Virus record (IMG/VR): IMGVR_UViG_3300045594_000287 | Span: 32,001-96,000 of that record | Direction: 5' to 3' (one strand) | Length of the DNA: 64,000 nucleotides | From: a virus | Lineage: Duplodnaviria > Caudoviricetes | In this document: positions 1 through 64,000 of the stretch, piece after piece | Layout of the letters: each line of letters starts with the position of its first letter | Numbering within the stretch: the first letter of the stretch is position 1 | The notes under the pieces: generated by a model | The model's database searches: none | What the model was told of the DNA's origin: nothing | Seen by the model: the letters and a program-made list of their open reading frames with translations, nothing else | Translations under genes and position numbers: made by a program

Positions 1-1
1 G

Positions 2-991
2 CTCAATACGAACGTTATCACTTCGAAGCTGTTCACGGCTGCCATGTCAAATGACGGTGCGGTTGAGAAAGATGAGTTCGTCGAGAACACGAACGGCAAG
101 TTCCCTCAGGTTTATACGGAGAAGTTCAGCCTGGCAGCAGATCGCTCGATCGGTTATGACTACAGCCTGTACATCCCGTATCGCACGACTGATAACTTCG
201 CACGTCAGCTGGCACAGCACTGCACGTACACGGAGCTGAAAACGACTCCGACGTTCGGCTTCATTGGCTGCCAGCGTATGACCAACGTTGGTCTGAAGAG
301 CGTTTCTGATAAGGTAACGGATCTGCTCGAGATGGACTTCGACCTTTATGCCAAGACGAACTCCGGCCGCGACATCCTGGACCGCCAGAATCGCCCGTAT
401 CCGATCGGCAAAAACGTATCCATCGTATTCGCTCAGTATGCGGTTCCAATGACGGATTATAACTACACGTACAGCGCTACTGGTGCTGCTGGTTATGCCG
501 GCATGGTATCCACTCTTCCACTCGACCAGAGCTCCACGGCTCAGGCCATTGCGATCGACTCCACGAACTTCTCGCTCACTCAGTATCAGCTGGGCAAGCT
601 CACTTCGAAGGGCATCGTAACCATGCGTAAGAGCTTCTCGAAAGGTATCGTCGTAACTGATGGTATCACGATGGCTCCATCCGATTCCGTTTACCGTCGC
701 CTGTCCTGCAGCCGTATCGTTGGTTCCATCGAGGAATTGATCCGTGCAGCAGCAGAGCCATTCATCGGTAAGCAGAACCATACGGCAAACCGTAACGCAC
801 TGCATACGGCAATCAAGTCGAAGCTCGACAAGATCGTTGGTACTCTCGTCGAGAAGTACAACTTCACGATGAATACAGATACTCGCATCGAGAAGTTCAA
901 TTACATCGATATCACGTATCAGATCGTTCCGATCTATGAGATCCGTGAGATTCGTAACACGATCCAGGTAAAGGATAACCTCACTGTATGA
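2..991 (+). CDS. Contractile tail sheath protein, C-terminal part (5'-truncated by the window edge)
   Basis: The frame is open from position 2 (LNTNVITSKLFTAA precedes the ATG at 44). The C-terminus resembles a sheath domain (YAGMVSTLPLDQSST, DGITMA..SVYRRLS..RIV...IRAAAEPFIGK, IDITYQIVPIYEIREI). It lies directly upstream of the tube gene and has strongly biased codon usage. Confidence 0.85.
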   Translation, partial: LNTNVITSKLFTAAMSNDGAVEKDEFVENTNGKFPQVYTEKFSLAADRSIGYDYSLYIPYRTTDNFARQLAQHCTYTELKTTPTFGFIGCQRMTNVGLKSVSDKVTDLLEMDFDLYAKTNSGRDILDRQNRPYPIGKNVSIVFAQYAVPMTDYNYTYSATGAAGYAGMVSTLPLDQSSTAQAIAIDSTNFSLTQYQLGKLTSKGIVTMRKSFSKGIVVTDGITMAPSDSVYRRLSCSRIVGSIEELIRAAAEPFIGKQNHTANRNALHTAIKSKLDKIVGTLVEKYNFTMNTDTRIEKFNYIDITYQIVPIYEIREIRNTIQVKDNLTV

Positions 992-996
992 TGTCC

Positions 997-1016
997 GGGG
1001 GCTCTACGCCCCCTTT
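997..1016 (+). terminator. GC-rich hairpin between sheath and tube genes (weak terminator or RNA stability element)
   Basis: GGGGGC-TCTAC-GCCCCC followed by a short TTT. Confidence 0.5.
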
Positions 1017-1048
1017 CATTATAAATCTTATAAGGAGTTGACATAATA

Positions 1049-1687
1049 ATGGCAAATAACACAGTTGCTACTGAGTACACGAAGACTTATACCTCGTTTA
1101 GTGGTTGCGACATTGTATGCACATTCGGTAACACCGTTATCGGTGAGCTGCAGGCCATAACTTATCATGTACAGCGTGAGAAAGCACCTATCTATACGAT
1201 GGGTTCAGCTGAGCCGCGTTCGTTCTCTCGTGGTAAGCGTGGTATCGCAGGCACTCTGGTGTTTACGATCTTTGACCGTGATGCACTGATCGAAGGTTTA
1301 AAGGAGCATATCGCCAGCGAACAGTCCTTCCAGCGCATTGGTAAGGATCTTAATATGCAGGCAATCACGATTGATCAGTGGGATAGCCAGATGACCGACA
1401 TGGCATCTGCAGGTATCTCCGGTTCGAATTCGCAGAACGCGGAAGAGATCACGAAGAACGTTGCAGCAACGACTACTCCAGCATATGCGGATGAGATTCC
1501 TCCATTTGATATCACTGTATCGTTCGCGAATGAGTACGGCCAGAAGGCTACTCTGGTTCTGTACGGCGTTGAGATCCTGAACGAAGGCTCTGGCTTCTCA
1601 ATCGATAACGTAACATCTGAGAAGGCATGCACATTCGTTGCTCGTAAGGTTGAGTATATGAAGCCTGTCGACAAAGACTCGAACTAA
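1049..1687 (+). CDS. Major tail tube protein
   Basis: Follows the sheath gene with an AAGGAG RBS. Motifs SFSGCDIV, GELQAITY, REKAPIYTMG...RGKRGIAGTLVF and DEIPPFDITVSFANEYG resemble tube proteins of large Bacillota myophages. Codon bias is strong. Confidence 0.8.
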   Translation: MANNTVATEYTKTYTSFSGCDIVCTFGNTVIGELQAITYHVQREKAPIYTMGSAEPRSFSRGKRGIAGTLVFTIFDRDALIEGLKEHIASEQSFQRIGKDLNMQAITIDQWDSQMTDMASAGISGSNSQNAEEITKNVAATTTPAYADEIPPFDITVSFANEYGQKATLVLYGVEILNEGSGFSIDNVTSEKACTFVARKVEYMKPVDKDSN

Positions 1688-1707
1688 ATTACACCCCGTA
1701 AAAGGGT

Positions 1708-1750
1708 AATAGGAAGGTTGAGGATATAATCCTTGACCTTCCTATTTTTT
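1708..1750 (+). terminator. Rho-independent terminator after the tube gene
   Basis: AATAGGAAGGTTGAGGAT-ATA-ATCCTTGACCTTCCTATT stem followed by a T run. Confidence 0.85.
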
Positions 1751-1760
1751 ATAAAAAAGA

Positions 1761-1781
1761 TTTAGTCGTTTGTCGACTAAT
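1761..1781. promoter_or_regulatory. Palindromic protein-binding site, copy 1 (TTTAGTCG-N5-CGACTAA)
   Basis: TTTAGTCGTTTGTCGACTAAT; the same motif occurs twice at 21751-21811. Confidence 0.6.
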
Positions 1782-1800
1782 TTCAGAAAAGAGGTTAAGC

Positions 1801-2709
1801 ATGATTGCTTCAGACTTAAAAAGCGGTCGAGTTGGAAACTCCATGAGCATATATGGCGATACATATACAACTTTTTCCGGCCATGATATGGTGTGCTCAT
1901 TTGAGCTCCCCCTACCGACTGGCGGAACTTTATTTAAAATCATAGGAGCGCTTCAGACTGTAACCTATTCAATCCATAATGAAAAAACTCCTGTGCGATG
2001 CGTAGGAGATATGAATCCAAAAGGCTATGTTTTTGGAACAAGAACTATTGCCGGCACGCTGATCTTCACTGTGTTCAATAAACATTGGGCAAAAGAAATG
2101 ATGGAAGAATATCTAAAAAATGCAGAAGTTGATGCACACATGCTTACAGATGAACTTCCACCATTCAATATAACTGTAAGCTGTGCAAATGAATATGGAG
2201 CCGAGGCCAGGTTGGCAATATATGGAGTAACTATTGTCAATGAGGGACAAGTTATGAGTATCAATGACGTGTATACGGAAAATACTTATCAGTTTTTCGC
2301 GACAGATGTTGACTACATGACGGACGTGACCAATATTGCTTCAGGAGGTTCGTCAGGAGGAAGAAATAACAGCCTCCCACCCATTGTCACTCCAAAAGGA
2401 AGAACGCCAGACAAACCAACTCCGGTAGAAAATCCATCATACGATGATGACAAGGGAAGCAAACCGAAAGTTCCTGACACAGACCCATTGAAACCATCAT
2501 CTTCAGCAAAAGACTGGCCAGCAACAGAAGAGGAAGCTATGAATGAAGCACAAAATAGCTACGACGAGAGATTGAAAAAGATTCAGGTTGATTTTACCCA
2601 GGGAAATATCAATGCGACTGAAGCACGAAGGCAGCAGTTGATGCTGCAACGAGCACTTAAAATCACCCAGACGGCCATTCGGCATCATTACGAAGGAGAG
2701 TTAGCATGA
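1801..2709 (+). CDS. Tail tube-fold paralog (tube initiator-like) with Pro-rich linker and helical C-terminus
   Basis: The N-terminal ~180 aa align by eye with 1049..1687 (TFSGHDMV, GALQTVTYS, RTIAGTLIFTVF, DELPPFNITVSCANEYG). Confidence 0.75.
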   Translation: MIASDLKSGRVGNSMSIYGDTYTTFSGHDMVCSFELPLPTGGTLFKIIGALQTVTYSIHNEKTPVRCVGDMNPKGYVFGTRTIAGTLIFTVFNKHWAKEMMEEYLKNAEVDAHMLTDELPPFNITVSCANEYGAEARLAIYGVTIVNEGQVMSINDVYTENTYQFFATDVDYMTDVTNIASGGSSGGRNNSLPPIVTPKGRTPDKPTPVENPSYDDDKGSKPKVPDTDPLKPSSSAKDWPATEEEAMNEAQNSYDERLKKIQVDFTQGNINATEARRQQLMLQRALKITQTAIRHHYEGELA

Positions 2710-4589
2710 TGGAATTATATCCATTCTGTTTTTTACGGCAGCATGGCGATTGTATAGAACTGAAGATAAATACTCGTAAATATGGTCATGACACGGTCTA
2801 TTGGTACAAGAGCAACGATCCGTCGAGAATCAATTCGGCACCGATTACGGATGACACGATGATCATTGGCGGTTTCAATGAATCCGGGAACTACTCATTC
2901 TATAGCGCTAAAGGTGCTGATAAGTCTCTGACGATGACATTATTCTTTCTATCGATAAGCAGTGAGAAATATGTGTCACAGCTGAAAAGCTACGTATCTT
3001 CCTTTATCGATGACGGGTATGCCGAATCAGTATTCAGTACAATACAAAAAGAAATGGAAAAAGGATACGAGAGCCTGAAGAAAGAAAAAGAAGACGCGAT
3101 CTCAGCAGTAAAGCGGAAAGTAGATGAAAAAAGCATACATGAAGACGATGCGAAAGCAGCAATAAAGAATTATGAATTACAGTACCTGCATGACATGCGC
3201 GTATCCCCTACCCCTCTTGAGATAGCATGTGACATGTATTCTAAGATAAAAGACCTGCAAGCATTTGAAATATCGACTTATAGCCAGATATTCCAGGTAT
3301 TCGAACGCTACGCTTATTTACAGGCAATATCAATGAATATGGATAACAGGTGCGACATAAGCATTACGTCGGATGCGGCCCCACTACTTACCGTGGGCGC
3401 AATGGTTACAAAAATCGTCCTGGAAAAAGTTACTTCTCGAGGGGTTATCCCCTATAAAACGATAGAAGTCCCATGCAGTGGAAGATATATTCTTAGGTTC
3501 GGGGTAGATAGATCATACCGCATCTTGCTGTATTCTGACAATGAAATGGTATGTACAATGAATCATTATCAGATGGATGAGGCTTGTCTGTCTTATCTAT
3601 GGACAGAAGAAAAGACTCTCTCAGACGAGATAGAACAGGCTATGAGCGATGACATGATGTACGACAATACCGGCATAGAAATGACACATGAAGAAAAGGA
3701 ATACGCAATCGCGGAAAAAAAGAAAGGCGCTTTTGATTGCATATGCTGCCGCCCACGCCTTGATCATATACATTGGAATAAGATGTATTTCTATATCGAT
3801 GAATATGAAATGCTTAACGCATTAGGGAAAAAATTTTACTTAGCTGGAAAAGAATCGGATCTGCTATTTACGGCGAATAATGAACGAAATTCAGAGATCA
3901 CGAACGAGTACGCGAGTATAGACTGCAAGGAAAACTATCTCGACGGCAACATTCTGTTCTATGTAATAGACGGAAGTCATCGTATCGTAAGCAAAGTAAC
4001 TAGGTATTCATACGATGAAGACCTTTCTGAATACAACTATAAGCTTAGAAACGTAGAAATTGATGCTTATAATCAGCGTATACAGAACATCTTAAAAGTA
4101 CAGGCACCATATGCTAAGAATACGGTGGAAAAGTTATTGGATAACGCCAGAGGTGATGAGACTATTTCAGTTGATGGCCTATGGAAATACCTTATATCAT
4201 CCATCAGCGGTGACAATTCTTTCACTGAAGACAAGATTAAGGTATACCATGCATTACTTGAAGATCTGTCCGTAAATTCTACGTGTGATGCTGACTTTTT
4301 TGATTCTGGAGTGCTATATTCACACGCTACAGATATCTATGCATTCCCCGGGAAGAAAAAACCATACGCATTGGCCGTATACGCATTCAATGATTCTGAT
4401 TCTACGATTCATTCTTGGTTTTATCCGTCATTCAACGCATCGATTGACATCCAGGCGCGTCAATATGATTGCTATATCATGTTTGCGATCGACTCAGAAA
4501 CATACAAACGTTCTGGTTTTATACTGGCAAAAACAAATAAGAAGGACCATAGAATATACAATTACAATATAGGAATCGAGATGAGTTAA
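2706..4589 (+). CDS. Hypothetical protein in tail operon (627 aa)
   Basis: Long ORF with GGAG RBS and ATGA overlap with the upstream stop; no recognisable motif. Confidence 0.7.
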   Translation: MMELYPFCFLRQHGDCIELKINTRKYGHDTVYWYKSNDPSRINSAPITDDTMIIGGFNESGNYSFYSAKGADKSLTMTLFFLSISSEKYVSQLKSYVSSFIDDGYAESVFSTIQKEMEKGYESLKKEKEDAISAVKRKVDEKSIHEDDAKAAIKNYELQYLHDMRVSPTPLEIACDMYSKIKDLQAFEISTYSQIFQVFERYAYLQAISMNMDNRCDISITSDAAPLLTVGAMVTKIVLEKVTSRGVIPYKTIEVPCSGRYILRFGVDRSYRILLYSDNEMVCTMNHYQMDEACLSYLWTEEKTLSDEIEQAMSDDMMYDNTGIEMTHEEKEYAIAEKKKGAFDCICCRPRLDHIHWNKMYFYIDEYEMLNALGKKFYLAGKESDLLFTANNERNSEITNEYASIDCKENYLDGNILFYVIDGSHRIVSKVTRYSYDEDLSEYNYKLRNVEIDAYNQRIQNILKVQAPYAKNTVEKLLDNARGDETISVDGLWKYLISSISGDNSFTEDKIKVYHALLEDLSVNSTCDADFFDSGVLYSHATDIYAFPGKKKPYALAVYAFNDSDSTIHSWFYPSFNASIDIQARQYDCYIMFAIDSETYKRSGFILAKTNKKDHRIYNYNIGIEMS

Positions 4590-5240
4590 ATGGGCACAGT
4601 ATCAAAGACATTGGATAAACGTCCTATCCATACTCCATATATAACCACATATGACCGTGTAAAAACCGCTAATGGCTTCAAGGAAAGTAGTGCATATCTG
4701 AAAAGATATTATTCTATGATCGATGCAGAAATCTACTTTGGAGATTTTTATGTGGAAGATGTCATAGACCTTGATTGGGCACTCGTTCAAAATACGCAAC
4801 CTCTGTATGGATATAACTCTTACATCTATGATGAAGTCGCTCAAGGGTCAAGACATGTAAGTGGCAAGTTCAGTATCGCTTTCTCCTCCCCTAATTATCT
4901 GAACAAAATCCTGGAGCAGGCAAAAGAAGATCCTATCACGACAATGAGTTCCTATGTTATCCCGGCACACGAACGAGTAACGGACCACATCGAAGGTGCA
5001 ATAAATAAGAATCTTGAAGGCGAAATAGACAATCCTAAACATAATTGTATATGGCCACAAACATTTGATATCGATATCATCTATGGACAGAAAACTGGCG
5101 TTGGCGATCCGGTACATGTAGTACTTCAAGGGGTCAAACTTGTCGGAGTACAAAGCAGCGTAAGCGGAGAATCAAGCAGGGCTCCGCAGATAGAAGAAAT
5201 ATATACTTTCGTAGCACAAGATATCAAAACGATTGCTTGA
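4590..5240 (+). CDS. Third tail tube-fold protein (baseplate tube initiator-like)
   Basis: YYSMIDAEIYFG, QPLYGYNSY..DEVAQGSR.VSGKFSI, FDIDIIYG and IEEIYTFVAQD echo the tube fold. Confidence 0.65.
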   Translation: MGTVSKTLDKRPIHTPYITTYDRVKTANGFKESSAYLKRYYSMIDAEIYFGDFYVEDVIDLDWALVQNTQPLYGYNSYIYDEVAQGSRHVSGKFSIAFSSPNYLNKILEQAKEDPITTMSSYVIPAHERVTDHIEGAINKNLEGEIDNPKHNCIWPQTFDIDIIYGQKTGVGDPVHVVLQGVKLVGVQSSVSGESSRAPQIEEIYTFVAQDIKTIA

Positions 5241-5292
5241 TAGGTAATATACATTTTGAAAACATTATTAAAAATAGTTGGAGGGTTTTAAC

Positions 5293-5694
5293 ATGAAAAT
5301 CAGTAAACACGAAAACAATACGGCCAAGCCAGAACGGAAAATGGAAGCACCAGTTATCGAAAAAGCAAAAAATGTCGGCGCAGTATCCCAGGAGCAGATT
5401 GATGCATGGAAACGCGAATATGGCAAGGTATTCCGGTCTGTTATCGGCAAGGATGTCGTTATCTGGAGACGTCTAAAGCGCAGCGAGTATATCACGGCAA
5501 TGACGGCTGAAGACCTCAGCGAAGACCCAGAAGTACGCATCTATCAACGCCAAGAGAGCGTCCTTAAGGCAGTATGCCTGTATCCGAGTAATATTGATGA
5601 GCTCATTGAATCGGAAGGCTGCCTGGCAACAAATCTCGGTGGCGAGATCATGGATTGTTCCGGCTTTGCAATGCCGAAGACGGACGAAATCTAA
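5293..5694 (+). CDS. Tail assembly chaperone 1
   Basis: GGAGG RBS before the ATG at 5293. QEQIDAWKREYGKVF...IWRRLKRSEY is chaperone-like, and the gene sits between the tube genes and the tape measure candidate. Confidence 0.7.
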   Translation: MKISKHENNTAKPERKMEAPVIEKAKNVGAVSQEQIDAWKREYGKVFRSVIGKDVVIWRRLKRSEYITAMTAEDLSEDPEVRIYQRQESVLKAVCLYPSNIDELIESEGCLATNLGGEIMDCSGFAMPKTDEI

Positions 5695-5708
5695 GGAAGT
5701 GTGGAATC

Positions 5709-6500
5709 GTGAAAATTACCAGCGACATGAAATCAGCTATAGACCAAGTTGATTACAACGCCCTATATCTGAAATTCTGCGAGAAGTATCGCAACGTTTT
5801 TACATTCCATATCGATGATGAGATTTTTATCTACCGTGCACTCGGCCGACAAGAATACCGTGAAATACTGGATGATGACCGCTTTGACCAGTATCGCAAG
5901 GAAGAGCTCATCTGCGATCAATGTTTACTCTATCCGGAAGATTATGACTGGGATAACTGTCCCGCAGGCGTGCCTACGGCTCTCAAGAAGAATATCCTGG
6001 AGAAGTCTTACCTGGACGATCTTGAACGAAGACATTCTCTACATAATTTTTATCGTTCCGAGATGTATGATCTCGATAACCAGATCACTTGCATCATCAA
6101 TGAGGCTTTTCCTCAATTTGATATTGAATCGATAGAACAGTGGGACGTCGAAAAAACGACGAAGTACCTGAGCCGTGCAGAATGGAAACTCCATAACCTG
6201 CGTGGCCTCGAGTACAGAGAACCTGAAGGAGAATTCAATGGCGATAATAGACAAGAAGATACTGAAGAGGCAGCCCCTGCTGCCGCCGAAGAGCAAACGC
6301 AAAGCAAAAAAGACAAAGACAAAACCATTCGGGGTGGTTCGAGAAAGGAAAAGCTCACCCCTGATAAGATGAAGGAGCGGGCGGAATTCCTTAAGAAGTT
6401 CCCTGAGTTCGCGAATGATGATGCTATGAATGCTGGTGTCGAAGGACTGGCGCAGGAAACCGTTGATGTTGTTGCCCCTGCCCTCAGACCTGGATTCTAA
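5709..6500 (+). CDS. Tail assembly chaperone 2 (paralog of chaperone 1 with C-terminal extension)
   Basis: Likely GTG start at 5709 after AAGGAAG. FIYRALGRQEY...CLLYP parallels IWRRLKRSEY...VCLYP of the upstream gene. Confidence 0.65.
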   Translation: MKITSDMKSAIDQVDYNALYLKFCEKYRNVFTFHIDDEIFIYRALGRQEYREILDDDRFDQYRKEELICDQCLLYPEDYDWDNCPAGVPTALKKNILEKSYLDDLERRHSLHNFYRSEMYDLDNQITCIINEAFPQFDIESIEQWDVEKTTKYLSRAEWKLHNLRGLEYREPEGEFNGDNRQEDTEEAAPAAAEEQTQSKKDKDKTIRGGSRKEKLTPDKMKERAEFLKKFPEFANDDAMNAGVEGLAQETVDVVAPALRPGF

Positions 6501-6516
6501 AAAAGGATGATGGCTT

Positions 6517-9500
6517 TTGACTAGAGAAGAACGCTTAAGAAGACAACAGGATATGACGAATAGAGACACTTCTTTGCGAAGCACTCTGACAATGGCTGGA
6601 GAGGCTGCTGCGGCATTTGGTGCTACAGCAGCCTTTATTCGTCGTACGGGCAATATGCCTAAAATAGCCAAAGGCATGGACATGGCGAAAGATTTCGTCT
6701 CTGCATCTGGCAATTACCTACCCAAAAAAGCCTGGAACGACGTAACATTTACAGATACCAAAAAGATGTTCAGGGATGCAAAAAGTGAACTTGCAAAAAT
6801 CAGAGAAGATTACAGGCTCCATCCTGTTCGTATAGATCCATATAGCAACACTAGTCTCGTCGGTACTATCCACGAGATGAATAGCGTACTTGCAGTTCCT
6901 GGTCGTACATCAGAAGCCGTCTGGAGGCAAAATACAGTAACCGCAGCTGGCCGTGACTTTATGGCTCAGAACTTCGCTAACCTGCCAAGAACATCGCAGG
7001 AGAAGTTCAATAACTTTATTTCTGCAGTTTCTGCGAGCCTTGACGATAGAAGAAAAATAGCGGCTGTCCGCAAGATGGCTAAATTTGATCCGGGCGAAGG
7101 TGCAATTTCCGACCTACTGCTTACTCATATGAAGCAAGCTGCAGCAAGTGACAAGGCTCATGAGGCGACTAAAGACATCACCCTCCAGAATATGAGATCT
7201 GCCAATAAGCAGTTCATGAAGGTAGATAACCTCAAAAAGGTATTTGGGTATAGAAAAGGCCCGAATGAAAAGTCGCTTGATTTTGTAAGAAAACTCACCA
7301 AGGAAGACGATGCTACCGTAGGTGATCTCCTCGATCCAAAGAATCGAGATAAAGTTGCACATATCCCTGGCTATAGAGCCAAAAAGGACCAGCAGGTAGG
7401 CGAATCTGCAATTGAGATCCTTAAAAACATGTATAAGAACTTGAAGGACAAGGATGCTGCCAATCACACGAACGAGGCAGCTGAATTCCTTAAGGTGTAC
7501 GTGGATAAAGGAAGACTCAAGAAAACGGATGGCGGAGAACTTTATAGCTTCAACTCCCCCGCCCATATTCGTGATAAATTCCTTGATTTCGGAGCAGGAA
7601 CACTCCCCGGTCAGATATTAAAACTTCGTTATTTCGAGTATAACCACAAAGCCCCTGTATTCCAATACATTGGATTAGGCAGCAGTGACCCATTACTCGC
7701 AGCAGCGGTAGGCAATAACGGCAAAGCTCGCAGCAGCGAGGTCGGCGGAAACTACCTTCGTATCAAGAACAATATCTATCACATGAACGAGAATGGCGAA
7801 GCGAATGAGGTAAAAGGCCTCGAAGACTTCCGCTATAGTTCTGGTAAGTTTGGTCCTGGAGCTAGAGTGCTCCGCCAGATAATTGGCGATACGAGATACG
7901 CTGATGGAGGGAACTTCATCACAAGGAAGCTGGACCTGTTCAGAGATCGTGAAGAGAATAATGGCAAGGCTCCAGGCAATGGCCTGTTAAGCGTCATCAC
8001 GAAAAGGGATGATGAAGACTGGCGCGGCAATGTCTTCAAGAGATTCCTCTCCCCTACTTTTGAGCAAAAAAAAGCTTTCCAACAAGGATTGATCGGGTCC
8101 GATATCTCATACTCACTGGACTACCTCAACAAAGCCGAGCATATGCAAAACATTATTGCCAGTAATGTATTTGCATTATCTAGAGAGGTAGCTTCTCAGT
8201 TGTCGAAAAATACGACAGGCCGAGCGCAGCAGCTTTTTGAAGCCCTCGGTGAGAGCGACGATGCCAAGATGCTTGACAAGATTATGCACCTCAGCAGCGG
8301 TTCATTGAGCACTCGAGGAGACTATATCAATGCCGATCTGACAAACTGGGTTGAGCAGTTCAATGCAAATCCTCAGGAAACATTGAACATGATCCGGCTT
8401 AAAGATGATAAGGAACATTTGAACATAAGCACGAGTATTTTTGATCTTCCTTCTACTAAGGGGAATAACCAGACTAAAGATGCTTATGAGATCCTGAGAA
8501 CAGAAGTCGCAAAAGAAGCGATGCTTCAGTATGCCAGCCAAGCATCATCTGATGTATCAAAGAAAAATTATAAAGCGCTCATTGACTTAGTAGGCAGCCT
8601 GGATACTGATATGAGTAAAAAGGTTGAAGCAAGGCATATGGCGGCCCTTGCTATATTCCAAGACAAGACATGGATAAACGAGAGAATAAAGGGCGGTCTT
8701 ACGGATGACGGTTACCGTTCTCTTATGAATAATGTAGAGATGGTAATGAACGGATCCAATGATGAAGAGGATAAGTTTGTCAGAAAATCTTTTAAAGAAG
8801 TTGGGAATGCGATAATCTCACCGCTAGAACAGCGAGGCGAAGAACTCACACTTGAAGGACCAGCTCAATATAACTCCTGGATAGCCATGAGAAAGATGAC
8901 TACCCCACTCGACTTTATCCGCAGCCTTAATGACTCAACTAAGGCAAAAGCTGTCGGTAAGAGAATGTTTACGCAGTTCTGGGCCGGCAGGGATAATCCG
9001 GAAGATATAACTGAAGCTACGTTAGTACCATACTTCATGCTGAGCCGTTTATCAGATGCAATGAATACCGTTGGCCTCGGATTCTCAAAAGAATCCATGG
9101 GCAGTGTTGGACAACTGACTAAAAATATCATGCTGAAGCGTGTACTTCCGGCTGCTGTAGCATCTACCTATCTTGAATGGGGCGATGATACTTCCCAGGA
9201 GCTTACCGGCACATCTGTAAGTGGAGCAATGGCCAATGGCATTGCCAATATAGACCTTGCATCCCGCAAGGTAATGGATACTTTTGGCCTCACTGACTGG
9301 TTGAAAGGCGAGAAGTCAATCAACCCGATCATGCAGTACTGGGGCGGCCATGGTGAATTCCAAAGCTGGGCAGAACGCAAGAAGTATTACGAATCCGGAT
9401 ATGATCCGGTACGTAAGGGTGCATGGTGGACATTCGGTGGTGTAAATGAGGCTCGTGGCGGAGAGATCCAATACTGGCAGCCTTCATATGCACGTCGTAT

Positions 9501-12500
9501 TAACAGCGACTATGAAGACAAAGCTTTGTATGATGGTTATTTCGACAAATGGTCTCACAGCTGGTTGCCTACCCCATCGAATCCACTCTCCCCTATTCGA
9601 GCACTATTAAATCCATATTGGCTAGAAGAAAAACATGCAGACGATAGGCCGTATGCAATATCCGGCCCTTTGTTCCAGCAAGGAACGCCCTGGGGCGCGA
9701 TCCTTAATCCAACACTTGGACAAATTATAAAACCTCAGAAGGAACTGCATCCATGGAGATTGAATAACGGCATCGATGCAAAAAACCTTATTCATGAGGT
9801 TAATGAATATATTCACGCTAAGGCGAGAGACCTCGGCGGGCAGAATATGATCGCCTTGAAAGGCAACACGGCTACCCCTGTCAGATTTACTTCGTATGAT
9901 GCACCTACGGAAGATACGACATCTACATCTGTTCAGACAAAGAACGGGATGTTCTCTGACCCAAGAAGAGGAGTTTATGGAGTATATGATGGCGACGGTG
10001 GTCCAAATCCCGCAACTGGATTCACGAAATTCGGTAAAGGGAGCGCAGCCGCTGCATTCGTAGGAGCTCAATCCGGCTTGCCTGGATTACGAGATATGAT
10101 ACGGGCGAAGCTTTCTGGCGGATCCGGGCAGATGCCGGTACAAAATGGTGACATCATGCAGGACAGTAGAGGCAATCTCGGTGTATATCTACAACAGGAC
10201 AAGCCGGCTCCTATTGACAGCAGCTTGAACCTTGAAGACGAAATCGCAATGGATCGCATGATCCGTGGTGACATGGGTGGTATTAAGCGCACGGTCGGTG
10301 AAATCGTTCATGCTTTGAATCCAACCACGATTATCCAAAGATTGAACGACGGTACAAAGAAGAAAGCCGGTCAATCTGTATCACTTCATACGGCAACCAC
10401 TGATGAATTTGATACGGAGCAAGGCTTTATCAGTCCTGATAAGCTTAAAAATTATCGTCCTTCTCAGGGGATGCAACTCTTGGATAACCCAGATGATATG
10501 GCCGAACTTGTCCATGCCGGTAAAGGCTATGACTACGTCCATGATGCAGCCGTATCATGGCGCTTGATTTCTGGTATCTACGGCTATATGGCCGGAGCAG
10601 CTACTGGATTTGGAGTAGATAATAGGAAAAAGGTTGCAGACTCATCAGACATGACATCGTTCAGCAGAACCTTCTGGGATTCAAATCTCGGAGGCGCCGG
10701 CGGAGATATCATGGAGATTGCACGTCGTTTCATTCCTGACTTCCGTCGTTCAAATCGTGTGAGTCCTTTAATGAATGAGATGCCAGATTGGTTGCCTGAG
10801 CGATTCAAGTATGGTGATCCATATACCCTTCTTCCAAAAGGTGAAATGCGATTACCAGGTAAAGGTTATCTAGCGCTAAATAAGCTACATCCTGATCAGT
10901 TTGGTACATATGGTGCATATGATCGATTCAAAATTTTGGCTGATATCGCACCGATGACCCCAGAATACAAGATGTGGAGAACGATTGCCCAGAAGACTGT
11001 GACGGATCCAGACCTCAAAGAGGATATGGATGATATTCGTCAACGTGTTTCTCAACAGGGTAAGAAACATGATTTCTACGAATATAAATCCGTAGGACAT
11101 GGTTTGGACTACGAGACCGTAACGGTATCCAGCGTTTTGGGATATGGTAAATTTCGTTCGGGATCCAGTATCTATAAAGTCGCCGGAGTAAAAGTTCGCG
11201 GCAATGATAACGAGACTATGGACCAAGTGCTTGGGCGGTATCTCCATGTGGGACAAACCGTAACAGTAGCCGTAGATTCAAACCAGGCATATCGGACAAA
11301 TAGAGATACAGACCATACGATAGACGCTGCTGTGTTTGTCGGTGGAGATAATATCTCTAAACAGATGCTTAAGAACGGTGATGCCACGGTTCGCAAAGGA
11401 GACACGTCTTCTGCTGCTATTCTGGCTAACTATGGGCCGATCCAAAGAACAATCGGCTGGGTATCAGAATTGGTTGCTCACACGGATATTCCATGGCTGA
11501 GCGATCAGTTCTTGCGGGTCCGCTCCCCTCTCGAATCGTACAGAGCAGAACAAGTATATGGCACTCCATATCAATCATGGGATCACCCAATTGACTCTTA
11601 TCTAATGCCGGCATGGAATCGTTCCATTCATGGACGTTCCATTATGGGCACTATTGGTACTTATGCATACCAAGCATTACGCGGTGTACCTATGAGTGCC
11701 TGGGATAAGAAAGCACTATCTGCTGCTTATCTCTTCGGAAATCGCGGTGCCTTCATGGGCGCAGCGGTAACTAAAATGTTCTTTGCCAATGATGCGGAAA
11801 AAGTCATGAAGGGCGCGGATATAGGATCGAATCTGGTATCACTAGGGCATGTATTGACTGGTGGCAATAGCTACTTGGACGAAATGTCAAGCGCAGCTTC
11901 AATCGGAATGTCTGTTGCCAAGTACTTTGAAAAAGACAGTGGTAAGGGTGCCATTGCCGGAGCTCTCGTTGGAGCTGCGTATCGCACAGCAAAAGGACAA
12001 GCCGGCAAAGAATGGATACCAGAAAGAACACAGAAAAAATGGGAAATGCAGGATTACTTTGATCGTCTTACCTATATCAAATACACTGCTCTTTATAAGG
12101 CTGCAGCTAAAAAGGCTAAGTCTGAAGAAGGCGTAGACGTAGACAATCTCGTATCGTCAAGAGATTATAGGGAAGAAAAGCGTCAGAGTGCCCTCGAACG
12201 TTTCAAGGGTATAAAAGATGCTCTGCGCGGAACCAAGAGCAGTTACGAGCACAAGCAGATGATGAAGCTCTTGACAGGAAAAATCAATGCGCTCGACAAT
12301 GACACTACGATCATTGAAGGTGGAAAATATACCCATTCCGCTCTTATATACAAGCAAGCAGCTGAAGCTACGATGTATGCTCTGAAGAAAGGGTCTTCAT
12401 GGTCGCAGATCATCACAGCGTTGCCTACCAACGACAGAGAGTATTTTACAGAGTTCGTAAAAGAACGAGACCCTGGCAAGCGCTCTGATATATTGAAAAC

Positions 12501-12957
12501 AGCCTCCCCTGCTCTGAAAAAGGCCCTCAACCTGGCCTGGGGCAAGGATGTCAAGAAAGATGAAGATAACGAGACTTATTTTGCGAAGCATAACCTGCCG
12601 CAACTCAACTGGGCTGGTTGGCGCCCGGATACGGATCTCAAAAACGTAGAAGTGAAAACTATTGCCAATGAAGGTATGAGCTTATCTGATTTTGGTTATT
12701 ACGAATCGCAGCTTAGGGATCCGGACGTTATAAACGCCCCGTCTATTGTCAAACCAAAGCACAAGAACTCCCAAATGAATGGGGTGCGACGTAACCTGCA
12801 GAAGATCCTTGAAGGTCAAGGGTTAAAGAATGTGAGCGTCAACGTAACTGACAATGCTTTTGACGGACACCAAATAAAAGCAGATATAGGACTATTTACT
12901 GGCAAAAGACAAATTAACGGAATGGTAAAAGACCAGATGGACGAGAAAACAAGATAA
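6517..12957 (+). CDS. Tape measure protein candidate (2146 aa) with a degenerate SNase/OB-fold domain
   Basis: Lies immediately after two chaperones, is very large and largely helical, and has Gly/Ala-rich hydrophobic segments. An SNase-like segment is at ~11107-11400. Confidence 0.6.
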   Translation: MTREERLRRQQDMTNRDTSLRSTLTMAGEAAAAFGATAAFIRRTGNMPKIAKGMDMAKDFVSASGNYLPKKAWNDVTFTDTKKMFRDAKSELAKIREDYRLHPVRIDPYSNTSLVGTIHEMNSVLAVPGRTSEAVWRQNTVTAAGRDFMAQNFANLPRTSQEKFNNFISAVSASLDDRRKIAAVRKMAKFDPGEGAISDLLLTHMKQAAASDKAHEATKDITLQNMRSANKQFMKVDNLKKVFGYRKGPNEKSLDFVRKLTKEDDATVGDLLDPKNRDKVAHIPGYRAKKDQQVGESAIEILKNMYKNLKDKDAANHTNEAAEFLKVYVDKGRLKKTDGGELYSFNSPAHIRDKFLDFGAGTLPGQILKLRYFEYNHKAPVFQYIGLGSSDPLLAAAVGNNGKARSSEVGGNYLRIKNNIYHMNENGEANEVKGLEDFRYSSGKFGPGARVLRQIIGDTRYADGGNFITRKLDLFRDREENNGKAPGNGLLSVITKRDDEDWRGNVFKRFLSPTFEQKKAFQQGLIGSDISYSLDYLNKAEHMQNIIASNVFALSREVASQLSKNTTGRAQQLFEALGESDDAKMLDKIMHLSSGSLSTRGDYINADLTNWVEQFNANPQETLNMIRLKDDKEHLNISTSIFDLPSTKGNNQTKDAYEILRTEVAKEAMLQYASQASSDVSKKNYKALIDLVGSLDTDMSKKVEARHMAALAIFQDKTWINERIKGGLTDDGYRSLMNNVEMVMNGSNDEEDKFVRKSFKEVGNAIISPLEQRGEELTLEGPAQYNSWIAMRKMTTPLDFIRSLNDSTKAKAVGKRMFTQFWAGRDNPEDITEATLVPYFMLSRLSDAMNTVGLGFSKESMGSVGQLTKNIMLKRVLPAAVASTYLEWGDDTSQELTGTSVSGAMANGIANIDLASRKVMDTFGLTDWLKGEKSINPIMQYWGGHGEFQSWAERKKYYESGYDPVRKGAWWTFGGVNEARGGEIQYWQPSYARRINSDYEDKALYDGYFDKWSHSWLPTPSNPLSPIRALLNPYWLEEKHADDRPYAISGPLFQQGTPWGAILNPTLGQIIKPQKELHPWRLNNGIDAKNLIHEVNEYIHAKARDLGGQNMIALKGNTATPVRFTSYDAPTEDTTSTSVQTKNGMFSDPRRGVYGVYDGDGGPNPATGFTKFGKGSAAAAFVGAQSGLPGLRDMIRAKLSGGSGQMPVQNGDIMQDSRGNLGVYLQQDKPAPIDSSLNLEDEIAMDRMIRGDMGGIKRTVGEIVHALNPTTIIQRLNDGTKKKAGQSVSLHTATTDEFDTEQGFISPDKLKNYRPSQGMQLLDNPDDMAELVHAGKGYDYVHDAAVSWRLISGIYGYMAGAATGFGVDNRKKVADSSDMTSFSRTFWDSNLGGAGGDIMEIARRFIPDFRRSNRVSPLMNEMPDWLPERFKYGDPYTLLPKGEMRLPGKGYLALNKLHPDQFGTYGAYDRFKILADIAPMTPEYKMWRTIAQKTVTDPDLKEDMDDIRQRVSQQGKKHDFYEYKSVGHGLDYETVTVSSVLGYGKFRSGSSIYKVAGVKVRGNDNETMDQVLGRYLHVGQTVTVAVDSNQAYRTNRDTDHTIDAAVFVGGDNISKQMLKNGDATVRKGDTSSAAILANYGPIQRTIGWVSELVAHTDIPWLSDQFLRVRSPLESYRAEQVYGTPYQSWDHPIDSYLMPAWNRSIHGRSIMGTIGTYAYQALRGVPMSAWDKKALSAAYLFGNRGAFMGAAVTKMFFANDAEKVMKGADIGSNLVSLGHVLTGGNSYLDEMSSAASIGMSVAKYFEKDSGKGAIAGALVGAAYRTAKGQAGKEWIPERTQKKWEMQDYFDRLTYIKYTALYKAAAKKAKSEEGVDVDNLVSSRDYREEKRQSALERFKGIKDALRGTKSSYEHKQMMKLLTGKINALDNDTTIIEGGKYTHSALIYKQAAEATMYALKKGSSWSQIITALPTNDREYFTEFVKERDPGKRSDILKTASPALKKALNLAWGKDVKKDEDNETYFAKHNLPQLNWAGWRPDTDLKNVEVKTIANEGMSLSDFGYYESQLRDPDVINAPSIVKPKHKNSQMNGVRRNLQKILEGQGLKNVSVNVTDNAFDGHQIKADIGLFTGKRQINGMVKDQMDEKTR

Positions 12958-12960
12958 ATG

Positions 12961-12987
12961 AGCAGCTCCAATATGGAGCTGCTTTTT
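12961..12987 (+). terminator. Rho-independent terminator
   Basis: AGCAGCTCC-AATAT-GGAGCTGCT followed by TTTT. Confidence 0.85.
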
Positions 12988-13062
12988 GTCCATATACAGA
13001 TCGCAAAAGGGTAATGAAATAGTTAGTGAATACGTTAATGCAGGTAGACTGCTGATATAGAG

Positions 13063-16000
13063 GTGCGAACATTGAGACAGAATTTTATAAATGACGATTC
13101 AAAGAAAATCGTTGAAAGCAAAGTAAATGATCATATCGGGAAAATCACCAGAAACTCCGTCGAAGAGCAGATCCTTGAAAAAAGCGATAAGACAGATAAA
13201 AATCTGTATAATAAAAATATTGACCAGTGGAGAGAGATTCATGGCGCCGAAATAGCTAATGGACTTCTGAAGTCAACTGACGCGGTTGCGGGAATAAATG
13301 TCAGAGCGATAAAAAATACGCTGACAAACGCTCACAGTTCTCAGATCATAATGAATCCTTCTGAACTTTACGGGGAAACTCGTAAAAGTCGTTACCTCGA
13401 AGCAGACGTAAAAGAAGTCTACGAAAAAATGGGAATGGATGCCTTCGAGCACGTCCTTGACCTGAATGAAACTGGAAGCAAATACTTTGTAGGAAAAACT
13501 GCAACCAGTATTGCATTCCAGCATACTAACCGTGGTGTAAAACAGAACTATGACAGAATGATGGCCGGAATCAAAAACTCCGAAGAAAAAGGCCTGTTCG
13601 TAGACTGGGATACAGAAACCATGAGCGGAACTAATAAATTTGGAAAACAAATAGTCGACCAAATGACAGAGTTTACGTTCAAAGTTGCAAATTACGATGA
13701 CGGATCTATTGTAAAAGGACGTTCCTACGGCTCGATCATCGGTGCCACGGAAGCACAATACAATGACTACTTGAAAAAAATTGAACGCTATGAAAATGGT
13801 GGATCGCTTTCAAATTTAGATAGAGTTGAACTTAACCGCTTAGCTTTGATGGGTAAAAGCAAGGTCAAGGAAACCGAAAGCGGCATCCATAATTACTCCT
13901 ATTTCGCTGGTGCGGAAGAAGTAGCTGAAAACCGTTCAGAGGATATGCGTGCCGGCCTCGAGCAGTTATTTGGTATAGGTAAAGCTCAGCAAGCAAAAGG
14001 CGCCGTAGAAGAATATGGCGGGCAGAAAATGTTTGCCTGGGAGAAAAAACTATTCCAGGGCTTAGATGAAATCATTCAAAATGATCTCACTGCAGTCGGA
14101 CACAATACACTCACATTCGATAACGGCGTTATGCTTCATCAGTTGCAGCATGGAATGTGGTCTGCAGGCGGCAAGGCATATGCTGACCAAATGCTTAAAG
14201 CTACCAATGGATTGCATTTTGAGCATGAGAATGATACTATCGCGATGATTCGTCAATCCGTTCCAGATCGTCTTCAGATTTATCGCAATGCCGACGGTAC
14301 GTTAAACCAAGCAGCAATGCAGTACAACAAAGAACATGGTCTTACACTATTCCAGCAGGAAGCGATTCAGAATGCAATGAATAGTGACTTCTATGCTTCT
14401 ATTGGTGCTGCTCATACGTCAGATGTCGACGTACAGGCAAATGCTATGATGTACGCTTCAAATAAATTGAAGCTCAATACGGAAGAATCGTTCTTCAAAG
14501 GAATGCCGGAGTCTGCTCCATCGATCCAGCTGACTGGAGGAAGTAAGCAGCTACTGTATGCAATGGAAGGCGGCGGCATAGAATATAAGGGACTGCTGGG
14601 TTTTGTAACAGATCCATTGACTGGAGATATTCGCACATCTGATAAGTATCGGATGAGTAAAGTACCTACGGGCGGAGAAATGGCTTCAGAAGTAAACAAA
14701 GACTTCTTTGCCACTGGCAACATTCACAAAGGTGTATCATACACCATAAGCAATGCAACAAAAGTGGAGACGTCAGACGAGTTCCGCGACCTTATCGGGA
14801 AATATAGGCCGGGGATGGATGTCCGCAGTCTGGTAGCCGTACAACTTATGCCGGTATCCAATTCAAAAACAATGCGGGCAAAAACACCTTACACTTTGAT
14901 TGGATCCATGACCGATGTGCAAGACTATATCAATCATACTTTTTTGCATACTGGACATGCCGTTGAAGACTCCCAGGGACATAGAACCTGGACTGCCAAT
15001 GGCATTCCGGAAGAATCGAGACGACTTCTTCAGGTAAGAGAATTTGCCAACGACGGTGTCCATGCCGGATTTAAGGATTATTCTCTCGAAGACCAGCTTG
15101 CTGAAAGCTCCTATCGTCTTACGAATGAATCTGCTGCCAGAGTAGTCCGTGCGCATGAACTGAAAAAAGACGTTGGCGTATTACGATACGTTCAGGATAT
15201 GGATAAGTATGCCCGGGAAAACGCTATCGATCCGACTGATGAATATCAGATGGAAAATATGCGGCAAAAATTCCGCGACAGCGTATTCAGCCGTTCAAAA
15301 AGCATCGAATCCAAAATTCGCAGTGGAAAAGGGTACGAAGCAGAAGAAATGGTTGGAACGTTCCACGACTATTTCGGGTATATAGATCGTGATACGAAAA
15401 ATCCAATGGTATGGTCAGATACGGTCATGTCAGCTCTGGATCGCGAGGGATATGTTCGTAAAAACCAGCAAGTGATTTCCGGCGCTATTAAACATGCCTA
15501 TGCAAGAGCAGGCGAGTCTGTTACTGATCAAGACATTTCTCATATGACTGCCCTTCAGAAAAAGAACAAAGAAGCTTCCGCCTACTATAGAATGTACATG
15601 GAGTCTGCTACAGATGCAGCTATCCGTAAATTTGGATCAGGCCGGCCCGTAGGGGAGCATCGGATGGGTATCCATACATACGAACTCAACCAGTTTGAGT
15701 TTGACATGAATGGTTACAAAGGGAATTTCAATCCAGACAATGATATATTTAGTGTCCATCTCGGTGAAAATGGCAATACGATGGTCAATCGTTTGCTGCG
15801 TCATCAAGGCTTGCGCACAGACATATCTGATGAAGCAAAGATTGCCGAGCTGCGTAGATTTCAAAAATTTATTGGTGGATCCGAAACTCTCAGTGAGCTG
15901 AATTCAACCAGAAGAGAACTTCTGGAAAAAAACAACTTAATCAACATTGGTGAAGATACAATAGACTCTGCTGCAACGAAGATTATAACCCCGCTGCAGA

Positions 16001-19000
16001 ACTCTCGTCAGTACCAGCCGGCAGGCGGTCGTATTACTCCTACGCTGAAATACGAGCTTGCCGCTTCCATGGAGAACATGGGACTTGATAACCCTGAGGA
16101 GGTGTTGTCAAAAGCAGATAAAACGATCCCCAAGATTTCTATATATAGTTCTAAAACTGGCGCAGACAGCTATGCACACGATATCGTTAACAGCGTATTG
16201 TTCAACGATCTTGATGGGAAAACACTCGATGAAGTAAGAGACGACCTCCAGGAGTATGGATATACTCGTGAGCAGGCAGAAAAAATCATCGCTATGAGAG
16301 AGCAGCGCAAGGCTGATGCGCAGCCGTTCATGAAACGACTGATCGAAAGTGTTCAAAAAAATGGAGGCTCAATCGGATATAACGCAGAAGATCGTGAGGT
16401 GTTCGTAAGCCATAAAGGGAAGACAACAAAATTAAATAATCTTCCCATGGATGAATACTCCAATGGAATGTTCTATACCAGGGTGAATAATTCAAAAGTC
16501 CATGCATCGTCAGGATTCTACGCTACTGGAAAGTATAAAGATGGAAAAGGAACTTTGAAGTTCGGTTCATCGTTATTGAAAGCTGGAGACAGCGTAGGCT
16601 GGATGGATACAGCTATCGCCAGAGGTGCTGAAAACGGAGACCTTGGAGATGAGGTAAACAGCGTCCTTAGTGGGTATGCGAAGGTTATTCGTGAAAATTC
16701 TTCTATCATGGAAGAAGATCTTCAGGACATGCGTGGGCAGTTTGACATTAACTATCGCGAAGTAGCCCCGTTTATCGAAGATAACTGGGATCAGATATCC
16801 CAAAATATGGTATTTGATGATTCGCCTCAGGGGCAGATAAACCAGATTCTAAGAGATGCTGCGATGGACGGTAAACTTAGTGGTGACCGGCTTAACTTTG
16901 AGTTGAATTCTGCCATCATCCAGAATGCAGACAACATCTTGCCAGTAATGGCACAAAAATATGGTGGAAGCTATGCACAGACCATTATGTCTGGTTTTTC
17001 TCTCAATATGAAACATGCTGGAGAACTTAAGGCCAGCGCAACAGAAATAACGAATTTTGGCGACGACTTAGATAGTGGTAAGCGTGACGTAGCAAGCTTC
17101 ACAGGACGTGCTTACAAATTCCGCGCGGATGGAAAAGTTGATGGTGTTCGTATAGGACAATCTGTAACATCTGAGATAGCAGGTAATTATGCAGAAGACG
17201 CCGGCGAAGGAATCTCATACGGTGTAGATACAACACTTCGTACTGGCCGTGTACGAATGACAACCAGCGGGCTGCGTAATCTCGTAAATAGTGCAGACAT
17301 CGACAATGACTATGTACGAGACGTGTTGACTGGAATACATTTGGACGAAGGATCTGCTGCTGCCGATCCTAGACTTATAGATCAGTATTTCACTAGACGT
17401 AAGTCTATGCAGAGAATCGCAATGCATCGAATCTTTGACATGGACAAAGATACAATCGATAACCTTAGCACGAAGCAGCATACTGCTCCAATTCTAAACA
17501 TTGACCCTAAAACGGGTAATATCAGTTTCACGTATTCGAACGGCCTATTCGTAGAAAGCACAGACTTGTCGGGAGAAAGCCCGATTAGCGTCAAAGGATT
17601 CCAGGGTGCAAAAGAAGAAGTTGCAATCAAAGAAGCTGGTTTGTTCAACGTTGGCTTCTTCTCGAAGAAGGGTAATCTTTTTGCTGACCAGCAGAGCGTA
17701 ACAGATCTTTTAAATAGCAAGAAATACCATGGCCGCATCGTGAATGCAGAAGATTCGCGTCTAGAGGCTCTTAACGTCCTGAATGAAGTATACAACGCTT
17801 CGTTCTACAATCTGTCACTGGATGCCAACGGAAATACAAAACTCGGAGAACAAGCAGAAAAAGGCATGTATAATGCCCTATTTGCTACGCCTGGAGCAAT
17901 AGATAAACGTGTAGGAAGCACATTAGACCGACTAGGCCTTAGCAGCATGAAGGATCTTGTGCCGAGGTTGGATTTCATCGAATCCCTAAACGCGAAAGAT
18001 ATATCAAAAACTCCATTGGGAGCAATGATCAGTGCAAAAGCTGGACGTAACGTATCTCATGATGAGATTCTAAAAGTAATCGGCAGTGAATTTAACAGTG
18101 CGAAAAGCATGTACGATGCAATGATGGAAGAGCGCTATAAGCCATGGGATACGCTCGAAAGTATTGCTCGTAATGCTAATGTTATAAAAAATGGAGAAAC
18201 GGTCCATGCTTTCAGCAACACGATTGCTGCAGAGAATAAGCATTTAAACGCACGATCCGTCTTGAGAGTTACAGATAACCTCCTCGAAAAATATAATGGG
18301 GATGCCCAAAAAGTCGCATCATTGCTGCAAGAAGCAATGCCAGGGATTCACGTTGGTGGCAGCGGGCGGCTGTATCACAGTGGAGATATTGATATTGATG
18401 CTGTGATGGAAATAGCGAATAAGGAACTTGACGGCAACGTAAGAACCTTCTACACAAATGGAAACAAAACCATTTCAGCAGAACAATTCAGCATGCTTCC
18501 TGAAGGCGAAAAAGGAAAATGGAAAAAGAACGAATCCAGTTATGCATACACTGAATTAATGCAGCTCCCAGACCAGGACCGTGAGCGCTTAAGTGACGAG
18601 AATGGAGTTGGCAAGACCCTAAAGATGGATCATCGTACCAAGGCAATGCTTGATACCCAGGTCTACAGCAAAGAAGGTCTTAAGAATGTTCGTAATGGCT
18701 TTGTTGATTCAATGGGCAAAGAAGCTGGCGAAGCTCAGTATCGTAAGTATTTTATGGATGCCCAAAACGGAAAACTTGTGGCTGAAGGACTTAGCGACAA
18801 GATAAACGATTCAAGGTATTATGATCCAGGAGATAAACGCGTTGCTATCGATGGAGGACAAGATTTAACTAAAAAAGACAAAGAAGAAATAAGCAAGGCA
18901 AAGGAAGAGCTTAGAAAATCTGGAATAAACAAAAAGATTGCTGACCAGATAATCGAAGAAGCTCGAACCGCCGGAGTTAAAGACGTTGGCGTAGGGGCTA

Positions 19001-21714
19001 TTAAGAAGCAATACTCTTACAATATGTATAGCGTTGCAGATGACTTCAACAGAAAAGGCGGACTAACTAAAGATGACATGATCAAAAAATGGGGGTACAA
19101 AGAACCTATTTCCTTGACCAGCTTAATCACCGGCGCAAGCGATACTGTCGGACTCGAAAAATCTATGTATGGATCGAATACGCTTATAGATTTACATATA
19201 CCTGAACTGGGTGACCATCAGATATATGATGATGAAGCCCATCGTTATATGGCATTGCCTTGGGCTGATCCTAAAACAATGGGATCTTCAGATGAACTTG
19301 CTAGAACAGCATATCAGAAAAAAATTGCGGGCATGCAAAATGTTGTAAATCGAATGCGTCGAACAGCAGATGAAAACAATGGCCAAATCACAGATAAGGA
19401 AAAAATTGAAATCCAAGCAGATCTAAAAAATCGAGTAACCCAAACACATGAAGCGATTGCCGCTCAACTTGTACAGAAGAAAGGCTTAATGGCTCAAGCT
19501 TCAGAAGCTCACTTCGGAGATGCTGGTTTCAACAAAGCTTATGGTATACAGCTCGAAGGCAACGAAAAAGGATTCTGGGGAAACATAAACTTTGATGGGC
19601 TAAATATCTCAAAAGAAGCTGGGAAGGGAGAAGCCGGATTAGAGATTGATTACCAAGTGGCTGGAATGAAAGCGAGGAATCGTTTCTATAACGATAAATA
19701 CTTCAAGTCATTAGGCCTGGATGAAGAAACGACAAAAGCTATCCAGGAAAATACATTTGATCGCTTGAACAACGGCGGAACATTATCATTGAATATCCGT
19801 AACCCACAGGGTTACGATAAATCGACCAGCGCCGCAGCAATGTATTTTGACAAATCAATAAAAGGTAACACACTTGCTACATCTGCAGTGATGTGGGAAT
19901 CCAAAAAAGGCGATTATGACTCAGATGAAGCTGACTTCAAAATCCTTAAAGGCCGTGCCACTATCGTTGGGAATAATGGCAAGCAAACGGTAACTGATAT
20001 TGACTATGCTACTTATCAGACGCTGCAGCAGGCCAAAGAAAAAGGCATAATCAAAGATATATCGATGTCCGAAGAAGGACTTAAACTCTTCGCAGACACT
20101 AAGAAATCAATCATGTATAACGCCGCAGACCGGAATAAAGCTTCAAGGTCTGAACTCGGGAATACTGAATTGGGGCAGGGAGAGTACAACTACAGTAAGT
20201 TATACAATGAGTCTCTTGAAGGCAATGGCAACGTTGATAAGGTTGGCCACCATCATTTAACAACGGGGCTTAGAGAGCTTGCTCCTGAACGAAAAATGCA
20301 GCTGGCAAATATCTATAAAGATACTGAGCAAGCAGTCATTAATAAGGTTGGCCAGGAAGCATACGACAAACTGGATAACGCATCTAAGCGATCTGAATAC
20401 TTCAATTATGTCTCTGAAAATATGACTGGAGAAGCTTCAAACGAAGCGCGTAAAGCTGCAAGCTTTAATTTCAGAGTAGAGCGAAGCGCTCAGGATGCCG
20501 AAGCACGAGCGCGTAAAGTTGCTGCCGGCGAAATGAATGACGCAGTGTTCAAGTATTTCCGGGTAGCTGAGCAGGCTAAATTCTCTGACGGGTCAAAAGT
20601 CTATAGCGGTGAAGATCTGAAGGCAATGGCTCAGGTTCATACTGCATTGAACGAGGCGTTCTTATCTCCTAAGAACGAAAAAGGTGTTGGCAACATCTCA
20701 ATTGCTTCACAGTTGAGAGATGCTTTCCAGGACGTGTATCATGCAGCCAGGAGCAATAGCTTAAATACAGAAGCCAGAGAGAAAGCAAGAAACAAACTCA
20801 TTGACATCATTGACCCGATCATTCAAGGCAGGCGCGGGAAAGAAGTTGCAAAGATCCCGGGGATGGAACTTGATGCTGAGGGCAAGGCTACTGAGGCTGG
20901 AGCAAGGCATGCAGCAGAAATATTCGCATCCGTAGCCGACAGAGTAAGTTTAGCCGGGGTAAATATGAACACCTTGAATATGGGTGTTACTAGCGGGGCT
21001 ACCTCAGACGGAATCATGCACGCCGCATACCAACGTGCCAGTGACAATATGATCATGGATATGGCTGAACATCAGGCAAACATCCAGAGAAAGATAAATG
21101 GTAATGGATACAGCTCAATAGAGGAATCTACTGGCATTCACGCCTTCAGAGGATACGAAAAAGAAAATGCCGAACTCATGAGAGAAAATGCAGCTGAGGC
21201 AGCACGCAAATTAAAAGACTATGAAAATGGGAAGGCTCCAAACTTATCCGATGCCGTACCTGTCAGTAGAGGATTGGGGAAAGAAATCGGAGAAGCCTTA
21301 TCACACATGAAGATTACTGGTAAAGGCTTTGCAAAAGGCATGCTGGGAATTGCAGGTTCTCTTCTTGTTTCTGGGTATGCCAACAATCCGAGTGCCCCAG
21401 CAAGCAGCCAGCCTGCTCCGGCTGAGACTCAAGCTCAAGGAGCAACCGACTCAGCCAATGGGATGTCTGAAACTCAAGTGCCAAATCTATCTGACGGAAA
21501 TGTGAATGTATTGAGGGGCGGTCCGAAGTCAGGATACGTAATCAATATCAATGCCACATCGCCAAGAGGACAATCAGCAGCACAAAACGCCATTAGCCAA
21601 GCGATTGGAGGAGCTGTTCCAATGAACTCTTCTATAAATGTTGCCACCAATACATCGTACAAAGATAAAATAGACCAATTCCAAATTGGCAAAATCATAG
21701 AAGGAATGTTTTAA
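13063..21714 (+). CDS. Giant 2883-aa protein: N-terminal DEDDh 3'-5' exonuclease domain plus putative single-chain two-barrel RNA polymerase (candidate virion RNAP)
   Basis: Exonuclease motifs WDTET, GHNTLTFD and AHTSDVD. Polymerase-like motifs TKLGEQAEKGM, IRNP...GDYDSD, AGEMN and AFLSPK. The GTG start position is uncertain. Confidence 0.6.
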   Translation: MRTLRQNFINDDSKKIVESKVNDHIGKITRNSVEEQILEKSDKTDKNLYNKNIDQWREIHGAEIANGLLKSTDAVAGINVRAIKNTLTNAHSSQIIMNPSELYGETRKSRYLEADVKEVYEKMGMDAFEHVLDLNETGSKYFVGKTATSIAFQHTNRGVKQNYDRMMAGIKNSEEKGLFVDWDTETMSGTNKFGKQIVDQMTEFTFKVANYDDGSIVKGRSYGSIIGATEAQYNDYLKKIERYENGGSLSNLDRVELNRLALMGKSKVKETESGIHNYSYFAGAEEVAENRSEDMRAGLEQLFGIGKAQQAKGAVEEYGGQKMFAWEKKLFQGLDEIIQNDLTAVGHNTLTFDNGVMLHQLQHGMWSAGGKAYADQMLKATNGLHFEHENDTIAMIRQSVPDRLQIYRNADGTLNQAAMQYNKEHGLTLFQQEAIQNAMNSDFYASIGAAHTSDVDVQANAMMYASNKLKLNTEESFFKGMPESAPSIQLTGGSKQLLYAMEGGGIEYKGLLGFVTDPLTGDIRTSDKYRMSKVPTGGEMASEVNKDFFATGNIHKGVSYTISNATKVETSDEFRDLIGKYRPGMDVRSLVAVQLMPVSNSKTMRAKTPYTLIGSMTDVQDYINHTFLHTGHAVEDSQGHRTWTANGIPEESRRLLQVREFANDGVHAGFKDYSLEDQLAESSYRLTNESAARVVRAHELKKDVGVLRYVQDMDKYARENAIDPTDEYQMENMRQKFRDSVFSRSKSIESKIRSGKGYEAEEMVGTFHDYFGYIDRDTKNPMVWSDTVMSALDREGYVRKNQQVISGAIKHAYARAGESVTDQDISHMTALQKKNKEASAYYRMYMESATDAAIRKFGSGRPVGEHRMGIHTYELNQFEFDMNGYKGNFNPDNDIFSVHLGENGNTMVNRLLRHQGLRTDISDEAKIAELRRFQKFIGGSETLSELNSTRRELLEKNNLINIGEDTIDSAATKIITPLQNSRQYQPAGGRITPTLKYELAASMENMGLDNPEEVLSKADKTIPKISIYSSKTGADSYAHDIVNSVLFNDLDGKTLDEVRDDLQEYGYTREQAEKIIAMREQRKADAQPFMKRLIESVQKNGGSIGYNAEDREVFVSHKGKTTKLNNLPMDEYSNGMFYTRVNNSKVHASSGFYATGKYKDGKGTLKFGSSLLKAGDSVGWMDTAIARGAENGDLGDEVNSVLSGYAKVIRENSSIMEEDLQDMRGQFDINYREVAPFIEDNWDQISQNMVFDDSPQGQINQILRDAAMDGKLSGDRLNFELNSAIIQNADNILPVMAQKYGGSYAQTIMSGFSLNMKHAGELKASATEITNFGDDLDSGKRDVASFTGRAYKFRADGKVDGVRIGQSVTSEIAGNYAEDAGEGISYGVDTTLRTGRVRMTTSGLRNLVNSADIDNDYVRDVLTGIHLDEGSAAADPRLIDQYFTRRKSMQRIAMHRIFDMDKDTIDNLSTKQHTAPILNIDPKTGNISFTYSNGLFVESTDLSGESPISVKGFQGAKEEVAIKEAGLFNVGFFSKKGNLFADQQSVTDLLNSKKYHGRIVNAEDSRLEALNVLNEVYNASFYNLSLDANGNTKLGEQAEKGMYNALFATPGAIDKRVGSTLDRLGLSSMKDLVPRLDFIESLNAKDISKTPLGAMISAKAGRNVSHDEILKVIGSEFNSAKSMYDAMMEERYKPWDTLESIARNANVIKNGETVHAFSNTIAAENKHLNARSVLRVTDNLLEKYNGDAQKVASLLQEAMPGIHVGGSGRLYHSGDIDIDAVMEIANKELDGNVRTFYTNGNKTISAEQFSMLPEGEKGKWKKNESSYAYTELMQLPDQDRERLSDENGVGKTLKMDHRTKAMLDTQVYSKEGLKNVRNGFVDSMGKEAGEAQYRKYFMDAQNGKLVAEGLSDKINDSRYYDPGDKRVAIDGGQDLTKKDKEEISKAKEELRKSGINKKIADQIIEEARTAGVKDVGVGAIKKQYSYNMYSVADDFNRKGGLTKDDMIKKWGYKEPISLTSLITGASDTVGLEKSMYGSNTLIDLHIPELGDHQIYDDEAHRYMALPWADPKTMGSSDELARTAYQKKIAGMQNVVNRMRRTADENNGQITDKEKIEIQADLKNRVTQTHEAIAAQLVQKKGLMAQASEAHFGDAGFNKAYGIQLEGNEKGFWGNINFDGLNISKEAGKGEAGLEIDYQVAGMKARNRFYNDKYFKSLGLDEETTKAIQENTFDRLNNGGTLSLNIRNPQGYDKSTSAAAMYFDKSIKGNTLATSAVMWESKKGDYDSDEADFKILKGRATIVGNNGKQTVTDIDYATYQTLQQAKEKGIIKDISMSEEGLKLFADTKKSIMYNAADRNKASRSELGNTELGQGEYNYSKLYNESLEGNGNVDKVGHHHLTTGLRELAPERKMQLANIYKDTEQAVINKVGQEAYDKLDNASKRSEYFNYVSENMTGEASNEARKAASFNFRVERSAQDAEARARKVAAGEMNDAVFKYFRVAEQAKFSDGSKVYSGEDLKAMAQVHTALNEAFLSPKNEKGVGNISIASQLRDAFQDVYHAARSNSLNTEAREKARNKLIDIIDPIIQGRRGKEVAKIPGMELDAEGKATEAGARHAAEIFASVADRVSLAGVNMNTLNMGVTSGATSDGIMHAAYQRASDNMIMDMAEHQANIQRKINGNGYSSIEESTGIHAFRGYEKENAELMRENAAEAARKLKDYENGKAPNLSDAVPVSRGLGKEIGEALSHMKITGKGFAKGMLGIAGSLLVSGYANNPSAPASSQPAPAETQAQGATDSANGMSETQVPNLSDGNVNVLRGGPKSGYVININATSPRGQSAAQNAISQAIGGAVPMNSSINVATNTSYKDKIDQFQIGKIIEGMF

Positions 21715-21717
21715 CTT

Positions 21718-21744
21718 AGCCGCCTACGGGCGGCTTTTTATTTT
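21718..21744 (+). terminator. Rho-independent terminator
   Basis: AGCCGCC-TACG-GGCGGCT followed by TTTTATTTT. Confidence 0.9.
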
Positions 21745-21750
21745 CCTCAA

Positions 21751-21811
21751 TTTAGTCAACTGTCGACTAAATCATGAAAAAGTAAATTTAGTCGGTAGTC
21801 GACTAAATTTA
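21751..21811. promoter_or_regulatory. Two tandem palindromic protein-binding sites (copies 2 and 3)
   Basis: TTTAGTCAACTGTCGACTAAA (21751-21771) and TAAATTTAGTCG-GTAGT-CGACTAAATTTA (21783-21811). Confidence 0.65.
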
Positions 21812-21862
21812 ATAGCCTTCTACAAAGAGTAATAATACAGGTAGTAAAAGGAGGATATATTC

Positions 21863-24800
21863 ATGGCTAACGAAAATACGACTGAAACAGTAAACAAAGA
21901 CGTTGCGGCTGCTGCCGATCATGTCAACAACATGGATTACCGTGTCTCTGATAAGAATTTCAAGACCCCTGAAATGGGAGATTTTTATATTGGTGCTGTA
22001 GATAGCACATATCTTAAAAGACTGGATGAAATAGTAAATGGAAAGGGAGAAGGTGAAGGAGACGATAAGAATGCCGCCTTCTACACTGAAGCCCCTCCGG
22101 TAAAAGAGCTTGGAGAAACACCTACGTCTCTGTTCGTGAAAGCTCATGTTAACATTTCCCAGGATGATATCGATAACGGATTGTGCAACGGAAACACTTT
22201 GAATGTAAGTCTTGATGGCATTGTCGGCGATTCCGAAGGAAAAGCAGTAAGCAATATTCAAGCATCTATGTTTAACAATACATTCAATACACCAATGGTT
22301 GGAACGGAAAGTAAAAATATTTCTGTTCGTCTGGTAGGAATGAAATGCCCAGCTAATCCGAAATGGGCTCAAGAAAAAGGAGTTAAAAAGGACTCTATAA
22401 AAATGAAGACAGTAGCTATAGGGGATGCCGCAAAATCCTCTGACTATGTTTTTGCTAACGGCATCCACGATAAGTCCGAAACGATTACGGTTGCTTATAT
22501 CGGAAATAAATGGAGAGAGATAACCATTTACAACCAAGACGACAATGTAATGGATTTTCGTTGGTGTGTTGATAGCGGCGACTCTGATGGAGGAAGCAAG
22601 GATTCCGGAGGCGTTACTGCAGCGAATAACTTAAAGAAACTGATTGATAGTGCTAATGGAGAAGTGTATTTTCTATTAGATAAGAATTCTTGTCCAACTC
22701 AGTTTGCATCAACATCGAGTGATATTTTATCTGATAGCAGCGCGATCCAACAACTGGCATCATGGAATAAGACTAACGACAATTCGAGCAACGGCTTAAA
22801 CCAAGTTACTCAAGATGCAGCAGCCAGATTCATAGGAGCTGCCTATGTAAAACGTGATGGAAAATGGATAAATCTTACGAAAGCAGCCCTTACGGACGAT
22901 TCTAACCAAACGCTGTCTGCTGATACCTCATACGATGGTAAATGTAGAGACGTTTTTAAGCCCGCACGCTATGATAAAGATTCGGTCAACTACGCCGATG
23001 CGTTTATGAAACTTACCGATGAAATTGACGATCGTAAGAAAATCCAACATGATATTTTCAACTCAACTCCAGAAGATCTTCGCAAATGGACAGTCACTAT
23101 AGGCGACGTAACATTATTCGTCCCCCCGACAAGCATTACGTGCACCTCTGAAATTGAAAACGAGCGGTTACCAATGCTGAGATCTAAAGGCAGCATGGCA
23201 AAAACAGGCCGAAGAAGTGTGCGTCATATCCAGATGCACATATACTTTAACGAGGAGCGGGGGATTAACGGGTTCAAATATGAAGCAAAGACTCCGAATG
23301 GATCTGCTATAAAATACTCTATCAATGGACTACGATCTTTAGTCGCTCAGTTTAAGTTCGTTCCGTATGTACCGATTGATAATGAATACATCAATGAAAC
23401 GCTTGGAATAAGTGCTGTAACTGTAAATAATCTCAGCGTAAAAAACGTAAATGGTTACCCCCGTTTATTGGATGCTACGCTGACAGTTACTGAATTCGAC
23501 TATACCGTATACATGCCAGAAGCTACGCTTACAGGTATAGACAATGGCGGATTCGTTAATTTTTTTGCAGCTGCTATAAATTGGCCAACTATGCGCTATT
23601 ACTACCAGCGGGCACTTTCGTATGGAGATTCATTCAAAGAGAATGGATTAACTTACAATTCTTCCGACTATAACAAGGCAATCATTAAGAATCGTACATC
23701 GCTGATCCCAATGTCGTTTACCGACCCAAATGTCAAATTTTATGTTGCGAGTGCAGATTACCTCGATAAAATGTTACAAGCCAAGCTTAATGCAAAACGC
23801 GGCAAGGGCGATAATAATATTAGCTTTACGCCTGATGAAAAGAATGCAGCAAAAGATCTTGGAACAATATACGATGCAATAGACGCTTGTAAGAACGACG
23901 GAGAATTTCAGAATGCACTTGCTAAATTGAATTCCAGAGATTTAGCCTGGAGTCCGAAGTACTCTGAAAACGGCAACTACATAAACCTTACGGGTGATAC
24001 AGCGTTCTCAGGAAAGGAACAATATAGCCAGGGCATGGTTAGCGGTACAAATCTCTGTATGGTCGCAAGTGGATACACTGGGGATCGTGAAGGAGTAGAA
24101 AAAGACCTGAATGGCGCCCTGTCTCTTTTAAAAGCCCATATGGATGAGGTCAATGAGAAGGCGGGAAAGACTATTCTCTCTGATCCAAAATTCTATATAA
24201 AATGTAGCGGAGGCAATGACGAACGTAAATTCTCTGCTGGTGTATCTTACGCAGTAAACCTTGAGTATCTTTCTACGGATGCGAATTACAATGACATAAG
24301 AAAAGACGTGTCGAATTATATCGATGCGAACTCAGAAGACTTCTTCAATGATCGTCGCATAAACGTTCCATTGTCGCTTCCATTGAGCAACCCAAGTGAA
24401 AATTACAAAACAACAGTGATGCCTAAAAATGGAGAGCTCTCGATCGACATGGACAATAAAGATGTTGCTTTTCTGAAGTATTGCCAAACTCTTGGCAAAG
24501 AAGCTCCGGATCCGAATGACACGAAACGTATCAGCTTTGTCAACCTTAATCAGCTCGATAATCTTTATTATGAAGAGTATACGATGCCTGAAACACGGGT
24601 ATCGAACTGGAGCGTGGCGTTGACTAACCACATCTCAAATCTCAATGTATGCGAGATATCCGGCTCTTCTCCTCAGTATCTTGGTGGTGAAGATTTGGCC
24701 ATTACCATGGAGGTTACCACCACAAGCGATGAAGTCGTAAAGAAATTATCCTGCCTGCCACAGATCTGTGCAGCATATGGCCGTAAATATCATAGCATTC

Positions 24801-27800
24801 TCCCTGCGAGTGTGATCAAAGTTCAGTCAGAATTTGCCCAATTCTTTGGTGTGAATGAAGTGCTAGTCCAAAATGTACAAGTAGACACTACTCCAAATCT
24901 CCCTTCTGTAAAAACGATAACAATAGAGCTTATATCCAACGATAGAAGCTTACGCAATCGAGAAGCTTTGAATAAAATTGAAGCGGATAACGCAGGAAAG
25001 ATTGGAGGAAACGAGCAAGCTGACCGCTCGATAAAGAGTTACTTCGACATCGAAAAGACGATTGCGCAAGCAGAACTGTATCCAGATCTTGAACTTCCTA
25101 CGATAGATGAAATGCAATCTGCTGGCTGGGATTATGTAAGATATAAGTTCCAAGATGACAGAAAATATGTTGATCCAGATTTCTACTTCCTATACTTGAA
25201 TACATTGAGTTCTCAGATCATCAGAGAATCAATTATCACGTCAAAAGATTCGGGGGCAGGGGCAACAACAACGTGGAAGGATTCAACTGGCGCAAATATC
25301 AAAACGGAAATGTCTGCTCGTAAAGGCTTCAATGTAATCGCAAGAGATGCTAAAGCGCAAAAGCAGAAAGATAAAGTTATTGCTATACAGAACTCAACGA
25401 ATAAGCTGAACTCAAAAGATCTAACTGAAAATCTTAGGGATTCTAATCTGTCAAATGCAGAAGCAGCTGACGGCACGGAAACATGGGATATCTGTGAAGA
25501 CATAAAAGCGGTGTTCCTTGAAAAGGGGTATAAGCAAGAGTATGATTCCTATCAAGCTCGCGTTCATGCTCAGCAAGTAAGCGGTACAACTGGAAATGCT
25601 GGTGCTATTGACATCAGCGGGACTGACAAGACAGCAACGCAAACTGCTGCCACTTCATCAACCACGGCAGCTACGAATACCACAGATACATCTTCGAAAG
25701 CAGCAGATACCACGAGCGATTCCTCAGATACCGAAAAAACAGATGATGCAACAAAATCCGACAGTTCATCTGGAGATATCCAAACAGAGGGGAAATGGGT
25801 AGCTACCCAGCTTGCAGATGCACAGAAAGCGTCAAAAGCTATTGAAGAGTATCTAAACGGAACTGGCATAACAGAAACCGTAACCGACAATAATGTAGTA
25901 AAAGAAGCTGCTTCTAAGCAGTCTGCTTCAAACGTCTTGTCCACAAGTGTTGGAAAAAGCGACACTCCGACGACTGCAGGAACGAGCGAGGCATCGACGT
26001 CAGATAAAACAACCACAACATCAACAGAAAAAACATGCCAGGACAATTCGATGGAAAGCAAGATATCCGAAGCAGTAAATAAATTCTTTCAGGATGCATC
26101 CGTCCAAGCAATTCTTGGGTTCTTAAATGTTGAATACACGAATGAAACATTCCTGGCTACAGTTAGAGATATCGTTTATGCTGCTGCTTGTGCAGCCACT
26201 GGCGAAAAAGAATACTCAAATAAAGACCAAGCTACCGGATGGAGGCCGTCACCTGACTTCATTGGTGTCGTAACAGGTAATGGTCAGGATGATAGCAACA
26301 CCACACTAGCAAAAACAGTTGATGAAGCAATGGATAGGGCCATAGAATTTGGTTGCTTTAAAATAAAGCAATACGACAGTTCTACATTTCTTAAGATGAC
26401 CGGGGAAAGCCCAAAAGACGTGTGGGGAGGCAGCGAGGATACCAATGCAACTCACTTTTTAATTGATCCATACTACAGAAGCAAATCGATTGAGGAAATT
26501 AAGCAGTACAAAAAAGGATGTATCAACAATGCAAGATTCTGCACAATGGCGTACCTTCGCATCATGCTGTATTGGTTGAAAAAGTTGATTGACATCCAAG
26601 CTTTCCCAGCAATGACTGCTGACGTATTAAGGTCGGCAGCCAAAAACGAAATGTCCATTATTCAAAAGAACAAAGAAAAAAATGTAGATGGCGACATGGA
26701 TAAATCTATGGAACAGCATTTGAACTTTTTCAGCAAACGGTCGTATGCAGTAGATGCCGGAAAGTTTTGGACAGCATGTACCCTAGCATCAGGTGATGGG
26801 AATACAACTATTTTTGATCGAATTAAAAAGCGTGATTATCGCGGTTTGAATGGTTACATCTCTGGGTGTTCTAAGCCGGCAAGCTTTATCGATCCTTCCG
26901 ATAATGGAAGTTTAGCTGTACGTAAAATGACCCTCGCTTTGGTTGGCAAAAAACGAATTAAAGATTCGGATGCTATAGGTGTTCCACAAAATACGCCTGC
27001 CACTACCTACATGAGAGACCTGTCAGAAAAAAAATATATTGAAGCAGCAGAAGATCCAGCAACTTACTGCATGCATGCTTGTCACGATATGATAGTAAAC
27101 GATGCAAGAGGGCGCATGCTTAGAGCTTTTCCTACGTACTACATGATGTTCATAGATGAAGGCAGAGAAATCGGCATGTGGAAGCTCCATGACAACTTCT
27201 ATAACAATATGTGCATTTCCAGTATCCAGGTCGTGAAATCCAGAAAACTTCCGGCGGATACGGCTATTGTATGTATGAGTAACTTCTACCAGTCATTCAC
27301 AACTGAAAATGAAGATTATCAAAAAGTAGAAGAAGAAACCTGGGGCAATACATTCAAATCTATTATGAGTCCATTCTTCTCGGATGATTATGGTAAGGAG
27401 CAAGAAGCCAAACGCAAATCGGCACCGCCTGAAGATAAGATACGACTCCGCCCGGGTGCACGCATTCATATCCGTATGGGGTACGGATCAAACGCAGCCA
27501 TGCTGCCGGTTGTCTTTAACGGTAACATTGCGGAAGTAACCGCTACAGACACCGTTGAGTTCCAGGCCCAGGGTGATGGCGTGGAGTTGATGAATCCAAT
27601 CGTAGATGATACGGAAGGACATCAAATTATAAATCAAGATAGCCTGGTGAAAGGTTGGTTTACCAACGGAGGAACTCCGAAAGATATCATGAACGCCATC
27701 CTGACTTCTTGTGGCGGAATCATAAAAGCCGCTATGAAAGATCTCGGACGTCAAGATCTTCTCGGTAGAAACCCATACGGAATTTATCATTTTGGTAATC

Positions 27801-30130
27801 CTGATTTTACACGGATTTTTAAATCAGGAGAGCCAACTCAAAACATATTTGAAGCTTGTGCTAAACCGGCCTGGGGTGATGACAACTCCGTAACATCAAA
27901 GTATGCAATGGATGAAGCCCCACATATCACATTCGATGCATTTCAGAAAACGATATGGGATATTGCAAACATCTGCAAGTCCGTTTCGCCAGACTACGTA
28001 TGCTCAGTAGCTCCATTCGATTTTCGTTCCACTCTGTTTATCGGCCATCCGCGTTACTATTATGCATACAGTTACGGAAATGAAGGCGGCGCGGTAACGG
28101 AGCGACGCAAGCCATTCCAGCAATTTCATTTTTATTCCAGTGCGTCTGATATCATTTCAAATGGCATCATTGCATCAAAATCGAAAATGAAAACGGCAGC
28201 ACTTGGTTTGTACCAAGTAGCAGAAGCGTTGAACATCAAACGGCAAGAAAAAGTTGGACCGTTATTTGCTGATATTGATATCTACCCAGAAAATCAAAAA
28301 ACCATGATTGTCGACACGCAGCTTTACGGAAAAGGCATTCCAATTATTGGATATTTTGGCGGCAATCTGCTGGCAGACCTATTTGATTATGCAGCTGATG
28401 ATAAAGGGAGCGTTGTAAGTCATGAAAAAATTGCATGGCGTATGACAGCATCTGCTCTTAAAGACTCTGTAAAAGATATGTACATGGGAGATCTTGTGGT
28501 CCTGGGTGATCCGAGTATTAAACCTCATGATCGTGTATTTATCATGGATGGATATTCAGGCATAACTGGACAATGTACGGTAAAAGAAGTTGTTATGGAC
28601 ATGTCTGTGGATCAAGGCTTTGTCACAACCATATCTCCAGACTGTATCAATACCGTTGATGACAGGTTTGAGAATTCCGTGTTCTCATGGGTAAACTCTA
28701 TGGGGGCTACCGGTTGCGCAGCAATTGGTGGAATCGCCATGGCAGCAACATGTTATCTTGCCGGCACGGTGCCTACAATCAACAAGATCAAAGACATTGC
28801 TAAAAGTACTAAAATTGCCAAAGGAGCCAAAAAAGCTGCTGATATCGCTAAAGATTCTAAAACCATAGCTAATGCTGCTAAGGCCGCAAAAACTGCTGCT
28901 GCTGCTATAAAAGGAGTAAAGGCAGTAGGAGCAGTTGTTGGAGTCGCCGGTGCTGCCGTAGGTGGAATAGCAGCAGCAACCGCTGCGGCACCTGCCATAG
29001 CTATGACACTGGCAGCGTGCGCAACTACGTATGCTATCGGATCTTTTGTTAATACGTTTATTGAACGAACAACAAAGAATTGGCAGGTGCTGCAGATCTG
29101 GCCGCTCAAACGATATGGTTTATGCTGGACTGCCGGCGTCGAAGGGAGCAAAGGCCTTGTCGTTGGATCGCCATCGCATGATAAGCAGGGTGCTTTAACA
29201 AAAGCATTTTCTTATTTAGCCAATTCCAATAGTAAGACCTTTATAGGTGGATTATTAACCGGACTCCTACTCGATGAAGATGTTCAAAAAATTGCAGATA
29301 AATACGACACCTCTCAAAACGTTATCGACGAGTCGGGAGAACCATCGACGCCTGAAGCATCTTACGATAATGTACTTAGATCATCAGCCGGGCAGAGCGG
29401 AGGAAACCTTCCGGGAGATTATCGCAACATGCAAATTGTCCCCCGTGCTGACTACAACTCTGGTGATGATGTGCAGAAGTCGTACGATCACTTTGCGGTG
29501 ATGGATACGGAACAGTATCAGAACGATCCAAAGATCCAATACTATCGCCTGGTAAGTGGAGATACTCGCCTCAAGCCATATATTGATGAGCAGTTCTTTA
29601 AAATTATCCACGAGACACCGGCTCTTAATAAAGGGGAGCAGGTAGATTCTCAAATCATCACAACCAATGGTGTAAATCATTATGTGAAAGTCATACATTA
29701 TACGATGAATAATGGTAAAGAACTTTGCGATATGCCGCTGCTTCACCCTGATGCTCTGAATATTCTCTACGAAATTGTTCGCAGGGCAAAAAACAACATG
29801 CCGGCAGCCAATGCTTCGGACAAATACGAAGCGTACGAAGACACAAAAAGTAGTTTCATTGCACTGGAATCGGCGCTCCGAGTCGGAGATACCGAATCCC
29901 AGGGGGCGGCAGGTTTTACCTTCATTCTTCAAGCGATGGAGAATGCAGTAAAGCCTATGACTTCAGCGATAAAAGAACTACATGATGAAATCGCAGCAGA
30001 CGCAAAAGATGATCCCCTTAAGAACGCTGAGCTTTTTAACTCAAAAGATCTGGGAGAGAATAAAGTAGCCGTAGTGGTAAGAATGCCACGAGTCACATCT
30101 AAAAACATAACAGATGGAGGCAATGTTTAA
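21863..30130 (+). CDS. Large baseplate hub-like virion protein (2755 aa)
   Basis: AGGAGG RBS. Hub-like segments include LRPGARIHIRMGYGSN...VFNGNIAEV...FQAQGDG, MYMGDLVVLGDPSIKPHDRVFI and GFVTTISPD. It has a Thr/Ser-rich linker and precedes the spike and wedge genes. Confidence 0.65.
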   Translation: MANENTTETVNKDVAAAADHVNNMDYRVSDKNFKTPEMGDFYIGAVDSTYLKRLDEIVNGKGEGEGDDKNAAFYTEAPPVKELGETPTSLFVKAHVNISQDDIDNGLCNGNTLNVSLDGIVGDSEGKAVSNIQASMFNNTFNTPMVGTESKNISVRLVGMKCPANPKWAQEKGVKKDSIKMKTVAIGDAAKSSDYVFANGIHDKSETITVAYIGNKWREITIYNQDDNVMDFRWCVDSGDSDGGSKDSGGVTAANNLKKLIDSANGEVYFLLDKNSCPTQFASTSSDILSDSSAIQQLASWNKTNDNSSNGLNQVTQDAAARFIGAAYVKRDGKWINLTKAALTDDSNQTLSADTSYDGKCRDVFKPARYDKDSVNYADAFMKLTDEIDDRKKIQHDIFNSTPEDLRKWTVTIGDVTLFVPPTSITCTSEIENERLPMLRSKGSMAKTGRRSVRHIQMHIYFNEERGINGFKYEAKTPNGSAIKYSINGLRSLVAQFKFVPYVPIDNEYINETLGISAVTVNNLSVKNVNGYPRLLDATLTVTEFDYTVYMPEATLTGIDNGGFVNFFAAAINWPTMRYYYQRALSYGDSFKENGLTYNSSDYNKAIIKNRTSLIPMSFTDPNVKFYVASADYLDKMLQAKLNAKRGKGDNNISFTPDEKNAAKDLGTIYDAIDACKNDGEFQNALAKLNSRDLAWSPKYSENGNYINLTGDTAFSGKEQYSQGMVSGTNLCMVASGYTGDREGVEKDLNGALSLLKAHMDEVNEKAGKTILSDPKFYIKCSGGNDERKFSAGVSYAVNLEYLSTDANYNDIRKDVSNYIDANSEDFFNDRRINVPLSLPLSNPSENYKTTVMPKNGELSIDMDNKDVAFLKYCQTLGKEAPDPNDTKRISFVNLNQLDNLYYEEYTMPETRVSNWSVALTNHISNLNVCEISGSSPQYLGGEDLAITMEVTTTSDEVVKKLSCLPQICAAYGRKYHSILPASVIKVQSEFAQFFGVNEVLVQNVQVDTTPNLPSVKTITIELISNDRSLRNREALNKIEADNAGKIGGNEQADRSIKSYFDIEKTIAQAELYPDLELPTIDEMQSAGWDYVRYKFQDDRKYVDPDFYFLYLNTLSSQIIRESIITSKDSGAGATTTWKDSTGANIKTEMSARKGFNVIARDAKAQKQKDKVIAIQNSTNKLNSKDLTENLRDSNLSNAEAADGTETWDICEDIKAVFLEKGYKQEYDSYQARVHAQQVSGTTGNAGAIDISGTDKTATQTAATSSTTAATNTTDTSSKAADTTSDSSDTEKTDDATKSDSSSGDIQTEGKWVATQLADAQKASKAIEEYLNGTGITETVTDNNVVKEAASKQSASNVLSTSVGKSDTPTTAGTSEASTSDKTTTTSTEKTCQDNSMESKISEAVNKFFQDASVQAILGFLNVEYTNETFLATVRDIVYAAACAATGEKEYSNKDQATGWRPSPDFIGVVTGNGQDDSNTTLAKTVDEAMDRAIEFGCFKIKQYDSSTFLKMTGESPKDVWGGSEDTNATHFLIDPYYRSKSIEEIKQYKKGCINNARFCTMAYLRIMLYWLKKLIDIQAFPAMTADVLRSAAKNEMSIIQKNKEKNVDGDMDKSMEQHLNFFSKRSYAVDAGKFWTACTLASGDGNTTIFDRIKKRDYRGLNGYISGCSKPASFIDPSDNGSLAVRKMTLALVGKKRIKDSDAIGVPQNTPATTYMRDLSEKKYIEAAEDPATYCMHACHDMIVNDARGRMLRAFPTYYMMFIDEGREIGMWKLHDNFYNNMCISSIQVVKSRKLPADTAIVCMSNFYQSFTTENEDYQKVEEETWGNTFKSIMSPFFSDDYGKEQEAKRKSAPPEDKIRLRPGARIHIRMGYGSNAAMLPVVFNGNIAEVTATDTVEFQAQGDGVELMNPIVDDTEGHQIINQDSLVKGWFTNGGTPKDIMNAILTSCGGIIKAAMKDLGRQDLLGRNPYGIYHFGNPDFTRIFKSGEPTQNIFEACAKPAWGDDNSVTSKYAMDEAPHITFDAFQKTIWDIANICKSVSPDYVCSVAPFDFRSTLFIGHPRYYYAYSYGNEGGAVTERRKPFQQFHFYSSASDIISNGIIASKSKMKTAALGLYQVAEALNIKRQEKVGPLFADIDIYPENQKTMIVDTQLYGKGIPIIGYFGGNLLADLFDYAADDKGSVVSHEKIAWRMTASALKDSVKDMYMGDLVVLGDPSIKPHDRVFIMDGYSGITGQCTVKEVVMDMSVDQGFVTTISPDCINTVDDRFENSVFSWVNSMGATGCAAIGGIAMAATCYLAGTVPTINKIKDIAKSTKIAKGAKKAADIAKDSKTIANAAKAAKTAAAAIKGVKAVGAVVGVAGAAVGGIAAATAAAPAIAMTLAACATTYAIGSFVNTFIERTTKNWQVLQIWPLKRYGLCWTAGVEGSKGLVVGSPSHDKQGALTKAFSYLANSNSKTFIGGLLTGLLLDEDVQKIADKYDTSQNVIDESGEPSTPEASYDNVLRSSAGQSGGNLPGDYRNMQIVPRADYNSGDDVQKSYDHFAVMDTEQYQNDPKIQYYRLVSGDTRLKPYIDEQFFKIIHETPALNKGEQVDSQIITTNGVNHYVKVIHYTMNNGKELCDMPLLHPDALNILYEIVRRAKNNMPAANASDKYEAYEDTKSSFIALESALRVGDTESQGAAGFTFILQAMENAVKPMTSAIKELHDEIAADAKDDPLKNAELFNSKDLGENKVAVVVRMPRVTSKNITDGGNV

Positions 30131-30498
30131 TGAGTGGATTAAAAGGAATCCTGCAGAGCCGCGTAAGTAACGCGGCTCAGCATATAAACAACAGTATAAC
30201 CACTGTCGGAGTCGTTACTGATTCAGACGAAATGAATAATACTTGCTCTGTACGATATGTAGACAAAGACGGGCAAAAGCGTAATAGAGATAATGTAGTA
30301 GTTCGACTGTACGGGAGTGGCACAGACTACTTCCCGGCAAAGGACGACACGGTTGTTATCGAAGAGACGGGCGACACTTGTGTAGTGATCGCACGTCATG
30401 TCGGTAACTATGCGATGGATGTTCGTTCGAAAATGAAACTCGTCAAAGACATCTTTTCAGATAGTGGCGGGTCAGAACCGGGCGGATCAATCATATAA
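30130..30498 (+). CDS. Baseplate spike-associated OB-fold protein (gpV/gp5 N-terminal-like)
   Basis: TVGVVTDSDEMNNTCSVRY...FPAKDDTVVI pattern; TAATG coupling to the hub gene. Confidence 0.55.
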   Translation: MSGLKGILQSRVSNAAQHINNSITTVGVVTDSDEMNNTCSVRYVDKDGQKRNRDNVVVRLYGSGTDYFPAKDDTVVIEETGDTCVVIARHVGNYAMDVRSKMKLVKDIFSDSGGSEPGGSII

Positions 30499-30510
30499 GG
30501 GGAGATTATA

Positions 30511-31689
30511 ATGGCAGCAAGCAACAAGTCCATTAATGTAACGATCGAGCAGGACGAACCGAAAACGTTCAATCCTAAACTCTCTGACGCACAGAAACGA
30601 GCTGATAATCTCAGTCGTATGTCGGAGAAGGGGTTGATCAATGAGAAATCCGGATCATCACTTGCTCTGCGGGAGAATGGACAAACCAATTTATCGGCGG
30701 GAAAATACGCCCAATATAAAATGAATCCTAACGGTAAGGTGATGGAGAACTCTTTACAGAGCGTAACTATCACCAACCGAAAGGAATTCAAGATAGATGA
30801 AATTACTGTAAATGAACACAAGCTGAATCCGCGTTTGTACGAACTTGCAGATTTTCGCAAGATCACACTCGACACGAATAAGAACGCTATCGTTGGCAAC
30901 TTCTGTTTAAACGGCAGCGTATTGGTAAAGGCATGGGAACCGAATCTGAAGCGGTATATGCTTATTCGCCGGCCGGCTCGGCTGCCGATGTTTGGACCGC
31001 TGCTCAATGTTCCAGAAATTCCTACGGCATTAAAAGTAAACGATCCACTGAAGGTTGATGAATCGATGCTTGGTATTTCTGCCGATGGGTATCAAGTCAA
31101 TGCAGCTATATCCGATAAGAACACTCTCGTCGGTAAAAAAGGTGTCGACCGTAAGGGCATTGACCGTACACCAGAAAAATCTGGTGGCATTATCGGCGCC
31201 AGCAATGACAATAGTTCCGGACCGGGAGCAAACCACAGTTGTAATCCAGGACCAGCAAAAGGTATCGGTAAGGACAATATTCCATCAGATGCAGAACAAT
31301 GGACAGTCAATATGGCAGTACGTAGTTCTGGAATATGCGGTCTACCAGCCGATTGGCTATGGGCTCAATGGAAACATGAATCTAATTTTGATGCAAGTGA
31401 TGGAAATTATAATTTCGGTGGAATCCGTCCTAGTTCCGGGATGGAATCAAACGCTTATAACTTTGCCGTGTTCCATTCTGCTGAAGAATGGGCGGATTAT
31501 TTTGGTAAATATATTTTATTGTGGAATGACCCTCCAGTAACTCAAGCAAAAACAATGAAGGAATATGTACATTGCTTACAAAATGCCGACGGAGGAAAAA
31601 CAAAATATTGTTCCGACCCTGCCGATGAAGACTTATATTACAACACAATGGCAGAATGCTTAGGCAATCAAGGAACTGTAATTAAATAA
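30511..31689 (+). CDS. Baseplate/spike protein with C-terminal GH73 (FlgJ/glucosaminidase)-like peptidoglycan hydrolase
   Basis: AQWKHES (catalytic Glu), NFGGI, F.SAEEW..Y and YCSDP...YY match the GH73 AQ..LES / NxFGIK / YATDPxY pattern. Confidence 0.65.
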   Translation: MAASNKSINVTIEQDEPKTFNPKLSDAQKRADNLSRMSEKGLINEKSGSSLALRENGQTNLSAGKYAQYKMNPNGKVMENSLQSVTITNRKEFKIDEITVNEHKLNPRLYELADFRKITLDTNKNAIVGNFCLNGSVLVKAWEPNLKRYMLIRRPARLPMFGPLLNVPEIPTALKVNDPLKVDESMLGISADGYQVNAAISDKNTLVGKKGVDRKGIDRTPEKSGGIIGASNDNSSGPGANHSCNPGPAKGIGKDNIPSDAEQWTVNMAVRSSGICGLPADWLWAQWKHESNFDASDGNYNFGGIRPSSGMESNAYNFAVFHSAEEWADYFGKYILLWNDPPVTQAKTMKEYVHCLQNADGGKTKYCSDPADEDLYYNTMAECLGNQGTVIK

Positions 31690-31722
31690 TCGAGTTGAAG
31701 AGCTTGTTAAAGGACTGATATT

Positions 31723-32781
31723 TTGGCAAACAAGTTAATAACCAAACTCGTAGATAAAACTGTTGAGAAAGCGAATTCAGAGGCATCCGAAAAATATACT
31801 TACTGCAAAAATAAATGGATCAAAGAAAAAGGTATCGATACGTCGAAGGGGGCATTCGACGTATCTCAGCAGTACGACAAAGCCTGTAAGGCCGGCGGTG
31901 ACGAGTTTATAAACAATGAATACTATGTTGGTAAAGATGATAAACTCCGCACCGACATTACTGCTGCTATTAAAAGTGGAACGGGCAAGGAGATTACTCT
32001 TACCGATAAACAGAAAGCAGTAAAAGAAGTTCTTAATGCCAGCAGTCCAAATGCAGTACTCAGATATGCAGCAAAAACGTTGGTCAATAACAAAGTTGAC
32101 GACATGATAAACGATAAAATTCAAGCTGAGTGTAAAAAATACGGCATTAAATCAACAAAAACAATAACGAACGCAGAACTCAGAGAAGGAATACGTAATG
32201 TTATCCGAGGTACGAAAGACTCCGTTTTTCGAAACCATGAACTAATGGGGAATCTCGAAGCTGATGCCACCAGCGCCCTGGAAAAGTACATGGAAGGACA
32301 ACTTGGCAAATACACTTCGGCCACTTACGTGGACAAAGCATTGAAACCACTGAAGAACGCAGAGGACAAACTAACCAACCTGGATAAGAAAATCACATCT
32401 TTTTCGAAATTAGATAAGCTTGAGATATCCAAAAATATCGCAAACCAAATCACAGGTAAATTGGACTTCACTTCAAAGCTTTCCGGCAAGTTAAGTAAGT
32501 TCGGAGTTAAAGACTCGCAACTAAGTGCTCTTCAGAACAAACTTGGACTGTCAATAAACAAGTCACTGCAAGGACATCTCAACAAGTCAATAGAAAAAAA
32601 TATATCTAAGCTCACCAATGTCACGAAGACAATTCAAAAATACGAAGAACAGATTAAGCATTACGAAGAGATGGTAACCAAACAGATCGCAGTATGGCAA
32701 AATAAAGCAAAGACTTGGTTGAAAAATCAAGAGAAAAAATGGATTGGCAGTTTGGCCAAGAGTTTCAAAATCAAACTATGA
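31723..32781 (+). CDS. Hypothetical Lys-rich helical protein (352 aa)
   Basis: TTG start after AAGGA; long ORF with amphipathic or coiled-coil composition. Confidence 0.65.
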   Translation: MANKLITKLVDKTVEKANSEASEKYTYCKNKWIKEKGIDTSKGAFDVSQQYDKACKAGGDEFINNEYYVGKDDKLRTDITAAIKSGTGKEITLTDKQKAVKEVLNASSPNAVLRYAAKTLVNNKVDDMINDKIQAECKKYGIKSTKTITNAELREGIRNVIRGTKDSVFRNHELMGNLEADATSALEKYMEGQLGKYTSATYVDKALKPLKNAEDKLTNLDKKITSFSKLDKLEISKNIANQITGKLDFTSKLSGKLSKFGVKDSQLSALQNKLGLSINKSLQGHLNKSIEKNISKLTNVTKTIQKYEEQIKHYEEMVTKQIAVWQNKAKTWLKNQEKKWIGSLAKSFKIKL

Positions 32782-32793
32782 GGTGATTGTATA

Positions 32794-33309
32794 ATGATAG
32801 ACTTCGCATTGACAAACACCGGTGATCTTATAGTTGATCAGCAAGAATCCTTTCCAGTCTTCTGTCTACAATGGAGAGATTCAGCATTTTCAATCTTCAA
32901 CATGAGCTTCCTTCAGAAGCAAGAAAAAGACAAACGCACTCCTGAAGGCATATTCGAATTTAACTTCGATGCATCATCGGCTACTAATCGAGAGAAAAAG
33001 AATACACGAAGCATCCATGGCCTGGAAGAGCTGAAACAACGGCTGATCATTCTATTTCGCACGGAAGAGGGGGCTTGTCCTCTCAATACAAACCTGGGGT
33101 CGAAGCTTGTGATCCAAAAGCATAAAGATATTAACAGTATGCCAGTACTGCAAGAAATCCAGCGTATCGTGAAAGAGAAGATAAACGACCTGGTTGAAGA
33201 TCCTGCGGTAGTCATAAAGGTCGAAAAAAGTGATAGCGCATTCTTTTGTCAGAATGTCAGCATATACATATATCAAAACAATGAACTGATTTTTAAATTC
33301 GAGGTGTAG
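32794..33309 (+). CDS. Baseplate wedge protein, gp25/GpW-like
   Basis: LKQRLIILFRTEEG.CPLNTNLGSKL motif; sits before the baseplate J-like gene. Confidence 0.65.
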   Translation: MIDFALTNTGDLIVDQQESFPVFCLQWRDSAFSIFNMSFLQKQEKDKRTPEGIFEFNFDASSATNREKKNTRSIHGLEELKQRLIILFRTEEGACPLNTNLGSKLVIQKHKDINSMPVLQEIQRIVKEKINDLVEDPAVVIKVEKSDSAFFCQNVSIYIYQNNELIFKFEV

Positions 33310-33312
33310 AGA

Positions 33313-34107
33313 ATGAAGACAATAACAGAAATCCATGACGCTATCAAAAAGCGTTTTGAGACGAAAGTACAAGATACTTTTCAAGAGAACTCTGCGATCG
33401 ATTTATATACAGGCGCCGTGTCTGAAGAGCTACATGATGTCTATCAAGAAATTGAAGACAATAAAACTCCTCATATATGGACCGGGCTCACTGGCGAGAA
33501 TCTTGACAAGACCGGTACAGCAGTAAATCTTCCCCGTGAGACTGGCGAATCTGATGCAACATATCTATATCGTCTAATGAACTGGACGAAAATAAACGAA
33601 GCCAGCAATACGATCGCCATACAGGCTGCTGTGCTTACTCCTCAATATTCTTCGAATATTGACTACGTCCCCTACACGAAAGGGAGCGGCACCGGAACAT
33701 GCTATGTGCTTCCTAAGCACTACACGCAAGAAAATATAGAAGCTGCCTTAAAAGAAGCAGCCGAACGAATCTCCAAAGTGGCTTCTCCCAGCTTATACAT
33801 AGAGTATATAATCCCTAAGATCCGTAGCGTTCGGCTCCAGATCAATATCGAGACCGAGAATGGTGACACTGCTCTGATAAAAGAAAAACTGGAACAGGAC
33901 ATCATGGAATATATTAACACGATTCCACCGAAAAGTTATCTGGAAATTGGTCACATAAACAAGATGGGTATCAATACCGACAATGTGAAGTATTTCAATG
34001 TGCTTTCTGTCATCATAGATAATGAGAGCATTGACACGATCGAAGTATTGCAGGGGATCGATACAAAGTTATTGTTCGACGATATAATATGGACGGGAGA
34101 CGAATGA
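33313..34107 (+). CDS. Baseplate J-like wedge protein
   Basis: GENLDKTG..VNLPRETGESDATYLYRL, PYTKGSGT..CYVLP and EYINTIP...LEI are baseplate J-like motifs. Confidence 0.7.
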   Translation: MKTITEIHDAIKKRFETKVQDTFQENSAIDLYTGAVSEELHDVYQEIEDNKTPHIWTGLTGENLDKTGTAVNLPRETGESDATYLYRLMNWTKINEASNTIAIQAAVLTPQYSSNIDYVPYTKGSGTGTCYVLPKHYTQENIEAALKEAAERISKVASPSLYIEYIIPKIRSVRLQINIETENGDTALIKEKLEQDIMEYINTIPPKSYLEIGHINKMGINTDNVKYFNVLSVIIDNESIDTIEVLQGIDTKLLFDDIIWTGDE

Positions 34108-34108
34108 C

Positions 34109-37100
34109 ATGTTATCAGCTAGAAATACCTTCTTAAACCTCGCGAAGAAATTCCCAAAATGGATGGATGTGCATAAACGCCCATTGAAATCCGTAGGAGG
34201 GAAATACCTACAATCGATTGTAGAGGAGCAGAATGACATACAGTCTGCCCTGAATGACTTTGAAAGTGACTTTTTCTTAGTCAGTTATATCGGTCGTGAA
34301 AATGATATTGTTGCTATAGTTTATGTTATCCCTGTGGGTGACGTTGCCATCGACATGATTGTGCCGGCTGTCAGCGTCACTTTTGATACGAGAGAGTTTC
34401 TCCTGTCGCCAGGTAAATTTGCTTTGATTCAAAACGGCTTCTTAATCCTGCACCCAGATGCTACGCCGAAAGATCTGAAAGTCCGTTACAGCTACAATGG
34501 GAATGAATACGGTGGATTGCTCACGAAACAATATATATGGAATATATTTGATGAGTTTGCCATGTTTTCCGGACTATCCCGCTACGAAGATGAAACCAAC
34601 GCAGACCTATTAAAGCGCTGCCTGCTCGCTTTCAGAAACCAGACCAACAGTACGGAAAAAGGATTGAAGAATGCTATCATAAATTCAGTAGAAAATTACC
34701 TGCCGATCACAAAGGACCAGATTACTTTTGAAGCTCTTGATGAAAACAACCTTACGATCGAAGATGATGATTTCGGAACGCTTTATGAAAAGCTTGCTCA
34801 ATTCAACCAAGATATTTTCCGCACAAAGAAATGGGACATGGACACCTGGGAACATAATTTTAAACAGCTCGAGTGGGTTCCTCATATCTGGGACGCAAAA
34901 ATTGAAACATATCAAGATGGAACAGGGCAGGGCAATGATATCCAGGTCCAGCTTACCTCAAACTCTAAAGATGAACTCACCGATGTAGAAGCCTATGGAT
35001 ATGTAAAATCCAGTGTATCCATTGATGAATATACCAGAAAGAAAAGTATCCGTAAAAAAATAACACTCAACCTTGAACAATATAAGGATGAACTTAAGGC
35101 TACTTCTGTTGGCTATAGAATTACGGCTACAGATCTTCTGAAGATCGATCCTCAGAGTATCTCAATCAAAAGCATGACAAAGACGACTGGCCAGACTGTC
35201 CAGTATCTGTCTGATATTGTCACGGATCATGGCGATGCCACTATTGTGCGCAGAGACCAGGTATTGGAAACTGGCACATATAGGCTCAAGTTTATTCCTA
35301 AAAATAATTTTTCTGATATGTCCATCTCAAAAGCTACGTACAAATCCCCCAATGGCAGCACGAAAGACTTACGTATAGAATCCGGACGTTTCAAAAGGAA
35401 TGGAAATGTAATTCGAGATACTGATGTTCTGCTGCACGCCACGAATACAAACCAGTGTTGTTCCTATTCTAAGATCACAAATTCTCCTGAAGGCTTTATG
35501 TTAGAAGCAGGCGAAACGGAGGGGGAATTCTCAATAGATGTAACCGACATGGGCGGCCATCCTGTTACTTTTGAGGATTCATGCATAGTAAGCGACATCA
35601 CTCAGAGTCAAAGCTATGTTAAGAGTAACGGATTTGATCTTACAAGCGAAAATGTTCTTTCCGCTACGACGCAGGACATGACTCCTACACTCGATATTGA
35701 TATAGACTGCGTCAGTTTATCCTTCGATTTTCTAAAATCGGTCAAAGCCGAAGAGCAAGGCAGCGCAACGGTTATTATAAAAGTCGACGGAAAAGTAGAT
35801 GAAGTAAACTCAGGCCTATGGACAGGAGCTCGTACATATAATAGAAAGTTCAGCAAGCTATCTCGAGTGCAGATCCATATTCAAAAAGCCGGCATGAGCC
35901 CCATAAGCTTTGGTAATTTCAAAGCATCGCGCTATGAAATCGCAATGTCTCTTGAACATGGTGATTTCATACACACACCGTTTGCGACTTTGATTCCTAA
36001 CTTAAAAGATGTTCAGAGAAACATCTTGCACGTAAAGATAAAAACATACAGCATATACTCTCCTATCGTAAAGTACGTGCATATTGGCGCCTCTCTTCAG
36101 GGGGTAAGCTATGATCTCACGGGATTACAACTTGATGCCGGCGGATCCCTGGATATAGATTCTACGTGCAGAGTTGAACTTTATAGAATGGAAGACGGCA
36201 GATCACTGCTATTAAATGGAGACTATATAACGAAGCCTTTATATCGAAATGATACAGATGAGTCCGTACTACTGTCCCTGGATGTAAGTGCATTCGAAAC
36301 GATTGAAAAATCATCGATGCCAATATCCAAAACCGTTTATAAGGGCAACATGACCTCATATGTCACCCTTTACCCAGGAGAAACCGAAGAATCTATCACG
36401 ATCACAGGTAAGACATACACTTCTCAGGAATCTCATACCTTGGCATATTTACTTGGAATAACTACAGATGAAGATGTTTACGTGAGCAAAGGGGCTTCAG
36501 GATTTATTGTCTACAACACAAAAAATCTTGATGAACGAATGGAGACAATACCAAGGAGCAGATTTAACTCAAGTGCAGATACATTTAGTTATGAAGGGCT
36601 GCCTGATACCATGTCTGCATGGTTCTCGATTGAAGATACCGTCATCCAAACGAACAAGTTGCAGACAATATTTGATACAACATACATAACTCCGCTGAAA
36701 GGCACAGAATATATAGCATATAATACAACGAAGCTGCTCAGTTCTTCCATGTCGAACGTACAGATAGTTGACGTGTTCTATCCACTTCTTGATACATCCA
36801 AACTATTACTATACAGAATAGAGCCTGATGCTGCCGGCACATTATCAAGTACGGTTCTGTTCGAAAAAGAGATCGATGGGAAAGAAGTATATGAAGACTG
36901 GTCTTTCGGTCGTAAAAAGAATGGCATTCGTATTCAGGCGGACCTGGACTACAAAAACAGTAGTAACTACGCTGTAGATGAAACTCAAGTCGATGATTAC
37001 TATGTTATCTCTAATAATATAGAACTCAAGGACAAGTACACAATAGATGGTGCAGAATCCGAGTTGGCAAGATATATTATTAAGCCGCCAGCAGGTATGG

Positions 37101-39106
37101 ATATTGAATACGCTACAGATCAGTGTGGCCAGAATCTTATCTGTGAAAACGATGGATTCAATAAGCTTTGGTATTCCAATGTAGATTCCATTTTATCCAT
37201 AACAGCCAATGGCGTAAGTGTACCTGTCAGTGAATATTTCTTCTTACCAAAAGAAGGCATCCTCGTATGGACTTCTTCGAAATATCATGGAAACACGATC
37301 CAGGTTCTCTATTCCTATAAAGTCCCAAAGTACATGGTATATCGCAGTATAGAGGCTCTCTACGATGTAATCGGATATAGCATAGAAGCTTACGCTGCGC
37401 TAAATAAAGACCCTGTAGTGCTTACTGACATGCACAATGGTGAAATTAGAGCAATAGATTTTGGAGGAAAAACTGCCGATAAAATCCTGGCCAAATGTAC
37501 GAACAGAAATTATCAGGTCACAATAACCGGATCAATGGTACGCACGGATCTTGTAAGTGATAAAGTAAAGGCTATTGCAAAAACAGGATATTACTACGAT
37601 GATGGCAAGGAATATTATCTATTTGGACATTTACACTCCGAAGAGATTTCAAAGTACTCCAACATAGAACTTCACAACGTTTCCGATATAGAAGATGAAC
37701 TTGAATTCATGCAGAAATCAACAAATCATCTCCTTGACACGTATATGCAGGGAGACCGAGAAGACGATATGTGTTTCGTTGACTTCAAGGCCCATAAGGA
37801 AATTGACGGCATTAGCCGGCTTGAATCAACAACTGCTTGCGACAGCTACAATTCTTGGAACGATTTCAATGTAGATATCAGCCTTGTCGAATCTAACGAT
37901 GGACATGCGATTAAATTTTTGCCAGAAGAAGACGATGCGTATGCCATCATGGAAATATCGAACGTAGTCAAAAAGAACTCAATCATAACCTTTGTCACGA
38001 CTGGTTCTGTAATTGCCAAGATCATGCGAGAAGTAAAAGCCGACGGCGACAGTATGTCAAAATCAATCTTTTCAGAACACTACGGAGACGTCCAGAAACA
38101 AGATGAATATTCATATTTCATCTTCGATGATAATACAGACTTATCCTATCGTTACTTCTTGATGATTCAGGGGAGCGGGACGATTGATTGTATTATTGCC
38201 AAAGACTATGTAGCCGAGGAGAGCGTAAAACTCATACATGAAAAGCAACTAGGCGTGCTTGGTTTTAATGTTGAAGAAGCTCTAGTAAAAAACTCCAAAG
38301 TCAATATGAGTTTTGACACCCAATATAATGTGCTCGACAACCTCGAGCTGGATAAAGCCGGCCGGCTGAGAACAGGATCAAATGTAGATTATGGTGTAAC
38401 AAAACTGTTTGATTCCAGGCTTCATATGGGAGAAAGCAAAAACATCGATATCGTCATAAAGAAAAATGCTTTCTATTCTGAGGGGAAACAGGGGACGATA
38501 GTATTCTCTGATATTTATCTTCGTAACTATCAAGCAATTACCGGACTGTATGTGAAGGTAAATGATGTAATTATTGACAAGATGAATAACTTCAACATCA
38601 GAGCATACATGAAAACATCCCTAGATGAATCATACAACTCTGTAGAATACAGTCGTAAGACAAATCTCCTGGCCATTTACAAATCAAAGATAGCACCTTA
38701 TCTACAGATTGAAGTAGAAATGCCAGCCGATAGAGTAATAAATAACATAGAGATTTATGCAAGATATGCAGAGACCGGTGGCGGCCTCTTCATTGAAACG
38801 TATGATTCCGGCACATTCCTGAGCAAAGTATATGACACCATGCAGAGCGCTAACTACAAACTTGTAGGATTAGACGGAACAGCTAAGAAGCTTGACCGTA
38901 TTTCACTGAGCATGAGAGGCTGCAGATGGGACGACAACGGACATGAAGTATGGACAGACTGGTATCCAATGAAACTTAGGGATGATCTCACGATCGACAG
39001 CGAAGGGCACTCATTTGATGGATATCAACTATTCCAATTCATGATAGACCTGGATCATAAAGATGCAGAAATCACAATTAAAGATTTCATTCTCGAGGTG
39101 ATTTGA
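34109..39106 (+). CDS. Large baseplate wedge/structural protein (1665 aa)
   Basis: WNIFDEFAMFSGLSRYEDETNADL..R motif (wedge-like); beta-rich; baseplate operon context. Confidence 0.6.
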   Translation: MLSARNTFLNLAKKFPKWMDVHKRPLKSVGGKYLQSIVEEQNDIQSALNDFESDFFLVSYIGRENDIVAIVYVIPVGDVAIDMIVPAVSVTFDTREFLLSPGKFALIQNGFLILHPDATPKDLKVRYSYNGNEYGGLLTKQYIWNIFDEFAMFSGLSRYEDETNADLLKRCLLAFRNQTNSTEKGLKNAIINSVENYLPITKDQITFEALDENNLTIEDDDFGTLYEKLAQFNQDIFRTKKWDMDTWEHNFKQLEWVPHIWDAKIETYQDGTGQGNDIQVQLTSNSKDELTDVEAYGYVKSSVSIDEYTRKKSIRKKITLNLEQYKDELKATSVGYRITATDLLKIDPQSISIKSMTKTTGQTVQYLSDIVTDHGDATIVRRDQVLETGTYRLKFIPKNNFSDMSISKATYKSPNGSTKDLRIESGRFKRNGNVIRDTDVLLHATNTNQCCSYSKITNSPEGFMLEAGETEGEFSIDVTDMGGHPVTFEDSCIVSDITQSQSYVKSNGFDLTSENVLSATTQDMTPTLDIDIDCVSLSFDFLKSVKAEEQGSATVIIKVDGKVDEVNSGLWTGARTYNRKFSKLSRVQIHIQKAGMSPISFGNFKASRYEIAMSLEHGDFIHTPFATLIPNLKDVQRNILHVKIKTYSIYSPIVKYVHIGASLQGVSYDLTGLQLDAGGSLDIDSTCRVELYRMEDGRSLLLNGDYITKPLYRNDTDESVLLSLDVSAFETIEKSSMPISKTVYKGNMTSYVTLYPGETEESITITGKTYTSQESHTLAYLLGITTDEDVYVSKGASGFIVYNTKNLDERMETIPRSRFNSSADTFSYEGLPDTMSAWFSIEDTVIQTNKLQTIFDTTYITPLKGTEYIAYNTTKLLSSSMSNVQIVDVFYPLLDTSKLLLYRIEPDAAGTLSSTVLFEKEIDGKEVYEDWSFGRKKNGIRIQADLDYKNSSNYAVDETQVDDYYVISNNIELKDKYTIDGAESELARYIIKPPAGMDIEYATDQCGQNLICENDGFNKLWYSNVDSILSITANGVSVPVSEYFFLPKEGILVWTSSKYHGNTIQVLYSYKVPKYMVYRSIEALYDVIGYSIEAYAALNKDPVVLTDMHNGEIRAIDFGGKTADKILAKCTNRNYQVTITGSMVRTDLVSDKVKAIAKTGYYYDDGKEYYLFGHLHSEEISKYSNIELHNVSDIEDELEFMQKSTNHLLDTYMQGDREDDMCFVDFKAHKEIDGISRLESTTACDSYNSWNDFNVDISLVESNDGHAIKFLPEEDDAYAIMEISNVVKKNSIITFVTTGSVIAKIMREVKADGDSMSKSIFSEHYGDVQKQDEYSYFIFDDNTDLSYRYFLMIQGSGTIDCIIAKDYVAEESVKLIHEKQLGVLGFNVEEALVKNSKVNMSFDTQYNVLDNLELDKAGRLRTGSNVDYGVTKLFDSRLHMGESKNIDIVIKKNAFYSEGKQGTIVFSDIYLRNYQAITGLYVKVNDVIIDKMNNFNIRAYMKTSLDESYNSVEYSRKTNLLAIYKSKIAPYLQIEVEMPADRVINNIEIYARYAETGGGLFIETYDSGTFLSKVYDTMQSANYKLVGLDGTAKKLDRISLSMRGCRWDDNGHEVWTDWYPMKLRDDLTIDSEGHSFDGYQLFQFMIDLDHKDAEITIKDFILEVI

Positions 39107-41253
39107 TGTTCGAACCAAACAGCAGAATAGAACGTGTTGATAATGGCATCCGCTTTTACGAGCAGGACATACTCTGCTCTTCATATATTTTCGAGGGCAA
39201 TCTGGTAGTCGATGTAAAATTCGACTACCTAGCTCCCGGTTTTGGAATTGTTATAGCAGATGATAACGACAAAGGATTTATCGACTCAAAGTATGCCTAC
39301 TTCTTTAAGCTCGGAATAGACTCATTCAAGATATACGAACGGCATATGAATTCAGTAGACAACCCGCAGACAAACTCATGCATATTTGCGCCTGGAGACA
39401 ACAAGCTGAATCAGCATATAGCATTAGAGATAGGCAATACGCATGTCGCAATGAAGCTCATTCGCAGCAACAATGACGGTGTCGACGATACAATAGAACT
39501 TGGTTCATATGATTTCAAAAATGAGTTTGGACGATACCGGGTCGGAATATATTCCAATGCTGGAAACGTCGTACGCTCTCTGACATTCAAATCAGGAGCT
39601 CCTAATAACTGGAGAACCAGTATCAAAAATACCTTTGGCGGACGCATTGCATTCATGCAAGATGGTTTCGAGTTCGAAAACTGCGCACATGATGCAGAGA
39701 TCGAGCAGGAAGACGTGGACTTAAAGGCCGGGACATACTTCATGGATTATAAAACATTCAATGTAAATGGTAAGTTCGACATCGAATGTTACATATTCCC
39801 ATCCAAGATGTCGCGAGTAGAAGATAAGCAATTTGAAGATCCTAAGAAACAGCTGCTGAAAAAGGATGGCAGCTTTACCATCGATAAGGATATGAAGGTA
39901 AACGTAAAATTCAAAGGGACATATGGAAAAATCACAAACATCTGTATGAAAGATAATCGAGATAGTTCTTTTGTCAGAACTGAAGGAGCTCCTATATCCA
40001 ATGACGGCAGCTGGATAGCCGTAAGCTTAACGGGGGTACGTTCGGTAGAATGGACTGGCATAATCACAAATACCCCAAAATGGTCCGACCTGACAAAGCC
40101 ATGTCCATATGCGATATTTTCTACAAGCAACATAACAGTGACAAAAGAAAAAAGCGATATCACTTTCGGCAGTTACTTCGACTTCAAATATACAGTTGAC
40201 ATTGGGATGCTAACGATAACGGATCCGGCGACCGGTCTGTCGCACTCCATCGATGCGCCGCTATCTGCGGCAGACAACAATACTATAAAAATCTTCCAAA
40301 ATATCACCGCGGTAATTACAAAGTTCGTTATTACTGATCACAACGGAAGAGAGAACAGCGTTCTCTTTTCAAAAGGATTTCATTCTTACGTGCCAGGATC
40401 AATCAACAGTCCTATAATCATCACATCAAATAAGGGCGCAGCACTCGATCTTTCGGCGGCTTATCGGGAAGTTGTACTTCCACAAGTTAAGATTGAACTT
40501 TTCAACCTGAGCAAACCATTGGAGTTATCCGAACACATCGTTAGTTCATTTAGCGAAATCGAATTGTATGGTATTCCACATGGGGTTACGGTGTCACCAC
40601 AAGAAACCGAGATCAGCAAATATGCTCCAGGAGCAATCAGAATCTCGGATGAAAAATATGTGGCCAACGGAAATGTGATAACTCTTGATCAGACTACTCG
40701 AGAAAAGTTCAGATATATCGCTGCCAGGTATATAAGTGCAGAGAATTATAGTTACCAGTTTACAAATGTAGAACGAGAGTTGTTTTCCAGTTCGCAGAAG
40801 CGATTCATCGTATCGAAAAAAATTGCTAAGTCAAGTGATGCAGTAAATGTATATGGTATACCAGAGTCTGCAGAGATATGTGAAGATCGTTTCTTTAGGA
40901 TCCCTCAAAAGACGATGACGCACTCAATTGACCTATATGCAGATAAATACGACGCATTGCCCGCCGCAGCGTATACAGTATTGAAAGAGATGAACGAGAT
41001 CGTAATCGATCCTTTCTACAAAAAGAAGTATTGCAAGTTTATAATCGATTACGACAAGGCGGACAGCTATTCGATCAATTTCTCGAGCGACATATCACAA
41101 TACGAAATTGATGTAATGTCGACCGATTCTCGAGTAACACTTTCATACGACATGTACGACGATGGCAGTGTGAATGATTATATCAAGACCGATATAGTTC
41201 CTGATAAAAGTAAGTATATCGTGCTCAAGAGAAAGAGGATGAAAGAGAATTGA
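39103..41253 (+). CDS. Putative baseplate structural protein (716 aa)
   Basis: Long beta-rich ORF overlapping both neighbours; the start may be the ATG at 39106. Confidence 0.6.
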   Translation: MMFEPNSRIERVDNGIRFYEQDILCSSYIFEGNLVVDVKFDYLAPGFGIVIADDNDKGFIDSKYAYFFKLGIDSFKIYERHMNSVDNPQTNSCIFAPGDNKLNQHIALEIGNTHVAMKLIRSNNDGVDDTIELGSYDFKNEFGRYRVGIYSNAGNVVRSLTFKSGAPNNWRTSIKNTFGGRIAFMQDGFEFENCAHDAEIEQEDVDLKAGTYFMDYKTFNVNGKFDIECYIFPSKMSRVEDKQFEDPKKQLLKKDGSFTIDKDMKVNVKFKGTYGKITNICMKDNRDSSFVRTEGAPISNDGSWIAVSLTGVRSVEWTGIITNTPKWSDLTKPCPYAIFSTSNITVTKEKSDITFGSYFDFKYTVDIGMLTITDPATGLSHSIDAPLSAADNNTIKIFQNITAVITKFVITDHNGRENSVLFSKGFHSYVPGSINSPIIITSNKGAALDLSAAYREVVLPQVKIELFNLSKPLELSEHIVSSFSEIELYGIPHGVTVSPQETEISKYAPGAIRISDEKYVANGNVITLDQTTREKFRYIAARYISAENYSYQFTNVERELFSSSQKRFIVSKKIAKSSDAVNVYGIPESAEICEDRFFRIPQKTMTHSIDLYADKYDALPAAAYTVLKEMNEIVIDPFYKKKYCKFIIDYDKADSYSINFSSDISQYEIDVMSTDSRVTLSYDMYDDGSVNDYIKTDIVPDKSKYIVLKRKRMKEN

Positions 41254-43022
41254 AAATCAACTTGCCAAAGCATGATATAAAAGAGGTAGAAAACGTAGGG
41301 ATCAAAGAAATCCCTCTCGCTTATATTGATACTCATGACGATGTGTATCATGCAAACGTAAACGTAGAGAAACAATTTGTAAAGTCACAAAGCAAGAAAA
41401 TTAGGCCGTATGACGAGTTTGAAGATCCGGACATGTATTTCTATGATAGCAACAATAAACTCGTCACAAACGTAGCCCTGAAGCGTCTGGGCAACCGTTA
41501 TGTATACGAACCGACTTCGATTACTGAATTTACCCCGGAAACATTTAGCTGCGATATCACAATCCAGAGAAATATGTCGTACTCTAATGATAACGATATT
41601 GACCTTTCGGTTTGTGTTGTTGAGCAGAGCAACGTGCTGGAGCTATCAGGCGACCTGATATCAATCTGTGGAGACGCACCAAAGCGAGGGATATGTCCAT
41701 CACACATCACCGTGAATGGAGGGTCGATGAGCCCATATTCCTTTACTGCATCGGACTATAAAACATGCGACTTTATGTTCATCGATTCTTTTGACGGGAA
41801 ACATATCCGTTCAGAAAATAACGAAGAACTCATCGATATAGATACCATATTAAACGAACATGTAAATGTATGGCTTAGCGTATCTTCATTCGGTGACATG
41901 CTGAGAAAATGTGATGACTCTTTTAAATCGCTTACCATAGCTTCTCCAATGCTCTATCAGAATAAAGAATACTTATCATCTAAGCCTGATAAAATGTCTA
42001 TCTTCGACCGGTCGAAAACGTTCGAGGCCTACAGCAAGAAGGATTACGAATACGAATTTTTATGTGATGCAGTACTGATTCTTCATAAGGCTGGTTGCGG
42101 CTTCGTGATTGTATCTCCAAGAGCTTTCTTTGATGATATAAACCAGTACGCCGGCATAGTATACGAAGCGATGATGAATGTATATTGCCGAGGATATTAC
42201 AAAGCATCATCCCCTAAGACATGGATCACTGATTATCCTATTGATTCTATAGCATACCAGACTGCTCCATTAAATAAAAACCATGGGCGTCTCAACATAA
42301 ATGATATCCTGGTGAGCAATGGAATTAAGGGGAAAACGGCCTTTCGTATTGTATCTATCAAATGCAGCTCAAACAATATCCTGTTCAATGGCATCGATTC
42401 GTCCGGAAATATGAGCTTCAAAAAATTGATAACAAATACAGATCCGGTAAAAAAAGAAGGACAAGTTTCGTATTACACCACAAAACAAACCGTAATTTAC
42501 TATATGCAGGAAGATATAAATCTGATTGAAGTTCCATTCGATGTAAAGTACCGGGCAGACGGCAGTACAGTATATATAATAATAAACCCATATCATAGCT
42601 CTGCTTCTAAAATTAACTCTGATGACCAACAGGAGCTGAAGATCCCAAATAACAATGGAGTTTATTTTATCTGTACCAAACCGAGCAAACCAGATTTGTC
42701 TAATGTATATAGTTTAGTCCTAGATTCCGAGTACCAGCCAGACGTTCACGGCTATAAAATGGCCACGGTAAATATCGTGACCACGCCGCAAACAAAGCTT
42801 TATGATATCCGAATCATGGGCGGAGGGCTGCCAAAGGTGCTACCGGACGACTACAACATGATAGATATCGGAAATATCAATGGACGCCCATACAGGGTCG
42901 GATCAACATCGATTATACGCCTGCCCAAAAAATATGAACCATACAAGGAGAAGATACTCGATGCCATAAACATGCACGCGGCTTCAGGAGATTATCCTTT
43001 ATTGGTTTTTGAAAAGGAGTAA
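41250..43022 (+). CDS. Putative baseplate structural protein (590 aa)
   Basis: TTGA overlap with the upstream gene; C-terminal DIRIMGGGLP...DIGNINGRPY...IIRLP segment; operon context. Confidence 0.6.
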   Translation: MKINLPKHDIKEVENVGIKEIPLAYIDTHDDVYHANVNVEKQFVKSQSKKIRPYDEFEDPDMYFYDSNNKLVTNVALKRLGNRYVYEPTSITEFTPETFSCDITIQRNMSYSNDNDIDLSVCVVEQSNVLELSGDLISICGDAPKRGICPSHITVNGGSMSPYSFTASDYKTCDFMFIDSFDGKHIRSENNEELIDIDTILNEHVNVWLSVSSFGDMLRKCDDSFKSLTIASPMLYQNKEYLSSKPDKMSIFDRSKTFEAYSKKDYEYEFLCDAVLILHKAGCGFVIVSPRAFFDDINQYAGIVYEAMMNVYCRGYYKASSPKTWITDYPIDSIAYQTAPLNKNHGRLNINDILVSNGIKGKTAFRIVSIKCSSNNILFNGIDSSGNMSFKKLITNTDPVKKEGQVSYYTTKQTVIYYMQEDINLIEVPFDVKYRADGSTVYIIINPYHSSASKINSDDQQELKIPNNNGVYFICTKPSKPDLSNVYSLVLDSEYQPDVHGYKMATVNIVTTPQTKLYDIRIMGGGLPKVLPDDYNMIDIGNINGRPYRVGSTSIIRLPKKYEPYKEKILDAINMHAASGDYPLLVFEKE

Positions 43023-43025
43023 ATT

Positions 43026-44984
43026 ATGGAAAACTTAATCGATCTCGACTTCGCGCCCGGTATCAGGGCCAGCGACATAAACAGCAACTTCAACTTAATA
43101 CATGATTGGCTGGAACGTGAACGCCTTCGTACTGCAGGCTGGGGATTAGTAGAAGGTTTCGAGATGTCTGCTAACCTCAATGATTTCACCGTGACAGTAT
43201 CGGCCGGCATCATGATAAACCGGAAGGGTGAAGAGGTTCATGTGCCAGGGCATACATTCAATGTTGGCAGCCCGATAACGGTAGCCACGGTAGAGGATGT
43301 CGTAGTTCCGGAAGATGGACATATCATCCTTAAGCATCGGCCGTATTCTCCGAAACTTCGCGGATATATGACTTATAATCCGCCCAGGGATATCAACTAC
43401 CCAGACCCGAATGAATTCAAAATTGAAGATGTCGTTACGGGTATGGTGATTCCAGTGTCCCAGGTGGTCGGCAGCGATGTGTTCGTAAACATAGATGCAT
43501 GGAAGGGACATGAAGTAACCATATCATATCTAAGCACCGAGAATCGAATCGACTCTATCATGCTGAATCTTGATGGTGAATACATGTACGAGAAGAGCAT
43601 CATATCAACTTCCCCTTCTCATGTGGACCTTTCGGATTACGTGAACACATTCACCATCGGCATCGTATACTGGGACATACAAGAAAGCATACGCGTACAG
43701 TTCTTCGATGAGCATCGTACGTTCCGTAAGATATACGTCGACCAGAATAACAAGCTGTATCTGAACGGCAAGCTCTACAAAGATGCTCAGATGATCTATT
43801 TCGAGAAGCCTGAGTCACCGATGATGCATGACCTATGGTATGACGAGATGAACAATGTCCTCATGATATGGAAGGAAAAGGATGGCATTGTTGGATGGTT
43901 TACCGTGAACGATCAATCGTCGATGCCGGTACGAGAGATAAAGATGTGGAAGCCAGAAGAGAATCCGCTCGACCTGCAGACGTTCCTGTTTGCGGATAAC
44001 GAAGTGAATTATCGTTATGTACCAAACACGAATGCGGTCACTGTCATCGTGGACAACACCCCGTTGATGAATGATCAATTCTCTGAGGTATTGATGCCAT
44101 GCTATAAAGATTATATGAGCACAGGAATCGGGATAAAGCTGGCCGAGCCTCTGGATCATGCCGCCCATGTCCAAGTCGTTGTGACACATAGGGTACGCAG
44201 CTCGCCGCTGACAGAAACTTTCCAGCGTGCAGCGATCTTCATATCAGAAGGCGCTGACTACTATGACATCTCAAACAGCAGGAAGATCTTTACTACGAAG
44301 AGCGAGTTCGTCATCGGCGAGGATCAACTCGAGATATTCGTGAACGGGAAACGACTGGAAGAGCATAAGGACTTCGTCGAACTCAATCGACAGCAACAAG
44401 ATGCCACTGAAAATGATAGAGACTATATGAGCAGATACTTCAGAATCATAGCTGCTCTTAACAGTGGTGATCGCGTAGTTCACAAAATCAGCAAACATGT
44501 CTGGAGCTATGACCAGCTCGATCGTCTGTTGAAAGAAACGCAAATGGATGTAGAAGAGGCATTAAAAGAGTGTAAATTATTGCGGCAAGATCTAACCCAG
44601 ACGAACGCTGACTTCTCCAATCAGTTTGACGGGCTCTGCACTGAGATAGACGATATCAAAGCAGGAATTTCGAACACAGGAGATTTTCTACATAAAAACG
44701 ATGTACTCACTGCCGCCAATCTAAATGACGACATTCGCAAAAGACTGATCGGCAGCAGGATTGAGGAGCTTATGCCAACAACGGCAATCGTAGCAATAAA
44801 AAATTGCACGCCCAATGACTTCTTCCAGGTCCACTATGTTAGTGAGACTGTAAATCGAATCCTAATTAGGGATACAGAATATGCCGCTCAGACTGAAGGT
44901 ATAAACATGCTTATTAGCCTGCAGGCGAATCTCATCTCAAAGGGAGCAAGTATATATGTGACAGGATTTAGATTGGGGGCATAA
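43026..44984 (+). CDS. Baseplate/tail-fibre attachment protein (652 aa)
   Basis: GIRASDINSNF...GWGLVEGF...VTVSAG.MINRKG N-terminus, P...HDLWYD motif and a coiled coil. Confidence 0.6.
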   Translation: MENLIDLDFAPGIRASDINSNFNLIHDWLERERLRTAGWGLVEGFEMSANLNDFTVTVSAGIMINRKGEEVHVPGHTFNVGSPITVATVEDVVVPEDGHIILKHRPYSPKLRGYMTYNPPRDINYPDPNEFKIEDVVTGMVIPVSQVVGSDVFVNIDAWKGHEVTISYLSTENRIDSIMLNLDGEYMYEKSIISTSPSHVDLSDYVNTFTIGIVYWDIQESIRVQFFDEHRTFRKIYVDQNNKLYLNGKLYKDAQMIYFEKPESPMMHDLWYDEMNNVLMIWKEKDGIVGWFTVNDQSSMPVREIKMWKPEENPLDLQTFLFADNEVNYRYVPNTNAVTVIVDNTPLMNDQFSEVLMPCYKDYMSTGIGIKLAEPLDHAAHVQVVVTHRVRSSPLTETFQRAAIFISEGADYYDISNSRKIFTTKSEFVIGEDQLEIFVNGKRLEEHKDFVELNRQQQDATENDRDYMSRYFRIIAALNSGDRVVHKISKHVWSYDQLDRLLKETQMDVEEALKECKLLRQDLTQTNADFSNQFDGLCTEIDDIKAGISNTGDFLHKNDVLTAANLNDDIRKRLIGSRIEELMPTTAIVAIKNCTPNDFFQVHYVSETVNRILIRDTEYAAQTEGINMLISLQANLISKGASIYVTGFRLGA

Positions 44985-44988
44985 CACA

Positions 44989-45435
44989 ATGGACAAGGCA
45001 AACATTTCATGGTACGCAAAAACTGGAGCGGATATAAAATATGCTGCTACGGAAGAGATATATGCAGGTACTCATACAGACGAAACCCCGGTAACGGCAT
45101 CCGTTCAACTTTGGAACAATCGCTGGGGAAAGTATGATGTAGAGGATTTGGCAAACTTCAACATCCTGATGTATTTCAGAGAACTTGAAGATTTCGCGCT
45201 ATTGCCGTATTGCTCGATAACGGTAAACGGGAAAGCACAGAATTTCGAGTACATAAACCATAGAGCGATCATAAAATTCGATACACCGCCGATCCTCAAA
45301 GGGACGGCCAACAATGGCAAGAGCGAGGGAAATGAAAACAATTATTTAGCATTCGATATAACCTTCTCGGCGCCAAACAAAAATCTCAAGGAGGACGATC
45401 TGAAGTCTTTATATTTCGAGATCGTCAAACAATAA
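44989..45435 (+). CDS. Small putative virion protein (148 aa)
   Basis: Last ORF of the baseplate block; LWNNRWG motif. Confidence 0.6.
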   Translation: MDKANISWYAKTGADIKYAATEEIYAGTHTDETPVTASVQLWNNRWGKYDVEDLANFNILMYFRELEDFALLPYCSITVNGKAQNFEYINHRAIIKFDTPPILKGTANNGKSEGNENNYLAFDITFSAPNKNLKEDDLKSLYFEIVKQ

Positions 45436-45498
45436 CGGGGTATCAAAGGTAATAAATCCTATGAGCAAAGAATGATGGCTCGTAGGGGGACAATCATC

Positions 45499-45526
45499 AG
45501 GAGTAGTCTTCCGGCTACTCCTTTTT
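45499..45526 (+). terminator. Rho-independent terminator upstream of the fibre genes
   Basis: AGGAGTAGTC-TTCC-GGCTACTCCT-TTTT. Confidence 0.8.
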
Positions 45527-45558
45527 CGTTCCTCAAAATATAGAATGGAAGTGAAATA

Positions 45559-48500
45559 GTGGACACAGAGTTCAATAAAGTACAAGCAGAAGTGCTGACA
45601 ACTGATGTTACAACGAATCCATATATGGATGAAACTCCGAGATATTCTACTAACAAAGGGCTGAAAACGACCAAGAAGAATGTCATCGGAGCTATCAATG
45701 AGCTGCTTGAAGCTATTGGAGAATTGACAGATGGATCCGGCGCCGATGCAAGAGTGAGCAAAATTATCGACGTAGTCGGAAATTTCTTCAATAACCCGGA
45801 TTTGCTTACGAAACTAAAAAGCATAGATAATTCTTTGATTGAAGCTGTCTGCGATATTAATGTCCAGCTGCAGGAATTAAAGAAGAAGCAGGATGACAAC
45901 TCCCTGGATCAAATCACAAAAACGATTGAAGAATTTCGAAGCATTGTAAAAGATGCAAAAGATACAGCTTATGAAGCAAAAAAGATAGCGCAGCAAGCGC
46001 TTAGCGAGATAGAGCGCATAAGCGATGCTCGATCCACTGGCGTGAAGAAATACAATATCGTATCTGACATGATAAAGGATACCGGATTGCGTTGTGATCT
46101 ATATGTCGAAACGTTAGGGTATTTCTATGTTGGTGATGAAGGCGGTGCTACGTATCATATCGAAGCAAACAACCTGAATAAGCCATGGGCTATTCAACTC
46201 GACAATGGCTACTATGCCTGCATAGCTGAGACGAAACGCGTAACATATCGTATGTTTGGCGCGCCTCTAAATGGTACTGATGATGATGGCCAAGCTATGG
46301 CATGGGCGCATGATTACGCTAACAGCATCTACACGAAAGACGAAACTGGCCGTATTTTTCAGTACCCAGTAACCGTAGAAAATCATCATGGACAAATCTA
46401 CAAAAAGAATAAAACCTTTATCAGCTGTTATACGAATGTTGACCTATCAGGATCAACACTCATACTTGACGACAACAATAGCACATGGTTTGGGCTGTAT
46501 GTTCTTGGAGATAATGATTCAAATTACTATAACTATGAGTTCACTCCAGAACAAAAAGCAGAACTTGTAGAAGACAGCTATCATTTTAGTATGCTTGATA
46601 ACAGTATTCCTGGTAACGTTGCGATCAAAATGGATGAAGGCCCATATGTTGCTCGTGATGACGCCGGGTATATGTACACTGTAAACCGTCGTGAGCTATT
46701 GATACACGACATGCATGGAATATGCGCTAGTCCACTCGTAAATGATTGGTCGGATGCTGGAGGCCGAGATATTAATTGTCCAACTACTGATGAAATAACA
46801 AAAGTGGTCAGCTTATATCATCACACTACTCATAGTACAGTTTCATTTACGCACATTCCTAACCAAAGAATATGTTTTACCGGCTGTGATGTCCTGCTTA
46901 ATCAAGGTGCAGATAAATACTGCTCGATCCTTTGGGTAAAACGCCACAATTGCATCGTTAAGGATTTTGTCATGAGACCTCATCGTGACAAACTGCGCAA
47001 CAGCATGTTCAAGAACTCCATGATCTACATCTGGGATTCATACAATGTGGTTGTACAGAATATCCAGGGATTCAACTCTTCCGGCCGCAGTGATGACGGA
47101 AAAAAATGGAACGCTACATCTGGTTACATGGTTCGTATGACGAACTGTTCGGATGTCGTCGTGAGGGACTGCCGGCTGCTCGGATATTGGGGTGCCACCG
47201 CGATGGACTCCACAAAGAATATCCGCTTTGAGCGCTGCCAGATCAATCGTATTGATTCCCATGACTACGTATCGAATCTTTCGATTGATGATTGCATCAT
47301 ATATAACCATGGTGTACAGGTTGGTTATGGAACAGGCATGCTTTCTATCACAAACTGCGCATTTTATCTGAAGCCGATCGTTGATATGCCATATCCAGAT
47401 AACCATCTCCTTGAGCTTAATCTTTCATACGGTCGAGTGTTTGGTGGAAAGGTATATATCAACAACTGCAGATGTCAAAGCTTCGATTCATCCGACTATA
47501 AACTGGTAAAAGCAGAGTTCAGTCCAAATGCTGTATCGATACAGCCGCAGTTCAAGTTCCCAGAGATCACAATAGAAAATATTAAAGTCGATCTGCCGAA
47601 GGGAACCAATCTGATCTATATACAAGTTGAAGGTAGTCGCGATGCACATAGCGGAACAACTGCAACCAAACCTCGCCATATAACTTACCAGACGGAAGAT
47701 AACGATATTATCTGGGAATATCACGGCCGTGTATTTGATTGGGCTCCAGGCGTCCGGGTAGAAGTAGACGACGTCTTCAAGAACGCTTACGGGTATTTCG
47801 TATGCCGTAAGGCAGGCCAGCTAGATACAAAGAAAAATCCTGATGACACGTCGGGGAATTGGTTTGCGAATGGCTCTTCAGAATGCCGTTTTATCGGAGT
47901 AAGCGCCATATGGAGAGCACGTCATAAATATAATGTCAATGACATCATCGTTGTAGAGCCAAACCATGACTTCCCCGGATTCGTCTATAAGTGCGTAAAC
48001 GTAAAAAAAGCCGGCGGTGAATCTAACGGCGAGATGCCTGTACATGAAGAACTCGGAAAAGTAGTGCTTGAAGGTACGCAGGTTCCTTTGGATGGTATCC
48101 CCTGGAAATACATTGGTAAAAAAGCGAATCTCATAAAAGATTGGCCTGTAGGTGGAGAAATTGTCAAAGATGAATATTATCTCTGCGGAAGAAATATCTA
48201 TCACGTTATTCAGAGCGGCACTACTGATCCACAAACTTCACCAACGCAGCGCGGATGGTTCTTCCAGGAAATAACTGGTAAAGCAGTTGTCGAATATGTT
48301 GGCGGCCTTTGGGAGCCTCAAATGTGGTTTGACTTAAACTCTTACTGCATTGCCAACGACAATGTATACCAATGCGTGGAGCATTATGGTACAACAACCG
48401 GTGAGTACCCGCAATACAACAATGGATATGCGAACGACAACGACATCATCTGGAAAGATTTAGGGTCAACAAAGGACCTCTTGAGATCTTGGACTGCCCA

Positions 48501-49752
48501 TACGACCTATACGACGGGAACCATTATCCATACGAATATCGGAACGTATCGTGTAGTAGCTGGACCTTGCGGGCCAAGCATGCCTACATCGAAAGATGTG
48601 AATGAAGAGATCAAAGATGGCTCTCTCATAGATAAATATATCGGGACAGGAGATGTATGGCATGCGTCTACGCATTATGACGTAGGAGACATTGTGATCG
48701 ATAACACAAAGATATATCGCTGCATCGTAGCCGGCACTTCCGCATCAAGCGGCTGGGGTCCGGTAGAACTACAGGGAACCATCATCGATGGCCAGAATAC
48801 GTGGGAAACGTTGACAGCTGTTGGCATATGGAGAACCTCCGGGAAGACCTATAAAGACGGCACTTACTTCCTTTGCGACGATAGCGACGGGAAGCATATC
48901 AATGTCTACTTATCATACCCGGGCGCATCGGGAGATCAAGAGCCGACTGATACATCCGGATCCTCATTCAAGAACGGTGATATCTACATGGAATTCGTAA
49001 GCCATAGCCAAGGGTATCCAGACTGGGCAGAGAAGACGGCATATGCGATCGGTGATCGGGTTATCTCAAACGCTCGCGTCTATGAATGCATATTCGATGG
49101 CAAGGTAGCACTTCCTCATCGCATGATGTTCAACAACATCGAAACGAACGTAAGCAGCGTCACTCCATTCTTATTCAAGGAAAAGACAAGCATACCTATA
49201 CGGATGAGTGATGATCGCTGCGAGATCGTATTCAGGGATTGCGCCAATATATCAAGCTCGTCTATCCCTATCGGGATAGCATGGTTTGGACTCATAAGCA
49301 ATCCTTCTCCTAGCATATCGTATGAGTTCGGAGCTCCGTCAGGTGCAGATATGAAACAGATCCAGGATTCTATCAGCACACTGCAGACATCACTCAGTCA
49401 GTGCTTGAGTGCAGGATCGATGAAGGATATCTACAGGTTCCGTGGAAACGTTGCCCGCTACGAGGATCTGCCAGCACAAGCAGATCGTGGCGATGTGTAC
49501 AATATCGTTTCCGCTGATGCAACCCACAAGCTTGCCCCTGGAGCGAACGTAGCCTGGAACGGCACAGAATGGGATGCCTTGGGCGGACAAACAGGTACAG
49601 GAACATCTACAGGCCCTGCAAGCTATTACGACACCATAACGGATGCCGAGCTCGATTACATCATAAGCGGGCAAGGCATACCGGGAGATGACCCGCATAG
49701 TGCAGATGCATTGACGGATAAGGATATCGATCAGATCATTGATTCCAATTGA
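45559..49752 (+). CDS. Tail fibre/tailspike with pectin-lyase-like beta-helix and an array of carbohydrate-binding (CBM5/12-like) repeats
   Basis: LKTTKKNVIGAINEL coil, TLGYFYVGDEGGATY and FGAPLNGTDDD tailspike motifs, beta-helix rungs, and about 8 W.A...Y..GD.V.....Y.C repeats. Confidence 0.75.
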   Translation: MDTEFNKVQAEVLTTDVTTNPYMDETPRYSTNKGLKTTKKNVIGAINELLEAIGELTDGSGADARVSKIIDVVGNFFNNPDLLTKLKSIDNSLIEAVCDINVQLQELKKKQDDNSLDQITKTIEEFRSIVKDAKDTAYEAKKIAQQALSEIERISDARSTGVKKYNIVSDMIKDTGLRCDLYVETLGYFYVGDEGGATYHIEANNLNKPWAIQLDNGYYACIAETKRVTYRMFGAPLNGTDDDGQAMAWAHDYANSIYTKDETGRIFQYPVTVENHHGQIYKKNKTFISCYTNVDLSGSTLILDDNNSTWFGLYVLGDNDSNYYNYEFTPEQKAELVEDSYHFSMLDNSIPGNVAIKMDEGPYVARDDAGYMYTVNRRELLIHDMHGICASPLVNDWSDAGGRDINCPTTDEITKVVSLYHHTTHSTVSFTHIPNQRICFTGCDVLLNQGADKYCSILWVKRHNCIVKDFVMRPHRDKLRNSMFKNSMIYIWDSYNVVVQNIQGFNSSGRSDDGKKWNATSGYMVRMTNCSDVVVRDCRLLGYWGATAMDSTKNIRFERCQINRIDSHDYVSNLSIDDCIIYNHGVQVGYGTGMLSITNCAFYLKPIVDMPYPDNHLLELNLSYGRVFGGKVYINNCRCQSFDSSDYKLVKAEFSPNAVSIQPQFKFPEITIENIKVDLPKGTNLIYIQVEGSRDAHSGTTATKPRHITYQTEDNDIIWEYHGRVFDWAPGVRVEVDDVFKNAYGYFVCRKAGQLDTKKNPDDTSGNWFANGSSECRFIGVSAIWRARHKYNVNDIIVVEPNHDFPGFVYKCVNVKKAGGESNGEMPVHEELGKVVLEGTQVPLDGIPWKYIGKKANLIKDWPVGGEIVKDEYYLCGRNIYHVIQSGTTDPQTSPTQRGWFFQEITGKAVVEYVGGLWEPQMWFDLNSYCIANDNVYQCVEHYGTTTGEYPQYNNGYANDNDIIWKDLGSTKDLLRSWTAHTTYTTGTIIHTNIGTYRVVAGPCGPSMPTSKDVNEEIKDGSLIDKYIGTGDVWHASTHYDVGDIVIDNTKIYRCIVAGTSASSGWGPVELQGTIIDGQNTWETLTAVGIWRTSGKTYKDGTYFLCDDSDGKHINVYLSYPGASGDQEPTDTSGSSFKNGDIYMEFVSHSQGYPDWAEKTAYAIGDRVISNARVYECIFDGKVALPHRMMFNNIETNVSSVTPFLFKEKTSIPIRMSDDRCEIVFRDCANISSSSIPIGIAWFGLISNPSPSISYEFGAPSGADMKQIQDSISTLQTSLSQCLSAGSMKDIYRFRGNVARYEDLPAQADRGDVYNIVSADATHKLAPGANVAWNGTEWDALGGQTGTGTSTGPASYYDTITDAELDYIISGQGIPGDDPHSADALTDKDIDQIIDSN

Positions 49753-49764
49753 GGAGGCTAATAA

Positions 49765-52095
49765 ATGGCAGATACAAAGGATTACTTCCTTGACCGCGAG
49801 GGACTCGCATATTTCTATCGGCGGATAAGCAAGAAATTCGCGAAGAACGTGACGGTCAACGGAGTAGGGCAGGATGACAGCGGAGCGATAACAGTCGACT
49901 CCGTTGCCCATGCCAACACGGCAACTGAAGATGAATATGGTAACAGAATTGCCATGACATATGCAACAAAAAAAGAATTGTCTGATGCGAAACTAAATGG
50001 CGGCGGCGGGAATACTCCAACTCCATCTCTGAGTGGATACATTAAAACAATTAATGGCTTATCGGCGGACAGTAATGGGAATATCACCATTACTCAGGTG
50101 GATAAGGCAAATTCAGCTACGACTGCAGCGACTGCCGCAAAAGCAGATACCGCAACGAACGCAACGAGTGCAACAAAAGCAGGGTCTGCTGATAATGCCG
50201 ATCATGCAAACAAAGCTGATCTTGACAGCGATGGAAACAATATCGTAACTACATATGCTACCAAGAAAGAACTCTCAGACGCTAAAAAAAGTTTTAGCGG
50301 AGGAGGAAGTTCTGGCGGCGTAAAACAGATATTCAATACCGTACAAGAATTAAAGGTAACCTCCGGGCTGCCAGTAGACAGTTACGTTCAAACACTTGGC
50401 TATTACAACTACGGAGATGAAGGAACAGGAACATACCGTATCGCCACAGCAAGTGAAAATGAATGGGATGTTCCATTGGCCGATGGCAAGTTCGCGATCC
50501 TTTCGAATAAGGATCGTGTAACTTATGCGATGTTTGGAGCAAAGCTTGACGGAAAAACTGATGATGAGAAAGCTATCATGAATGCACACGCTTATGCAAA
50601 TGTATGTGGAGCAAAAGTAGAAAACCACCACGGAACTATATACAAGAAAAGCCCAGCGGTTATCCGATGTCTAACGAGCGTAGACCTTTCCGGGTCGAAG
50701 CTTATCATGGATGATAACAATACTGCATTCTTCTCCTGGTGGAAGCTCGGCGACTGCATGGAAAGTCAAAGTGTTCATGAATTTGACATGTCCACTTATA
50801 AAAGCCAATTAACAGCCGGCACAAGCGGAATCAACTTTGCAGATAACGGACCACAGCTACCTCAAAACGTAGTAGTAAAACTCAGCGAAGATCCATATAT
50901 GACTCGTAATGACTCTGGTAATCGATACAATGTAGATCGTACGGAGTTATTCGTTCACGATGTAAATGGAATTTGTACTGGCCCGCTTATTGATGATTGG
51001 GTAAATGCAGGAAACCGGACTCTGCCGGGAACCTCAGATAAATCAACATTTATTTGTACATACTCGGCCATACCTAAAAACACATTGACATTCGTAGGCT
51101 GCGAAGTTCATATCAAAGTATCTGCAAAAACGCAGGTTGGTTTGATACAGTGCACCAGGCACAATGTTGTCATCCGTGACTTTACAATCATTGTCGATCC
51201 GGAAAGCATGCATAACATCCAGCTATTTAAGGCTGCTATATTTTACCTGAGGGAGTGCTATAATGTCACACTGGAAAATATCATAAGCACGAATCTGGCT
51301 GGCTTCAATACGGCCGAAGCAAAAGCAACGTCTGGCTATGTATTCGATGCAAACTGCGCAATGAAAATCCTTATAAGGCATTGCCACTTCAATGGCTATT
51401 GGGGATCGACTTGCATGGACAACATAAAAGACGTCCATATCGAAGACTGCACCACTAACCGTATCGATGTCCATAACTATTTCAGGGATCTGTACATCCG
51501 TGACGTTACGTTACAGACCCACGGAATCCAAATTGGCTACGGTTCCGGTATCTGCAGCATAGAGAATGTCACATGCAGTTATCAGCCATTGAATGGTATG
51601 ACGCATCCGAATGCTTTCTTGGAATTTAACAATAGTTATGGGCAACTGTTTCATGGAATGCTTTCGATCAACAATCTCGTATTCGAAGTCTTCGGCCCCG
51701 GCGGCGATTCAGACAGCAATCCAGTTCTTTGTTATCTTGAATTCAATGACGGTGCTGCTTGTGTAGATGAATCGATCAAACAGACATTACCAGAGATGCG
51801 TTTCAAAAATATATGTTTTAATGTACATAATAACTTACCTCTATATTTCTTTGAAATATGGGGGACGGCATCCAGTACGGTATATAATCCCCGCTTGATC
51901 AGCCTTGAGAACATCATATGCAATCAAGATAAAGCTTATATGGCTTTGGTTCACGATGGAGTAAAGGTGACGACAGCAAACACGAGCGACGTCGTTGGCA
52001 GCAAAATATCTATCCAAAATGTCCCAGGATTTACCAATACGGCTACATGGATCGGCAGTGGAAAATCTCCAACTGTTAAGAACTATGACGCCTAA
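49765..52095 (+). CDS. Tailspike paralog with beta-helix (776 aa)
   Basis: AGGAGG RBS. Aligns by eye with 45559..49752 (TLGYYNYGDEG, FGAKLDGKTDD, VENHHG.IYKK, GYWG.T.MD, NRID.H.Y, HG.Q.GYG.G). Confidence 0.75.
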   Translation: MADTKDYFLDREGLAYFYRRISKKFAKNVTVNGVGQDDSGAITVDSVAHANTATEDEYGNRIAMTYATKKELSDAKLNGGGGNTPTPSLSGYIKTINGLSADSNGNITITQVDKANSATTAATAAKADTATNATSATKAGSADNADHANKADLDSDGNNIVTTYATKKELSDAKKSFSGGGSSGGVKQIFNTVQELKVTSGLPVDSYVQTLGYYNYGDEGTGTYRIATASENEWDVPLADGKFAILSNKDRVTYAMFGAKLDGKTDDEKAIMNAHAYANVCGAKVENHHGTIYKKSPAVIRCLTSVDLSGSKLIMDDNNTAFFSWWKLGDCMESQSVHEFDMSTYKSQLTAGTSGINFADNGPQLPQNVVVKLSEDPYMTRNDSGNRYNVDRTELFVHDVNGICTGPLIDDWVNAGNRTLPGTSDKSTFICTYSAIPKNTLTFVGCEVHIKVSAKTQVGLIQCTRHNVVIRDFTIIVDPESMHNIQLFKAAIFYLRECYNVTLENIISTNLAGFNTAEAKATSGYVFDANCAMKILIRHCHFNGYWGSTCMDNIKDVHIEDCTTNRIDVHNYFRDLYIRDVTLQTHGIQIGYGSGICSIENVTCSYQPLNGMTHPNAFLEFNNSYGQLFHGMLSINNLVFEVFGPGGDSDSNPVLCYLEFNDGAACVDESIKQTLPEMRFKNICFNVHNNLPLYFFEIWGTASSTVYNPRLISLENIICNQDKAYMALVHDGVKVTTANTSDVVGSKISIQNVPGFTNTATWIGSGKSPTVKNYDA

Positions 52096-52106
52096 GGAGG
52101 ATTAAT

Positions 52107-53231
52107 ATGGCTACAGGATCTTATTTAGATGTTGCCGGTGTTGCTCACTTCTTCACGAAGCTATGTAATGTTTTCGGCAAAACTAAGAAAGTAAATGGAA
52201 TCACACCAGATGAAACCGGCAATGTAAAACTCGAAACAATATCAAAAGCAATCTCGGACCAAAATGGCCATGAGATATCAAGTACATATGCAACGAAGCA
52301 GGAACTTGCCCAGGCATCGATGGCCTCATCCGTCGGAATCATTTCCGGGGTATCGATGGTGAACAGCATAAGACCAGACAAATTTGGCAATGTTGAGATT
52401 GATGTTATAGACAAAGCGATGTGCGATCAGTACGGTAACACAATTTCCTCCACATATGTATCAAATGCTGCACTTAACGATAAGCTCGCTCTATATCCAA
52501 CCATGAAAGAAATGTGGAAAGCCGTATCCTCGGGGACGGTTATTTCGGTAAATGGCGTGCATCCAGATCAAGAAGGGGATGTACAGATCAAGAACGTAGA
52601 AATTGCATCCAGCGCAGGGGTGGCTCAGAACGCAACCTGCGATAGTATCGGACGAGTAATCACAACAACATATGCCACAAAAGAAGATCTCAAGAATCTA
52701 TCGCCTAGCAGTGGAGGTGGCGGCACAGTAAAAGCTGTAAACGGTATCTCTCCAGATGGAGTAGGTAATGTTACCATTTCTACAGTAGCAAACGCTACTC
52801 GGGCTACTAACGCCACATACGACGGTACTGGTAATGAAATCTCCAGTTTTTATGCTACTAAAACGGAATTAGAAGCAGTCAAGAAAAGTATCTCGGATAA
52901 TAAGGGGGGCGGGACAACCCCAACACCTACTGATTCAACCGGATACGTAAAAAACGTTTCCACTAAGGTGAAGACAGGAGATTGTAATTTGCTGGTTGCT
53001 GGTGGCACGTATATAATTGATTCTGCTGTCACGAATAACCCAGCAAACACAGAAGGATATCTGCAAGTACTTCCTGGAACTGATACGGATCCAAGCAGCA
53101 GTACATGCGCTCAACTATTTATTGCTGCAAGTACTGGAGTTCTTTATACTAGAACATCTTATTGGCAAGAACCAGATTACAACAAGATTGCATGGAGAAG
53201 TTGGAATAAACTCACTCCTGCAGCATCATAA
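52107..53231 (+). CDS. Short tail fibre with four repeat modules and a C-terminal knob-type domain
   Basis: Four VNG..PD..GNV.I...D..G..I..TYATK.EL modules. The C-terminal GTY.....NNP...GYL.V....CAQ......LY.R.....W..W pattern is knob-like. Confidence 0.7.
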   Translation: MATGSYLDVAGVAHFFTKLCNVFGKTKKVNGITPDETGNVKLETISKAISDQNGHEISSTYATKQELAQASMASSVGIISGVSMVNSIRPDKFGNVEIDVIDKAMCDQYGNTISSTYVSNAALNDKLALYPTMKEMWKAVSSGTVISVNGVHPDQEGDVQIKNVEIASSAGVAQNATCDSIGRVITTTYATKEDLKNLSPSSGGGGTVKAVNGISPDGVGNVTISTVANATRATNATYDGTGNEISSFYATKTELEAVKKSISDNKGGGTTPTPTDSTGYVKNVSTKVKTGDCNLLVAGGTYIIDSAVTNNPANTEGYLQVLPGTDTDPSSSTCAQLFIAASTGVLYTRTSYWQEPDYNKIAWRSWNKLTPAAS

Positions 53232-53235
53232 ATAT

Positions 53236-53267
53236 AGACTCCGACCTCGGTCGGAGTTTTTTCTTTT
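53236..53267 (+). terminator. Rho-independent terminator
   Basis: GACTCCGACC-TC-GGTCGGAGTT followed by a T-rich tract. Confidence 0.85.
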
Positions 53268-53354
53268 ATCTGTACAATTTGTAAGTGTACGTTGGGTGTT
53301 CTACAGCGTAATCAATTTATGAAATACAATTTCATGAATAAAGGAGGAATACTC

Positions 53355-53876
53355 ATGGAAGGATTATCAGGCATCGTCTCCTCGCTGGCAACAGTTACTC
53401 CTGGTTACGGTATCTTTCTATCCATCATGGCCCTAATTGGCTTCTATGTTTGGTACTATATGTCCAAAATACTCAAGCCAAGAATTGACGAACGAGAGAA
53501 GAGAGAAACCGCAGCGGTGAAAAACCAAACTCATTCATTGAATCTACTACAGAAAACAGTAGATGCAAATGAAGGAGTAACCAAACAACTCATGTCAACG
53601 ATGAACCGACTTGATCTCACCTTAGAAAAAGTCTCTGAAAAACTCAGCAGCGTAGACGAGCGTACCTCCAATGATTCAAAGATGCTTAGTGATATTAATA
53701 ACAACATGCCGTCAAAGGATAATGTTAATAAACTTCACGAGCGAATCAATGCAATCACTGATAACATGGCAGACAAAAATGATGTCAAGCGCATCATGGA
53801 TGCTGTCAATGAGGTCAGCAACGGAGTATCCAAAGCAAATGAAGCTTTGGTCGAGCTCCGAGCAAAGCAATCCTAA
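53355..53876 (+). CDS. Holin-like membrane protein (single N-terminal TM helix plus coiled coil)
   Basis: AAGGAGG RBS before the ATG at 53355; GYGIFLSIMALIGFYVWYYM...REKRE followed by heptad repeats (BhlA/UviB-like layout). Confidence 0.5.
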   Translation: MEGLSGIVSSLATVTPGYGIFLSIMALIGFYVWYYMSKILKPRIDEREKRETAAVKNQTHSLNLLQKTVDANEGVTKQLMSTMNRLDLTLEKVSEKLSSVDERTSNDSKMLSDINNNMPSKDNVNKLHERINAITDNMADKNDVKRIMDAVNEVSNGVSKANEALVELRAKQS

Positions 53877-53881
53877 GCTGG

Positions 53882-53913
53882 TATCCCTCGCATCAATAGC
53901 AGTGCGAGGGATA
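53882..53913 (+). terminator. Stem-loop after the holin-like gene
   Basis: TATCCCTCGCA-N10-TGCGAGGGATA; poor U-tract. Confidence 0.5.
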
Positions 53914-53992
53914 TTGGTATCTATGGAGGTTTTTACACCTCTACAATGCGTAATATAGTCAATAGATAATGTCGAAAAGAAAGGTGAAATAT

Positions 53993-55360
53993 ATGGCAAA
54001 TGATACTTATAAAGAAGCTACTTACCAGGAAAAGATCGCCACTGGTAATGGCGTCAGGAAAATATCCGAAAAAGTCATCCAGGATGGAAGGGCCCTTGTC
54101 ATCACAGACGAAGACCTTAATAAATACTCCTGGAGCGATCTGCCAGATGGTACGATCAAAGTAAATCCGAATACGGGATTGATGGACGTCAAACTGAAAG
54201 GGCAGACGAGTTGGGTTCCAGCAGGGATCAAAAATGACGGAACGATCTGCATTGCAAAAGACAGCATGATCATACAGGAAGATTTCGTGATCGAGAAAGT
54301 ACCAGCATATGCGAATGGTCGTTACGGTACAACATCCAGCGAAACGTTCACATATTCCATGCCGACGATAGACACACAAAGTAATCCGTCGACTACCCCG
54401 AACTCATTCACTGGGAAAGTTACAGCTGACGGAAAAGGCTTGATCTTCCGTCTTACGCAGGGCACGTATATGAATCTACGTAATCACCTGGAAGTGATCA
54501 TTGATGATGTACTGTATCGTTCTTTCCGCACTGGCGGAGTAGATGAGCGCAACGAACAGGAATTCATCATCTATGACCAGCTGGAAGCTGGGCAAAAGAT
54601 CACTGCTAAATACATCCGCATCATTCGGATCGGTAATCCGTATCCACGAGTATTCATGAATACCAATACTCCGGATTCTTCAGAAGCCGGTGACATGTGG
54701 ATTGATCCTGCAGGCGACATGGAACAGAACATCTACAAGAACTATCTTGATAACATCGAGATAGATCCAAAAGTAAAAACCTTCATGGATGGCATCACAT
54801 CCTCTTACCAGGCTGCGGTAACTGACTCGATGAAGGGCTATACCTCCAACAACCCGGACCTCAAGAAGCGTATCGATGATTTCTGCGCTACCCTGGATAA
54901 GGATTATCCAAATACGGGTATGGGGAAAGACATGGCCAAAGCTCTCCTCAGTTATTGCTCTGGGATTATTCCTTGGGAATTCACCACACATCCAAGTACG
55001 ATTGCCGGCTATGGCATCCAGGATAACTTATCGTATAATGGCCACGTTCATAAGAAGCAGGATATCATAGATTTCCCGAGTTCGCTTCCTGCCAGTGGCG
55101 GTAACTCGAATACAGTAGGCGGATATGCACCGGGGCGCAATGCGAACCAGCTGCTTGTAATCGATTCAAACGGAAAAATCCCAACTGCAGTACTCCCAGA
55201 TAGTGAGCAGAAGGATTCCGATTTCCTGACAACAGGACCGAACCCGCCGGCTGTCCCTGTGAACGACAGGAGTGTATGGATCTGTACTAAGGCAGGAGAG
55301 CAATGTATAAAGCTTTATACGAACAATAACTGGATCATACTTCACGCGGCATGGTCATAA
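53993..55360 (+). CDS. Tail fibre-associated structural protein
   Basis: AAGGTG RBS before the ATG at 53993; fibre motifs P.....GDMWID, PSTIAGYGI.D, GHVH...DI.DFPSSLPA.GGN..TVGG. Confidence 0.65.
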   Translation: MANDTYKEATYQEKIATGNGVRKISEKVIQDGRALVITDEDLNKYSWSDLPDGTIKVNPNTGLMDVKLKGQTSWVPAGIKNDGTICIAKDSMIIQEDFVIEKVPAYANGRYGTTSSETFTYSMPTIDTQSNPSTTPNSFTGKVTADGKGLIFRLTQGTYMNLRNHLEVIIDDVLYRSFRTGGVDERNEQEFIIYDQLEAGQKITAKYIRIIRIGNPYPRVFMNTNTPDSSEAGDMWIDPAGDMEQNIYKNYLDNIEIDPKVKTFMDGITSSYQAAVTDSMKGYTSNNPDLKKRIDDFCATLDKDYPNTGMGKDMAKALLSYCSGIIPWEFTTHPSTIAGYGIQDNLSYNGHVHKKQDIIDFPSSLPASGGNSNTVGGYAPGRNANQLLVIDSNGKIPTAVLPDSEQKDSDFLTTGPNPPAVPVNDRSVWICTKAGEQCIKLYTNNNWIILHAAWS

Positions 55361-55374
55361 GGAGGAACTAAACG

Positions 55375-56688
55375 ATGGCAGCATTGAATGCAAATAAAAT
55401 CCAGTCTAGAAACCTTGACCCGGATTTTAAGAATAAGCTCGCTATAAGAGGCGAGATATCGATGGACGACTTATCAGAAGATGTGCGAGCAACCATATCG
55501 AATGGTAAGGGTGATGTAAACTATACAGCCTTGAGCAATACTGTTGAAGGACTGAAAAACACCAAGGCTGATAAAACGACCTTGGACAATTACTTCAACA
55601 AGACTACGGACAAACTCTCGAAAGAGCAGTTGGATGACAAGCTGCAGAGTACGATATCGAACACTGAGAACATCCTTACGGTAGCTCAGGCTACGTACAG
55701 ATTGAAGTCAGAACCGATCACGGAAAAGGATATCTCCAATGATTTCCTCACGAGACTGACCGGCGTAGAAAATAAGGCAGCAGCTGCTGCGACCCAGGCC
55801 CAGGCTTCAGCCGACACAGTCAATACTCTTACGACACAGGTAAACGAAGTGAAGGAGACTGCGAAGTCGATGACTGACGCTATCAGTCAGATAAGCCTGC
55901 TCAATACGACGGTATCATCATTGGATAAGAACGTCGGCACGAACCGTTCGTCATGTGAGAACCTGGACAACAAGATCGTCCAGACGAACAGGGATATGGA
56001 TGCCCTTCGTCTGAAGATAGATGCCAATACGTATTCCAGCACAAATAAAATCCCTCTTGATTCAATAGATGATAAAGTGAAATCTGGCCTTGACGATATC
56101 AAGACCACGCAGGATTCCATCAAGGTGCTGCAAGGGGTCCAGGGGAAGCTTTCTGAAGGAAAGTCCGGCCAGATTGTTTCGATCTGCGACGGCAGCGGCA
56201 CGATGAAGGCATCGGATCTTATCACGCCATGTACCATTGTCCATACGGATAATGATTTTGAGAATGGCAAGAAAGCCGGTAAACCAATCATCTTCTACCC
56301 TGAAGCCGGTAAGCTTTCATTCTCGACAGATGGTAAGGCAAAGATGAGATCTCCTCTGAATACGATTGCGGACAATTCAGATGCCACTCTTTTGCAGGAT
56401 GAGACAACACCAAAGGACAGCAATGGCAAAGCCGTTTATTCTTCTTTCATCAAAGCAAAAGACATGTGGATCTTCCAGAACCATTTCTTCCATGATGCAG
56501 AAACGGGCGAGATCCTTTTCAACAATCCGTATAATGACAACTTAACCACGTTCATGCCGGGCGGGATCGTAAGTAACCTGAACACGATCAGCGGGAATAC
56601 TACGAAAGTGCAGTCTACGATTACAGATATGCAAGCAGCCATAGCGAACCTGCAGACCAGGATCGCAGCACTGGAAACCAATAAATAA
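55375..56688 (+). CDS. Coiled-coil tail fibre/whisker-like protein
   Basis: AAGGAGG RBS; long heptad repeats; KADK motif; C-terminal LQTRIAALE. Confidence 0.6.
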   Translation: MAALNANKIQSRNLDPDFKNKLAIRGEISMDDLSEDVRATISNGKGDVNYTALSNTVEGLKNTKADKTTLDNYFNKTTDKLSKEQLDDKLQSTISNTENILTVAQATYRLKSEPITEKDISNDFLTRLTGVENKAAAAATQAQASADTVNTLTTQVNEVKETAKSMTDAISQISLLNTTVSSLDKNVGTNRSSCENLDNKIVQTNRDMDALRLKIDANTYSSTNKIPLDSIDDKVKSGLDDIKTTQDSIKVLQGVQGKLSEGKSGQIVSICDGSGTMKASDLITPCTIVHTDNDFENGKKAGKPIIFYPEAGKLSFSTDGKAKMRSPLNTIADNSDATLLQDETTPKDSNGKAVYSSFIKAKDMWIFQNHFFHDAETGEILFNNPYNDNLTTFMPGGIVSNLNTISGNTTKVQSTITDMQAAIANLQTRIAALETNK

Positions 56689-56700
56689 AGGAGTGATACC

Positions 56701-57645
56701 ATGGCTATATTAAAATGGAAGAATGCGAAAGACTGGATCTCATTTTATGTTGATTCTATCGCACTCCGTTTGAGAAAAGATAAGAACCTCAGTGACGTGA
56801 ACGATGTCGTGGCAGCCAGGAACAACCTGGAGCTCAGTGGAGTGAATAACCACACCCATTATCACGACGACCATTATATGCCGCTGATAAATCGTGAAGA
56901 GAAATCACGTACCACGGAACGAGACTCTTCCTCGTTCTGCATCACAGGAGATGTCGAAGCTCCTTTTGTCGGCTTCACTAATGATATGAAAGTGATGTTG
57001 CAGGCGAAGAATGTCATCGCTACTACCACAATGATCAATGATGGAAGCAATATTCCAGTTAAACTTACCGGTGCAAGTAATACAGGAATACAACAAATCC
57101 GTACTACGGGGGTGACTGCTGATGCGGCAGGAAACCTCACTTCAACCAGCGTGCAGTCAGGTTCTATAAGCGGAACGGTAGCCAATTTCAGCACAGTAAA
57201 TGCTCAAAAAGTATACAATGCCATTTGGAATGACTATGCTGAATTCTTCCCCCGCGGTGGAGAAACCAACCCTGGCGATCTGATTATGCTTGACATTAAG
57301 AGCAAGAAAGAGCAATATATAAGAGCAACGAAAGATGCGCAGCTCATTGTCGGAGTCCATAGTGATGAATTCGCCATGCTCATCGGCGGAGAGAAGCCGG
57401 CTGCTGGCGAAGATTATTTCAAGACGAACATCGAGAAGTATATCCCCGTAGCCTTGGCTGGCCGCGTCCACGTCAACTTCACTGGCGCGTCTGCAAAGGG
57501 CGGGAAAGTAGTTCCGAGTGATATCCCGGGCTATGCACGTCTTTATAATCCAGAGAAAGATACTCTGGATAGAGTAATTGGATATCTCGTTGAATCCGAT
57601 GACTCCACGGGGGAAAGAAAGCTTAAGATCAAAATCGGGAGATAA
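56701..57645 (+). CDS. Tail fibre protein with C-terminal intramolecular chaperone/autocleavage-like domain
   Basis: KDKNLSDV.DV.AARNNLEL, HTHYHDDHY, and WNDYAEFF...GVHSD...IPVALAGRVHV...PGYA...VIG (peptidase G2/IMC-like pattern). Confidence 0.65.
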   Translation: MAILKWKNAKDWISFYVDSIALRLRKDKNLSDVNDVVAARNNLELSGVNNHTHYHDDHYMPLINREEKSRTTERDSSSFCITGDVEAPFVGFTNDMKVMLQAKNVIATTTMINDGSNIPVKLTGASNTGIQQIRTTGVTADAAGNLTSTSVQSGSISGTVANFSTVNAQKVYNAIWNDYAEFFPRGGETNPGDLIMLDIKSKKEQYIRATKDAQLIVGVHSDEFAMLIGGEKPAAGEDYFKTNIEKYIPVALAGRVHVNFTGASAKGGKVVPSDIPGYARLYNPEKDTLDRVIGYLVESDDSTGERKLKIKIGR

Positions 57646-57647
57646 TT

Positions 57648-58628
57648 ATGGATCTGATCATTAAACCTACGAAGGCTTGCAACTTCGCTTGCACCTTCTG
57701 CTCTTCTAATAAAATATCGAAGGCATTAACACTCGACCTGGAAAAGGTATTTCCGATCCTTCTCGAGAATGATGTCCAGACGATCATAGTAAACGGCGGC
57801 GATCCACTGATGGTCCCGCCGGCTTATTATGAGAGGCTTATCAATTTCCTGGACGAACATGACATGAAGACTACTATATCTTTCACGTCGAATCTCTGGG
57901 ATTTCTTTTTGCATCCAGACAAATGGGAAAAACTATTCAAGGATGAACGAATGGGAGTCTGCACTTCGTTCCAATATGGAGGAGAACGAAGGATAGCTGA
58001 TGGCCAAGAATTCACGGAAGAACTGTTCCGTAAAGTGTTCTCATTATTCGAAGACAGGATTGGATACAAGCTCTCATTCATCTCTGTCATCACCAGGAAC
58101 AACGAAGAACGAGTACTCGATACCGTAAGGCTTGCGAAAGAACTCGGAACGGAATGCAAGATAAACCCAGCTTTCAAATCCGGACGTAGCGAGGAGTTCT
58201 ACCCCCTATATAAGGCGTATGGAAGATACCTCGATATCATCAAAGCTGGTCTGGCAGAATATGAGTTCAACAGCAAGAACCTCAAGCAGCTGTTTGGGTC
58301 AAGCAACGTGTGCTGCCCATACAACAGGAATTGCTACAAGACCATCCGTTGCATAAGTCCAGACGGACTGATCCATAGCTGCGGGGCCTTCAATGACGAC
58401 CATTACATGAATGCCGCCCAGGGGAAGAAGACATACTGCCTAGGCCAATATGACGAGAAAGAGCTGGCAAGGGATTTCAAGATGCTGAAGCCGGCATGCC
58501 TTTCCTGCGACATGTTCCGGTTCTGCAACTCATGCTACAAGCAGATCGCTGACATCACGAGCAGCGGCACGACGGAAGAACACTGCACAGGCATGAAAGC
58601 ATTAGAGGGGAGACTGAAAAGCATATGA
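57648..58628 (+). CDS. Radical SAM/SPASM-domain enzyme 1
   Basis: LIIKPTKACNFACTFC (CxxxCxxC), GGDPL, and C-terminal C..C...ISPDG.IHSC...CLSC.....C..C. Confidence 0.9.
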   Translation: MDLIIKPTKACNFACTFCSSNKISKALTLDLEKVFPILLENDVQTIIVNGGDPLMVPPAYYERLINFLDEHDMKTTISFTSNLWDFFLHPDKWEKLFKDERMGVCTSFQYGGERRIADGQEFTEELFRKVFSLFEDRIGYKLSFISVITRNNEERVLDTVRLAKELGTECKINPAFKSGRSEEFYPLYKAYGRYLDIIKAGLAEYEFNSKNLKQLFGSSNVCCPYNRNCYKTIRCISPDGLIHSCGAFNDDHYMNAAQGKKTYCLGQYDEKELARDFKMLKPACLSCDMFRFCNSCYKQIADITSSGTTEEHCTGMKALEGRLKSI

Positions 58629-59452
58629 CACTGTACATAAAAGTCACGGAAAGCTGCAACTTGCATTGCCCCTTCTGCTACATCAAGCAGAAGCCTGGTA
58701 CGATAGATATGGATTCGATCGACAGGGCAATGCAAGAGCTGCAGCCAAATCGAATCATCTTCCATGGAGGAGAGCCGCTCCTATATCCAAAGATCATCCT
58801 GGAGACGATCAAGCAGTATCCGGATATAGAATACTCGGTCACGTCGAACCTCATGGTTCCATTGACCGATCAGGTACTCGAAGTGATCAAGAGATGCAAG
58901 ATAGCTACAAGCTATTCCGTGGACAGGTTCACCGAAGAGCAATTCGAAGATTTCAAGGCGGCCGTGAAGATGGTAAGTTCTTACCAGCCGATAACCCTGC
59001 TTGTCACGTTATCCGAAGCCCAGCTGCAGCAGCCTCCAAAAATCCTGTCTGATACAATTAAGGAACTGGAGATCAGTAATATAACATTTGAAAGGCTTTT
59101 TACAGAACGCAAAAGCAAAGAGCTGTACGAACAAACGGACGAATATCTGCTGGAAGCATTCAAGCATGTCGATACCGAGAAGAACAACATGTTGCATTGG
59201 ATGGAAGACGCGATAAGGAGCAACGGCACCGTATTCAACCACGATTGCGATGTGCAGACATTGAATCCAGATGGTTCTCTTTGCGGATGCCCGAACCTCT
59301 ATCGAACGAGAATCCACGATCAGCGGAAAAGGGAATGCTTGTATTGCGATATATATCAATATTGCAAAGAAGATTGCCCGAGCTTCGGTGGCATATGCTG
59401 TTTTCCTAAGAAGACCTTCCAATCAATATTGAAAGCGAGCGTGAATAAATAA
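58625..59452 (+). CDS. Radical SAM/SPASM-domain enzyme 2
   Basis: YIKVTESCNLHCPFCY, FHGGEPLL, TLNPDGSLCGCP, CLYCDIYQYCKEDC. Confidence 0.9.
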   Translation: MTLYIKVTESCNLHCPFCYIKQKPGTIDMDSIDRAMQELQPNRIIFHGGEPLLYPKIILETIKQYPDIEYSVTSNLMVPLTDQVLEVIKRCKIATSYSVDRFTEEQFEDFKAAVKMVSSYQPITLLVTLSEAQLQQPPKILSDTIKELEISNITFERLFTERKSKELYEQTDEYLLEAFKHVDTEKNNMLHWMEDAIRSNGTVFNHDCDVQTLNPDGSLCGCPNLYRTRIHDQRKRECLYCDIYQYCKEDCPSFGGICCFPKKTFQSILKASVNK

Positions 59453-60003
59453 TGAATACAGGCGACACTATAACCCCTGAGGGTTTAGCATATCATATCA
59501 ATGATAACTTGAAAGAGAAGATTCAGGACTATGTGCATTGGTGGCTCAGCGCGCCACCGAACTTCGATGACAACTGGGATAAGATCTTGCAGAATACAGA
59601 CAACCTGGCTGCGATAACCAGTGACATGATCGGGAAGAAAGGCGAATGGCTCAATGCAGCTTCATTCTATAAGAATATCCAGGCTACCGTTAACTCCTGG
59701 TCAACTGTCCGCCCATTCAGCGTGATCGGATATAAAGGCAACAACACGAATGGTGGAACGCCTACCTATACGAAAGTGTATAGTGAGATGCGCTATGCCA
59801 ACATAAAGGTAGCACATGAAGACATACTCGGCCGGGCCGGGCAGCCTTTCACAGCCGGCAGCATCGCTTCTGCAGAAACCATGAACCAGCTGATAAACAA
59901 CATCTTCAGGCAGTGGAAAGATCTTCCTATCTATACCTATGAATCAAAGAACTGTCACGGCAACTGCCATGATAACTGCCATGGATCTGGCGGCTGGCGT
60001 TGA
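59452..60003 (+). CDS. 183-aa virion-like protein with C-terminal (NCHx)3 tail; candidate radical SAM substrate
   Basis: Ends ESKNCHGNCHDNCHGSGGWR; its only cysteines are in that tail; TAATG coupling to radical SAM 2. Confidence 0.75.
   Translation: MNTGDTITPEGLAYHINDNLKEKIQDYVHWWLSAPPNFDDNWDKILQNTDNLAAITSDMIGKKGEWLNAASFYKNIQATVNSWSTVRPFSVIGYKGNNTNGGTPTYTKVYSEMRYANIKVAHEDILGRAGQPFTAGSIASAETMNQLINNIFRQWKDLPIYTYESKNCHGNCHDNCHGSGGWR
59950..59985 (+). repeat. Three tandem 12-bp repeats encoding NCH(G/D)
   Basis: AACTGTCACGGC AACTGCCATGAT AACTGCCATGGA. Confidence 0.9.
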
Positions 60004-60022
60004 TAATACCGGAGGGGAAACA

Positions 60023-60724
60023 ATGACAAAAGATTCCGTACTCACTGCTCTTCCATTCACCGAGGAGCAGCTCGATAAATACTTAGATGACATGGACAAG
60101 CATAGCTTCTATATTGAATTCAGTGATTGCAAACTGAAAGGCAACAAGCTGCTGAACTACATATACAACTCGGGAATGGAATGTGATCTGCATCTGACCG
60201 ATTTTACTTCGAACGATCTCGAGGGGTTCGTGAAAGACTATATCTGTACAGACAAGATCGTCAACATCCCTGCTGTGAATGATATCTGGTGTGATATCCT
60301 CCTGTATCGAATAGAGAAAGAGATATTCGATACGAATAAAGAAGAGAAAGAGTTTATAGAAAGATTTTATGAAGATCACGGTGACCTGATTGATGAGTTG
60401 TTTGATATATTGTTTAGCTTAAAAGCTCATCTTATTGCTGCCATCGTCAACGATGATGATGGAATGATTGAGGGGAAAGAATCACGCAGCATGAATGAGG
60501 TTGGCCTTAACTTCGTCACGCTCAGGAACTCTGGAGCATTCTGGAACGTCCTTACCAGGATAGACTCCCTTGGGCTTCCCGTGTACAACTACAAGGATTT
60601 CCAAGAATTCAGCTACGATGGAAGAAAGATACGCCACAATTTCCTTGATGAATTCGGACCATTCTCCATCTTAAGCATATACATCAAAGACTCTATAGAA
60701 AGGGCTGGAAGTGCCGATGAATAA
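60023..60724 (+). CDS. Hypothetical acidic protein in the radical SAM cluster (233 aa)
   Basis: GGAGGGG RBS before the ATG at 60023; no CxxxCxxC motif. Confidence 0.7.
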   Translation: MTKDSVLTALPFTEEQLDKYLDDMDKHSFYIEFSDCKLKGNKLLNYIYNSGMECDLHLTDFTSNDLEGFVKDYICTDKIVNIPAVNDIWCDILLYRIEKEIFDTNKEEKEFIERFYEDHGDLIDELFDILFSLKAHLIAAIVNDDDGMIEGKESRSMNEVGLNFVTLRNSGAFWNVLTRIDSLGLPVYNYKDFQEFSYDGRKIRHNFLDEFGPFSILSIYIKDSIERAGSADE

Positions 60725-61961
60725 AACTATTCCTATCAGACAGTACAAGATCGATTACGAGACCTTATCCAAAGAGTTCCCCGAGATCATCCCTGCAGAC
60801 ACAGAAGCTTCTATCGATGGCTTCATATCGAAAGGGAAACTTTACCTGAAATCCTCTGCGGATAAAAGTAACCCGCTTGTTATTGTCTCAAACGATCATA
60901 CATTTGACCATAAGTTCCTGGATAAGGAAGATACCATAACATTGAAGCTGGCTGATCCTGCCAAGTCATTCTCCACTATGCCAGAATATGGTTTCACGAT
61001 AGATGACAATATCAGCGTGCATCAGTTCACAGTAGATAAAGATATGGCTGATAAACTTATCAGCAATAATGGTTTCCATTATTGGGGGATGGACAAGCAG
61101 CTGCATGTCAATGCCCACACATACAAACCAGATACGGTCATCGAATATGCGAATCGTATCCTCGAGAAAGGATATTCTTATCCGATCGTCTGTTATGTCG
61201 ATACGACCATCCAGATAGAGAAGAATGATTATATCCCATACCTGCATGAGCTGCTGGAAATCGGAAACGTCCCTTTTCGGATAATGACCTACAAGGACAT
61301 CAGGTATCTGATGCATGTGACTCCAGAATTGTATACGATAATATACGGGATTCCCAGTAATAAACGCTATCAGAAAGAAGATTCCGTTGACATAAGCAGC
61401 TTCCTCTTGACCAATTACAGCGATAAGCGCGACGCAATCAAGAACTACCAGATAAAGGTAAGCAAGCCTGAGGACTCGGAATATGCATATATCGACAACC
61501 CGTTTGATCAATGCTTCTCTTACTATTTCATTTTTGATTCCGACCATGCTTTCCTCAACGATCGGCTCATAACCAACATCATCAACAGGAATGACCTCGA
61601 TTATGTATCCTGGGATGGAGATGAGTCTGGAGACATGGCAGCCGGCATGCATCTGAAGAATGCATTATATGGACGCACTCCGGTCAAGCAGATCCATCAT
61701 GCCCATCCAGGTGAGGCAAAGGACACGGATGCTTTCGAGGAATATTGCGTGGAACATCATATCGACCTTGGTCTGTTTGATATGTTGTCATTTGGATACT
61801 CGAACGATAAGATCGAATTTACGAAATCTATCCTGGATAAATTCAAGGCGGATCTCATCGTTATCGAGAATGACCAGTCAGCACTCTTGGGAGTAGAGAT
61901 GCTGCAAGACCTTCTCGACAAGGACGACCTTTGTATCAAATATCTGAAACTTAAGAAGTAG
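60717..61961 (+). CDS. Hypothetical acidic protein in the radical SAM cluster (~414 aa)
   Basis: Long ORF overlapping the upstream stop; no recognised motif; start at 60711 (GTG) or 60717 (ATG). Confidence 0.7.
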   Translation: MNKTIPIRQYKIDYETLSKEFPEIIPADTEASIDGFISKGKLYLKSSADKSNPLVIVSNDHTFDHKFLDKEDTITLKLADPAKSFSTMPEYGFTIDDNISVHQFTVDKDMADKLISNNGFHYWGMDKQLHVNAHTYKPDTVIEYANRILEKGYSYPIVCYVDTTIQIEKNDYIPYLHELLEIGNVPFRIMTYKDIRYLMHVTPELYTIIYGIPSNKRYQKEDSVDISSFLLTNYSDKRDAIKNYQIKVSKPEDSEYAYIDNPFDQCFSYYFIFDSDHAFLNDRLITNIINRNDLDYVSWDGDESGDMAAGMHLKNALYGRTPVKQIHHAHPGEAKDTDAFEEYCVEHHIDLGLFDMLSFGYSNDKIEFTKSILDKFKADLIVIENDQSALLGVEMLQDLLDKDDLCIKYLKLKK

Positions 61962-61972
61962 GGGGAACGAGC

Positions 61973-62923
61973 ATGATTGTATTCATTAAGCCGGTAGAGG
62001 CATGTAACCTCAAGTGCCTGCATTGCTACAATTGTGCCAACAGCAACTCCATCGACTTCAAAGCTCTTGGCTCTTTCCTTTCCTGTGTGAATAGGGAACA
62101 GCCGAAGAGCTTTTTTGTCTTACATGGCGGAGAGCCGCTGCTGGCAGACACGGATAAGACATTGGACTTGGTCAAGGGTTTCCCTGATAATCCATGGAGG
62201 ATAACCACCAACCTTACTATGCCGCTCACAAGGGGCAGGATGGAGATCATCTCCTTGATGGATGAGGTCAGGACGTCTTTCGATATCGGTATCCGCTTCG
62301 GAACACTCCACAATCTCATGATGTGGAAGCACAACATGCAGGAACTGGTAGCAAATGGCATAAACGTCTACGTGAATATATGCTTCACGAAACAGCTGTT
62401 AAAAAAAGATCCAAGGAAACTGATGGACATGATGCACCACCTTCATATAAAGACATTGAGCTTCGAACGGATCTGTAAGGCCGGCCGAGCGGCTGAAGGC
62501 GTGGACTTCATTCCATCATATGAAGATGTCGATGAATGGTTATGCAAGCTGTACCAGGTAGCAAAAGATTTTAAGGACGTGAAAGTAAGAGAGTTCGAAA
62601 ACATTGCCTTTGGCATCATGAAAGAGTATAATTACTACAGAGGCAAGGAGTGCTGCATCGCCACGCTTACCGTGAATGCCGATGGCACTATTGGCCGCTG
62701 CCCAAACGATGCGCAGGTATCAGTTTATGGAAACATGAAAGAACCGGAAAAGGCCATTGCGGCCAAGATGTGTGCCGGATGTCAAAGGGTAAAGACGGAA
62801 TGCCTTTCATGTAATTCATTCGAAGATTGCCAAGGGGGATGCCCCGCAGCAGAATGGCAGGGGAGCTCCTGCCCATACCCGAAAAAGCTATCCCAATTGA
62901 TCAAGGAGGATCTCGGCCGATGA
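61973..62923 (+). CDS. Radical SAM/SPASM-domain enzyme 3
   Basis: FIKPVEACNLKCLHCY, LHGGEPLL, CC..TLTVNADGTIGRCP, CLSC.....CQGGC.........CPYPK. Confidence 0.9.
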   Translation: MIVFIKPVEACNLKCLHCYNCANSNSIDFKALGSFLSCVNREQPKSFFVLHGGEPLLADTDKTLDLVKGFPDNPWRITTNLTMPLTRGRMEIISLMDEVRTSFDIGIRFGTLHNLMMWKHNMQELVANGINVYVNICFTKQLLKKDPRKLMDMMHHLHIKTLSFERICKAGRAAEGVDFIPSYEDVDEWLCKLYQVAKDFKDVKVREFENIAFGIMKEYNYYRGKECCIATLTVNADGTIGRCPNDAQVSVYGNMKEPEKAIAAKMCAGCQRVKTECLSCNSFEDCQGGCPAAEWQGSSCPYPKKLSQLIKEDLGR

Positions 62924-63777
62924 ACATACTACCTAGTTACGCTTGCAACTTTCATTGCCCATTCTGTGCGATTCACCAGCAGGATTGCGGGCAGCTGCTC
63001 AATCTTGACTATGCCAAGCAGCAGCTGTCTTCGATTCCCGGCATAAGGCAGATAGACATCCTCGGAGGGGAACCATCGCTATTACCAGATGAATACTTAT
63101 CAGAGCTGATTGACATATGCACATCAAGACTTAATGGCAAGCTGCCAGGCATGTATACCAATCTCAGTCGTGTATCTCCATTGATCGACAGGGTCAAGCT
63201 CACTGTAAGTTTCGATCCTGGGATGAGAGAAGCAAGGAACAGCGTTATCCAGAACATGCTCATGTTGGATAATGAATTCGATATCAACACGATTGTCAGT
63301 TCAAAGCTCGTAGCTCTGGGTGCCGGCCATATAGAGAAGATGCTATCGAGATTCCGTATGGCAAAGCGAATATGCTTGAGCTCTTTCACGCATTTTCCAG
63401 GCATGCCAGATTATACCCCAGCTCCTGAGGATATGCTGAAATTCATGAAAGATATCCTGTCATTGGATGAGCCACATCGTATCCACTTCTCTCCTATATC
63501 ATCTATAAGAGAAGGATCACGAAAAAGCTATGCAGCAGAGGAATCTGCAGAGATGCTGCCAAGTGGCAAGTATCGATATGCACTTCGAGACGTCACGAGC
63601 GCAAAAGAGTTCGAGACATTTGACGCCGTCAAGAAATACCGATACAACAATGAATCTTATCCTGGCGAATGCAATAGCTGCAGATACAGAGGACAATGCC
63701 TGAATAAATACCGGACAGAAGCTGGATGCTATTGGGACAAGAAGATCATGGAGACAATAGAGGAGAGGCTATCATGA
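62920..63777 (+). CDS. Radical SAM enzyme 4 (reduced SPASM region)
   Basis: AAGGAGG RBS and ATGA overlap at 62920; ILPSYACNFHCPFC, ILGGEPS, C-terminal CNSCRYRGQC...C. Confidence 0.88.
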   Translation: MNILPSYACNFHCPFCAIHQQDCGQLLNLDYAKQQLSSIPGIRQIDILGGEPSLLPDEYLSELIDICTSRLNGKLPGMYTNLSRVSPLIDRVKLTVSFDPGMREARNSVIQNMLMLDNEFDINTIVSSKLVALGAGHIEKMLSRFRMAKRICLSSFTHFPGMPDYTPAPEDMLKFMKDILSLDEPHRIHFSPISSIREGSRKSYAAEESAEMLPSGKYRYALRDVTSAKEFETFDAVKKYRYNNESYPGECNSCRYRGQCLNKYRTEAGCYWDKKIMETIEERLS

Positions 63778-64000
63778 ACATATACGCAAGCTATGCCTGC
63801 AATGCAAATTGTGCATTCTGCTCACTGCATGACCGCCCGGGTAAACGGATTGCCCTGGATTGGCTAGAGCAGCAACTGGAAAAGCACGAAGACCTATGCG
63901 AGGATATCAACATCCTGGGCGGGGAACCATCCGTACTGCCACTTGATTATCAGGAGCGCCTGGTCGACATCTGCACGAAGGCGGCAGGAGAGAAGCCGTA
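63774..64000 (+). CDS. Radical SAM enzyme 5 (3'-truncated; absent from the ORF track)
   Basis: AGGAGAGG RBS and ATGA overlap. Manual translation gives MNIYASYACNANCAFCSLHDRPGKRIALDWLEQQLEKHEDLCEDINILGGEPSVLP... Confidence 0.85.
   Translation, partial: MNIYASYACNANCAFCSLHDRPGKRIALDWLEQQLEKHEDLCEDINILGGEPSVLPLDYQERLVDICTKAAGEKP

Follow-up and report, generated by a model that had tools for sequence, protein, structure and literature searches.

A putative exonuclease-linked, single-chain two-barrel RNA polymerase in the tape-measure slot of a jumbo phage tail module

Introduction

Injected RNA polymerases allow phages to start an infection independently of the host. To our knowledge, only a few architectures of such injected enzymes are known, namely those of N4, the crAss-like phages, phiKZ/AR9 and P23-45. 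Two-barrel polymerases are defined by a barrel that carries the Mg-binding aspartate triad of a DxDxD motif, together with a second barrel that contributes two basic residues (lysines) (PMC7824862), and a bridge helix and trigger loop follow the catalytic barrel in all of the RNA polymerases that have been compared (PMC10770324). In Thermus phage P23-45, as in P74-26, G20c and TSP4, a virion two-barrel RNA polymerase is fused to the tape measure to form gp96 (PMC10770324), and is paired with the non-virion gp64 (Chaban et al. 2024, PMC10770324; PDB 8H2M/8H2N).

Here we analyse a 64,000-nucleotide stretch of DNA (the window; positions 32,001 to 96,000 of the IMG/VR record IMGVR_UViG_3300045594_000287, Caudoviricetes) that encodes a giant protein, gB, whose nearest counterparts among known proteins are P23-45 gp96 and crAss-like gp66. 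Like gp96, gB is a giant at the tape-measure position of a tail module and appears to contain a single-chain two-barrel polymerase that only the DxDxD motif gives away; sequence annotation missed both giants, and each of the two phages has another, smaller two-barrel polymerase encoded elsewhere. A preliminary description, made by reading the DNA and its open reading frames, had noted polymerase-like motifs in gB. We found no description of the gB family in the literature, including a 2026 review of jumbo phages.

Results

The gB gene is embedded in a late structural module, flanked at one end by genes for sheath, tube and a giant gp145-like protein (gA) and at the other by those for hub and baseplate, including a second flanking giant, gC (Table 1). 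The three giants show no similarity when compared among themselves. While the frame of gB is open from GTG 13063, as the preliminary description had it, the probable true start is TTG 13072, which has a GAGG 8 nt upstream and agrees with the 2,880-residue database gene call. The gene had also been placed between two terminators, and terminator-like hairpins are present on both sides. A 22-nt motif found upstream of gB is shared with gC only. A candidate promoter word, AATRCAGGTAG, was rejected as its frequency was not above chance. A repeated leader upstream of leftward early genes was seen in L007 at 9670-10350. The phage is uncultured and the contig ~45% complete; a tRNA search of the contig found none, and a scan of the genomes of 185,579 species gave 22 pattern matches, none of them confirmed, and identified no host.

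Table 1 Features of the gB locus; positions are those of the window, and residues are those of gB unless stated otherwise.
Feature	Position	Strand	Details
Upstream giant gA, 2,146 aa	6517-12957	+	Homologue of Bacillus phage 0305phi8-36 gp145
Terminator-like hairpin 5' of gB	12961-12989	+	Hairpin 12961-12983, then TTTTTGT
Giant ORF gB	13063-21714	+	2,883 codons from GTG 13063, open throughout
DEDDh (DnaQ-like) 3'-5' exonuclease domain	13585-14511	+	Residues ~175-483
Middle region	14512-17559	+	Residues ~484-1499; beta-rich and helical domains
Predicted beta-like module with candidate second barrel (DPBB-B)	17560-18882	+	Residues ~1500-1940
Lysine pair K1593-x6-K1600-G (K1593-LGEQAE-K1600-GM)	17839-17865	+	Beta-hairpin of the model
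Beta-prime-like module	18892-21012	+	Residues ~1944-2650; best 50 Foldseek matches all beta' chains
Catalytic barrel (DPBB-A)	19507-20019	+	Residues ~2149-2319, aligned to isolated double-psi barrels
RxP and metal-binding loop	19798-19926	+	R2246-x-P2248, 35 residues, D2284-x-D2286-S-D2288
Candidate bridge helix, 49 residues	20428-20574	+	Residues 2456-2504 (model residues 997-1045); AAGEMN with G2489
Candidate trigger loop, helix-loop-helix	20608-20751	+	Residues 2516-2563; FLSPK with K2537, codon 20671-20673
C-terminal module	21295-21711	+	Residues ~2745-2883; Gly-rich hydrophobic helix, P/A/Q linker, GYVININA domain
Terminator-like GC hairpin and T-run 3' of gB	21718-21745	+	Hairpin 21718-21735, then TTTTATTTT
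Downstream giant gC, 2,755 aa	21863-30130	+	Homologue of 0305phi8-36 gp147

The flanking giants link this locus to a set of cultured phages. By blastp, gA matches 0305phi8-36 gp145 at 2e-75, Moorella phage CDS0026 at 6e-106 and gp033 of Bacillus phage vB_BauM_KLEB27-3 at 6e-87, while gC matches 0305phi8-36 gp147 (annotated as a baseplate hub with cell-wall-degrading domains) at 5e-70, Moorella CDS0032 at 4e-108 and KLEB27-3 gp035 at 3e-88; gC also matches phrog_20474 at 1.8e-177 and has hydrophobic segments at residues 2285-2396. The gA-gB-gC gene order is the same as in 0305phi8-36, where the position of gB is taken by gp146, annotated as a ‘hypothetical tape measure’, and where, according to the annotation, gp145 and gp146 were detected in virions by mass spectrometry. 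The order sheath, tube, chaperone-position genes, gA, gB, gC, baseplate was kept in five of the six homologue loci that were fetched, the sixth (L004) being a contig of 13 kb, not long enough for gene order to be seen, and the slot flanked by gp145-like and gp147-like genes is also present in three cultured relatives. Thus, of the two neighbours proposed in the preliminary description, a hub and a tape measure, the hub stands as gC, but no recognisable tape measure was found and it is gB itself that sits in the ‘tape measure’ slot, with no match to a tape-measure family in Pfam, PHROGs or NCBIfam.

The proteins that fill this slot in related phages differ. Neither 0305phi8-36 gp146 nor the middle-slot proteins of the Moorella phage have a DxDxD motif or a profile match to the polymerase core, and they were therefore ruled out as sharers of that core. 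Since gp146 is without a polymerase core, its detection in virions transfers to gB only by position and by a weak C-terminal similarity, the two C-termini giving a weak collinear match (blastp 4e-4, profile 1e-5). The C-terminal module concerned is conserved across the gB family, and also resembles KLEB27-3 gp034 weakly (whole-sequence E 4e-5, best domain 4e-4). This last protein (UNY39803.1, annotated as a ‘structural protein’; 2,434 aa, against 2,883 in gB) occupies the same slot between homologues of gA and gC, and was matched by the gB family profile with an hhalign probability of 93.7% (E 1.9e-7, 215 columns), its RYP aligning to the RxP and its DYDGD to the DxDxD of the family; its N-terminal region gave a weak family-profile match (E ~1e-3). 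On sequence grounds we regard gp034 as a distant homologue of gB in a cultured phage, lying beyond the reach of tblastn; a literature search for phage KLEB27-3 found no paper. The middle slot would hold a polymerase in KLEB27-3 and in the gB phage, and none in 0305phi8-36 or the Moorella phage.

Direct sequence searches were uninformative as to the function of gB. Searches of Pfam, PHROGs, NCBIfam and PDB sequences gave zero matches to gB, PDB-sequence searches with a profile of the whole family and with one of the exonuclease found no match, the PF00623 and PF05183 models found none in the whole genome (PF05183 none at E up to 10), and a tblastn search of 50,697 phage records with the family proteins P0001, P0104 and P0063, the latter two divergent, was likewise negative. 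A 7-sequence gB profile compared with E. coli beta and beta' using hhalign found nothing, and a 102-sequence profile gave hits that were not significant (E 0.065-0.074), the best of these segments on beta' being exactly its NADFDGD loop. Sequence-based methods therefore connect gB to no known polymerase family.

The short motifs are nevertheless where the preliminary description had located them in the open frame: RNP and GDYDSD, with 38 residues from R2246 to the first aspartate (D2284), KLGEQAEKGM, DEG, AAGEMN (residues 2487-2492) and, further downstream, AFLSPK ending at K2537. The hallmark that it had invoked, an RxP ~35 residues before DxDGD combined with a K...KG pair, is borne out by the E. 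coli enzyme, in which R425 and D460 of beta' lie 35 residues apart and beta has K1065-x7-K1073-G. As single-sequence matches, these patterns carry different weights. In 20,000 shuffles of gB, RxP-x(30-40)-DxD[GSA]D arose in 0.26% and DxD[GSA]D alone in 21%, while K-x(6,7)-KG arose in 93%, so that the lysine pair is uninformative from one sequence.

At the level of sequence it is conservation across the family, rather than a motif match in a single protein, that makes the motif observation solid. A profile search yielded 115 cluster representatives (50% identity), nearly all of 2.5-3.8 kaa, and conservation was computed over 119 family sequences and 1,098 aligned columns. Only nine columns were invariant: K1593, K1600, G1611, P2248, D2284, D2286, D2288, G2489 and K2537. 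Among the representatives, K1593 and K1600 were invariant in 103/103 (with E1599 in 99%), P2248 and the three aspartates in 111-112, G2489 in 93/93 and K2537 in 89/89; R2246 was conserved in 96%, being otherwise K or H, and the arginine-to-aspartate spacing was 38 in 96 of 108 cases. The aspartates, arginine and lysine pair singled out in the preliminary description are thus conserved, and its reading of the loop as a DxDSD variant holds, as the fourth position of DxDxD is G, S, A or T across the family, with Ser in gB and the canonical DxDGD in many members. D1428 of the DEG motif, by contrast, is present in gB but not conserved in the family. Since the sole invariant residues correspond to the predicted catalytic set, and the exonuclease residues described below are likewise invariant or nearly so, selection appears to act on catalysis and not on the scaffold.

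An AlphaFold model of gB residues 1460-2650 (pLDDT 85.6, pTM 0.83) was then compared with known structures. RNA polymerase beta' accounted for all of the best 50 Foldseek matches in the PDB, with E-values as low as 3e-5 and prob ~1. In a VIA fold search against 48,161 chains, ranks 1-16 were held by two-barrel polymerases only, including Pol II Rpb1 (Z 9.2, 362 residues aligned), QDE-1 (Z 8.1) and P74 gp62 (Z 7.4), the latter two aligned from model residues ~125 to ~1190; QDE-1 and RDR2, both at Z 8.1, span both barrel regions. A second VIA run gave a best Z of 11.2 and 348 chains at Z of at least 8, values of 8-11 being ‘middling’ for large models and TM-scores being low (0.13). Matches in a viral fold library were to jumbo-phage and giant-virus polymerase subunits, crAss giants, phi14:2 gp66 and P23-45 gp64.

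The alignments follow the motifs. The single-chain matches (QDE-1, RDR2, P74 gp62, P23-45 gp96 and phi14:2 gp66) align across both motif regions and start at model residues 123-127, at the lysine-pair hairpin; the candidate strands of the second barrel are at model residues 67-75, 118-126, 132-137 and 140-145. Rpb1, beta', A' and NRPD1 are aligned from model residues ~485-540 through ~1190. Isolated double-psi barrels (VAT-N, CDC48-N and designed DPBB proteins) match the stretch of model residues ~690-860 (Z 5.5-6.7), the predicted DPBB-A domain, in which D2284, D2286 and D2288 lie in a loop between strands. Past this catalytic barrel, the Rpb1 and beta' alignments reach the model end, through the candidate bridge helix and the candidate trigger loop, whose helices correspond to model residues 1057-1075 and 1087-1104. 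The invariant motif residues, together with the matches to double-psi barrels and two-barrel RNA polymerases, support the earlier proposal of a divergent single-chain two-barrel polymerase. YonO and crAss-type enzymes, which the preliminary description had named, are matched at Z 5.7-9.1, the best scores going to the largest subunits of multisubunit enzymes (Z 9-11).

A second enzymatic domain, absent from the preliminary reading, lies near the N-terminus. In a structure model with a pLDDT of 83.1 (m33b7729c472c; residues 4-1200 confidently modelled), the best 50 VIA matches were all DnaQ-fold exonucleases (Z up to 12.6), with Pol III epsilon at Z 12.3 (rmsd 2.9, 170/174 residues), and Foldseek matched ExoI at prob 0.98. 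None of the catalytic residues D183, E185, D353, H451 and D456 (D-E-D-D with H-x4-D) varies in a set of 28 sequences, and in a set of 55 they show no or almost no variation. As modelled, gB residues ~175-483 therefore form an intact, active-looking DEDDh exonuclease. Fusions with exonucleases of this proofreading type are typical of DNA polymerases, not of RNA polymerases. No peptidase family was found in gB using Pfam, and the polymerase is followed by ~230 residues with one weak hydrophobic helix.

Besides gB, the phage has a YonO/RdRP-like polymerase that is split between two genes, P0121 and P0122. P0121 has a DFDGD motif and resembles PF05183 RdRP clusters (score 0.95, TM 0.51), and its homologues were found in 3/3 related IMG/VR genomes that carry a gB-type giant.

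Discussion

We favour, with reasonable but far from complete confidence, a reading in which gB combines an exonuclease with a single-chain two-barrel RNA polymerase in the tape-measure slot of a 0305phi8-36-like jumbo myovirus, and is delivered by the virion to transcribe the first phage genes. From the gene context we infer, as the preliminary description did, that this phage probably brings a transcription enzyme of its own into the cell. Within residues ~1500-2650, one predicted barrel would give Lys1593 and Lys1600 and the other the Mg-binding loop of Asp2284, Asp2286 and Asp2288, following Arg2246-x-Pro, with a helix resembling the bridge helix (G2489) and a hairpin resembling the trigger loop (K2537) after the catalytic barrel. 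Made late together with the tail, gB would become a virion component, probably lying inside the tail lumen or next to it, and would enter the cell alongside the DNA to transcribe the first phage genes without host polymerase. These early genes may include the split YonO/RdRP-like polymerase, which would take over later. The exonuclease might trim nucleic-acid ends, act in host takeover or edit RNA 3' ends.

It is unlikely, in our judgement, that gB is instead an active two-barrel RNA polymerase that is made late and works within the cell (for instance in late transcription, in priming or in synthesis on RNA templates), owing its position among tail genes to operon history. While gB could be separately regulated, having its own terminator-bounded unit and sharing the 22-nt motif only with gC, and while QDE-1-type enzymes also copy RNA (PMC9508822), the slot between virion genes is retained across loci and cultured relatives, the C-terminal module is weakly common to the gB family and the virion-detected gp146, and a smaller second polymerase is already available for intracellular work. 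Moreover, the known polymerases of structural modules (N4, crAss-like and P23-45) are all virion enzymes (PMC10770324).

We give little credence to the view of gB as a DNA polymerase, or a primase-polymerase, of the two-barrel type that is fused to a proofreading exonuclease and functionally analogous to archaeal PolD. The idea draws on the exonuclease, as a DnaQ-type exonuclease in a polymerase chain is a hallmark of replicative DNA polymerases and the best matches include Pol III epsilon and the exonuclease domains of DNA polymerases, and on the fact that PolD has both barrels in common with RNA polymerases (PMC10770324). However, RNA polymerase subunits fill the structural matches listed, with no PolD chain among them, the alignments cover the post-barrel bridge-helix and trigger-loop region whereas PolD is reported to be without such elements (PMC10770324), and a replicative enzyme in a tail operon would have no precedent. 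It is equally improbable that gB works structurally, as a tape-measure or ejection protein, and keeps only a dead polymerase-like fold: the 0305phi8-36 ‘tape measure’ slot, the related slot proteins without motifs and the C-terminal hydrophobic module that gB shares with them would suit such a role, but the sole invariants in more than 100 representatives are the Asp triad, the Lys pair, the RxP proline, G1611, G2489 and K2537, and the exonuclease catalytic residues are similarly constrained.

A broader and decidedly tentative idea is that the middle giant of 0305phi8-36-like jumbo myoviruses serves as a tail-lumen delivery chassis, in which a conserved C-terminal anchor carries exchangeable enzyme cargo; here the cargo would be a coupled exonuclease and RNA polymerase, which would need neither promoters nor host factors to process and transcribe the DNA end as it enters. 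The flanking gp145-like and gp147-like giants may be constant while the middle one is swapped.

Should the virion-delivered polymerase hold, it would bring to the known injected enzymes a large family of 115 clusters (50% identity), so far almost only metagenomic, in contractile-tailed jumbo phages, and would extend the P23-45 idea of a polymerase that travels in the tail to an unrelated phage lineage. The predicted combination of an exonuclease with a single-chain beta/beta' core is a new one, invisible to searches of Pfam, PHROGs, NCBIfam and PDB sequences, and the family offers very diverged sequences for tracing the evolution of two-barrel polymerases. Its distant homologue in the cultured Bacillus phage KLEB27-3 makes the idea experimentally testable.

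Among known systems, the multisubunit beta/beta' enzymes (bacterial, archaeal, eukaryotic and phiKZ/AR9) give the best structural scores to gB (Z 9-11.2), and share with it the order of beta-like before beta'-like parts and motifs of the same kind, with an RxP-DxDxD spacing of 35 against 38 in gB and K-x7-KG against K-x6-KG in gB; unlike them, gB is a single chain in a tail-slot giant, with no evident alpha, omega or sigma partners. SPbeta YonO and the eukaryotic RdRPs (QDE-1 and RDR2; PF05183) are single-chain two-barrel enzymes, as gB is predicted to be, but gB has no PF05183 signal and the YonO/RdRP-like gene of this phage is a separate one. The crAss-like phi14:2 gp66 (PDB 6VR4) is, as gB appears to be, a virion-module protein of more than 2,000 residues with an embedded single-chain two-barrel polymerase, yet phi14:2 is a podovirus, and gp66 has other domain surroundings and no reported exonuclease; its match to gB (Z 5.7, 415 aligned, model residues 127-1191) is weaker than the multisubunit matches and is not accompanied by sequence similarity.

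P23-45 gp96, which also lacks sequence similarity to gB, aligns with it at Z 5.6-5.8 over ~250 residues (model residues 126 to ~1125). The gp96 polymerase is formed by the N-terminal ~1,100 residues, is flat and clamp-less, and precedes a long tape measure in which there are membrane and metallopeptidase domains (PMC10770324), whereas the predicted polymerase of gB occupies its C-terminal half, is preceded by an exonuclease, is followed by only a short C-terminal stretch, and has between its motifs a ~600-residue connector that aligns with the N-terminal parts of beta' and Rpb1. The two giants also belong to different kinds of phage, P23-45 being a siphovirus and the gB phage a contractile-tailed jumbo phage.

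A conserved, very probable polymerase core in a giant tail-region protein

Three giant ORFs, here called gA, gB and gC, run consecutively on the plus strand, 3' of tail sheath- and tube-like genes and 5' of baseplate genes. In the translation of gB, numbered from the 13063 start (TTG 13072, with GAGG upstream, is the likely start), every motif lay at the residue where a preliminary description had placed it: KLGEQAEKGM at 1593-1602, RNP at 2246-2248 and GDYDSD at 2283-2288 (together nt 19798-19926), AAGEMN at 2487-2492 and AFLSPK ending at 2537. The polymerase spacings quoted in that description were borne out on real E. coli genes, with 35 residues from R425 to D460 in beta' and K1065-x7-K1073-G in beta, and the terminators said to border gB were found as terminator-like hairpins on both sides of the gene. 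A 22-nt motif, AAAGRGTAATRAWAYAGKTAGT, has just two copies in the window (13006-13027 and 21824-21845), in both cases with a terminator on one side and, on the other, the start of gB or of gC; no copy would be expected by chance, for a pattern itself built from the two copies.

Coordinates of the giant ORFs, the split polymerase candidate and the Moorella phage middle slot (gA, gB and gC in the window; L007, source-genome stretch before the window; L020, Moorella phage MTATph1 locus)
Feature	Coordinates	Strand	Description
gA	6517-12957	+	2,146-aa giant ORF
gB	13063-21714	+	2,883-aa giant ORF
gC	21863-30130	+	2,755-aa giant ORF
P0121	L007:6963-9056	-	697 aa; DFDGD ~46 residues from end
P0122	L007:4982-6913	-	643 aa; adjoins P0121
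MTATph1 middle slot	L020:15512-22868 (record 30512-37868)		1,309-aa ORF, transposase gene, three short ORFs

Among shuffles of the gB protein, RxP-x(30-40)-DxD[GSA]D arose in 0.26%, DxD[GSA]D by itself in 21% and K-x(6,7)-KG in 93%; judged from the single sequence, an Arg-Pro ahead of the Asp loop is a mildly unlikely chance event and the Lys pair is uninformative. gB had no matches in Pfam, PHROG, NCBIfam or PDB sequences, or by tblastn in 50,697 phage records. A word-indexed search identified six homologs (25-36% identity), and a profile run against 1.84 billion representatives found 115, nearly all of 2.5-3.8 kaa, in which the matching region keeps the same relative position. When 119 sequences were aligned to the 1,098-column gB core profile, nine columns were invariant (K1593, K1600, G1611, P2248, D2284, D2286, D2288, G2489 and K2537), including the three Asp and the Lys pair on which the polymerase proposal had turned; its Arg, R2246, was kept in 96% (else Lys or His), after E1599 (99%) and G2239 (97%). 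D1428, from a D-E-G proposed as an upstream polymerase motif, is not conserved in the family. The family motif reads [RK]-x-P, 34-37 residues, D-x-D-[GSAT]-D, with nearly fixed spacing and with the canonical DxDGD in many members. One member lies on a 2.58-Mb contig (ENA ERZ21549408 contig_407). This contig may represent a prophage, a phage-plasmid assembled together with its host or a chimera, and could point to the host.

Predicted structure of gB

Residues 1460-2650 were modelled with AlphaFold2 from 30 sequences (mean pLDDT 85.6, pTM 0.83). The model places the Lys pair in a beta-hairpin formed by its strands 132-137 and 140-145, RxP at a strand end with the Asp triad in the next loop of a strand-rich domain, G2489 on a 49-residue helix and K2537 on a helix-loop-helix. 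As had been anticipated, the fold matches two-barrel RNA polymerases in both Foldseek and VIA-align. Foldseek returned 76 PDB matches at E ≤ 0.001, the best 50 of the 76 being all RNA polymerase beta' chains (probability ~1, yet TM only ~0.13). In a VIA-align search of 48,161 representative chains, two-barrel polymerases took every one of the first 16 ranks. The best were Pol II, vaccinia, Pol I, archaeal A', Pol IV and Pol III (Z 8.1-9.2), followed by QDE-1 and RDR2 (8.1), the AR9 and phiKZ non-virion enzymes (7.9), M. tuberculosis beta' and ASFV (7.8) and P74 gp62 (7.4), with P23-45 gp96 (5.8) and phi14:2 gp66 (5.7, 415 aligned) lower. Alignments to the single-chain enzymes run from model residue ~125, at the Lys hairpin, to ~1190, and those to isolated double-psi barrels cover ~690-860. 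A VIA re-run on the Foldseek list gave a top Z of 11.2, with Z ≥ 8 for 348 chains; by the tool's own warning, values of 8-11 are middling for a large model. Viral predicted structures matched include polymerase subunits of jumbo phages and giant viruses and the giants of crAss phages, together with uncharacterised Acinetobacter phage ME3 giants and a siphovirus 'minor tail protein'. Because the list of fold matches is uniform and is joined by the pattern of conservation, the modelled gB core is very probably a two-barrel polymerase under catalytic constraint.

Modelling of residues 4-1200 (pLDDT 83.1) revealed a domain absent from the preliminary description, a DnaQ-fold exonuclease at ~175-483. 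The top 50 VIA matches were all of DnaQ fold, Pol III epsilon aligning at Z 12.3 (rmsd 2.9, 170/174 residues), and E. coli ExoI was the first Foldseek match (probability 0.98). The DEDDh residues D183, E185, D353, H451 and D456 are invariant or almost so in the family. The last ~140 residues of gB form a conserved module of Gly-rich hydrophobic helix, P/A/Q linker and GYVININA domain.

The tape-measure slot in related phages

The source contig is a linear, ~45% complete IMG/VR virus record with related contigs of up to 204-260 kb; its terminase is closest to that of Moorella phage MTATph1 (43%), then to those of Bacillus phage 0305phi8-36 and relatives and Acinetobacter phage ME3. The gene order in 0305phi8-36 runs from sheath through tube, tube paralog, chaperonins, gp145, gp146, gp147 and a gpV-like protein to baseplate. 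Its annotation lists gp145 and gp146, the latter a 'hypothetical tape measure protein', as virion-detected by mass spectrometry and gp147 as a hub with cell-wall-degrading domains. Since gA is a homolog of gp145 (2e-75) and gC of gp147 (5e-70), gB, which had been described as lying next to the tape measure, itself fills the tape-measure slot, gC being the homolog of the hub. Hydrophobic segments occur in gC at residues 2285-2396.

The match of gB to gp146 is confined to the C-terminal ~95 residues (blastp 4e-4; 1e-5 with the family's C-terminal profile, collinear at both C-termini), and gp146 has neither DxDxD nor a match to the gB core profile. MTATph1, likewise a cultured relative, has clear gA and gC homologs around a shorter middle slot that lacks the polymerase motif and is broken by a transposase, which suggests a middle giant disrupted by insertion. 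In the cultured Bacillus phage KLEB27-3 the slot holds gp034, a 2,434-aa 'structural protein' with RYP, 37 residues and DYDGD, which matches the gB core profile with motifs in register (93.7% probability, E 1.9e-7, 215 columns). Homologs of gA and gC are kept in all three phages; what fills the slot between these constant neighbours varies from one related phage to another.

One homologous contig of metagenomic origin carries a gene for a Rep3-type plasmid replication initiator between its gA and gB homologs (L002:7884-9269, minus strand). Three tube-position proteins of the window (1049-1687, 1801-2709 and 4590-5240) match phrog_9206, 'major head protein'; this label is probably wrong for the lineage, because tube-position genes in the Moorella phage record bear it too.

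A second, split polymerase candidate

Two adjacent ORFs, P0121 and P0122, lie at genome positions 4982-9056, ~23 kb before the window and on the strand opposite to the giants. Neither had family matches. The ESM Atlas places P0121 among viral clusters bearing RdRP PF05183 (score 0.95), and a cluster made up to 98% of PF05183 matches it structurally at TM 0.51. Homologs occur in 3/3 related IMG/VR genomes with the giant (E 4e-93 to 2e-22). Together they are a candidate second two-barrel polymerase, split over two ORFs. In the 2.4-kb region between them and the rightward genes are three copies of a conserved ~45-nt leader (L007:9670-10350, minus strand), ~250-300 nt apart, each ending in GGGGAGAAAGAGGT plus ATG and preceding a small leftward ORF; they may serve as repeated promoters or leaders for early genes.

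Proposed role and comparison with known systems

On balance we favour a scheme in which gB, as an exonuclease-RNA polymerase, would be assembled into the tail and ejected into the cell, where it would begin early transcription without the host polymerase, the small split polymerase working later. That gB is an active polymerase not delivered by the virion seems unlikely. We give little credence to a PolD-like DNA polymerase with a proofreading exonuclease: the logic of an exonuclease-polymerase fusion would suit it, but neither the structural matches of gB nor its candidate post-barrel elements do. An inactive structural relic is equally improbable, being contradicted by the invariance pattern of the family.

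For a tail-delivered gB, the giant plus split polymerase resembles the pair of virion and non-virion polymerases encoded by P23-45 (PMC10770324). Our literature search found no paper describing the gB family, and its sequence relationship to described families is not detectable. A giant that hides a single-chain two-barrel polymerase is already known, crAss-like gp66 and P23-45 gp96 likewise being virion-module proteins of this kind. The gB family differs from these in belonging to another phage lineage, the 0305phi8-36-like jumbo myoviruses, in carrying the polymerase in its C-terminal half, in possessing a large beta'-like connector, which leads to better matches to multisubunit enzymes, and in the fusion of a DEDDh exonuclease.

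Follow-up and report, generated by a model that had tools for sequence, protein, structure and literature searches.

Multiple radical SAM enzymes around a Cys-His-tailed protein in a phage tail region: a candidate pathway for maturing a virion protein

The locus lies in a 107-kb viral record of IMG/VR (106,938 bases), of which bases 32001 to 96000 form the window, that is, the whole 64,000-base stretch analyzed here. Baseplate and fibre genes are followed by a cluster of radical SAM (rSAM) genes that overruns the window end, and its remainder was read from the same record in L002 coordinates (Table 1). From fib314 through rSAM6 the genes form a co-directional module of about 11 kb, and the part inside the window covers its first two thirds. 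The gap between fib314 and rSAM1 is 2 nt, 4-nt ATGA overlaps are found at the starts 58625, 62920, and 63774, the rSAM2 stop and the X start overlap by 1 nt at 59452, and Y is preceded by GGAGG 7 nt 5' of its ATG. The earliest strong terminator-like site on the + strand is at L002 17264, past the genes for the 1054-aa and 689-aa proteins. An initial annotation, made from the sequence alone, had described the 2-nt gap, the ATGA overlaps, and a lack of terminators in the same way; all five of its rSAM starts are exact, and its count of "at least five" holds, with a sixth rSAM and a degenerate seventh just beyond the window. As it had also noted, the cluster proteins have no transporter, protease, or sulfatase match among profile families.

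Table 1. Genes and features of the rSAM module (window positions unless marked L002).
Feature	Position	Strand	Description
fib314	56701..57645	+	Fibre-like protein, 314 aa
rSAM1	57648..58628	+	Core rSAM/SPASM enzyme, the best conserved in the cassette
rSAM2	58625..59452	+	rSAM/SPASM; sub-type-specific paralog of the rSAM preceding X
X	59452..60003	+	183 aa; folded body, disordered Cys-His repeat tail; presumed substrate
Tail of X	59950..60000	+	Coding stretch for NCHGNCHDNCHGSGGWR, read straight from the sequence
Y	60023..60724	+	233-aa conserved partner, phrog_20767
Z	60711..61961	+	416-aa acidic protein, sub-type-specific
rSAM3	61973..62923	+	rSAM/SPASM; core orthogroup usually adjoining X
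rSAM4	62920..63777	+	Divergent rSAM-B type; shortened auxiliary-cluster region
rSAM5	63774..64000, cut by window end; full gene L002 7775-8656	+	rSAM4 tandem paralog, 293 aa
u250	L002 8637-9389		250 aa; degenerate rSAM-B paralog (hhalign 92.5%), beyond the window, after rSAM5
u457	L002 9322-10695		457 aa, Cys-rich; after u250
rSAM6	L002 10641-11540		PF04055 40.7 bits; after u457
1054-aa and 689-aa proteins	Downstream of rSAM6		Syntenic

In all five rSAMs in the window, CX3CX2C lies at residue 9-11, followed by GG(E/D)P at residue 48-52. Their PF04055 scores exceed the cut-off of 29.5 bits for rSAM1 (39.1 bits), rSAM2 (46.1 bits), and rSAM4 (32.5 bits) and fall below it for rSAM3 (18.9 bits) and rSAM5 (24.5-26.5 bits); all five match the phage family phrog_1802 (E 1.5e-40 to 2e-11). 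The record as a whole carries six rSAMs plus u250, the degenerate seventh, which is without the cluster motif. SPASM-type Cys motifs are borne by rSAM1-3. In rSAM1 (phrog_1802 E 1.5e-40), CX3CX2C at residue 11 is joined by CX2CX5CX2C at residue 284; its orthologs, at 41-45% identity, occur in jumbo phages of Pseudomonas, Ralstonia, Burkholderia, Agrobacterium, and Sinorhizobium, and relatives were found in 333 IMG/VR contigs. The rSAM2 orthogroup (CX3CX2C at residue 11, CX2CX5CX3C at residue 238) is confined to the source record and two related loci, L006 and L007, and that of rSAM3 (phrog_1802 E 1.5e-28, CX2CX5CX3C at residue 277, 22.5 bits in the SPASM model TIGR04085, whose cut-off is 27) is present in 72 of the 84 loci fetched with rSAM1. 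The rSAM-B family is present in 71/84; rSAM4 has CX3CX2C at residue 9 and only CX2CX5C at residue 251. The best NCBIfam neighbors of the rSAMs are DynA, PapB, CbpB, AmcB, anSME, DarE, and HxsC, all far under cut-off. Judged by these motifs and matches, the cassette rSAMs resemble peptide or protein maturases, and the earlier description of rSAM/SPASM-type enzymes with a Cys/His-tailed protein as the conserved center of the cluster stands.

The Cys/His-tailed protein, X, ends in NCHGNCHDNCHGSGGWR, as first described, which is a variation on the consensus tail, (CHxS)3-RGRR. In its AlphaFold model (pLDDT 87, pTM 0.79), the last 16 residues (168-183) are of low confidence and disordered. Among 24 X homologs, C168, H169, C172, H173, C176, and H177 are invariant, with bodies that are merely 14-27% identical. 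The near-invariant (Cys-His-x-Ser/Asn)x3 motif, always C-terminal, was found in 161 distinct proteins in the samples examined; in a public library, 866 cluster representatives bear it. Repeat position 3 is Gly in 17-18% of cases, and position 4 is occupied by Ser, Asn, Ala, or Asp, with no Gly at all (0/489 and 0/432 in two samples), which fits a need for a beta-carbon there. In BFVD, the X fold is that of A0A2L0UZF9 of Agrobacterium phage Atu_ph07 (296 aa, probability 1.00) and also matches a 178-aa phage protein (TM 0.78); a search of the PDB gave no fold match. Some phages have two X copies in tandem. Predicted structure and conservation together suggest a substrate-like architecture, with a variable body and an invariant, disordered C-terminal Cys/His tail.

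Tail and rSAM genes are linked in both search directions, in phages as well as in Bdellovibrionota genomes. An open reading frame ending in CH..CH..CH is found in 41/84 rSAM1-fetched loci. Conversely, when viral stretches were fetched by the tail DNA pattern alone, 79 of 80 had the tail in frame at the C-terminus, 72 of these 79 together with a cassette rSAM; for genome contigs fetched likewise, the tails were real in 37/47, with a cassette rSAM in 35/37. Hundreds of viral contigs share the arrangement, which is thus far beyond chance. The expectation that homologous clusters usually hold a Cys/His-tailed gene is therefore upheld, whereas adjacency to tail genes, which had been expected as well, is common and not universal. 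The cassette is widespread in jumbo phages, T4-like phages, and Bdellovibrionota, and a literature search found no paper on the (Cys-His-x-Ser)3-RGRR cassette.

Among the remaining proteins, Y (phrog_20767, E 4e-20) comes after X in 31/84 loci and shows homology to f16, a family of the marine cassettes (hhalign 99.1%); its model (pLDDT 86) gave no match in a fold search (best Z 4.3, TM <= 0.37). Homologs of Z were found in L006, L007, and L261 only, and Z has no family or profile match, including to f20 and f275, the families that hold its position elsewhere. The N-terminus of fib314 shows a fibre-type NLSDVND..ARNNLEL motif and its C-terminal ~145 aa are highly conserved (NAxWNDYAE..PRGxETxPGD), with no match in Pfam, PHROG, or PDB sequence searches; homologs lie directly 5' of rSAM1 in L006, L007, and L261, so that fib314 always precedes the cassette in this sub-type. 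Downstream, u457 combines an f4-like N-domain (hhalign 99.2%) with a Cys-rich TIM-barrel-like domain, and the 1054-aa protein has N-terminal repeats in common with the Atu_ph07 virion protein gp176.

The X ortholog of Atu_ph07, gp170, is present in the published virion proteome with 8 unique peptides and 35% coverage (PMC6102473 Table S5). It was detected in gel slices 1-9, with a peak in slice 1 beside 87-139-kDa proteins, and the mass computed for it agrees with the published 31.89 kDa (PMC6102473). Absent from the virion list are the neighboring rSAMs gp165, gp168, and gp171, the Y ortholog gp169, and the cupin gp172 (PMC6102473 Table S5). That list, from PEG-purified particles, also contains replication enzymes (PMC6102473) and is thus not fully specific. 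In RSF1 and RSL2, the orthologs carry only the annotation "hypothetical". Because gp170 is in the virion proteome and the neighboring rSAMs are absent from it, the target is better seen as a virion protein than as a secreted peptide, in line with the initial annotation; X shares the fold of this one distant ortholog, which suggests a virion location in the source phage too. The annotation had proposed a structural tail protein as the target; its virion character finds support, and the likely substrate is the 183-aa X, not the fibre. The initial interpretation as a whole is therefore partly supported.

On balance, we consider it fairly probable that the multi-rSAM cassette acts on the flexible C-terminal tail of X and that mature X joins the virion. 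The rSAMs would abstract hydrogen atoms in the tail, giving cross-links or other changes, most likely bonds that join Cys sulfur or the His ring to the fourth repeat residue at its beta-carbon, with Y and the f4-like domain possibly serving as noncatalytic helpers. Mature X would then be built into the virion, probably at or close to the fibres whose genes flank the cassette on either side. A precedent for chemistry on a folded protein is anSME (TIGR03942), an rSAM/SPASM enzyme that oxidizes Cys or Ser; rSAM1 and rSAM3 align with it at near full length but score only 31-36 bits (cut-off 349), and the source phage has neither a sulfatase gene nor the C/S-x-P/A-x-R signature in the tail.

The cassette enzymes share the rSAM core and SPASM-type auxiliary Cys motif with RiPP maturases (the triceptide cyclophane formers XyeB, GrrM, FxsB, and YhhB, ranthipeptide PapB, dynobactin DynA, darobactin DarE), whose substrates, like X, vary in their N-terminal part and are conserved in a C-terminal core. 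The His-x-(Ser/Asn) repeat fits the triceptide aromatic-x-x pattern, and the Cys-x3 spacing recalls PapB substrates. Given this resemblance, the body of X could serve as a long leader from which the modified tail of 16 residues is cleaved, the released peptide then acting as an antimicrobial, a signal, or a metal binder, as the tandem short copies of 86-140 aa in some phages might also suggest. We consider such a diffusible product unlikely: no protease or exporter was found in or beside the cassette, here or in relatives, the "leader" is, unlike in RiPPs, a conserved domain that is confidently folded in the model and whose fold is matched by part of the chain in some gut Myoviridae proteins of 504-660 aa, and the Atu_ph07 ortholog is in virions, so the product appears to stay a protein. 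Moreover, the rSAMs score 20-55 bits against RiPP maturase cut-offs of 300-650, have no recognizable N-terminal leader-binding RRE domain, and begin their CX3CX2C already at residue 9-11.

Three Cys and three His would also make a plausible metal site, and the long-fibre tip of T4 has His-x-His iron sites. The tail might then be a mere metal-binding or assembly motif, and the rSAMs would have another substrate, such as a glycan, lipid, or nucleotide used to decorate the virion or host envelope; oxygenases accompany the cassette, as does an aminotransferase-like gene in one relative. Such a reading is similarly improbable, as the two-way tail-rSAM linkage is very tight even in minimal cassettes without a sugar enzyme, family searches of the cluster proteins found no glycosyltransferase or nucleotide-sugar gene, and a pure metal site does not predict the absence of Gly at repeat position 4.

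A protein-derived cofactor is very unlikely. On this view, which follows the examples of PQQ, mycofactocin, and QhpC (a subunit that QhpD matures), C-terminal residues of X would be turned into a redox-active or metal-chelating moiety for use in infection. The C-terminal target (as in mycofactocin), the pairing of rSAM/SPASM enzymes with oxygenases (as in PQQ synthesis), and weak matches to the mycofactocin TIGR03962 (E 8e-6) and QhpD TIGR03906 (E 7e-4) models favor it, but every score is far under the family cut-off, no partner dehydrogenase is present, and a virion location does not suggest a metabolic cofactor.

The nearest known analogue of the cassette is the bacterial HXS antiphage system, composed of HxsA, the rSAMs HxsB and HxsC, and HxsD (Li et al., Nat Commun 2026, PMC13128918). 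In both, the substrate that rSAMs mature (or, in the cassette, would mature) is an entire protein of about 200 aa and not a short peptide, the target within it is a small set of His-x-Ser-containing repeats, and a small nonenzymatic helper is included (PMC13128918). The cassette differs in being phage-encoded, in its 4-9 rSAMs against two, and in having exactly three Cys-His-x-Ser/Asn repeats at the extreme C-terminus. That matured X blocks the DNA entry of competing phages, as bacterial HxsA does, is hardly to be expected, for although HXS is the only described system of rSAMs maturing a ~200-aa His-x-Ser repeat protein (PMC13128918) and HxsC is the top NCBIfam match of rSAM4 and rSAM5, that match (22.5 bits, cut-off 267.9) covers only the cluster-binding N-terminus, the HxsA, HxsB, and HxsD models gave none, family searches found no peptidoglycan-binding domain in X, PADLOC returns generic viperin-core matches only, and one X ortholog is a virion protein.

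Returning to maturation of X for the virion, the source locus has X, Y, the rSAM1-type and X-adjacent core rSAMs, the rSAM-B type, and the f4 domain in common with the usual (Cys-His-x-Ser)3-RGRR cassette. It differs in the tail end, ...CHGSGG(W/Y/R)R instead of SRGRR (rare, at 3/161 and 5/150), in the fusion of f4 to a Cys-rich TIM-barrel-like domain, in the additional u250, Z, and rSAM6, in the fibre-like gene that opens the module, and in being without a JmjC/cupin or 2OG oxygenase; the source record gave no PF13759 or JmjC match. In 40 cassette-bearing records, the anaerobic ribonucleotide reductase NrdD occurs in 5, with the oxygenase (PF13759) in 0/5 of those and in 32/35 of the records without NrdD, a contrast that represents perhaps 2-3 independent lineages; the examined 45% of the source record has no NrdD. 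In phages of aerobes, JmjC-type and 2OG-Fe(II) oxygenases may add oxygen-dependent steps, which in the source sub-type would be missing or be carried out by the extra rSAMs and the Cys-rich, probably Fe-S, TIM-barrel-like protein, and this would fit an anaerobic host. The locus is a divergent, oxygenase-free member of the cassette, seen in phages of anaerobes, a sub-type reading that is new, and the loss of oxygenases may reflect anaerobic adaptation.

The 183-aa protein X, which carries a Cys/His-repeat tail, is the centre of a conserved cassette of radical SAM (rSAM) genes. The IMG/VR record that holds it (106,938 bp, with the window covering bases 32001-96000) is 45% complete according to CheckV, carries all of its large genes on the + strand and has no near-identical phage DNA in INPHARED. 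The five rSAM genes proposed in the initial annotation start exactly where it placed them, each with its CX3CX2C (residue 9-11) and GG(E/D)P (residue 48-52) motifs, and the overlaps and gaps between neighboring genes are as it described; with rSAM6, which lies beyond the window, CX3CX2C is found in six of six rSAM genes. We find no strong + strand terminator-like site ahead of L002 position 17264.

Features of the tail and cassette region (window coordinates unless marked L002, the stretch with the rest of the record, where coordinates equal window coordinates minus 55999)
Feature	Position	Strand	Length	Remarks
three giant ORFs in a row	6517-30130	+	2146/2883/2755 aa	upstream of baseplate and fiber genes
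baseplate and tail-fiber-like genes	upstream of cassette			phrog_6, phrog_16586, phrog_23059
fib314	56701-57645	+	314 aa	fiber-like protein
rSAM1	start 57648	+
rSAM2	start 58625	+
X	59452-60003		183 aa	Cys/His-tailed protein
Y	60023-60724		233 aa	start most likely 60023; GGAGG ahead of it
Z	60711-61961		416 aa
rSAM3	start 61973	+
rSAM4	start 62920	+
rSAM5	start 63774	+	293 aa	completed beyond window
u250	L002 8637-9389		250 aa	paralog of the rSAM-B family without CX3CX2C (profile comparison, hhalign 92.5%, E 4.7e-7)
rSAM6	beyond window			PF04055 40.7 bits
1054-aa protein	L002 11609-14773		1054 aa	after rSAM6; same synteny in relatives
689-aa protein	beyond window		689 aa	after rSAM6; same synteny in relatives
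u457	beyond window, between u250 and rSAM6		457 aa

The PF04055 gathering cut-off (29.5 bits) is passed by rSAM1, 2, 4 and 6, with rSAM3 (18.9) and rSAM5 (24.5-26.5) under it, and all five window genes match the phage rSAM family phrog_1802 (rSAM3, E 1.5e-28; rSAM5, E 2e-11). The SPASM assignment that had been suggested for checking is a putative one: rSAM2 and rSAM3 contain CX2CX5CX3C, rSAM1 contains CX2CX5CX2C, and rSAM4 and rSAM5 have CX2CX5C only; the TIGR04085 match to rSAM3, at 22.5 bits, stays under the cut-off of 27. The nearest NCBIfam models are all peptide or protein maturases (TIGR04083, DynA, PapB, CbpB, AmcB, anSME, DarE and HxsC), with scores of 20-55 bits versus cut-offs of 180-650 and therefore no membership in any of them. 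X, Y, Z, fib314, u250 and u457 match no Pfam, NCBIfam or PDB-sequence family. Y likewise has no fold match (E of 0.026 at best by Foldseek, Z of 4.3 by VIA, TM ≤ 0.37 in the Atlas), and its reading as an rSAM remnant, suggested by weak rows for ChlB (Z 4.1) and anSME (Z 3.0), is rejected by profile comparison (probability < 1%). The same type of comparison rejects a relationship of Z to f20 or f275, the ORF families that occupy its position elsewhere, and Z itself has an Atlas model of unusable quality (pLDDT 0.30). The missing CX3CX2C motif notwithstanding, u250 is an rSAM paralog and may be a non-catalytic scaffold.

Orthologs of rSAM1 with 41-45% identity are found in Pseudomonas phage pPa_SNUABM_DT01, Ralstonia/Burkholderia RSL2/RSF1-like phages, Agrobacterium phage Atu_ph07 and Sinorhizobium phage Phosso, and the gene order around them is shared: an rSAM, a small protein, a Y-like protein, a larger protein and further rSAMs, usually with a cupin ahead and 2OG-Fe(II) oxygenases after. 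The small proteins of these phages show no BLAST similarity to X, and all of them end in three CHxx repeats and a basic end (e.g., ...CHSSCHSSCHGSRGRR). A scan of IMG/VR with the rSAM1 alignment yielded 333 contigs, and 41 of the 84 rSAM1 loci examined have an ORF ending in CH..CH..CH. Clustering of the ORFs at cassette loci gives a consensus of JmjC/cupin, rSAM, X, Y, f20, further rSAMs, 2OG oxygenase, rSAM-B and f4, with a core of four rSAM orthogroups. rSAM1 and rSAM3 fall into two of these orthogroups, rSAM4 and rSAM5 are divergent members of rSAM-B, and rSAM2 and rSAM6 are confined to the sub-type of the present locus. A different rSAM cluster is seen in Ralstonia phages RP12 and RP31 after two YomR fiber-like genes and two unannotated small ORFs, encoding a 537-aa rSAM, an "arylsulfatase regulator," a MoaA-like protein and MgoB (PMC5468394).

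The reverse test, a scan by the tail DNA pattern alone, returned at least 120 stretches from viral contigs; the tail is in frame at an ORF C terminus in 79 of 80 examined, and within the short stretch around these 79 tails a cassette rSAM is present in 72 and Y in 44. Among bacterial contigs (one genome per species), 37 of 47 matches are real tails; 35 of these occur with cassette rSAMs, and most come from MAGs of Bdellovibrionota, where some of the contigs measure 1.3-2.8 Mb. The remaining 10 matches, mostly from genomes such as those of Frankia, Microbacterium and Paraburkholderia, have no in-frame C-terminal tail ORF and were treated as chance. The co-occurrence of Cys/His-tailed genes with rSAMs, for which the initial annotation had proposed a neighborhood survey, is thus observed from both directions. 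A profile of X further recovers 866 cluster representatives among 1.84 billion (615 at E ≤ 1e-10), and the tail is at the extreme end in 144 of the 150 best. The literature searched yielded no study of a (CHxS)3 protein or of what such phage rSAM arrays do; jumbo-phage papers only list rSAM genes, and a pelagimyophage paper places rSAM cassettes in a host recognition cluster.

X ends in NCHGNCHDNCHGSGGWR, with repeats of the form CHx(S/N) and the terminal basic motif altered to GGWR. Across 24 aligned homologs, P36, R87 and the six Cys/His are common to all. The AlphaFold model of X is an alpha/beta domain (pLDDT 87, pTM 0.79) with low confidence for the last 16 residues; the PDB offers no similar fold (E of 0.17 at best by Foldseek, Z of 3.4 by VIA). 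Its matches in BFVD include a phage protein of 178 aa (TM 0.78) and, at probability 1.00, the Atu_ph07 protein of 296 aa. X is a real protein family and not just a leader, and the present locus belongs to the (CHxS)3 cassette both by its tail and by a homologous folded body, as judged by alignment and fold. Part of the chain of three proteins of 504-660 aa from the gut Myoviridae sp. ctijX18 (A0A8S5USJ8, A0A8S5USJ7 and A0A8S5USV2) also matches the X fold in BFVD (probability 1.00); going by these models, X-like domains may also be fused within larger proteins. Tandem pairs of X, either short (86-140 aa) or full length, occur in many marine phages and some Bdellovibrionota (loci L025, L046, L099, L107, L109, L119, L136 and others); short and full-length forms can be aligned over the last ~53 residues only, and the marine types have no cultured relatives.

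Exactly three repeats are present in 156 of 161 distinct tail proteins. The residue after His is variable and is Gly in 84 of 489 repeats, and the next, fourth position is Ser (406), Asn (48), Ala (25) or Asp (3) and never Gly (0/489), with a second, independent sample also lacking Gly at this position (0/432). Such an exclusion of Gly would fit chemistry at the beta carbon, as in triceptide or beta-thioether cross-links.

The only experimental evidence that we found on the cassette comes from Atu_ph07 particles, which Attai et al. analyzed by gel-slice ESI-MS/MS (PMC6102473). The masses in their Table S5 equal the computed RefSeq masses (gp170, 31.89 kDa; gp176, 66.07 kDa; gp177, 21.66 kDa), indicating that gene numbering is identical in both. 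The X ortholog gp170 was detected in slices 1-9 with 8 unique peptides and 35% coverage; its abundance is highest in slice 1, as is that of proteins of 87-139 kDa. The virion list, in which some replication enzymes also appear, includes neither the cassette rSAMs (gp165, gp168 and gp171) nor Y (gp169) nor the cupin (gp172), and CDS 170-215 is one of the three virion-protein clusters defined by the authors (PMC6102473). These data, from one distant ortholog, support a virion role for X, and the slice distribution hints at an SDS-stable high-mass form of gp170. The 1054-aa protein of the present record has N-terminal PxxPxxGxLW...YxDGxxW repeats in common with gp176 (locus L005, 3535-5358), whose presence in the virion is confirmed and whose gene lies a few genes away from the Atu_ph07 cassette. 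The papers on FLC6 and S13 contain no proteomics. For the present phage, we infer the chemistry of the cassette, its timing and the location of X.

HXS is the nearest described system and follows a similar logic: HxsB and HxsC, with HxsD, mature the ~214-aa HxsA, and +8 Da has been mapped to an SHRSS repeat (PMC13128918). HxsA combines His-x-Ser repeats with a peptidoglycan-binding domain, whereas X has CHx(S/N) repeats and no peptidoglycan-binding domain match was found. X has no NCBIfam match, including HxsA (TIGR03979), at E ≤ 0.1; HxsC is matched over the N-terminal 60-70 residues only, at 22.5 bits versus a cut-off of 267.9, and HxsB and HxsD give no match. With classical RiPP clusters, the locus shares the layout of a precursor beside its maturases: X varies over its body, keeps an invariant C-terminal core and has rSAMs as neighbors in both search directions. 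An RRE, a leader peptidase and an exporter, typical of such clusters, are not found in any protein of the present one, and the rSAMs begin directly with the cluster motif; the absence of transporters and proteases noted in the initial annotation extends to every cluster protein. Its proposal that a RiPP-like system modifies a virion protein finds partial support. The triceptide rSAMs (XyeB, GrrM, FxsB and YhhB) are a resemblance rather than a membership: their models reach only 18-35 bits where 310-450 would be required, and the X tail contains the aromatic-x-x substrate motif in the form His-x-(Ser/Asn), with Gly never third in the triplet. A defence-system reading is rejected, since PADLOC returns viperin-core matches only.

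The typical (CHxS)3 cassette includes a JmjC/cupin and 2OG-Fe(II) oxygenases, whereas the present record has neither. It belongs to a sub-type of three IMG/VR loci (the present record, L006 and L007) and a 344-kb ENA contig (L261), in which fib314 lies immediately ahead of rSAM1, the tail ends in CHGSGG(W/R/Y)R or CHGSSGGW, and Z, u250 and u457 are present in all four loci. The C-terminal ~145 aa of fib314 (57200-57645) are strongly conserved (NAxWNDYAE..PRGxETxPGD..GVHSxEF..GRVHV) and its N-terminal two thirds variable, the opposite of the usual fiber pattern; this C-terminal domain matches no Pfam family and could be a chaperone or auto-processing domain. The protein u457 has 42 relatives on contigs of up to 344 kb with synteny kept; profile comparison (99.2%) shows its N-terminal part to be a homolog of the common f4 protein, and its C-terminal 300 residues hold seven conserved Cys, including a terminal CX3CX2CX2C. 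In a low-confidence Atlas model of u457 (pLDDT 0.62), the C-terminal part is similar to TIM-barrel proteins, those of the U32 family among them (TM about 0.53); the model aligns to four U32 clusters (TM 0.45-0.54, residues 156-450) and equally well to clusters labeled rSAM or methyltransferase. PF01136 (Peptidase U32) gives no match even at E 10, and a place for u457 in the U32 family is without sequence support. The terminase of L261 (18136-20583) contains intein and LAGLIDADG domains.

No JmjC or 2OG oxygenase is found in the four sub-type loci, and PF13759 and PF08007 have no match in the whole records of the present locus (45% complete), L006 (87%) and L007 (100%), while a DT01-like record has three such oxygenases. 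The records of oxygenase-free relatives encode NrdD, the oxygen-sensitive class III ribonucleotide reductase: NrdD is present in 5 of 40 cassette-bearing records, none of which has PF13759, versus 32 of the 35 NrdD-less records (Fisher P = 8.5e-5), with the five NrdD records not independent and representing perhaps two or three lineages. By rSAM1 similarity, L006, L007 and L008 cluster with the present record and L171 is distant; L153, with no rSAM1 ortholog in the stretch examined, is unplaced by this measure. L171 and a Bacilli MAG contig have six or seven rSAMs in a run with X and no oxygenase. The study name of one relative's record, which points to the ruminant gut, is only a hint. As an adaptive statement, the view that the present locus is the anaerobic form of the cassette seems to us evenly balanced; as a descriptive one, we hold it with greater assurance. 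In the L006 record (G001, 175444-178417), that of the closest relative, NrdD is matched in four pieces, of which one contains an in-frame TGA, a pattern suggestive of insertions (inteins or introns).

A further, bolder reading, which we rate as rather improbable, is that several radical-derived cross-links in the tail attach X to a large virion fiber, by covalent bonds or at least very tightly, and that the present locus is an oxygen-independent version of the pathway, its oxygenase steps replaced by extra rSAMs and a U32-like Fe-S protein fused to the f4 helper. Fixation to a large fiber would explain why most of the 32-kDa Atu_ph07 ortholog stays at the top of the SDS gel. If true, there would be one virion modification with two alternative chemistries, chosen by the oxygen regime of the host. 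A conserved set of four to nine rSAM enzymes that serves a single small virion protein would constitute a new kind of virion maturation. To our knowledge, the chemistry that phage particles undergo after translation has hardly been explored. As cultivable carriers exist (Atu_ph07, RSF1/RSL2 and pPa_SNUABM_DT01), the question is directly testable, and the oxygenase-free sub-type is a natural experiment that can show which of the steps require oxygen. Radical SAM peptide chemistry would gain a new substrate motif and several new enzyme families from the cassette, and, in a family spanning jumbo phages, marine T4-like phages and predatory bacteria (866 public cluster representatives), it may bear on adsorption, particle stability or resistance to host proteases.

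Follow-up and report, generated by a model that had tools for sequence, protein, structure and literature searches.

The gene located on the + strand at positions 59452..60003 of the window (i.e., the whole 64,000-nucleotide stretch of viral DNA analysed here) encodes, according to its ORF call, a 183-aa protein that can be regarded, with moderate confidence, as a protein-sized radical SAM substrate with a cross-linked tail. This protein comprises an alpha/beta body (residues 1–167) and a C-terminal tail (residues 168–183), its C-terminal end being NCHGNCHDNCHGSGGWR (also given as ...ESKNCHGNCHDNCHGSGGWR) and its motif (C-H-x-S/N)x3-G-G-x-R. In the tail coding region (59950..60000, + strand) three 12-bp units at 59950–59985, namely AACTGTCACGGC, AACTGCCATGAT and AACTGCCATGGA (checked by eye), each specifying N-C-H-x, are followed by the codons for SGGWR; these units are below the length range of Tandem Repeats Finder. 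Inspection of the ORF and of the sequence confirmed that the tail first described is real, the only Cys residues of the protein (C168, C172 and C176) being all located within it and within the three repeats. No second CH..CH occurs in the six frames of the whole 106,938-bp genome, in which the target tail stands alone.

Since no other part of the protein is as well conserved in the family as the tail, the bodies of the members being ~23–35% identical, the window tail CHGNCHDNCHGSGGWR, which matches the logo obtained from 88 canonical tails, does not represent a chance occurrence. In the 96 unique homologues aligned, the last 16 residues have the consensus C-H-x-(S/N)-C-H-x-(S/N)-C-H-G-S-(R/G)-G-x-R; the Cys, the His and the third residue (S/N), the invariance of which had been the question to be put to the homologues, are nearly invariant and the repeats are almost always three (92/96 members). 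In the 88 canonical tails of this set, Cys is present in 100% of the cases at each of the three positions, His in 100%, 98% and 100% of units 1, 2 and 3, respectively, and S/N after the His in 99% and 97% of units 1 and 2, the residue two after the His being always small and polar. The Ser of the last unit (tail position 12) is found in 84 of the 88 tails (95%), Gly at position 14 in 75 and the final Arg (position 16) in 87 (99%), some family members ending with ...SKGW and lacking the Arg, while the x positions vary freely. The only residue replacing His is Tyr, as seen in P0011, P0024 and L072, the first unit being C-Y in the last of these, and 54 of the 96 members contain no Cys outside the tail. 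The median identity of the body amounts to 29%, as opposed to 62% for the adjacent radical SAM enzyme and 46% for a 233-aa partner protein; this combination of a fast-evolving body and a fixed tail is the reverse of what is found in natural-product RiPPs and fits a constant chemical handle carried by a variable virion protein.

The CH-tail family is very large and unnamed, and no paper describing it was found in the literature. It consists of at least 757 protein clusters, every one of which is labelled “hypothetical”, and extends over hundreds of phage lineages, from marine T4-like viruses to the cultured jumbo phages of Ralstonia, Burkholderia, Agrobacterium, Sinorhizobium and Pseudomonas; phrog_35144, RSL2 ORF068, Atu_ph07 gp170 and DT01 PA10_00065 belong to it, and in fused forms the same tail is borne by larger Gly_rich_2 proteins. 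HMMER returned 36 matches to the target, ~34 of which are full-length (E 1e-28 to 1e-4, spanning residues 1–183), and the homology of the body is likewise full-length in BFVD matches to family members, which reach a TM of 0.77 and include A0A2L0UZF9 of Atu_ph07. Pfam, NCBIfam and PHROG scans assigned the window protein to no family, scans of all 60 members of a family alignment yielded chance-level matches only, and the phrog_35144 HMM, which matches other members, did not reach the window protein at E 1e-3. A tblastn search of GenBank phages with the window protein and one IMG/VR member as queries gave no match; BLAST masks the CH tail as low complexity and the alignments end before it, and the members from cultured phages were found only via the adjacent genes for the radical SAM enzymes and the 233-aa protein. 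Among the matches listed in a genome-contig scan there are at least two loci, both phage-like contigs in MAGs.

A radical SAM-motif ORF lies ≤5 kb from the target in all 62 related loci in which the latter was called, and in 48 of these it directly adjoins the target, the median number of such ORFs being four per locus; the gene order is shared with the cultured jumbo phages RSL2, Atu_ph07 and pPa_SNUABM_DT01. RP12 and RP31, the virion tables of which were inspected, differ in their radical SAM arrangement, and no member was detected in these phages. Because the target gene is always found among radical SAM genes, its tail is most likely cross-linked enzymatically on the virion protein, and the linkage in 62/62 loci and the conservation of the tail make the target, as originally proposed, a strong candidate substrate of the neighbouring enzymes.

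In the present genome the target lies in a module with several radical SAM genes that also encodes the 233-aa partner phrog_20767; six radical SAM genes surround the target and three of the six products carry a full SPASM signature. All the genes of the module located in the window are on the + strand. The first (57648..58628) encodes a 326-aa radical SAM/SPASM enzyme devoid of an N-terminal RRE, with CX3CX2C starting at residue 11 and a full SPASM signature; it matches Pfam PF04055 (1.1e-9) and phrog_1802 (1.5e-40), its top NCBIfam models (TIGR04083, DynA and anSME) being all far under their cut-offs. The second (58625..59452), a 275-aa radical SAM/SPASM enzyme, has a stop codon that overlaps the ATG of the target (TAATG), which suggests translational coupling between the two genes. 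Downstream of the target are the gene of the 233-aa partner (60023..60724; phrog_20767, 2e-19), preceded by a GGAGGGG ribosome-binding site, and that of a 416-aa protein (60711..61961) with no Pfam, NCBIfam or PHROG family, which is the positional counterpart of a ~365-aa gene found elsewhere and diverges fast (median pairwise identity 17%). These are followed by a 316-aa radical SAM/SPASM enzyme with a SPASM signature (61973..62923), of a type (rS316-type, with homologues in 59 loci and a profile that matches 8VPO, ChlB and CteB in addition to anSME) that immediately precedes the target in the majority of the other loci, and by a 285-aa radical SAM enzyme starting from the ATG at 62920 (62920..63777) with four C-terminal, twitch-like Cys, a PF04055 match of 1.6e-7 and homologues in 49 loci. 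A paralogue of the latter constitutes the fifth gene (63774..64000, continuing to genome position 96655) and the sixth is at genome positions 98640–99539. The CX3CX2C starts at residues 9–11 in five of the enzymes and at residue 44 in the remaining one, so that none of the six has space for a full N-terminal RRE. The proteins they match best are cross-linkers of peptides and of proteins, together with anSME; none of the six enzymes reaches the cut-off of any characterised maturase family, so that the chemistry is not transferable by homology. Pfam, NCBIfam and PHROG detected no protease or transporter family in the module.

Upstream, on the same strand as the target, extends a block of tail-fibre genes (45559..57645), with PHROG tail-fibre matches at 45559–49752 and 49765–52095. 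The sole convincing + strand terminator-like site is at 53236–53259, two weak + strand matches being inside ORFs, and no intergenic + strand terminator-like site was found from 53969 through the radical SAM genes.

The AlphaFold2 model of the target (pLDDT 89.9, pTM 0.83) displays a confident, compact alpha/beta body made of one domain from which the exposed tail protrudes with a pLDDT of about 51–54, so modelled as flexible or disordered. The body had initially been likened to virion fibre proteins; this resemblance is not upheld by the compact alpha/beta model, which matches no solved structure, fibres included. Indeed, Foldseek found nothing in the PDB at E ≤ 1e-3, the best Z of a wide VIA search was 3.2, an Atlas fold search gave TM ≤ 0.35 and a profile search of PDB sequences with the target, the 233-aa and the 416-aa proteins produced nothing meaningful. 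No Pfam or PHROG fibre family was found for the target, and the absence of matches is still compatible with a novel virion fold. The three loosely similar G-x-x-I-x-A..h units noticed in the body proved real at the profile level: the model has three long helices, each of which starts with one of these units, and hhalign gave a probability of 83% for unit 2 vs 3 (E 8.8e-6), 53% for 1 vs 3 and 18% for 1 vs 2. As to the 233-aa partner, the gene of which immediately follows the target in most loci and which has homologues in 48 related loci (mean column identity 44%), its model (pLDDT 88.4) has no Foldseek match, an ESM Atlas search with the protein gave no usable match and VIA gave weak, non-significant hits to C-terminal halves, namely those of ChlB (Z 4.2), anSME (Z 2.9) and CteB (Z 2.9).

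Evidence that a member of the family is retained in the phage particle comes from Atu_ph07, whose gp170 bears the same tail and has a computed mass of 31.89 kDa, its C-terminal tryptic peptide being NMWYQ...CHNSR (30 aa). The virion proteome of this phage includes gp170 (8 peptides, 35% coverage), most abundantly in gel fragment 1, which contains proteins >100 kDa; neither gp169 nor the radical SAM proteins encoded nearby appear in the list. This finding and the confident model substantiate the earlier view of the ~165-aa body as folded and retained. The sample was PEG-purified and contained non-structural proteins, and since many proteins were smeared over several slices, the signal of gp170 at the top of the gel is to be taken as a hint. 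The papers on S13 and FLC6 contain no virion proteomics.

Taken together, these data are consistent with a mechanism in which the target would belong to the tail-fibre/baseplate module as an accessory protein associated with the virion, its rapidly evolving, compact alpha/beta body bearing an invariant, flexible C-terminal 16-mer that would serve as the substrate of the co-encoded RRE-less radical SAM/SPASM enzymes. Before or during assembly, these enzymes would abstract H atoms in the tail, giving rise to covalent intramolecular cross-links. The latter could be three-residue C–C links from His to Ser/Asn, as in triceptides and in the HXS system, or thioethers of Cys, such as those of ranthipeptides, CrpA and QhpC, formed alone or in combination with the His links. 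Both a His-x-S/N cyclophane and a Cys thioether had been put forward in the preliminary description; the in silico evidence favours neither over the other and, with Cys, His and S/N fixed throughout, neither accounts for the pattern by itself. Some or all of the four to six radical SAM enzymes per module may have other substrates.

Of the alternatives to a cross-linked tail, an unlikely one is that the tail constitutes an unmodified metal or cluster site (Zn, Fe, Ni, Cu or Fe-S), perhaps between subunits, the radical SAM enzymes acting on another virion protein or on a small molecule. Such a site would be in keeping with the three Cys-His pairs, which lie in a segment that is terminal and flexible, and with the lack of Cys beyond the tail in 54/96 members, and His-coordinated metals are present in phage fibres such as those formed by T4 gp37 and gp12. 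However, metal binding leaves unexplained the 95–99% occurrence of S/N two residues after His and does not account for Tyr as the sole substitute of His or for the fixed S-x-G-x-R end; furthermore, it would reduce the 62/62 linkage to a coincidence, and the body is modelled as a monomeric globular domain and not as a trimeric fibre. The proposal that the tail binds metal, Fe-S or heme has thus lost ground; no recognisable family domain was found in the protein. Attachment of a c-type heme was considered separately and rejected, the spacing being CX3CH and periplasmic attachment being judged unlikely for a protein of the phage particle. It is highly improbable that the protein is a true RiPP or cofactor precursor, in which a giant leader of 167 aa would be separated by cleavage from the modified 16-mer, the latter becoming a small peptide or a cofactor derived from one, as for PQQ and mycofactocin. 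In PqqA and MftA an invariant core is indeed found at the extreme C-terminus, as is the case here, and cofactor pathways typically have cassettes of several radical SAM enzymes, but the module has no detected protease or transporter family, the body of the Atu_ph07 homologue is found in virions, the body is hypervariable whereas leaders are normally the conserved part, and the fused forms carry the tail on larger Gly_rich_2 proteins.

A very small probability is also assigned to the possibility that the key event is the conversion of the terminal Ser (or of a Cys) into formylglycine by an anSME-like enzyme, the aldehyde then reacting further and possibly linking a partner. The S-x-G-x-R end mimics (C/S)-x-(P/A)-x-R, the motif of sulfatases, with Ser12, Gly14 and Arg16 conserved as detailed above; the profile of the rS316-type enzymes aligns over the full length with anSME (PDB 4K37, E 9e-8), and TIGR03942 is among the top NCBIfam models for two enzymes; the peak of the Atu_ph07 homologue in the top gel slice points in the same direction. 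Against this stand a score of 36 bits vs the anSME cut-off of 349, the replacement of the canonical Pro/Ala by Gly, the absence of Arg in the members ending ...SKGW and the three C-H-x-S/N units, for which formylglycine offers no explanation. Somewhat less remote, if still quite improbable, is that the matured tail is a reactive or cofactor-like group (a His/Cys cross-link array or formylglycine) that staples the protein covalently to a fibre/baseplate partner or confers a metal or redox function on the virion. Covalent stapling would account for the top of an SDS gel being the place where the 31.9-kDa homologue of Atu_ph07 is most abundant, and such a group would represent a previously undescribed, enzyme-installed covalent chemistry of phage particles.

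Cross-linking by radical SAM enzymes is known mainly from small antibiotic peptides and from a few cellular proteins (QHNDH, CrpA and HxsA). In the family described here, an enzyme set of this type is firmly tied to a single small protein of the virion module across hundreds of phage lineages. If the cross-linked tail is confirmed, phages mature their own particle proteins through radical chemistry, and a compact tag of 16 residues, portable and supplied with enzymes of its own, would be available for possible use in protein engineering. The numerous unexplained radical SAM genes of phage genomes, remarked upon since at least 2017 (PMC5332604), would then also have a role. The existence of cultured hosts and phages makes the reading directly testable.

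Among the known systems, the protein maturases CrpC of Methanococcus voltae, a radical SAM/SPASM enzyme that introduces thioether cross-links in CrpA (PMC13692751), and QhpD, acting on QhpC of quinohemoprotein amine dehydrogenase, resemble the present case in that the substrate is a whole protein with Cys preceding a polar acceptor at fixed spacing and the enzyme has a SPASM domain with three clusters. Unlike the enzymes described here, CrpC contains an RRE, and Cys is abundant along the whole of CrpA, whereas the target has only three Cys, each paired with His. The thioether maturases fail as models by score, TIGR04463 and the QhpD-type models yielding 16–18 bits vs cut-offs of 453–525 (TIGR04463, 16 vs 525) and PapB (NF047865), the best NCBIfam match of the 58625..59452 product, 46.6 bits vs 340; the match to CteB (5WGG, E 3e-6) covers the N-terminal part only. 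The CXXX-repeat system (maturase TIGR04115; target PF27846 in Pfam 38.1) also has a Cys every four residues close to the C-terminus and a radical SAM/SPASM neighbour, and in the ESM Atlas a neighbouring viral cluster has PF27846 on 25% of its members; the TIGR04115 maturase reaches 14.6 bits at best in the whole genome vs a cut-off of 350. The definition of CXXX is not known to include fixed His and S/N positions. As for anSME (PDB 4K36–4K39), the similarity lies in an RRE-less radical SAM/SPASM enzyme of ~370 aa acting on a protein Ser or Cys, in the full-length profile alignment and in the end of the target resembling the anSME target motif; the differences are the sub-threshold TIGR03942 score, the lack of a sulfatase here and Gly in place of Pro/Ala.

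As judged from the sequence, H/Y-x-S/N in the tail corresponds to the aromatic-x-acceptor pattern of triceptides and HxsA. The triceptides (HtkB/HaaB, FxsB, GrrM, XyeB and YhhB families), in which HtkB and HaaB link His C2 to C-beta (PMC11499958), share with the target the tandem aromatic-x-acceptor arrangement, Tyr in place of His and SPASM-type enzymes. Their precursors, however, are short, bear a leader and are usually recognised through an RRE, unlike the folded 167-aa body and the enzymes without RRE found here, and a fixed Cys precedes every His of the target tail; the cyclophane-synthase models (XyeB, GrrM/OscB, FxsB, YhhB and AmcB) give 15–35 bits vs cut-offs of 310–450. In the HXS antiphage system, consisting of HxsA, the radical SAM enzymes HxsB and HxsC, and HxsD (Li et al., Nat Commun 2026, PMC13128918), a covalent change of +8 Da was mapped to the S-H-x-S-S motif of HxsA (PMC13128918). 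HxsA comes from bacteria, where it is an exported defence effector that binds peptidoglycan, and its repeat is free of Cys; the target, in contrast, is phage-encoded and has C-H-x-S/N units and a homologue in virions. No Pfam or NCBIfam domain was found in the target, whose model is one compact domain, and HxsC (TIGR03977) scores 22.3–23.9 bits here vs a cut-off of 267.9, HxsB (TIGR03978) being absent from the listed matches. Nevertheless, both systems combine a protein substrate of ~200 aa, more than one radical SAM enzyme with small partners and tandem His-x-Ser repeats in a basic context, repeats of this type being represented in the target by H-G-N, H-D-N and H-G-S and, as H-x-S/N, in 97–99% of the members of its family.

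The 183-aa protein encoded on the + strand at 59452-60003, proposed in the preliminary description as a candidate substrate, ends in ...ESKNCHGNCHDNCHGSGGWR and carries all three of its Cys within the final 16 residues; as that description had it and the ORF sequence bears out, these Cys are encoded by three 12-bp units, AACTGTCACGGC, AACTGCCATGAT and AACTGCCATGGA (+ strand, 59950-59985), after which the tail closes with S-G-G-W-R (59986-60000). The CH..CH motif has no second occurrence in any frame of the whole 106,938-bp virus record, of which the window covers 32001-96000. The start codon of the gene and the stop codon of the radical SAM gene preceding it overlap (TAATG), and the gene that follows has a strong ribosome-binding site (GGAGGGG). 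Between 52000 and 64000 the sole convincing terminator-like site of the + strand is at 53236-53259, two weak matches lying within ORFs, and no intergenic one is found on this strand from 53969 to the window end. Upstream of the module lie two tail-fibre genes with PHROG matches (45559-49752 and 49765-52095). Farther upstream, three giant + strand ORFs (6517-12957, 13063-21714 and 21863-30130; 2146, 2883 and 2755 aa) are without Pfam match, the first two having no Cys and the third 36.

The target has no match in Pfam, NCBIfam or PHROG. An exhaustive HMMER search (E ≤ 1e-3) returned 36 proteins, and some 34 of these (124-263 aa) align up to the extreme C-terminus; identity among the bodies is 23-35%, C172, C176 and H177 never vary, and conservation reaches 90% or more at C168, H169, H173 and S179. 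A pattern scan of IMG/VR yielded 64 loci, and a profile search of a 5.8-billion-protein set at least 757 clusters at E ≤ 1e-5, every one labelled “hypothetical” and none bearing a precomputed Pfam domain. The tail logo, built on 88 canonical tails out of 96 unique sequences, has C at positions 1, 5 and 9 (100% each), H at positions 2 and 10 (100% each) and at position 6 (98%, with Y in the remaining two tails) and S/N at positions 4 (99%) and 8 (97%), positions 3 and 7 being variable; there follow G (62/88), S (84/88), R/G (87/88), G (75/88), R/W/F/Y (85/88) and R (87/88) at positions 11 to 16, i.e., a family-wide S-x-G-x-R end. Three units are present in 92 of the 96 members, two in one, four in two and five in one, and a member on a separate MAG contig (L072) likewise has four, beginning with a C-Y unit. 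The C, the H and the third residue, whose constancy the preliminary description had left to be established, are therefore essentially invariant, and the repeat number barely varies.

The body is far less constant: its median pairwise identity of 29% compares with 62% in the radical SAM enzyme next to it and 46% in the 233-aa partner. Six IMG/VR loci (L021, L025, L035, L038, L052 and L054) carry two short tandem copies per phage (124-138 aa), each with its own CH tail, the pair directly following a 2000-3100-aa protein. Longer forms (P0040, P0041 and P0042; 461, 436 and 587 aa, respectively) have the same C-terminal tail; in two of them Gly_rich_2 (Pfam) precedes the same C-terminal unit.

In the AlphaFold2 model of the target (60-sequence alignment; mean pLDDT 89.9, pTM 0.83) helices 9-25, 69-85 and 141-156, all of them long, are packed on a three-stranded sheet (86-96, 106-118 and 161-167), whereas the tail (168-183) has a pLDDT of ~51-54. 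The three similar G-x-x-I-x-A helical starts noticed earlier are real, since hhalign detects the likeness between the internal units (83% for 2 vs 3, 53% for 1 vs 3 and 18% for 1 vs 2) and each opens one of these helices. The resemblance to virion fibres, on the other hand, found no support. Foldseek finds no solved structure at E ≤ 1e-3, the best Z in VIA is 3.2, Atlas neighbours have TM ≤ 0.35 and the BFVD matches are family members only (a 178-aa protein, A0A2L0UZF9 of Atu_ph07 and 504-660-aa uncultured myovirus proteins); the predicted structure and these searches argue against a fibre and for a compact domain whose fold matches no solved structure.

Each of the 62 loci in which a target was called has a radical SAM-motif ORF within 5 kb of it; in 48 the two directly adjoin, and the median is four such ORFs per locus. 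The order that recurs runs cupin-like gene (~170 aa), radical SAM, target, 233-aa protein (phrog_20767), ~365-aa protein, then two to three further radical SAM genes accompanied by small conserved ORFs. The window has its own version of this order: the target is preceded by two radical SAM/SPASM genes (57648 and 58625) and followed by the 233-aa (60023-60724) and 416-aa (60711-61961) genes, then by three radical SAM genes (61973, 62920 and 63774) and one more past the window end. The longest ORF at 62827-63777 has a TTG start and overlaps the preceding radical SAM gene by ~97 nt; the ATG at 62920, yielding 285 aa with CX3CX2C at residue 9 as in the paralogue at 63774, is the likelier start. 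A full SPASM signature (CX2CX5CX2-3C) marks three of the enzymes, the members of a paralogous pair each carry four C-terminal Cys, and in five CX3CX2C begins at residue 9-11, so that they lack an N-terminal RRE. None reaches the cut-off of an NCBIfam maturase family, the best matches (TIGR04083, DynA, DarE, PapB, anSME, cyclophane synthases and HxsC) scoring 15-55 bits against cut-offs of 265-650, and TIGR04115 14.6 against 350. The profile of the enzyme type found next to the target at most loci (61973-62923, 316 aa, in the window) aligns full-length to anSME structures (4K37, E 9e-8), with further matches to 8VPO, ChlB and CteB.

The conserved 233-aa partner (model pLDDT 88.4) has as sole structural neighbours the C-terminal halves of the radical SAM/SPASM enzymes ChlB (Z 4.2), anSME (Z 2.9) and CteB (Z 2.9), weak and not significant matches; it may be a degenerate, cluster-less relative presenting the substrate. 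In the Chiangmaivirus module (locus of Ralstonia phage RSL2, record 78940-79476, and S13/FLC6 annotations) the radical SAM genes are interspersed with a dihydrofolate reductase gene, and cupin and 2OG-Fe(II) oxygenase genes are reported as well; none of these was detected in the window's module. A 314-aa protein (56701-57645), encoded directly before the first radical SAM gene, has a His-rich stretch, NNHTHYHDDHY (~residues 50-60, about 56845-56890), that could be a metal site or a further candidate target.

Cultured carriers are Ralstonia RSL2 and RSF1, Burkholderia FLC6, FLC8 and S13, Agrobacterium Atu_ph07, Sinorhizobium phage Phosso and Pseudomonas phage pPa_SNUABM_DT01. The translated Atu_ph07 homologue (296 aa, computed mass 31.89 kDa, tail CHSSCHASCHNSRSRR) corresponds to Gp170 of the virion ESI-MS/MS table (31.89 kDa, 8 unique peptides, 35% coverage), from which gp169 and the products of the neighbouring radical SAM genes are absent (PMC6102473 supplement). 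Gp170 spreads over gel fragments 1-9 and is most abundant in fragment 1; fragments 1-2 hold proteins >100 kDa and fragment 13 those of 9-15 kDa (PMC6102473 supplement). A 32-kDa protein is thus enriched at the gel top after SDS boiling, in a PEG-purified preparation in which many proteins smear over slices.

Papers on the carrier phages do no more than list the radical SAM genes, marine viral genomes bearing as many as 12 such genes were noted without function (PMC5332604), and our literature search found no paper on the CH-tail family. PF27846 of Pfam 38.1 (“tSAM_targ_Cxxx_rpt”) is assigned to 25% of the members of an ESM Atlas neighbour cluster, so part of the family may already have been flagged in silico by curators. 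Widely distributed, not yet studied and open to tests in cultured phages, the family is of high interest.

Plain metal binding by the tail would account neither for the S/N positions, nor for the His-to-Tyr swaps, nor for the linkage to radical SAM enzymes. The target is most plausibly the radical SAM substrate of the module, because an invariant, exposed terminal motif is joined to a fast-evolving body, the linkage to RRE-less SPASM enzymes is obligatory and the body is retained in virions; the original proposal is supported in part, as regards a substrate but not as regards a fibre-like body.

If so, the system would add a further form of protein maturation by radical SAM enzymes. The H-x-S/N pattern, with Tyr as sole substitute for His, matches that of triceptides and of the antiphage HXS system (PMC11499958; PMC13128918), and the Cys-then-polar-acceptor pattern of ranthipeptides and CrpA is likewise present (PMC13692751). 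As none of C, H and S/N is free to vary, we favor more than one modification per unit, or a Cys that would act as ligand and so position the His next to it on an auxiliary cluster. The S-x-G-x-R end resembles the (C/S)-x-(P/A)-x-R motif targeted by anSME, and an anSME-like reaction there is a side hypothesis. Finally, unlike natural-product RiPPs, in which the leader is conserved and the core variable, the target family displays the reverse, a pattern consistent with a constant chemical handle borne by a variable protein of the particle.
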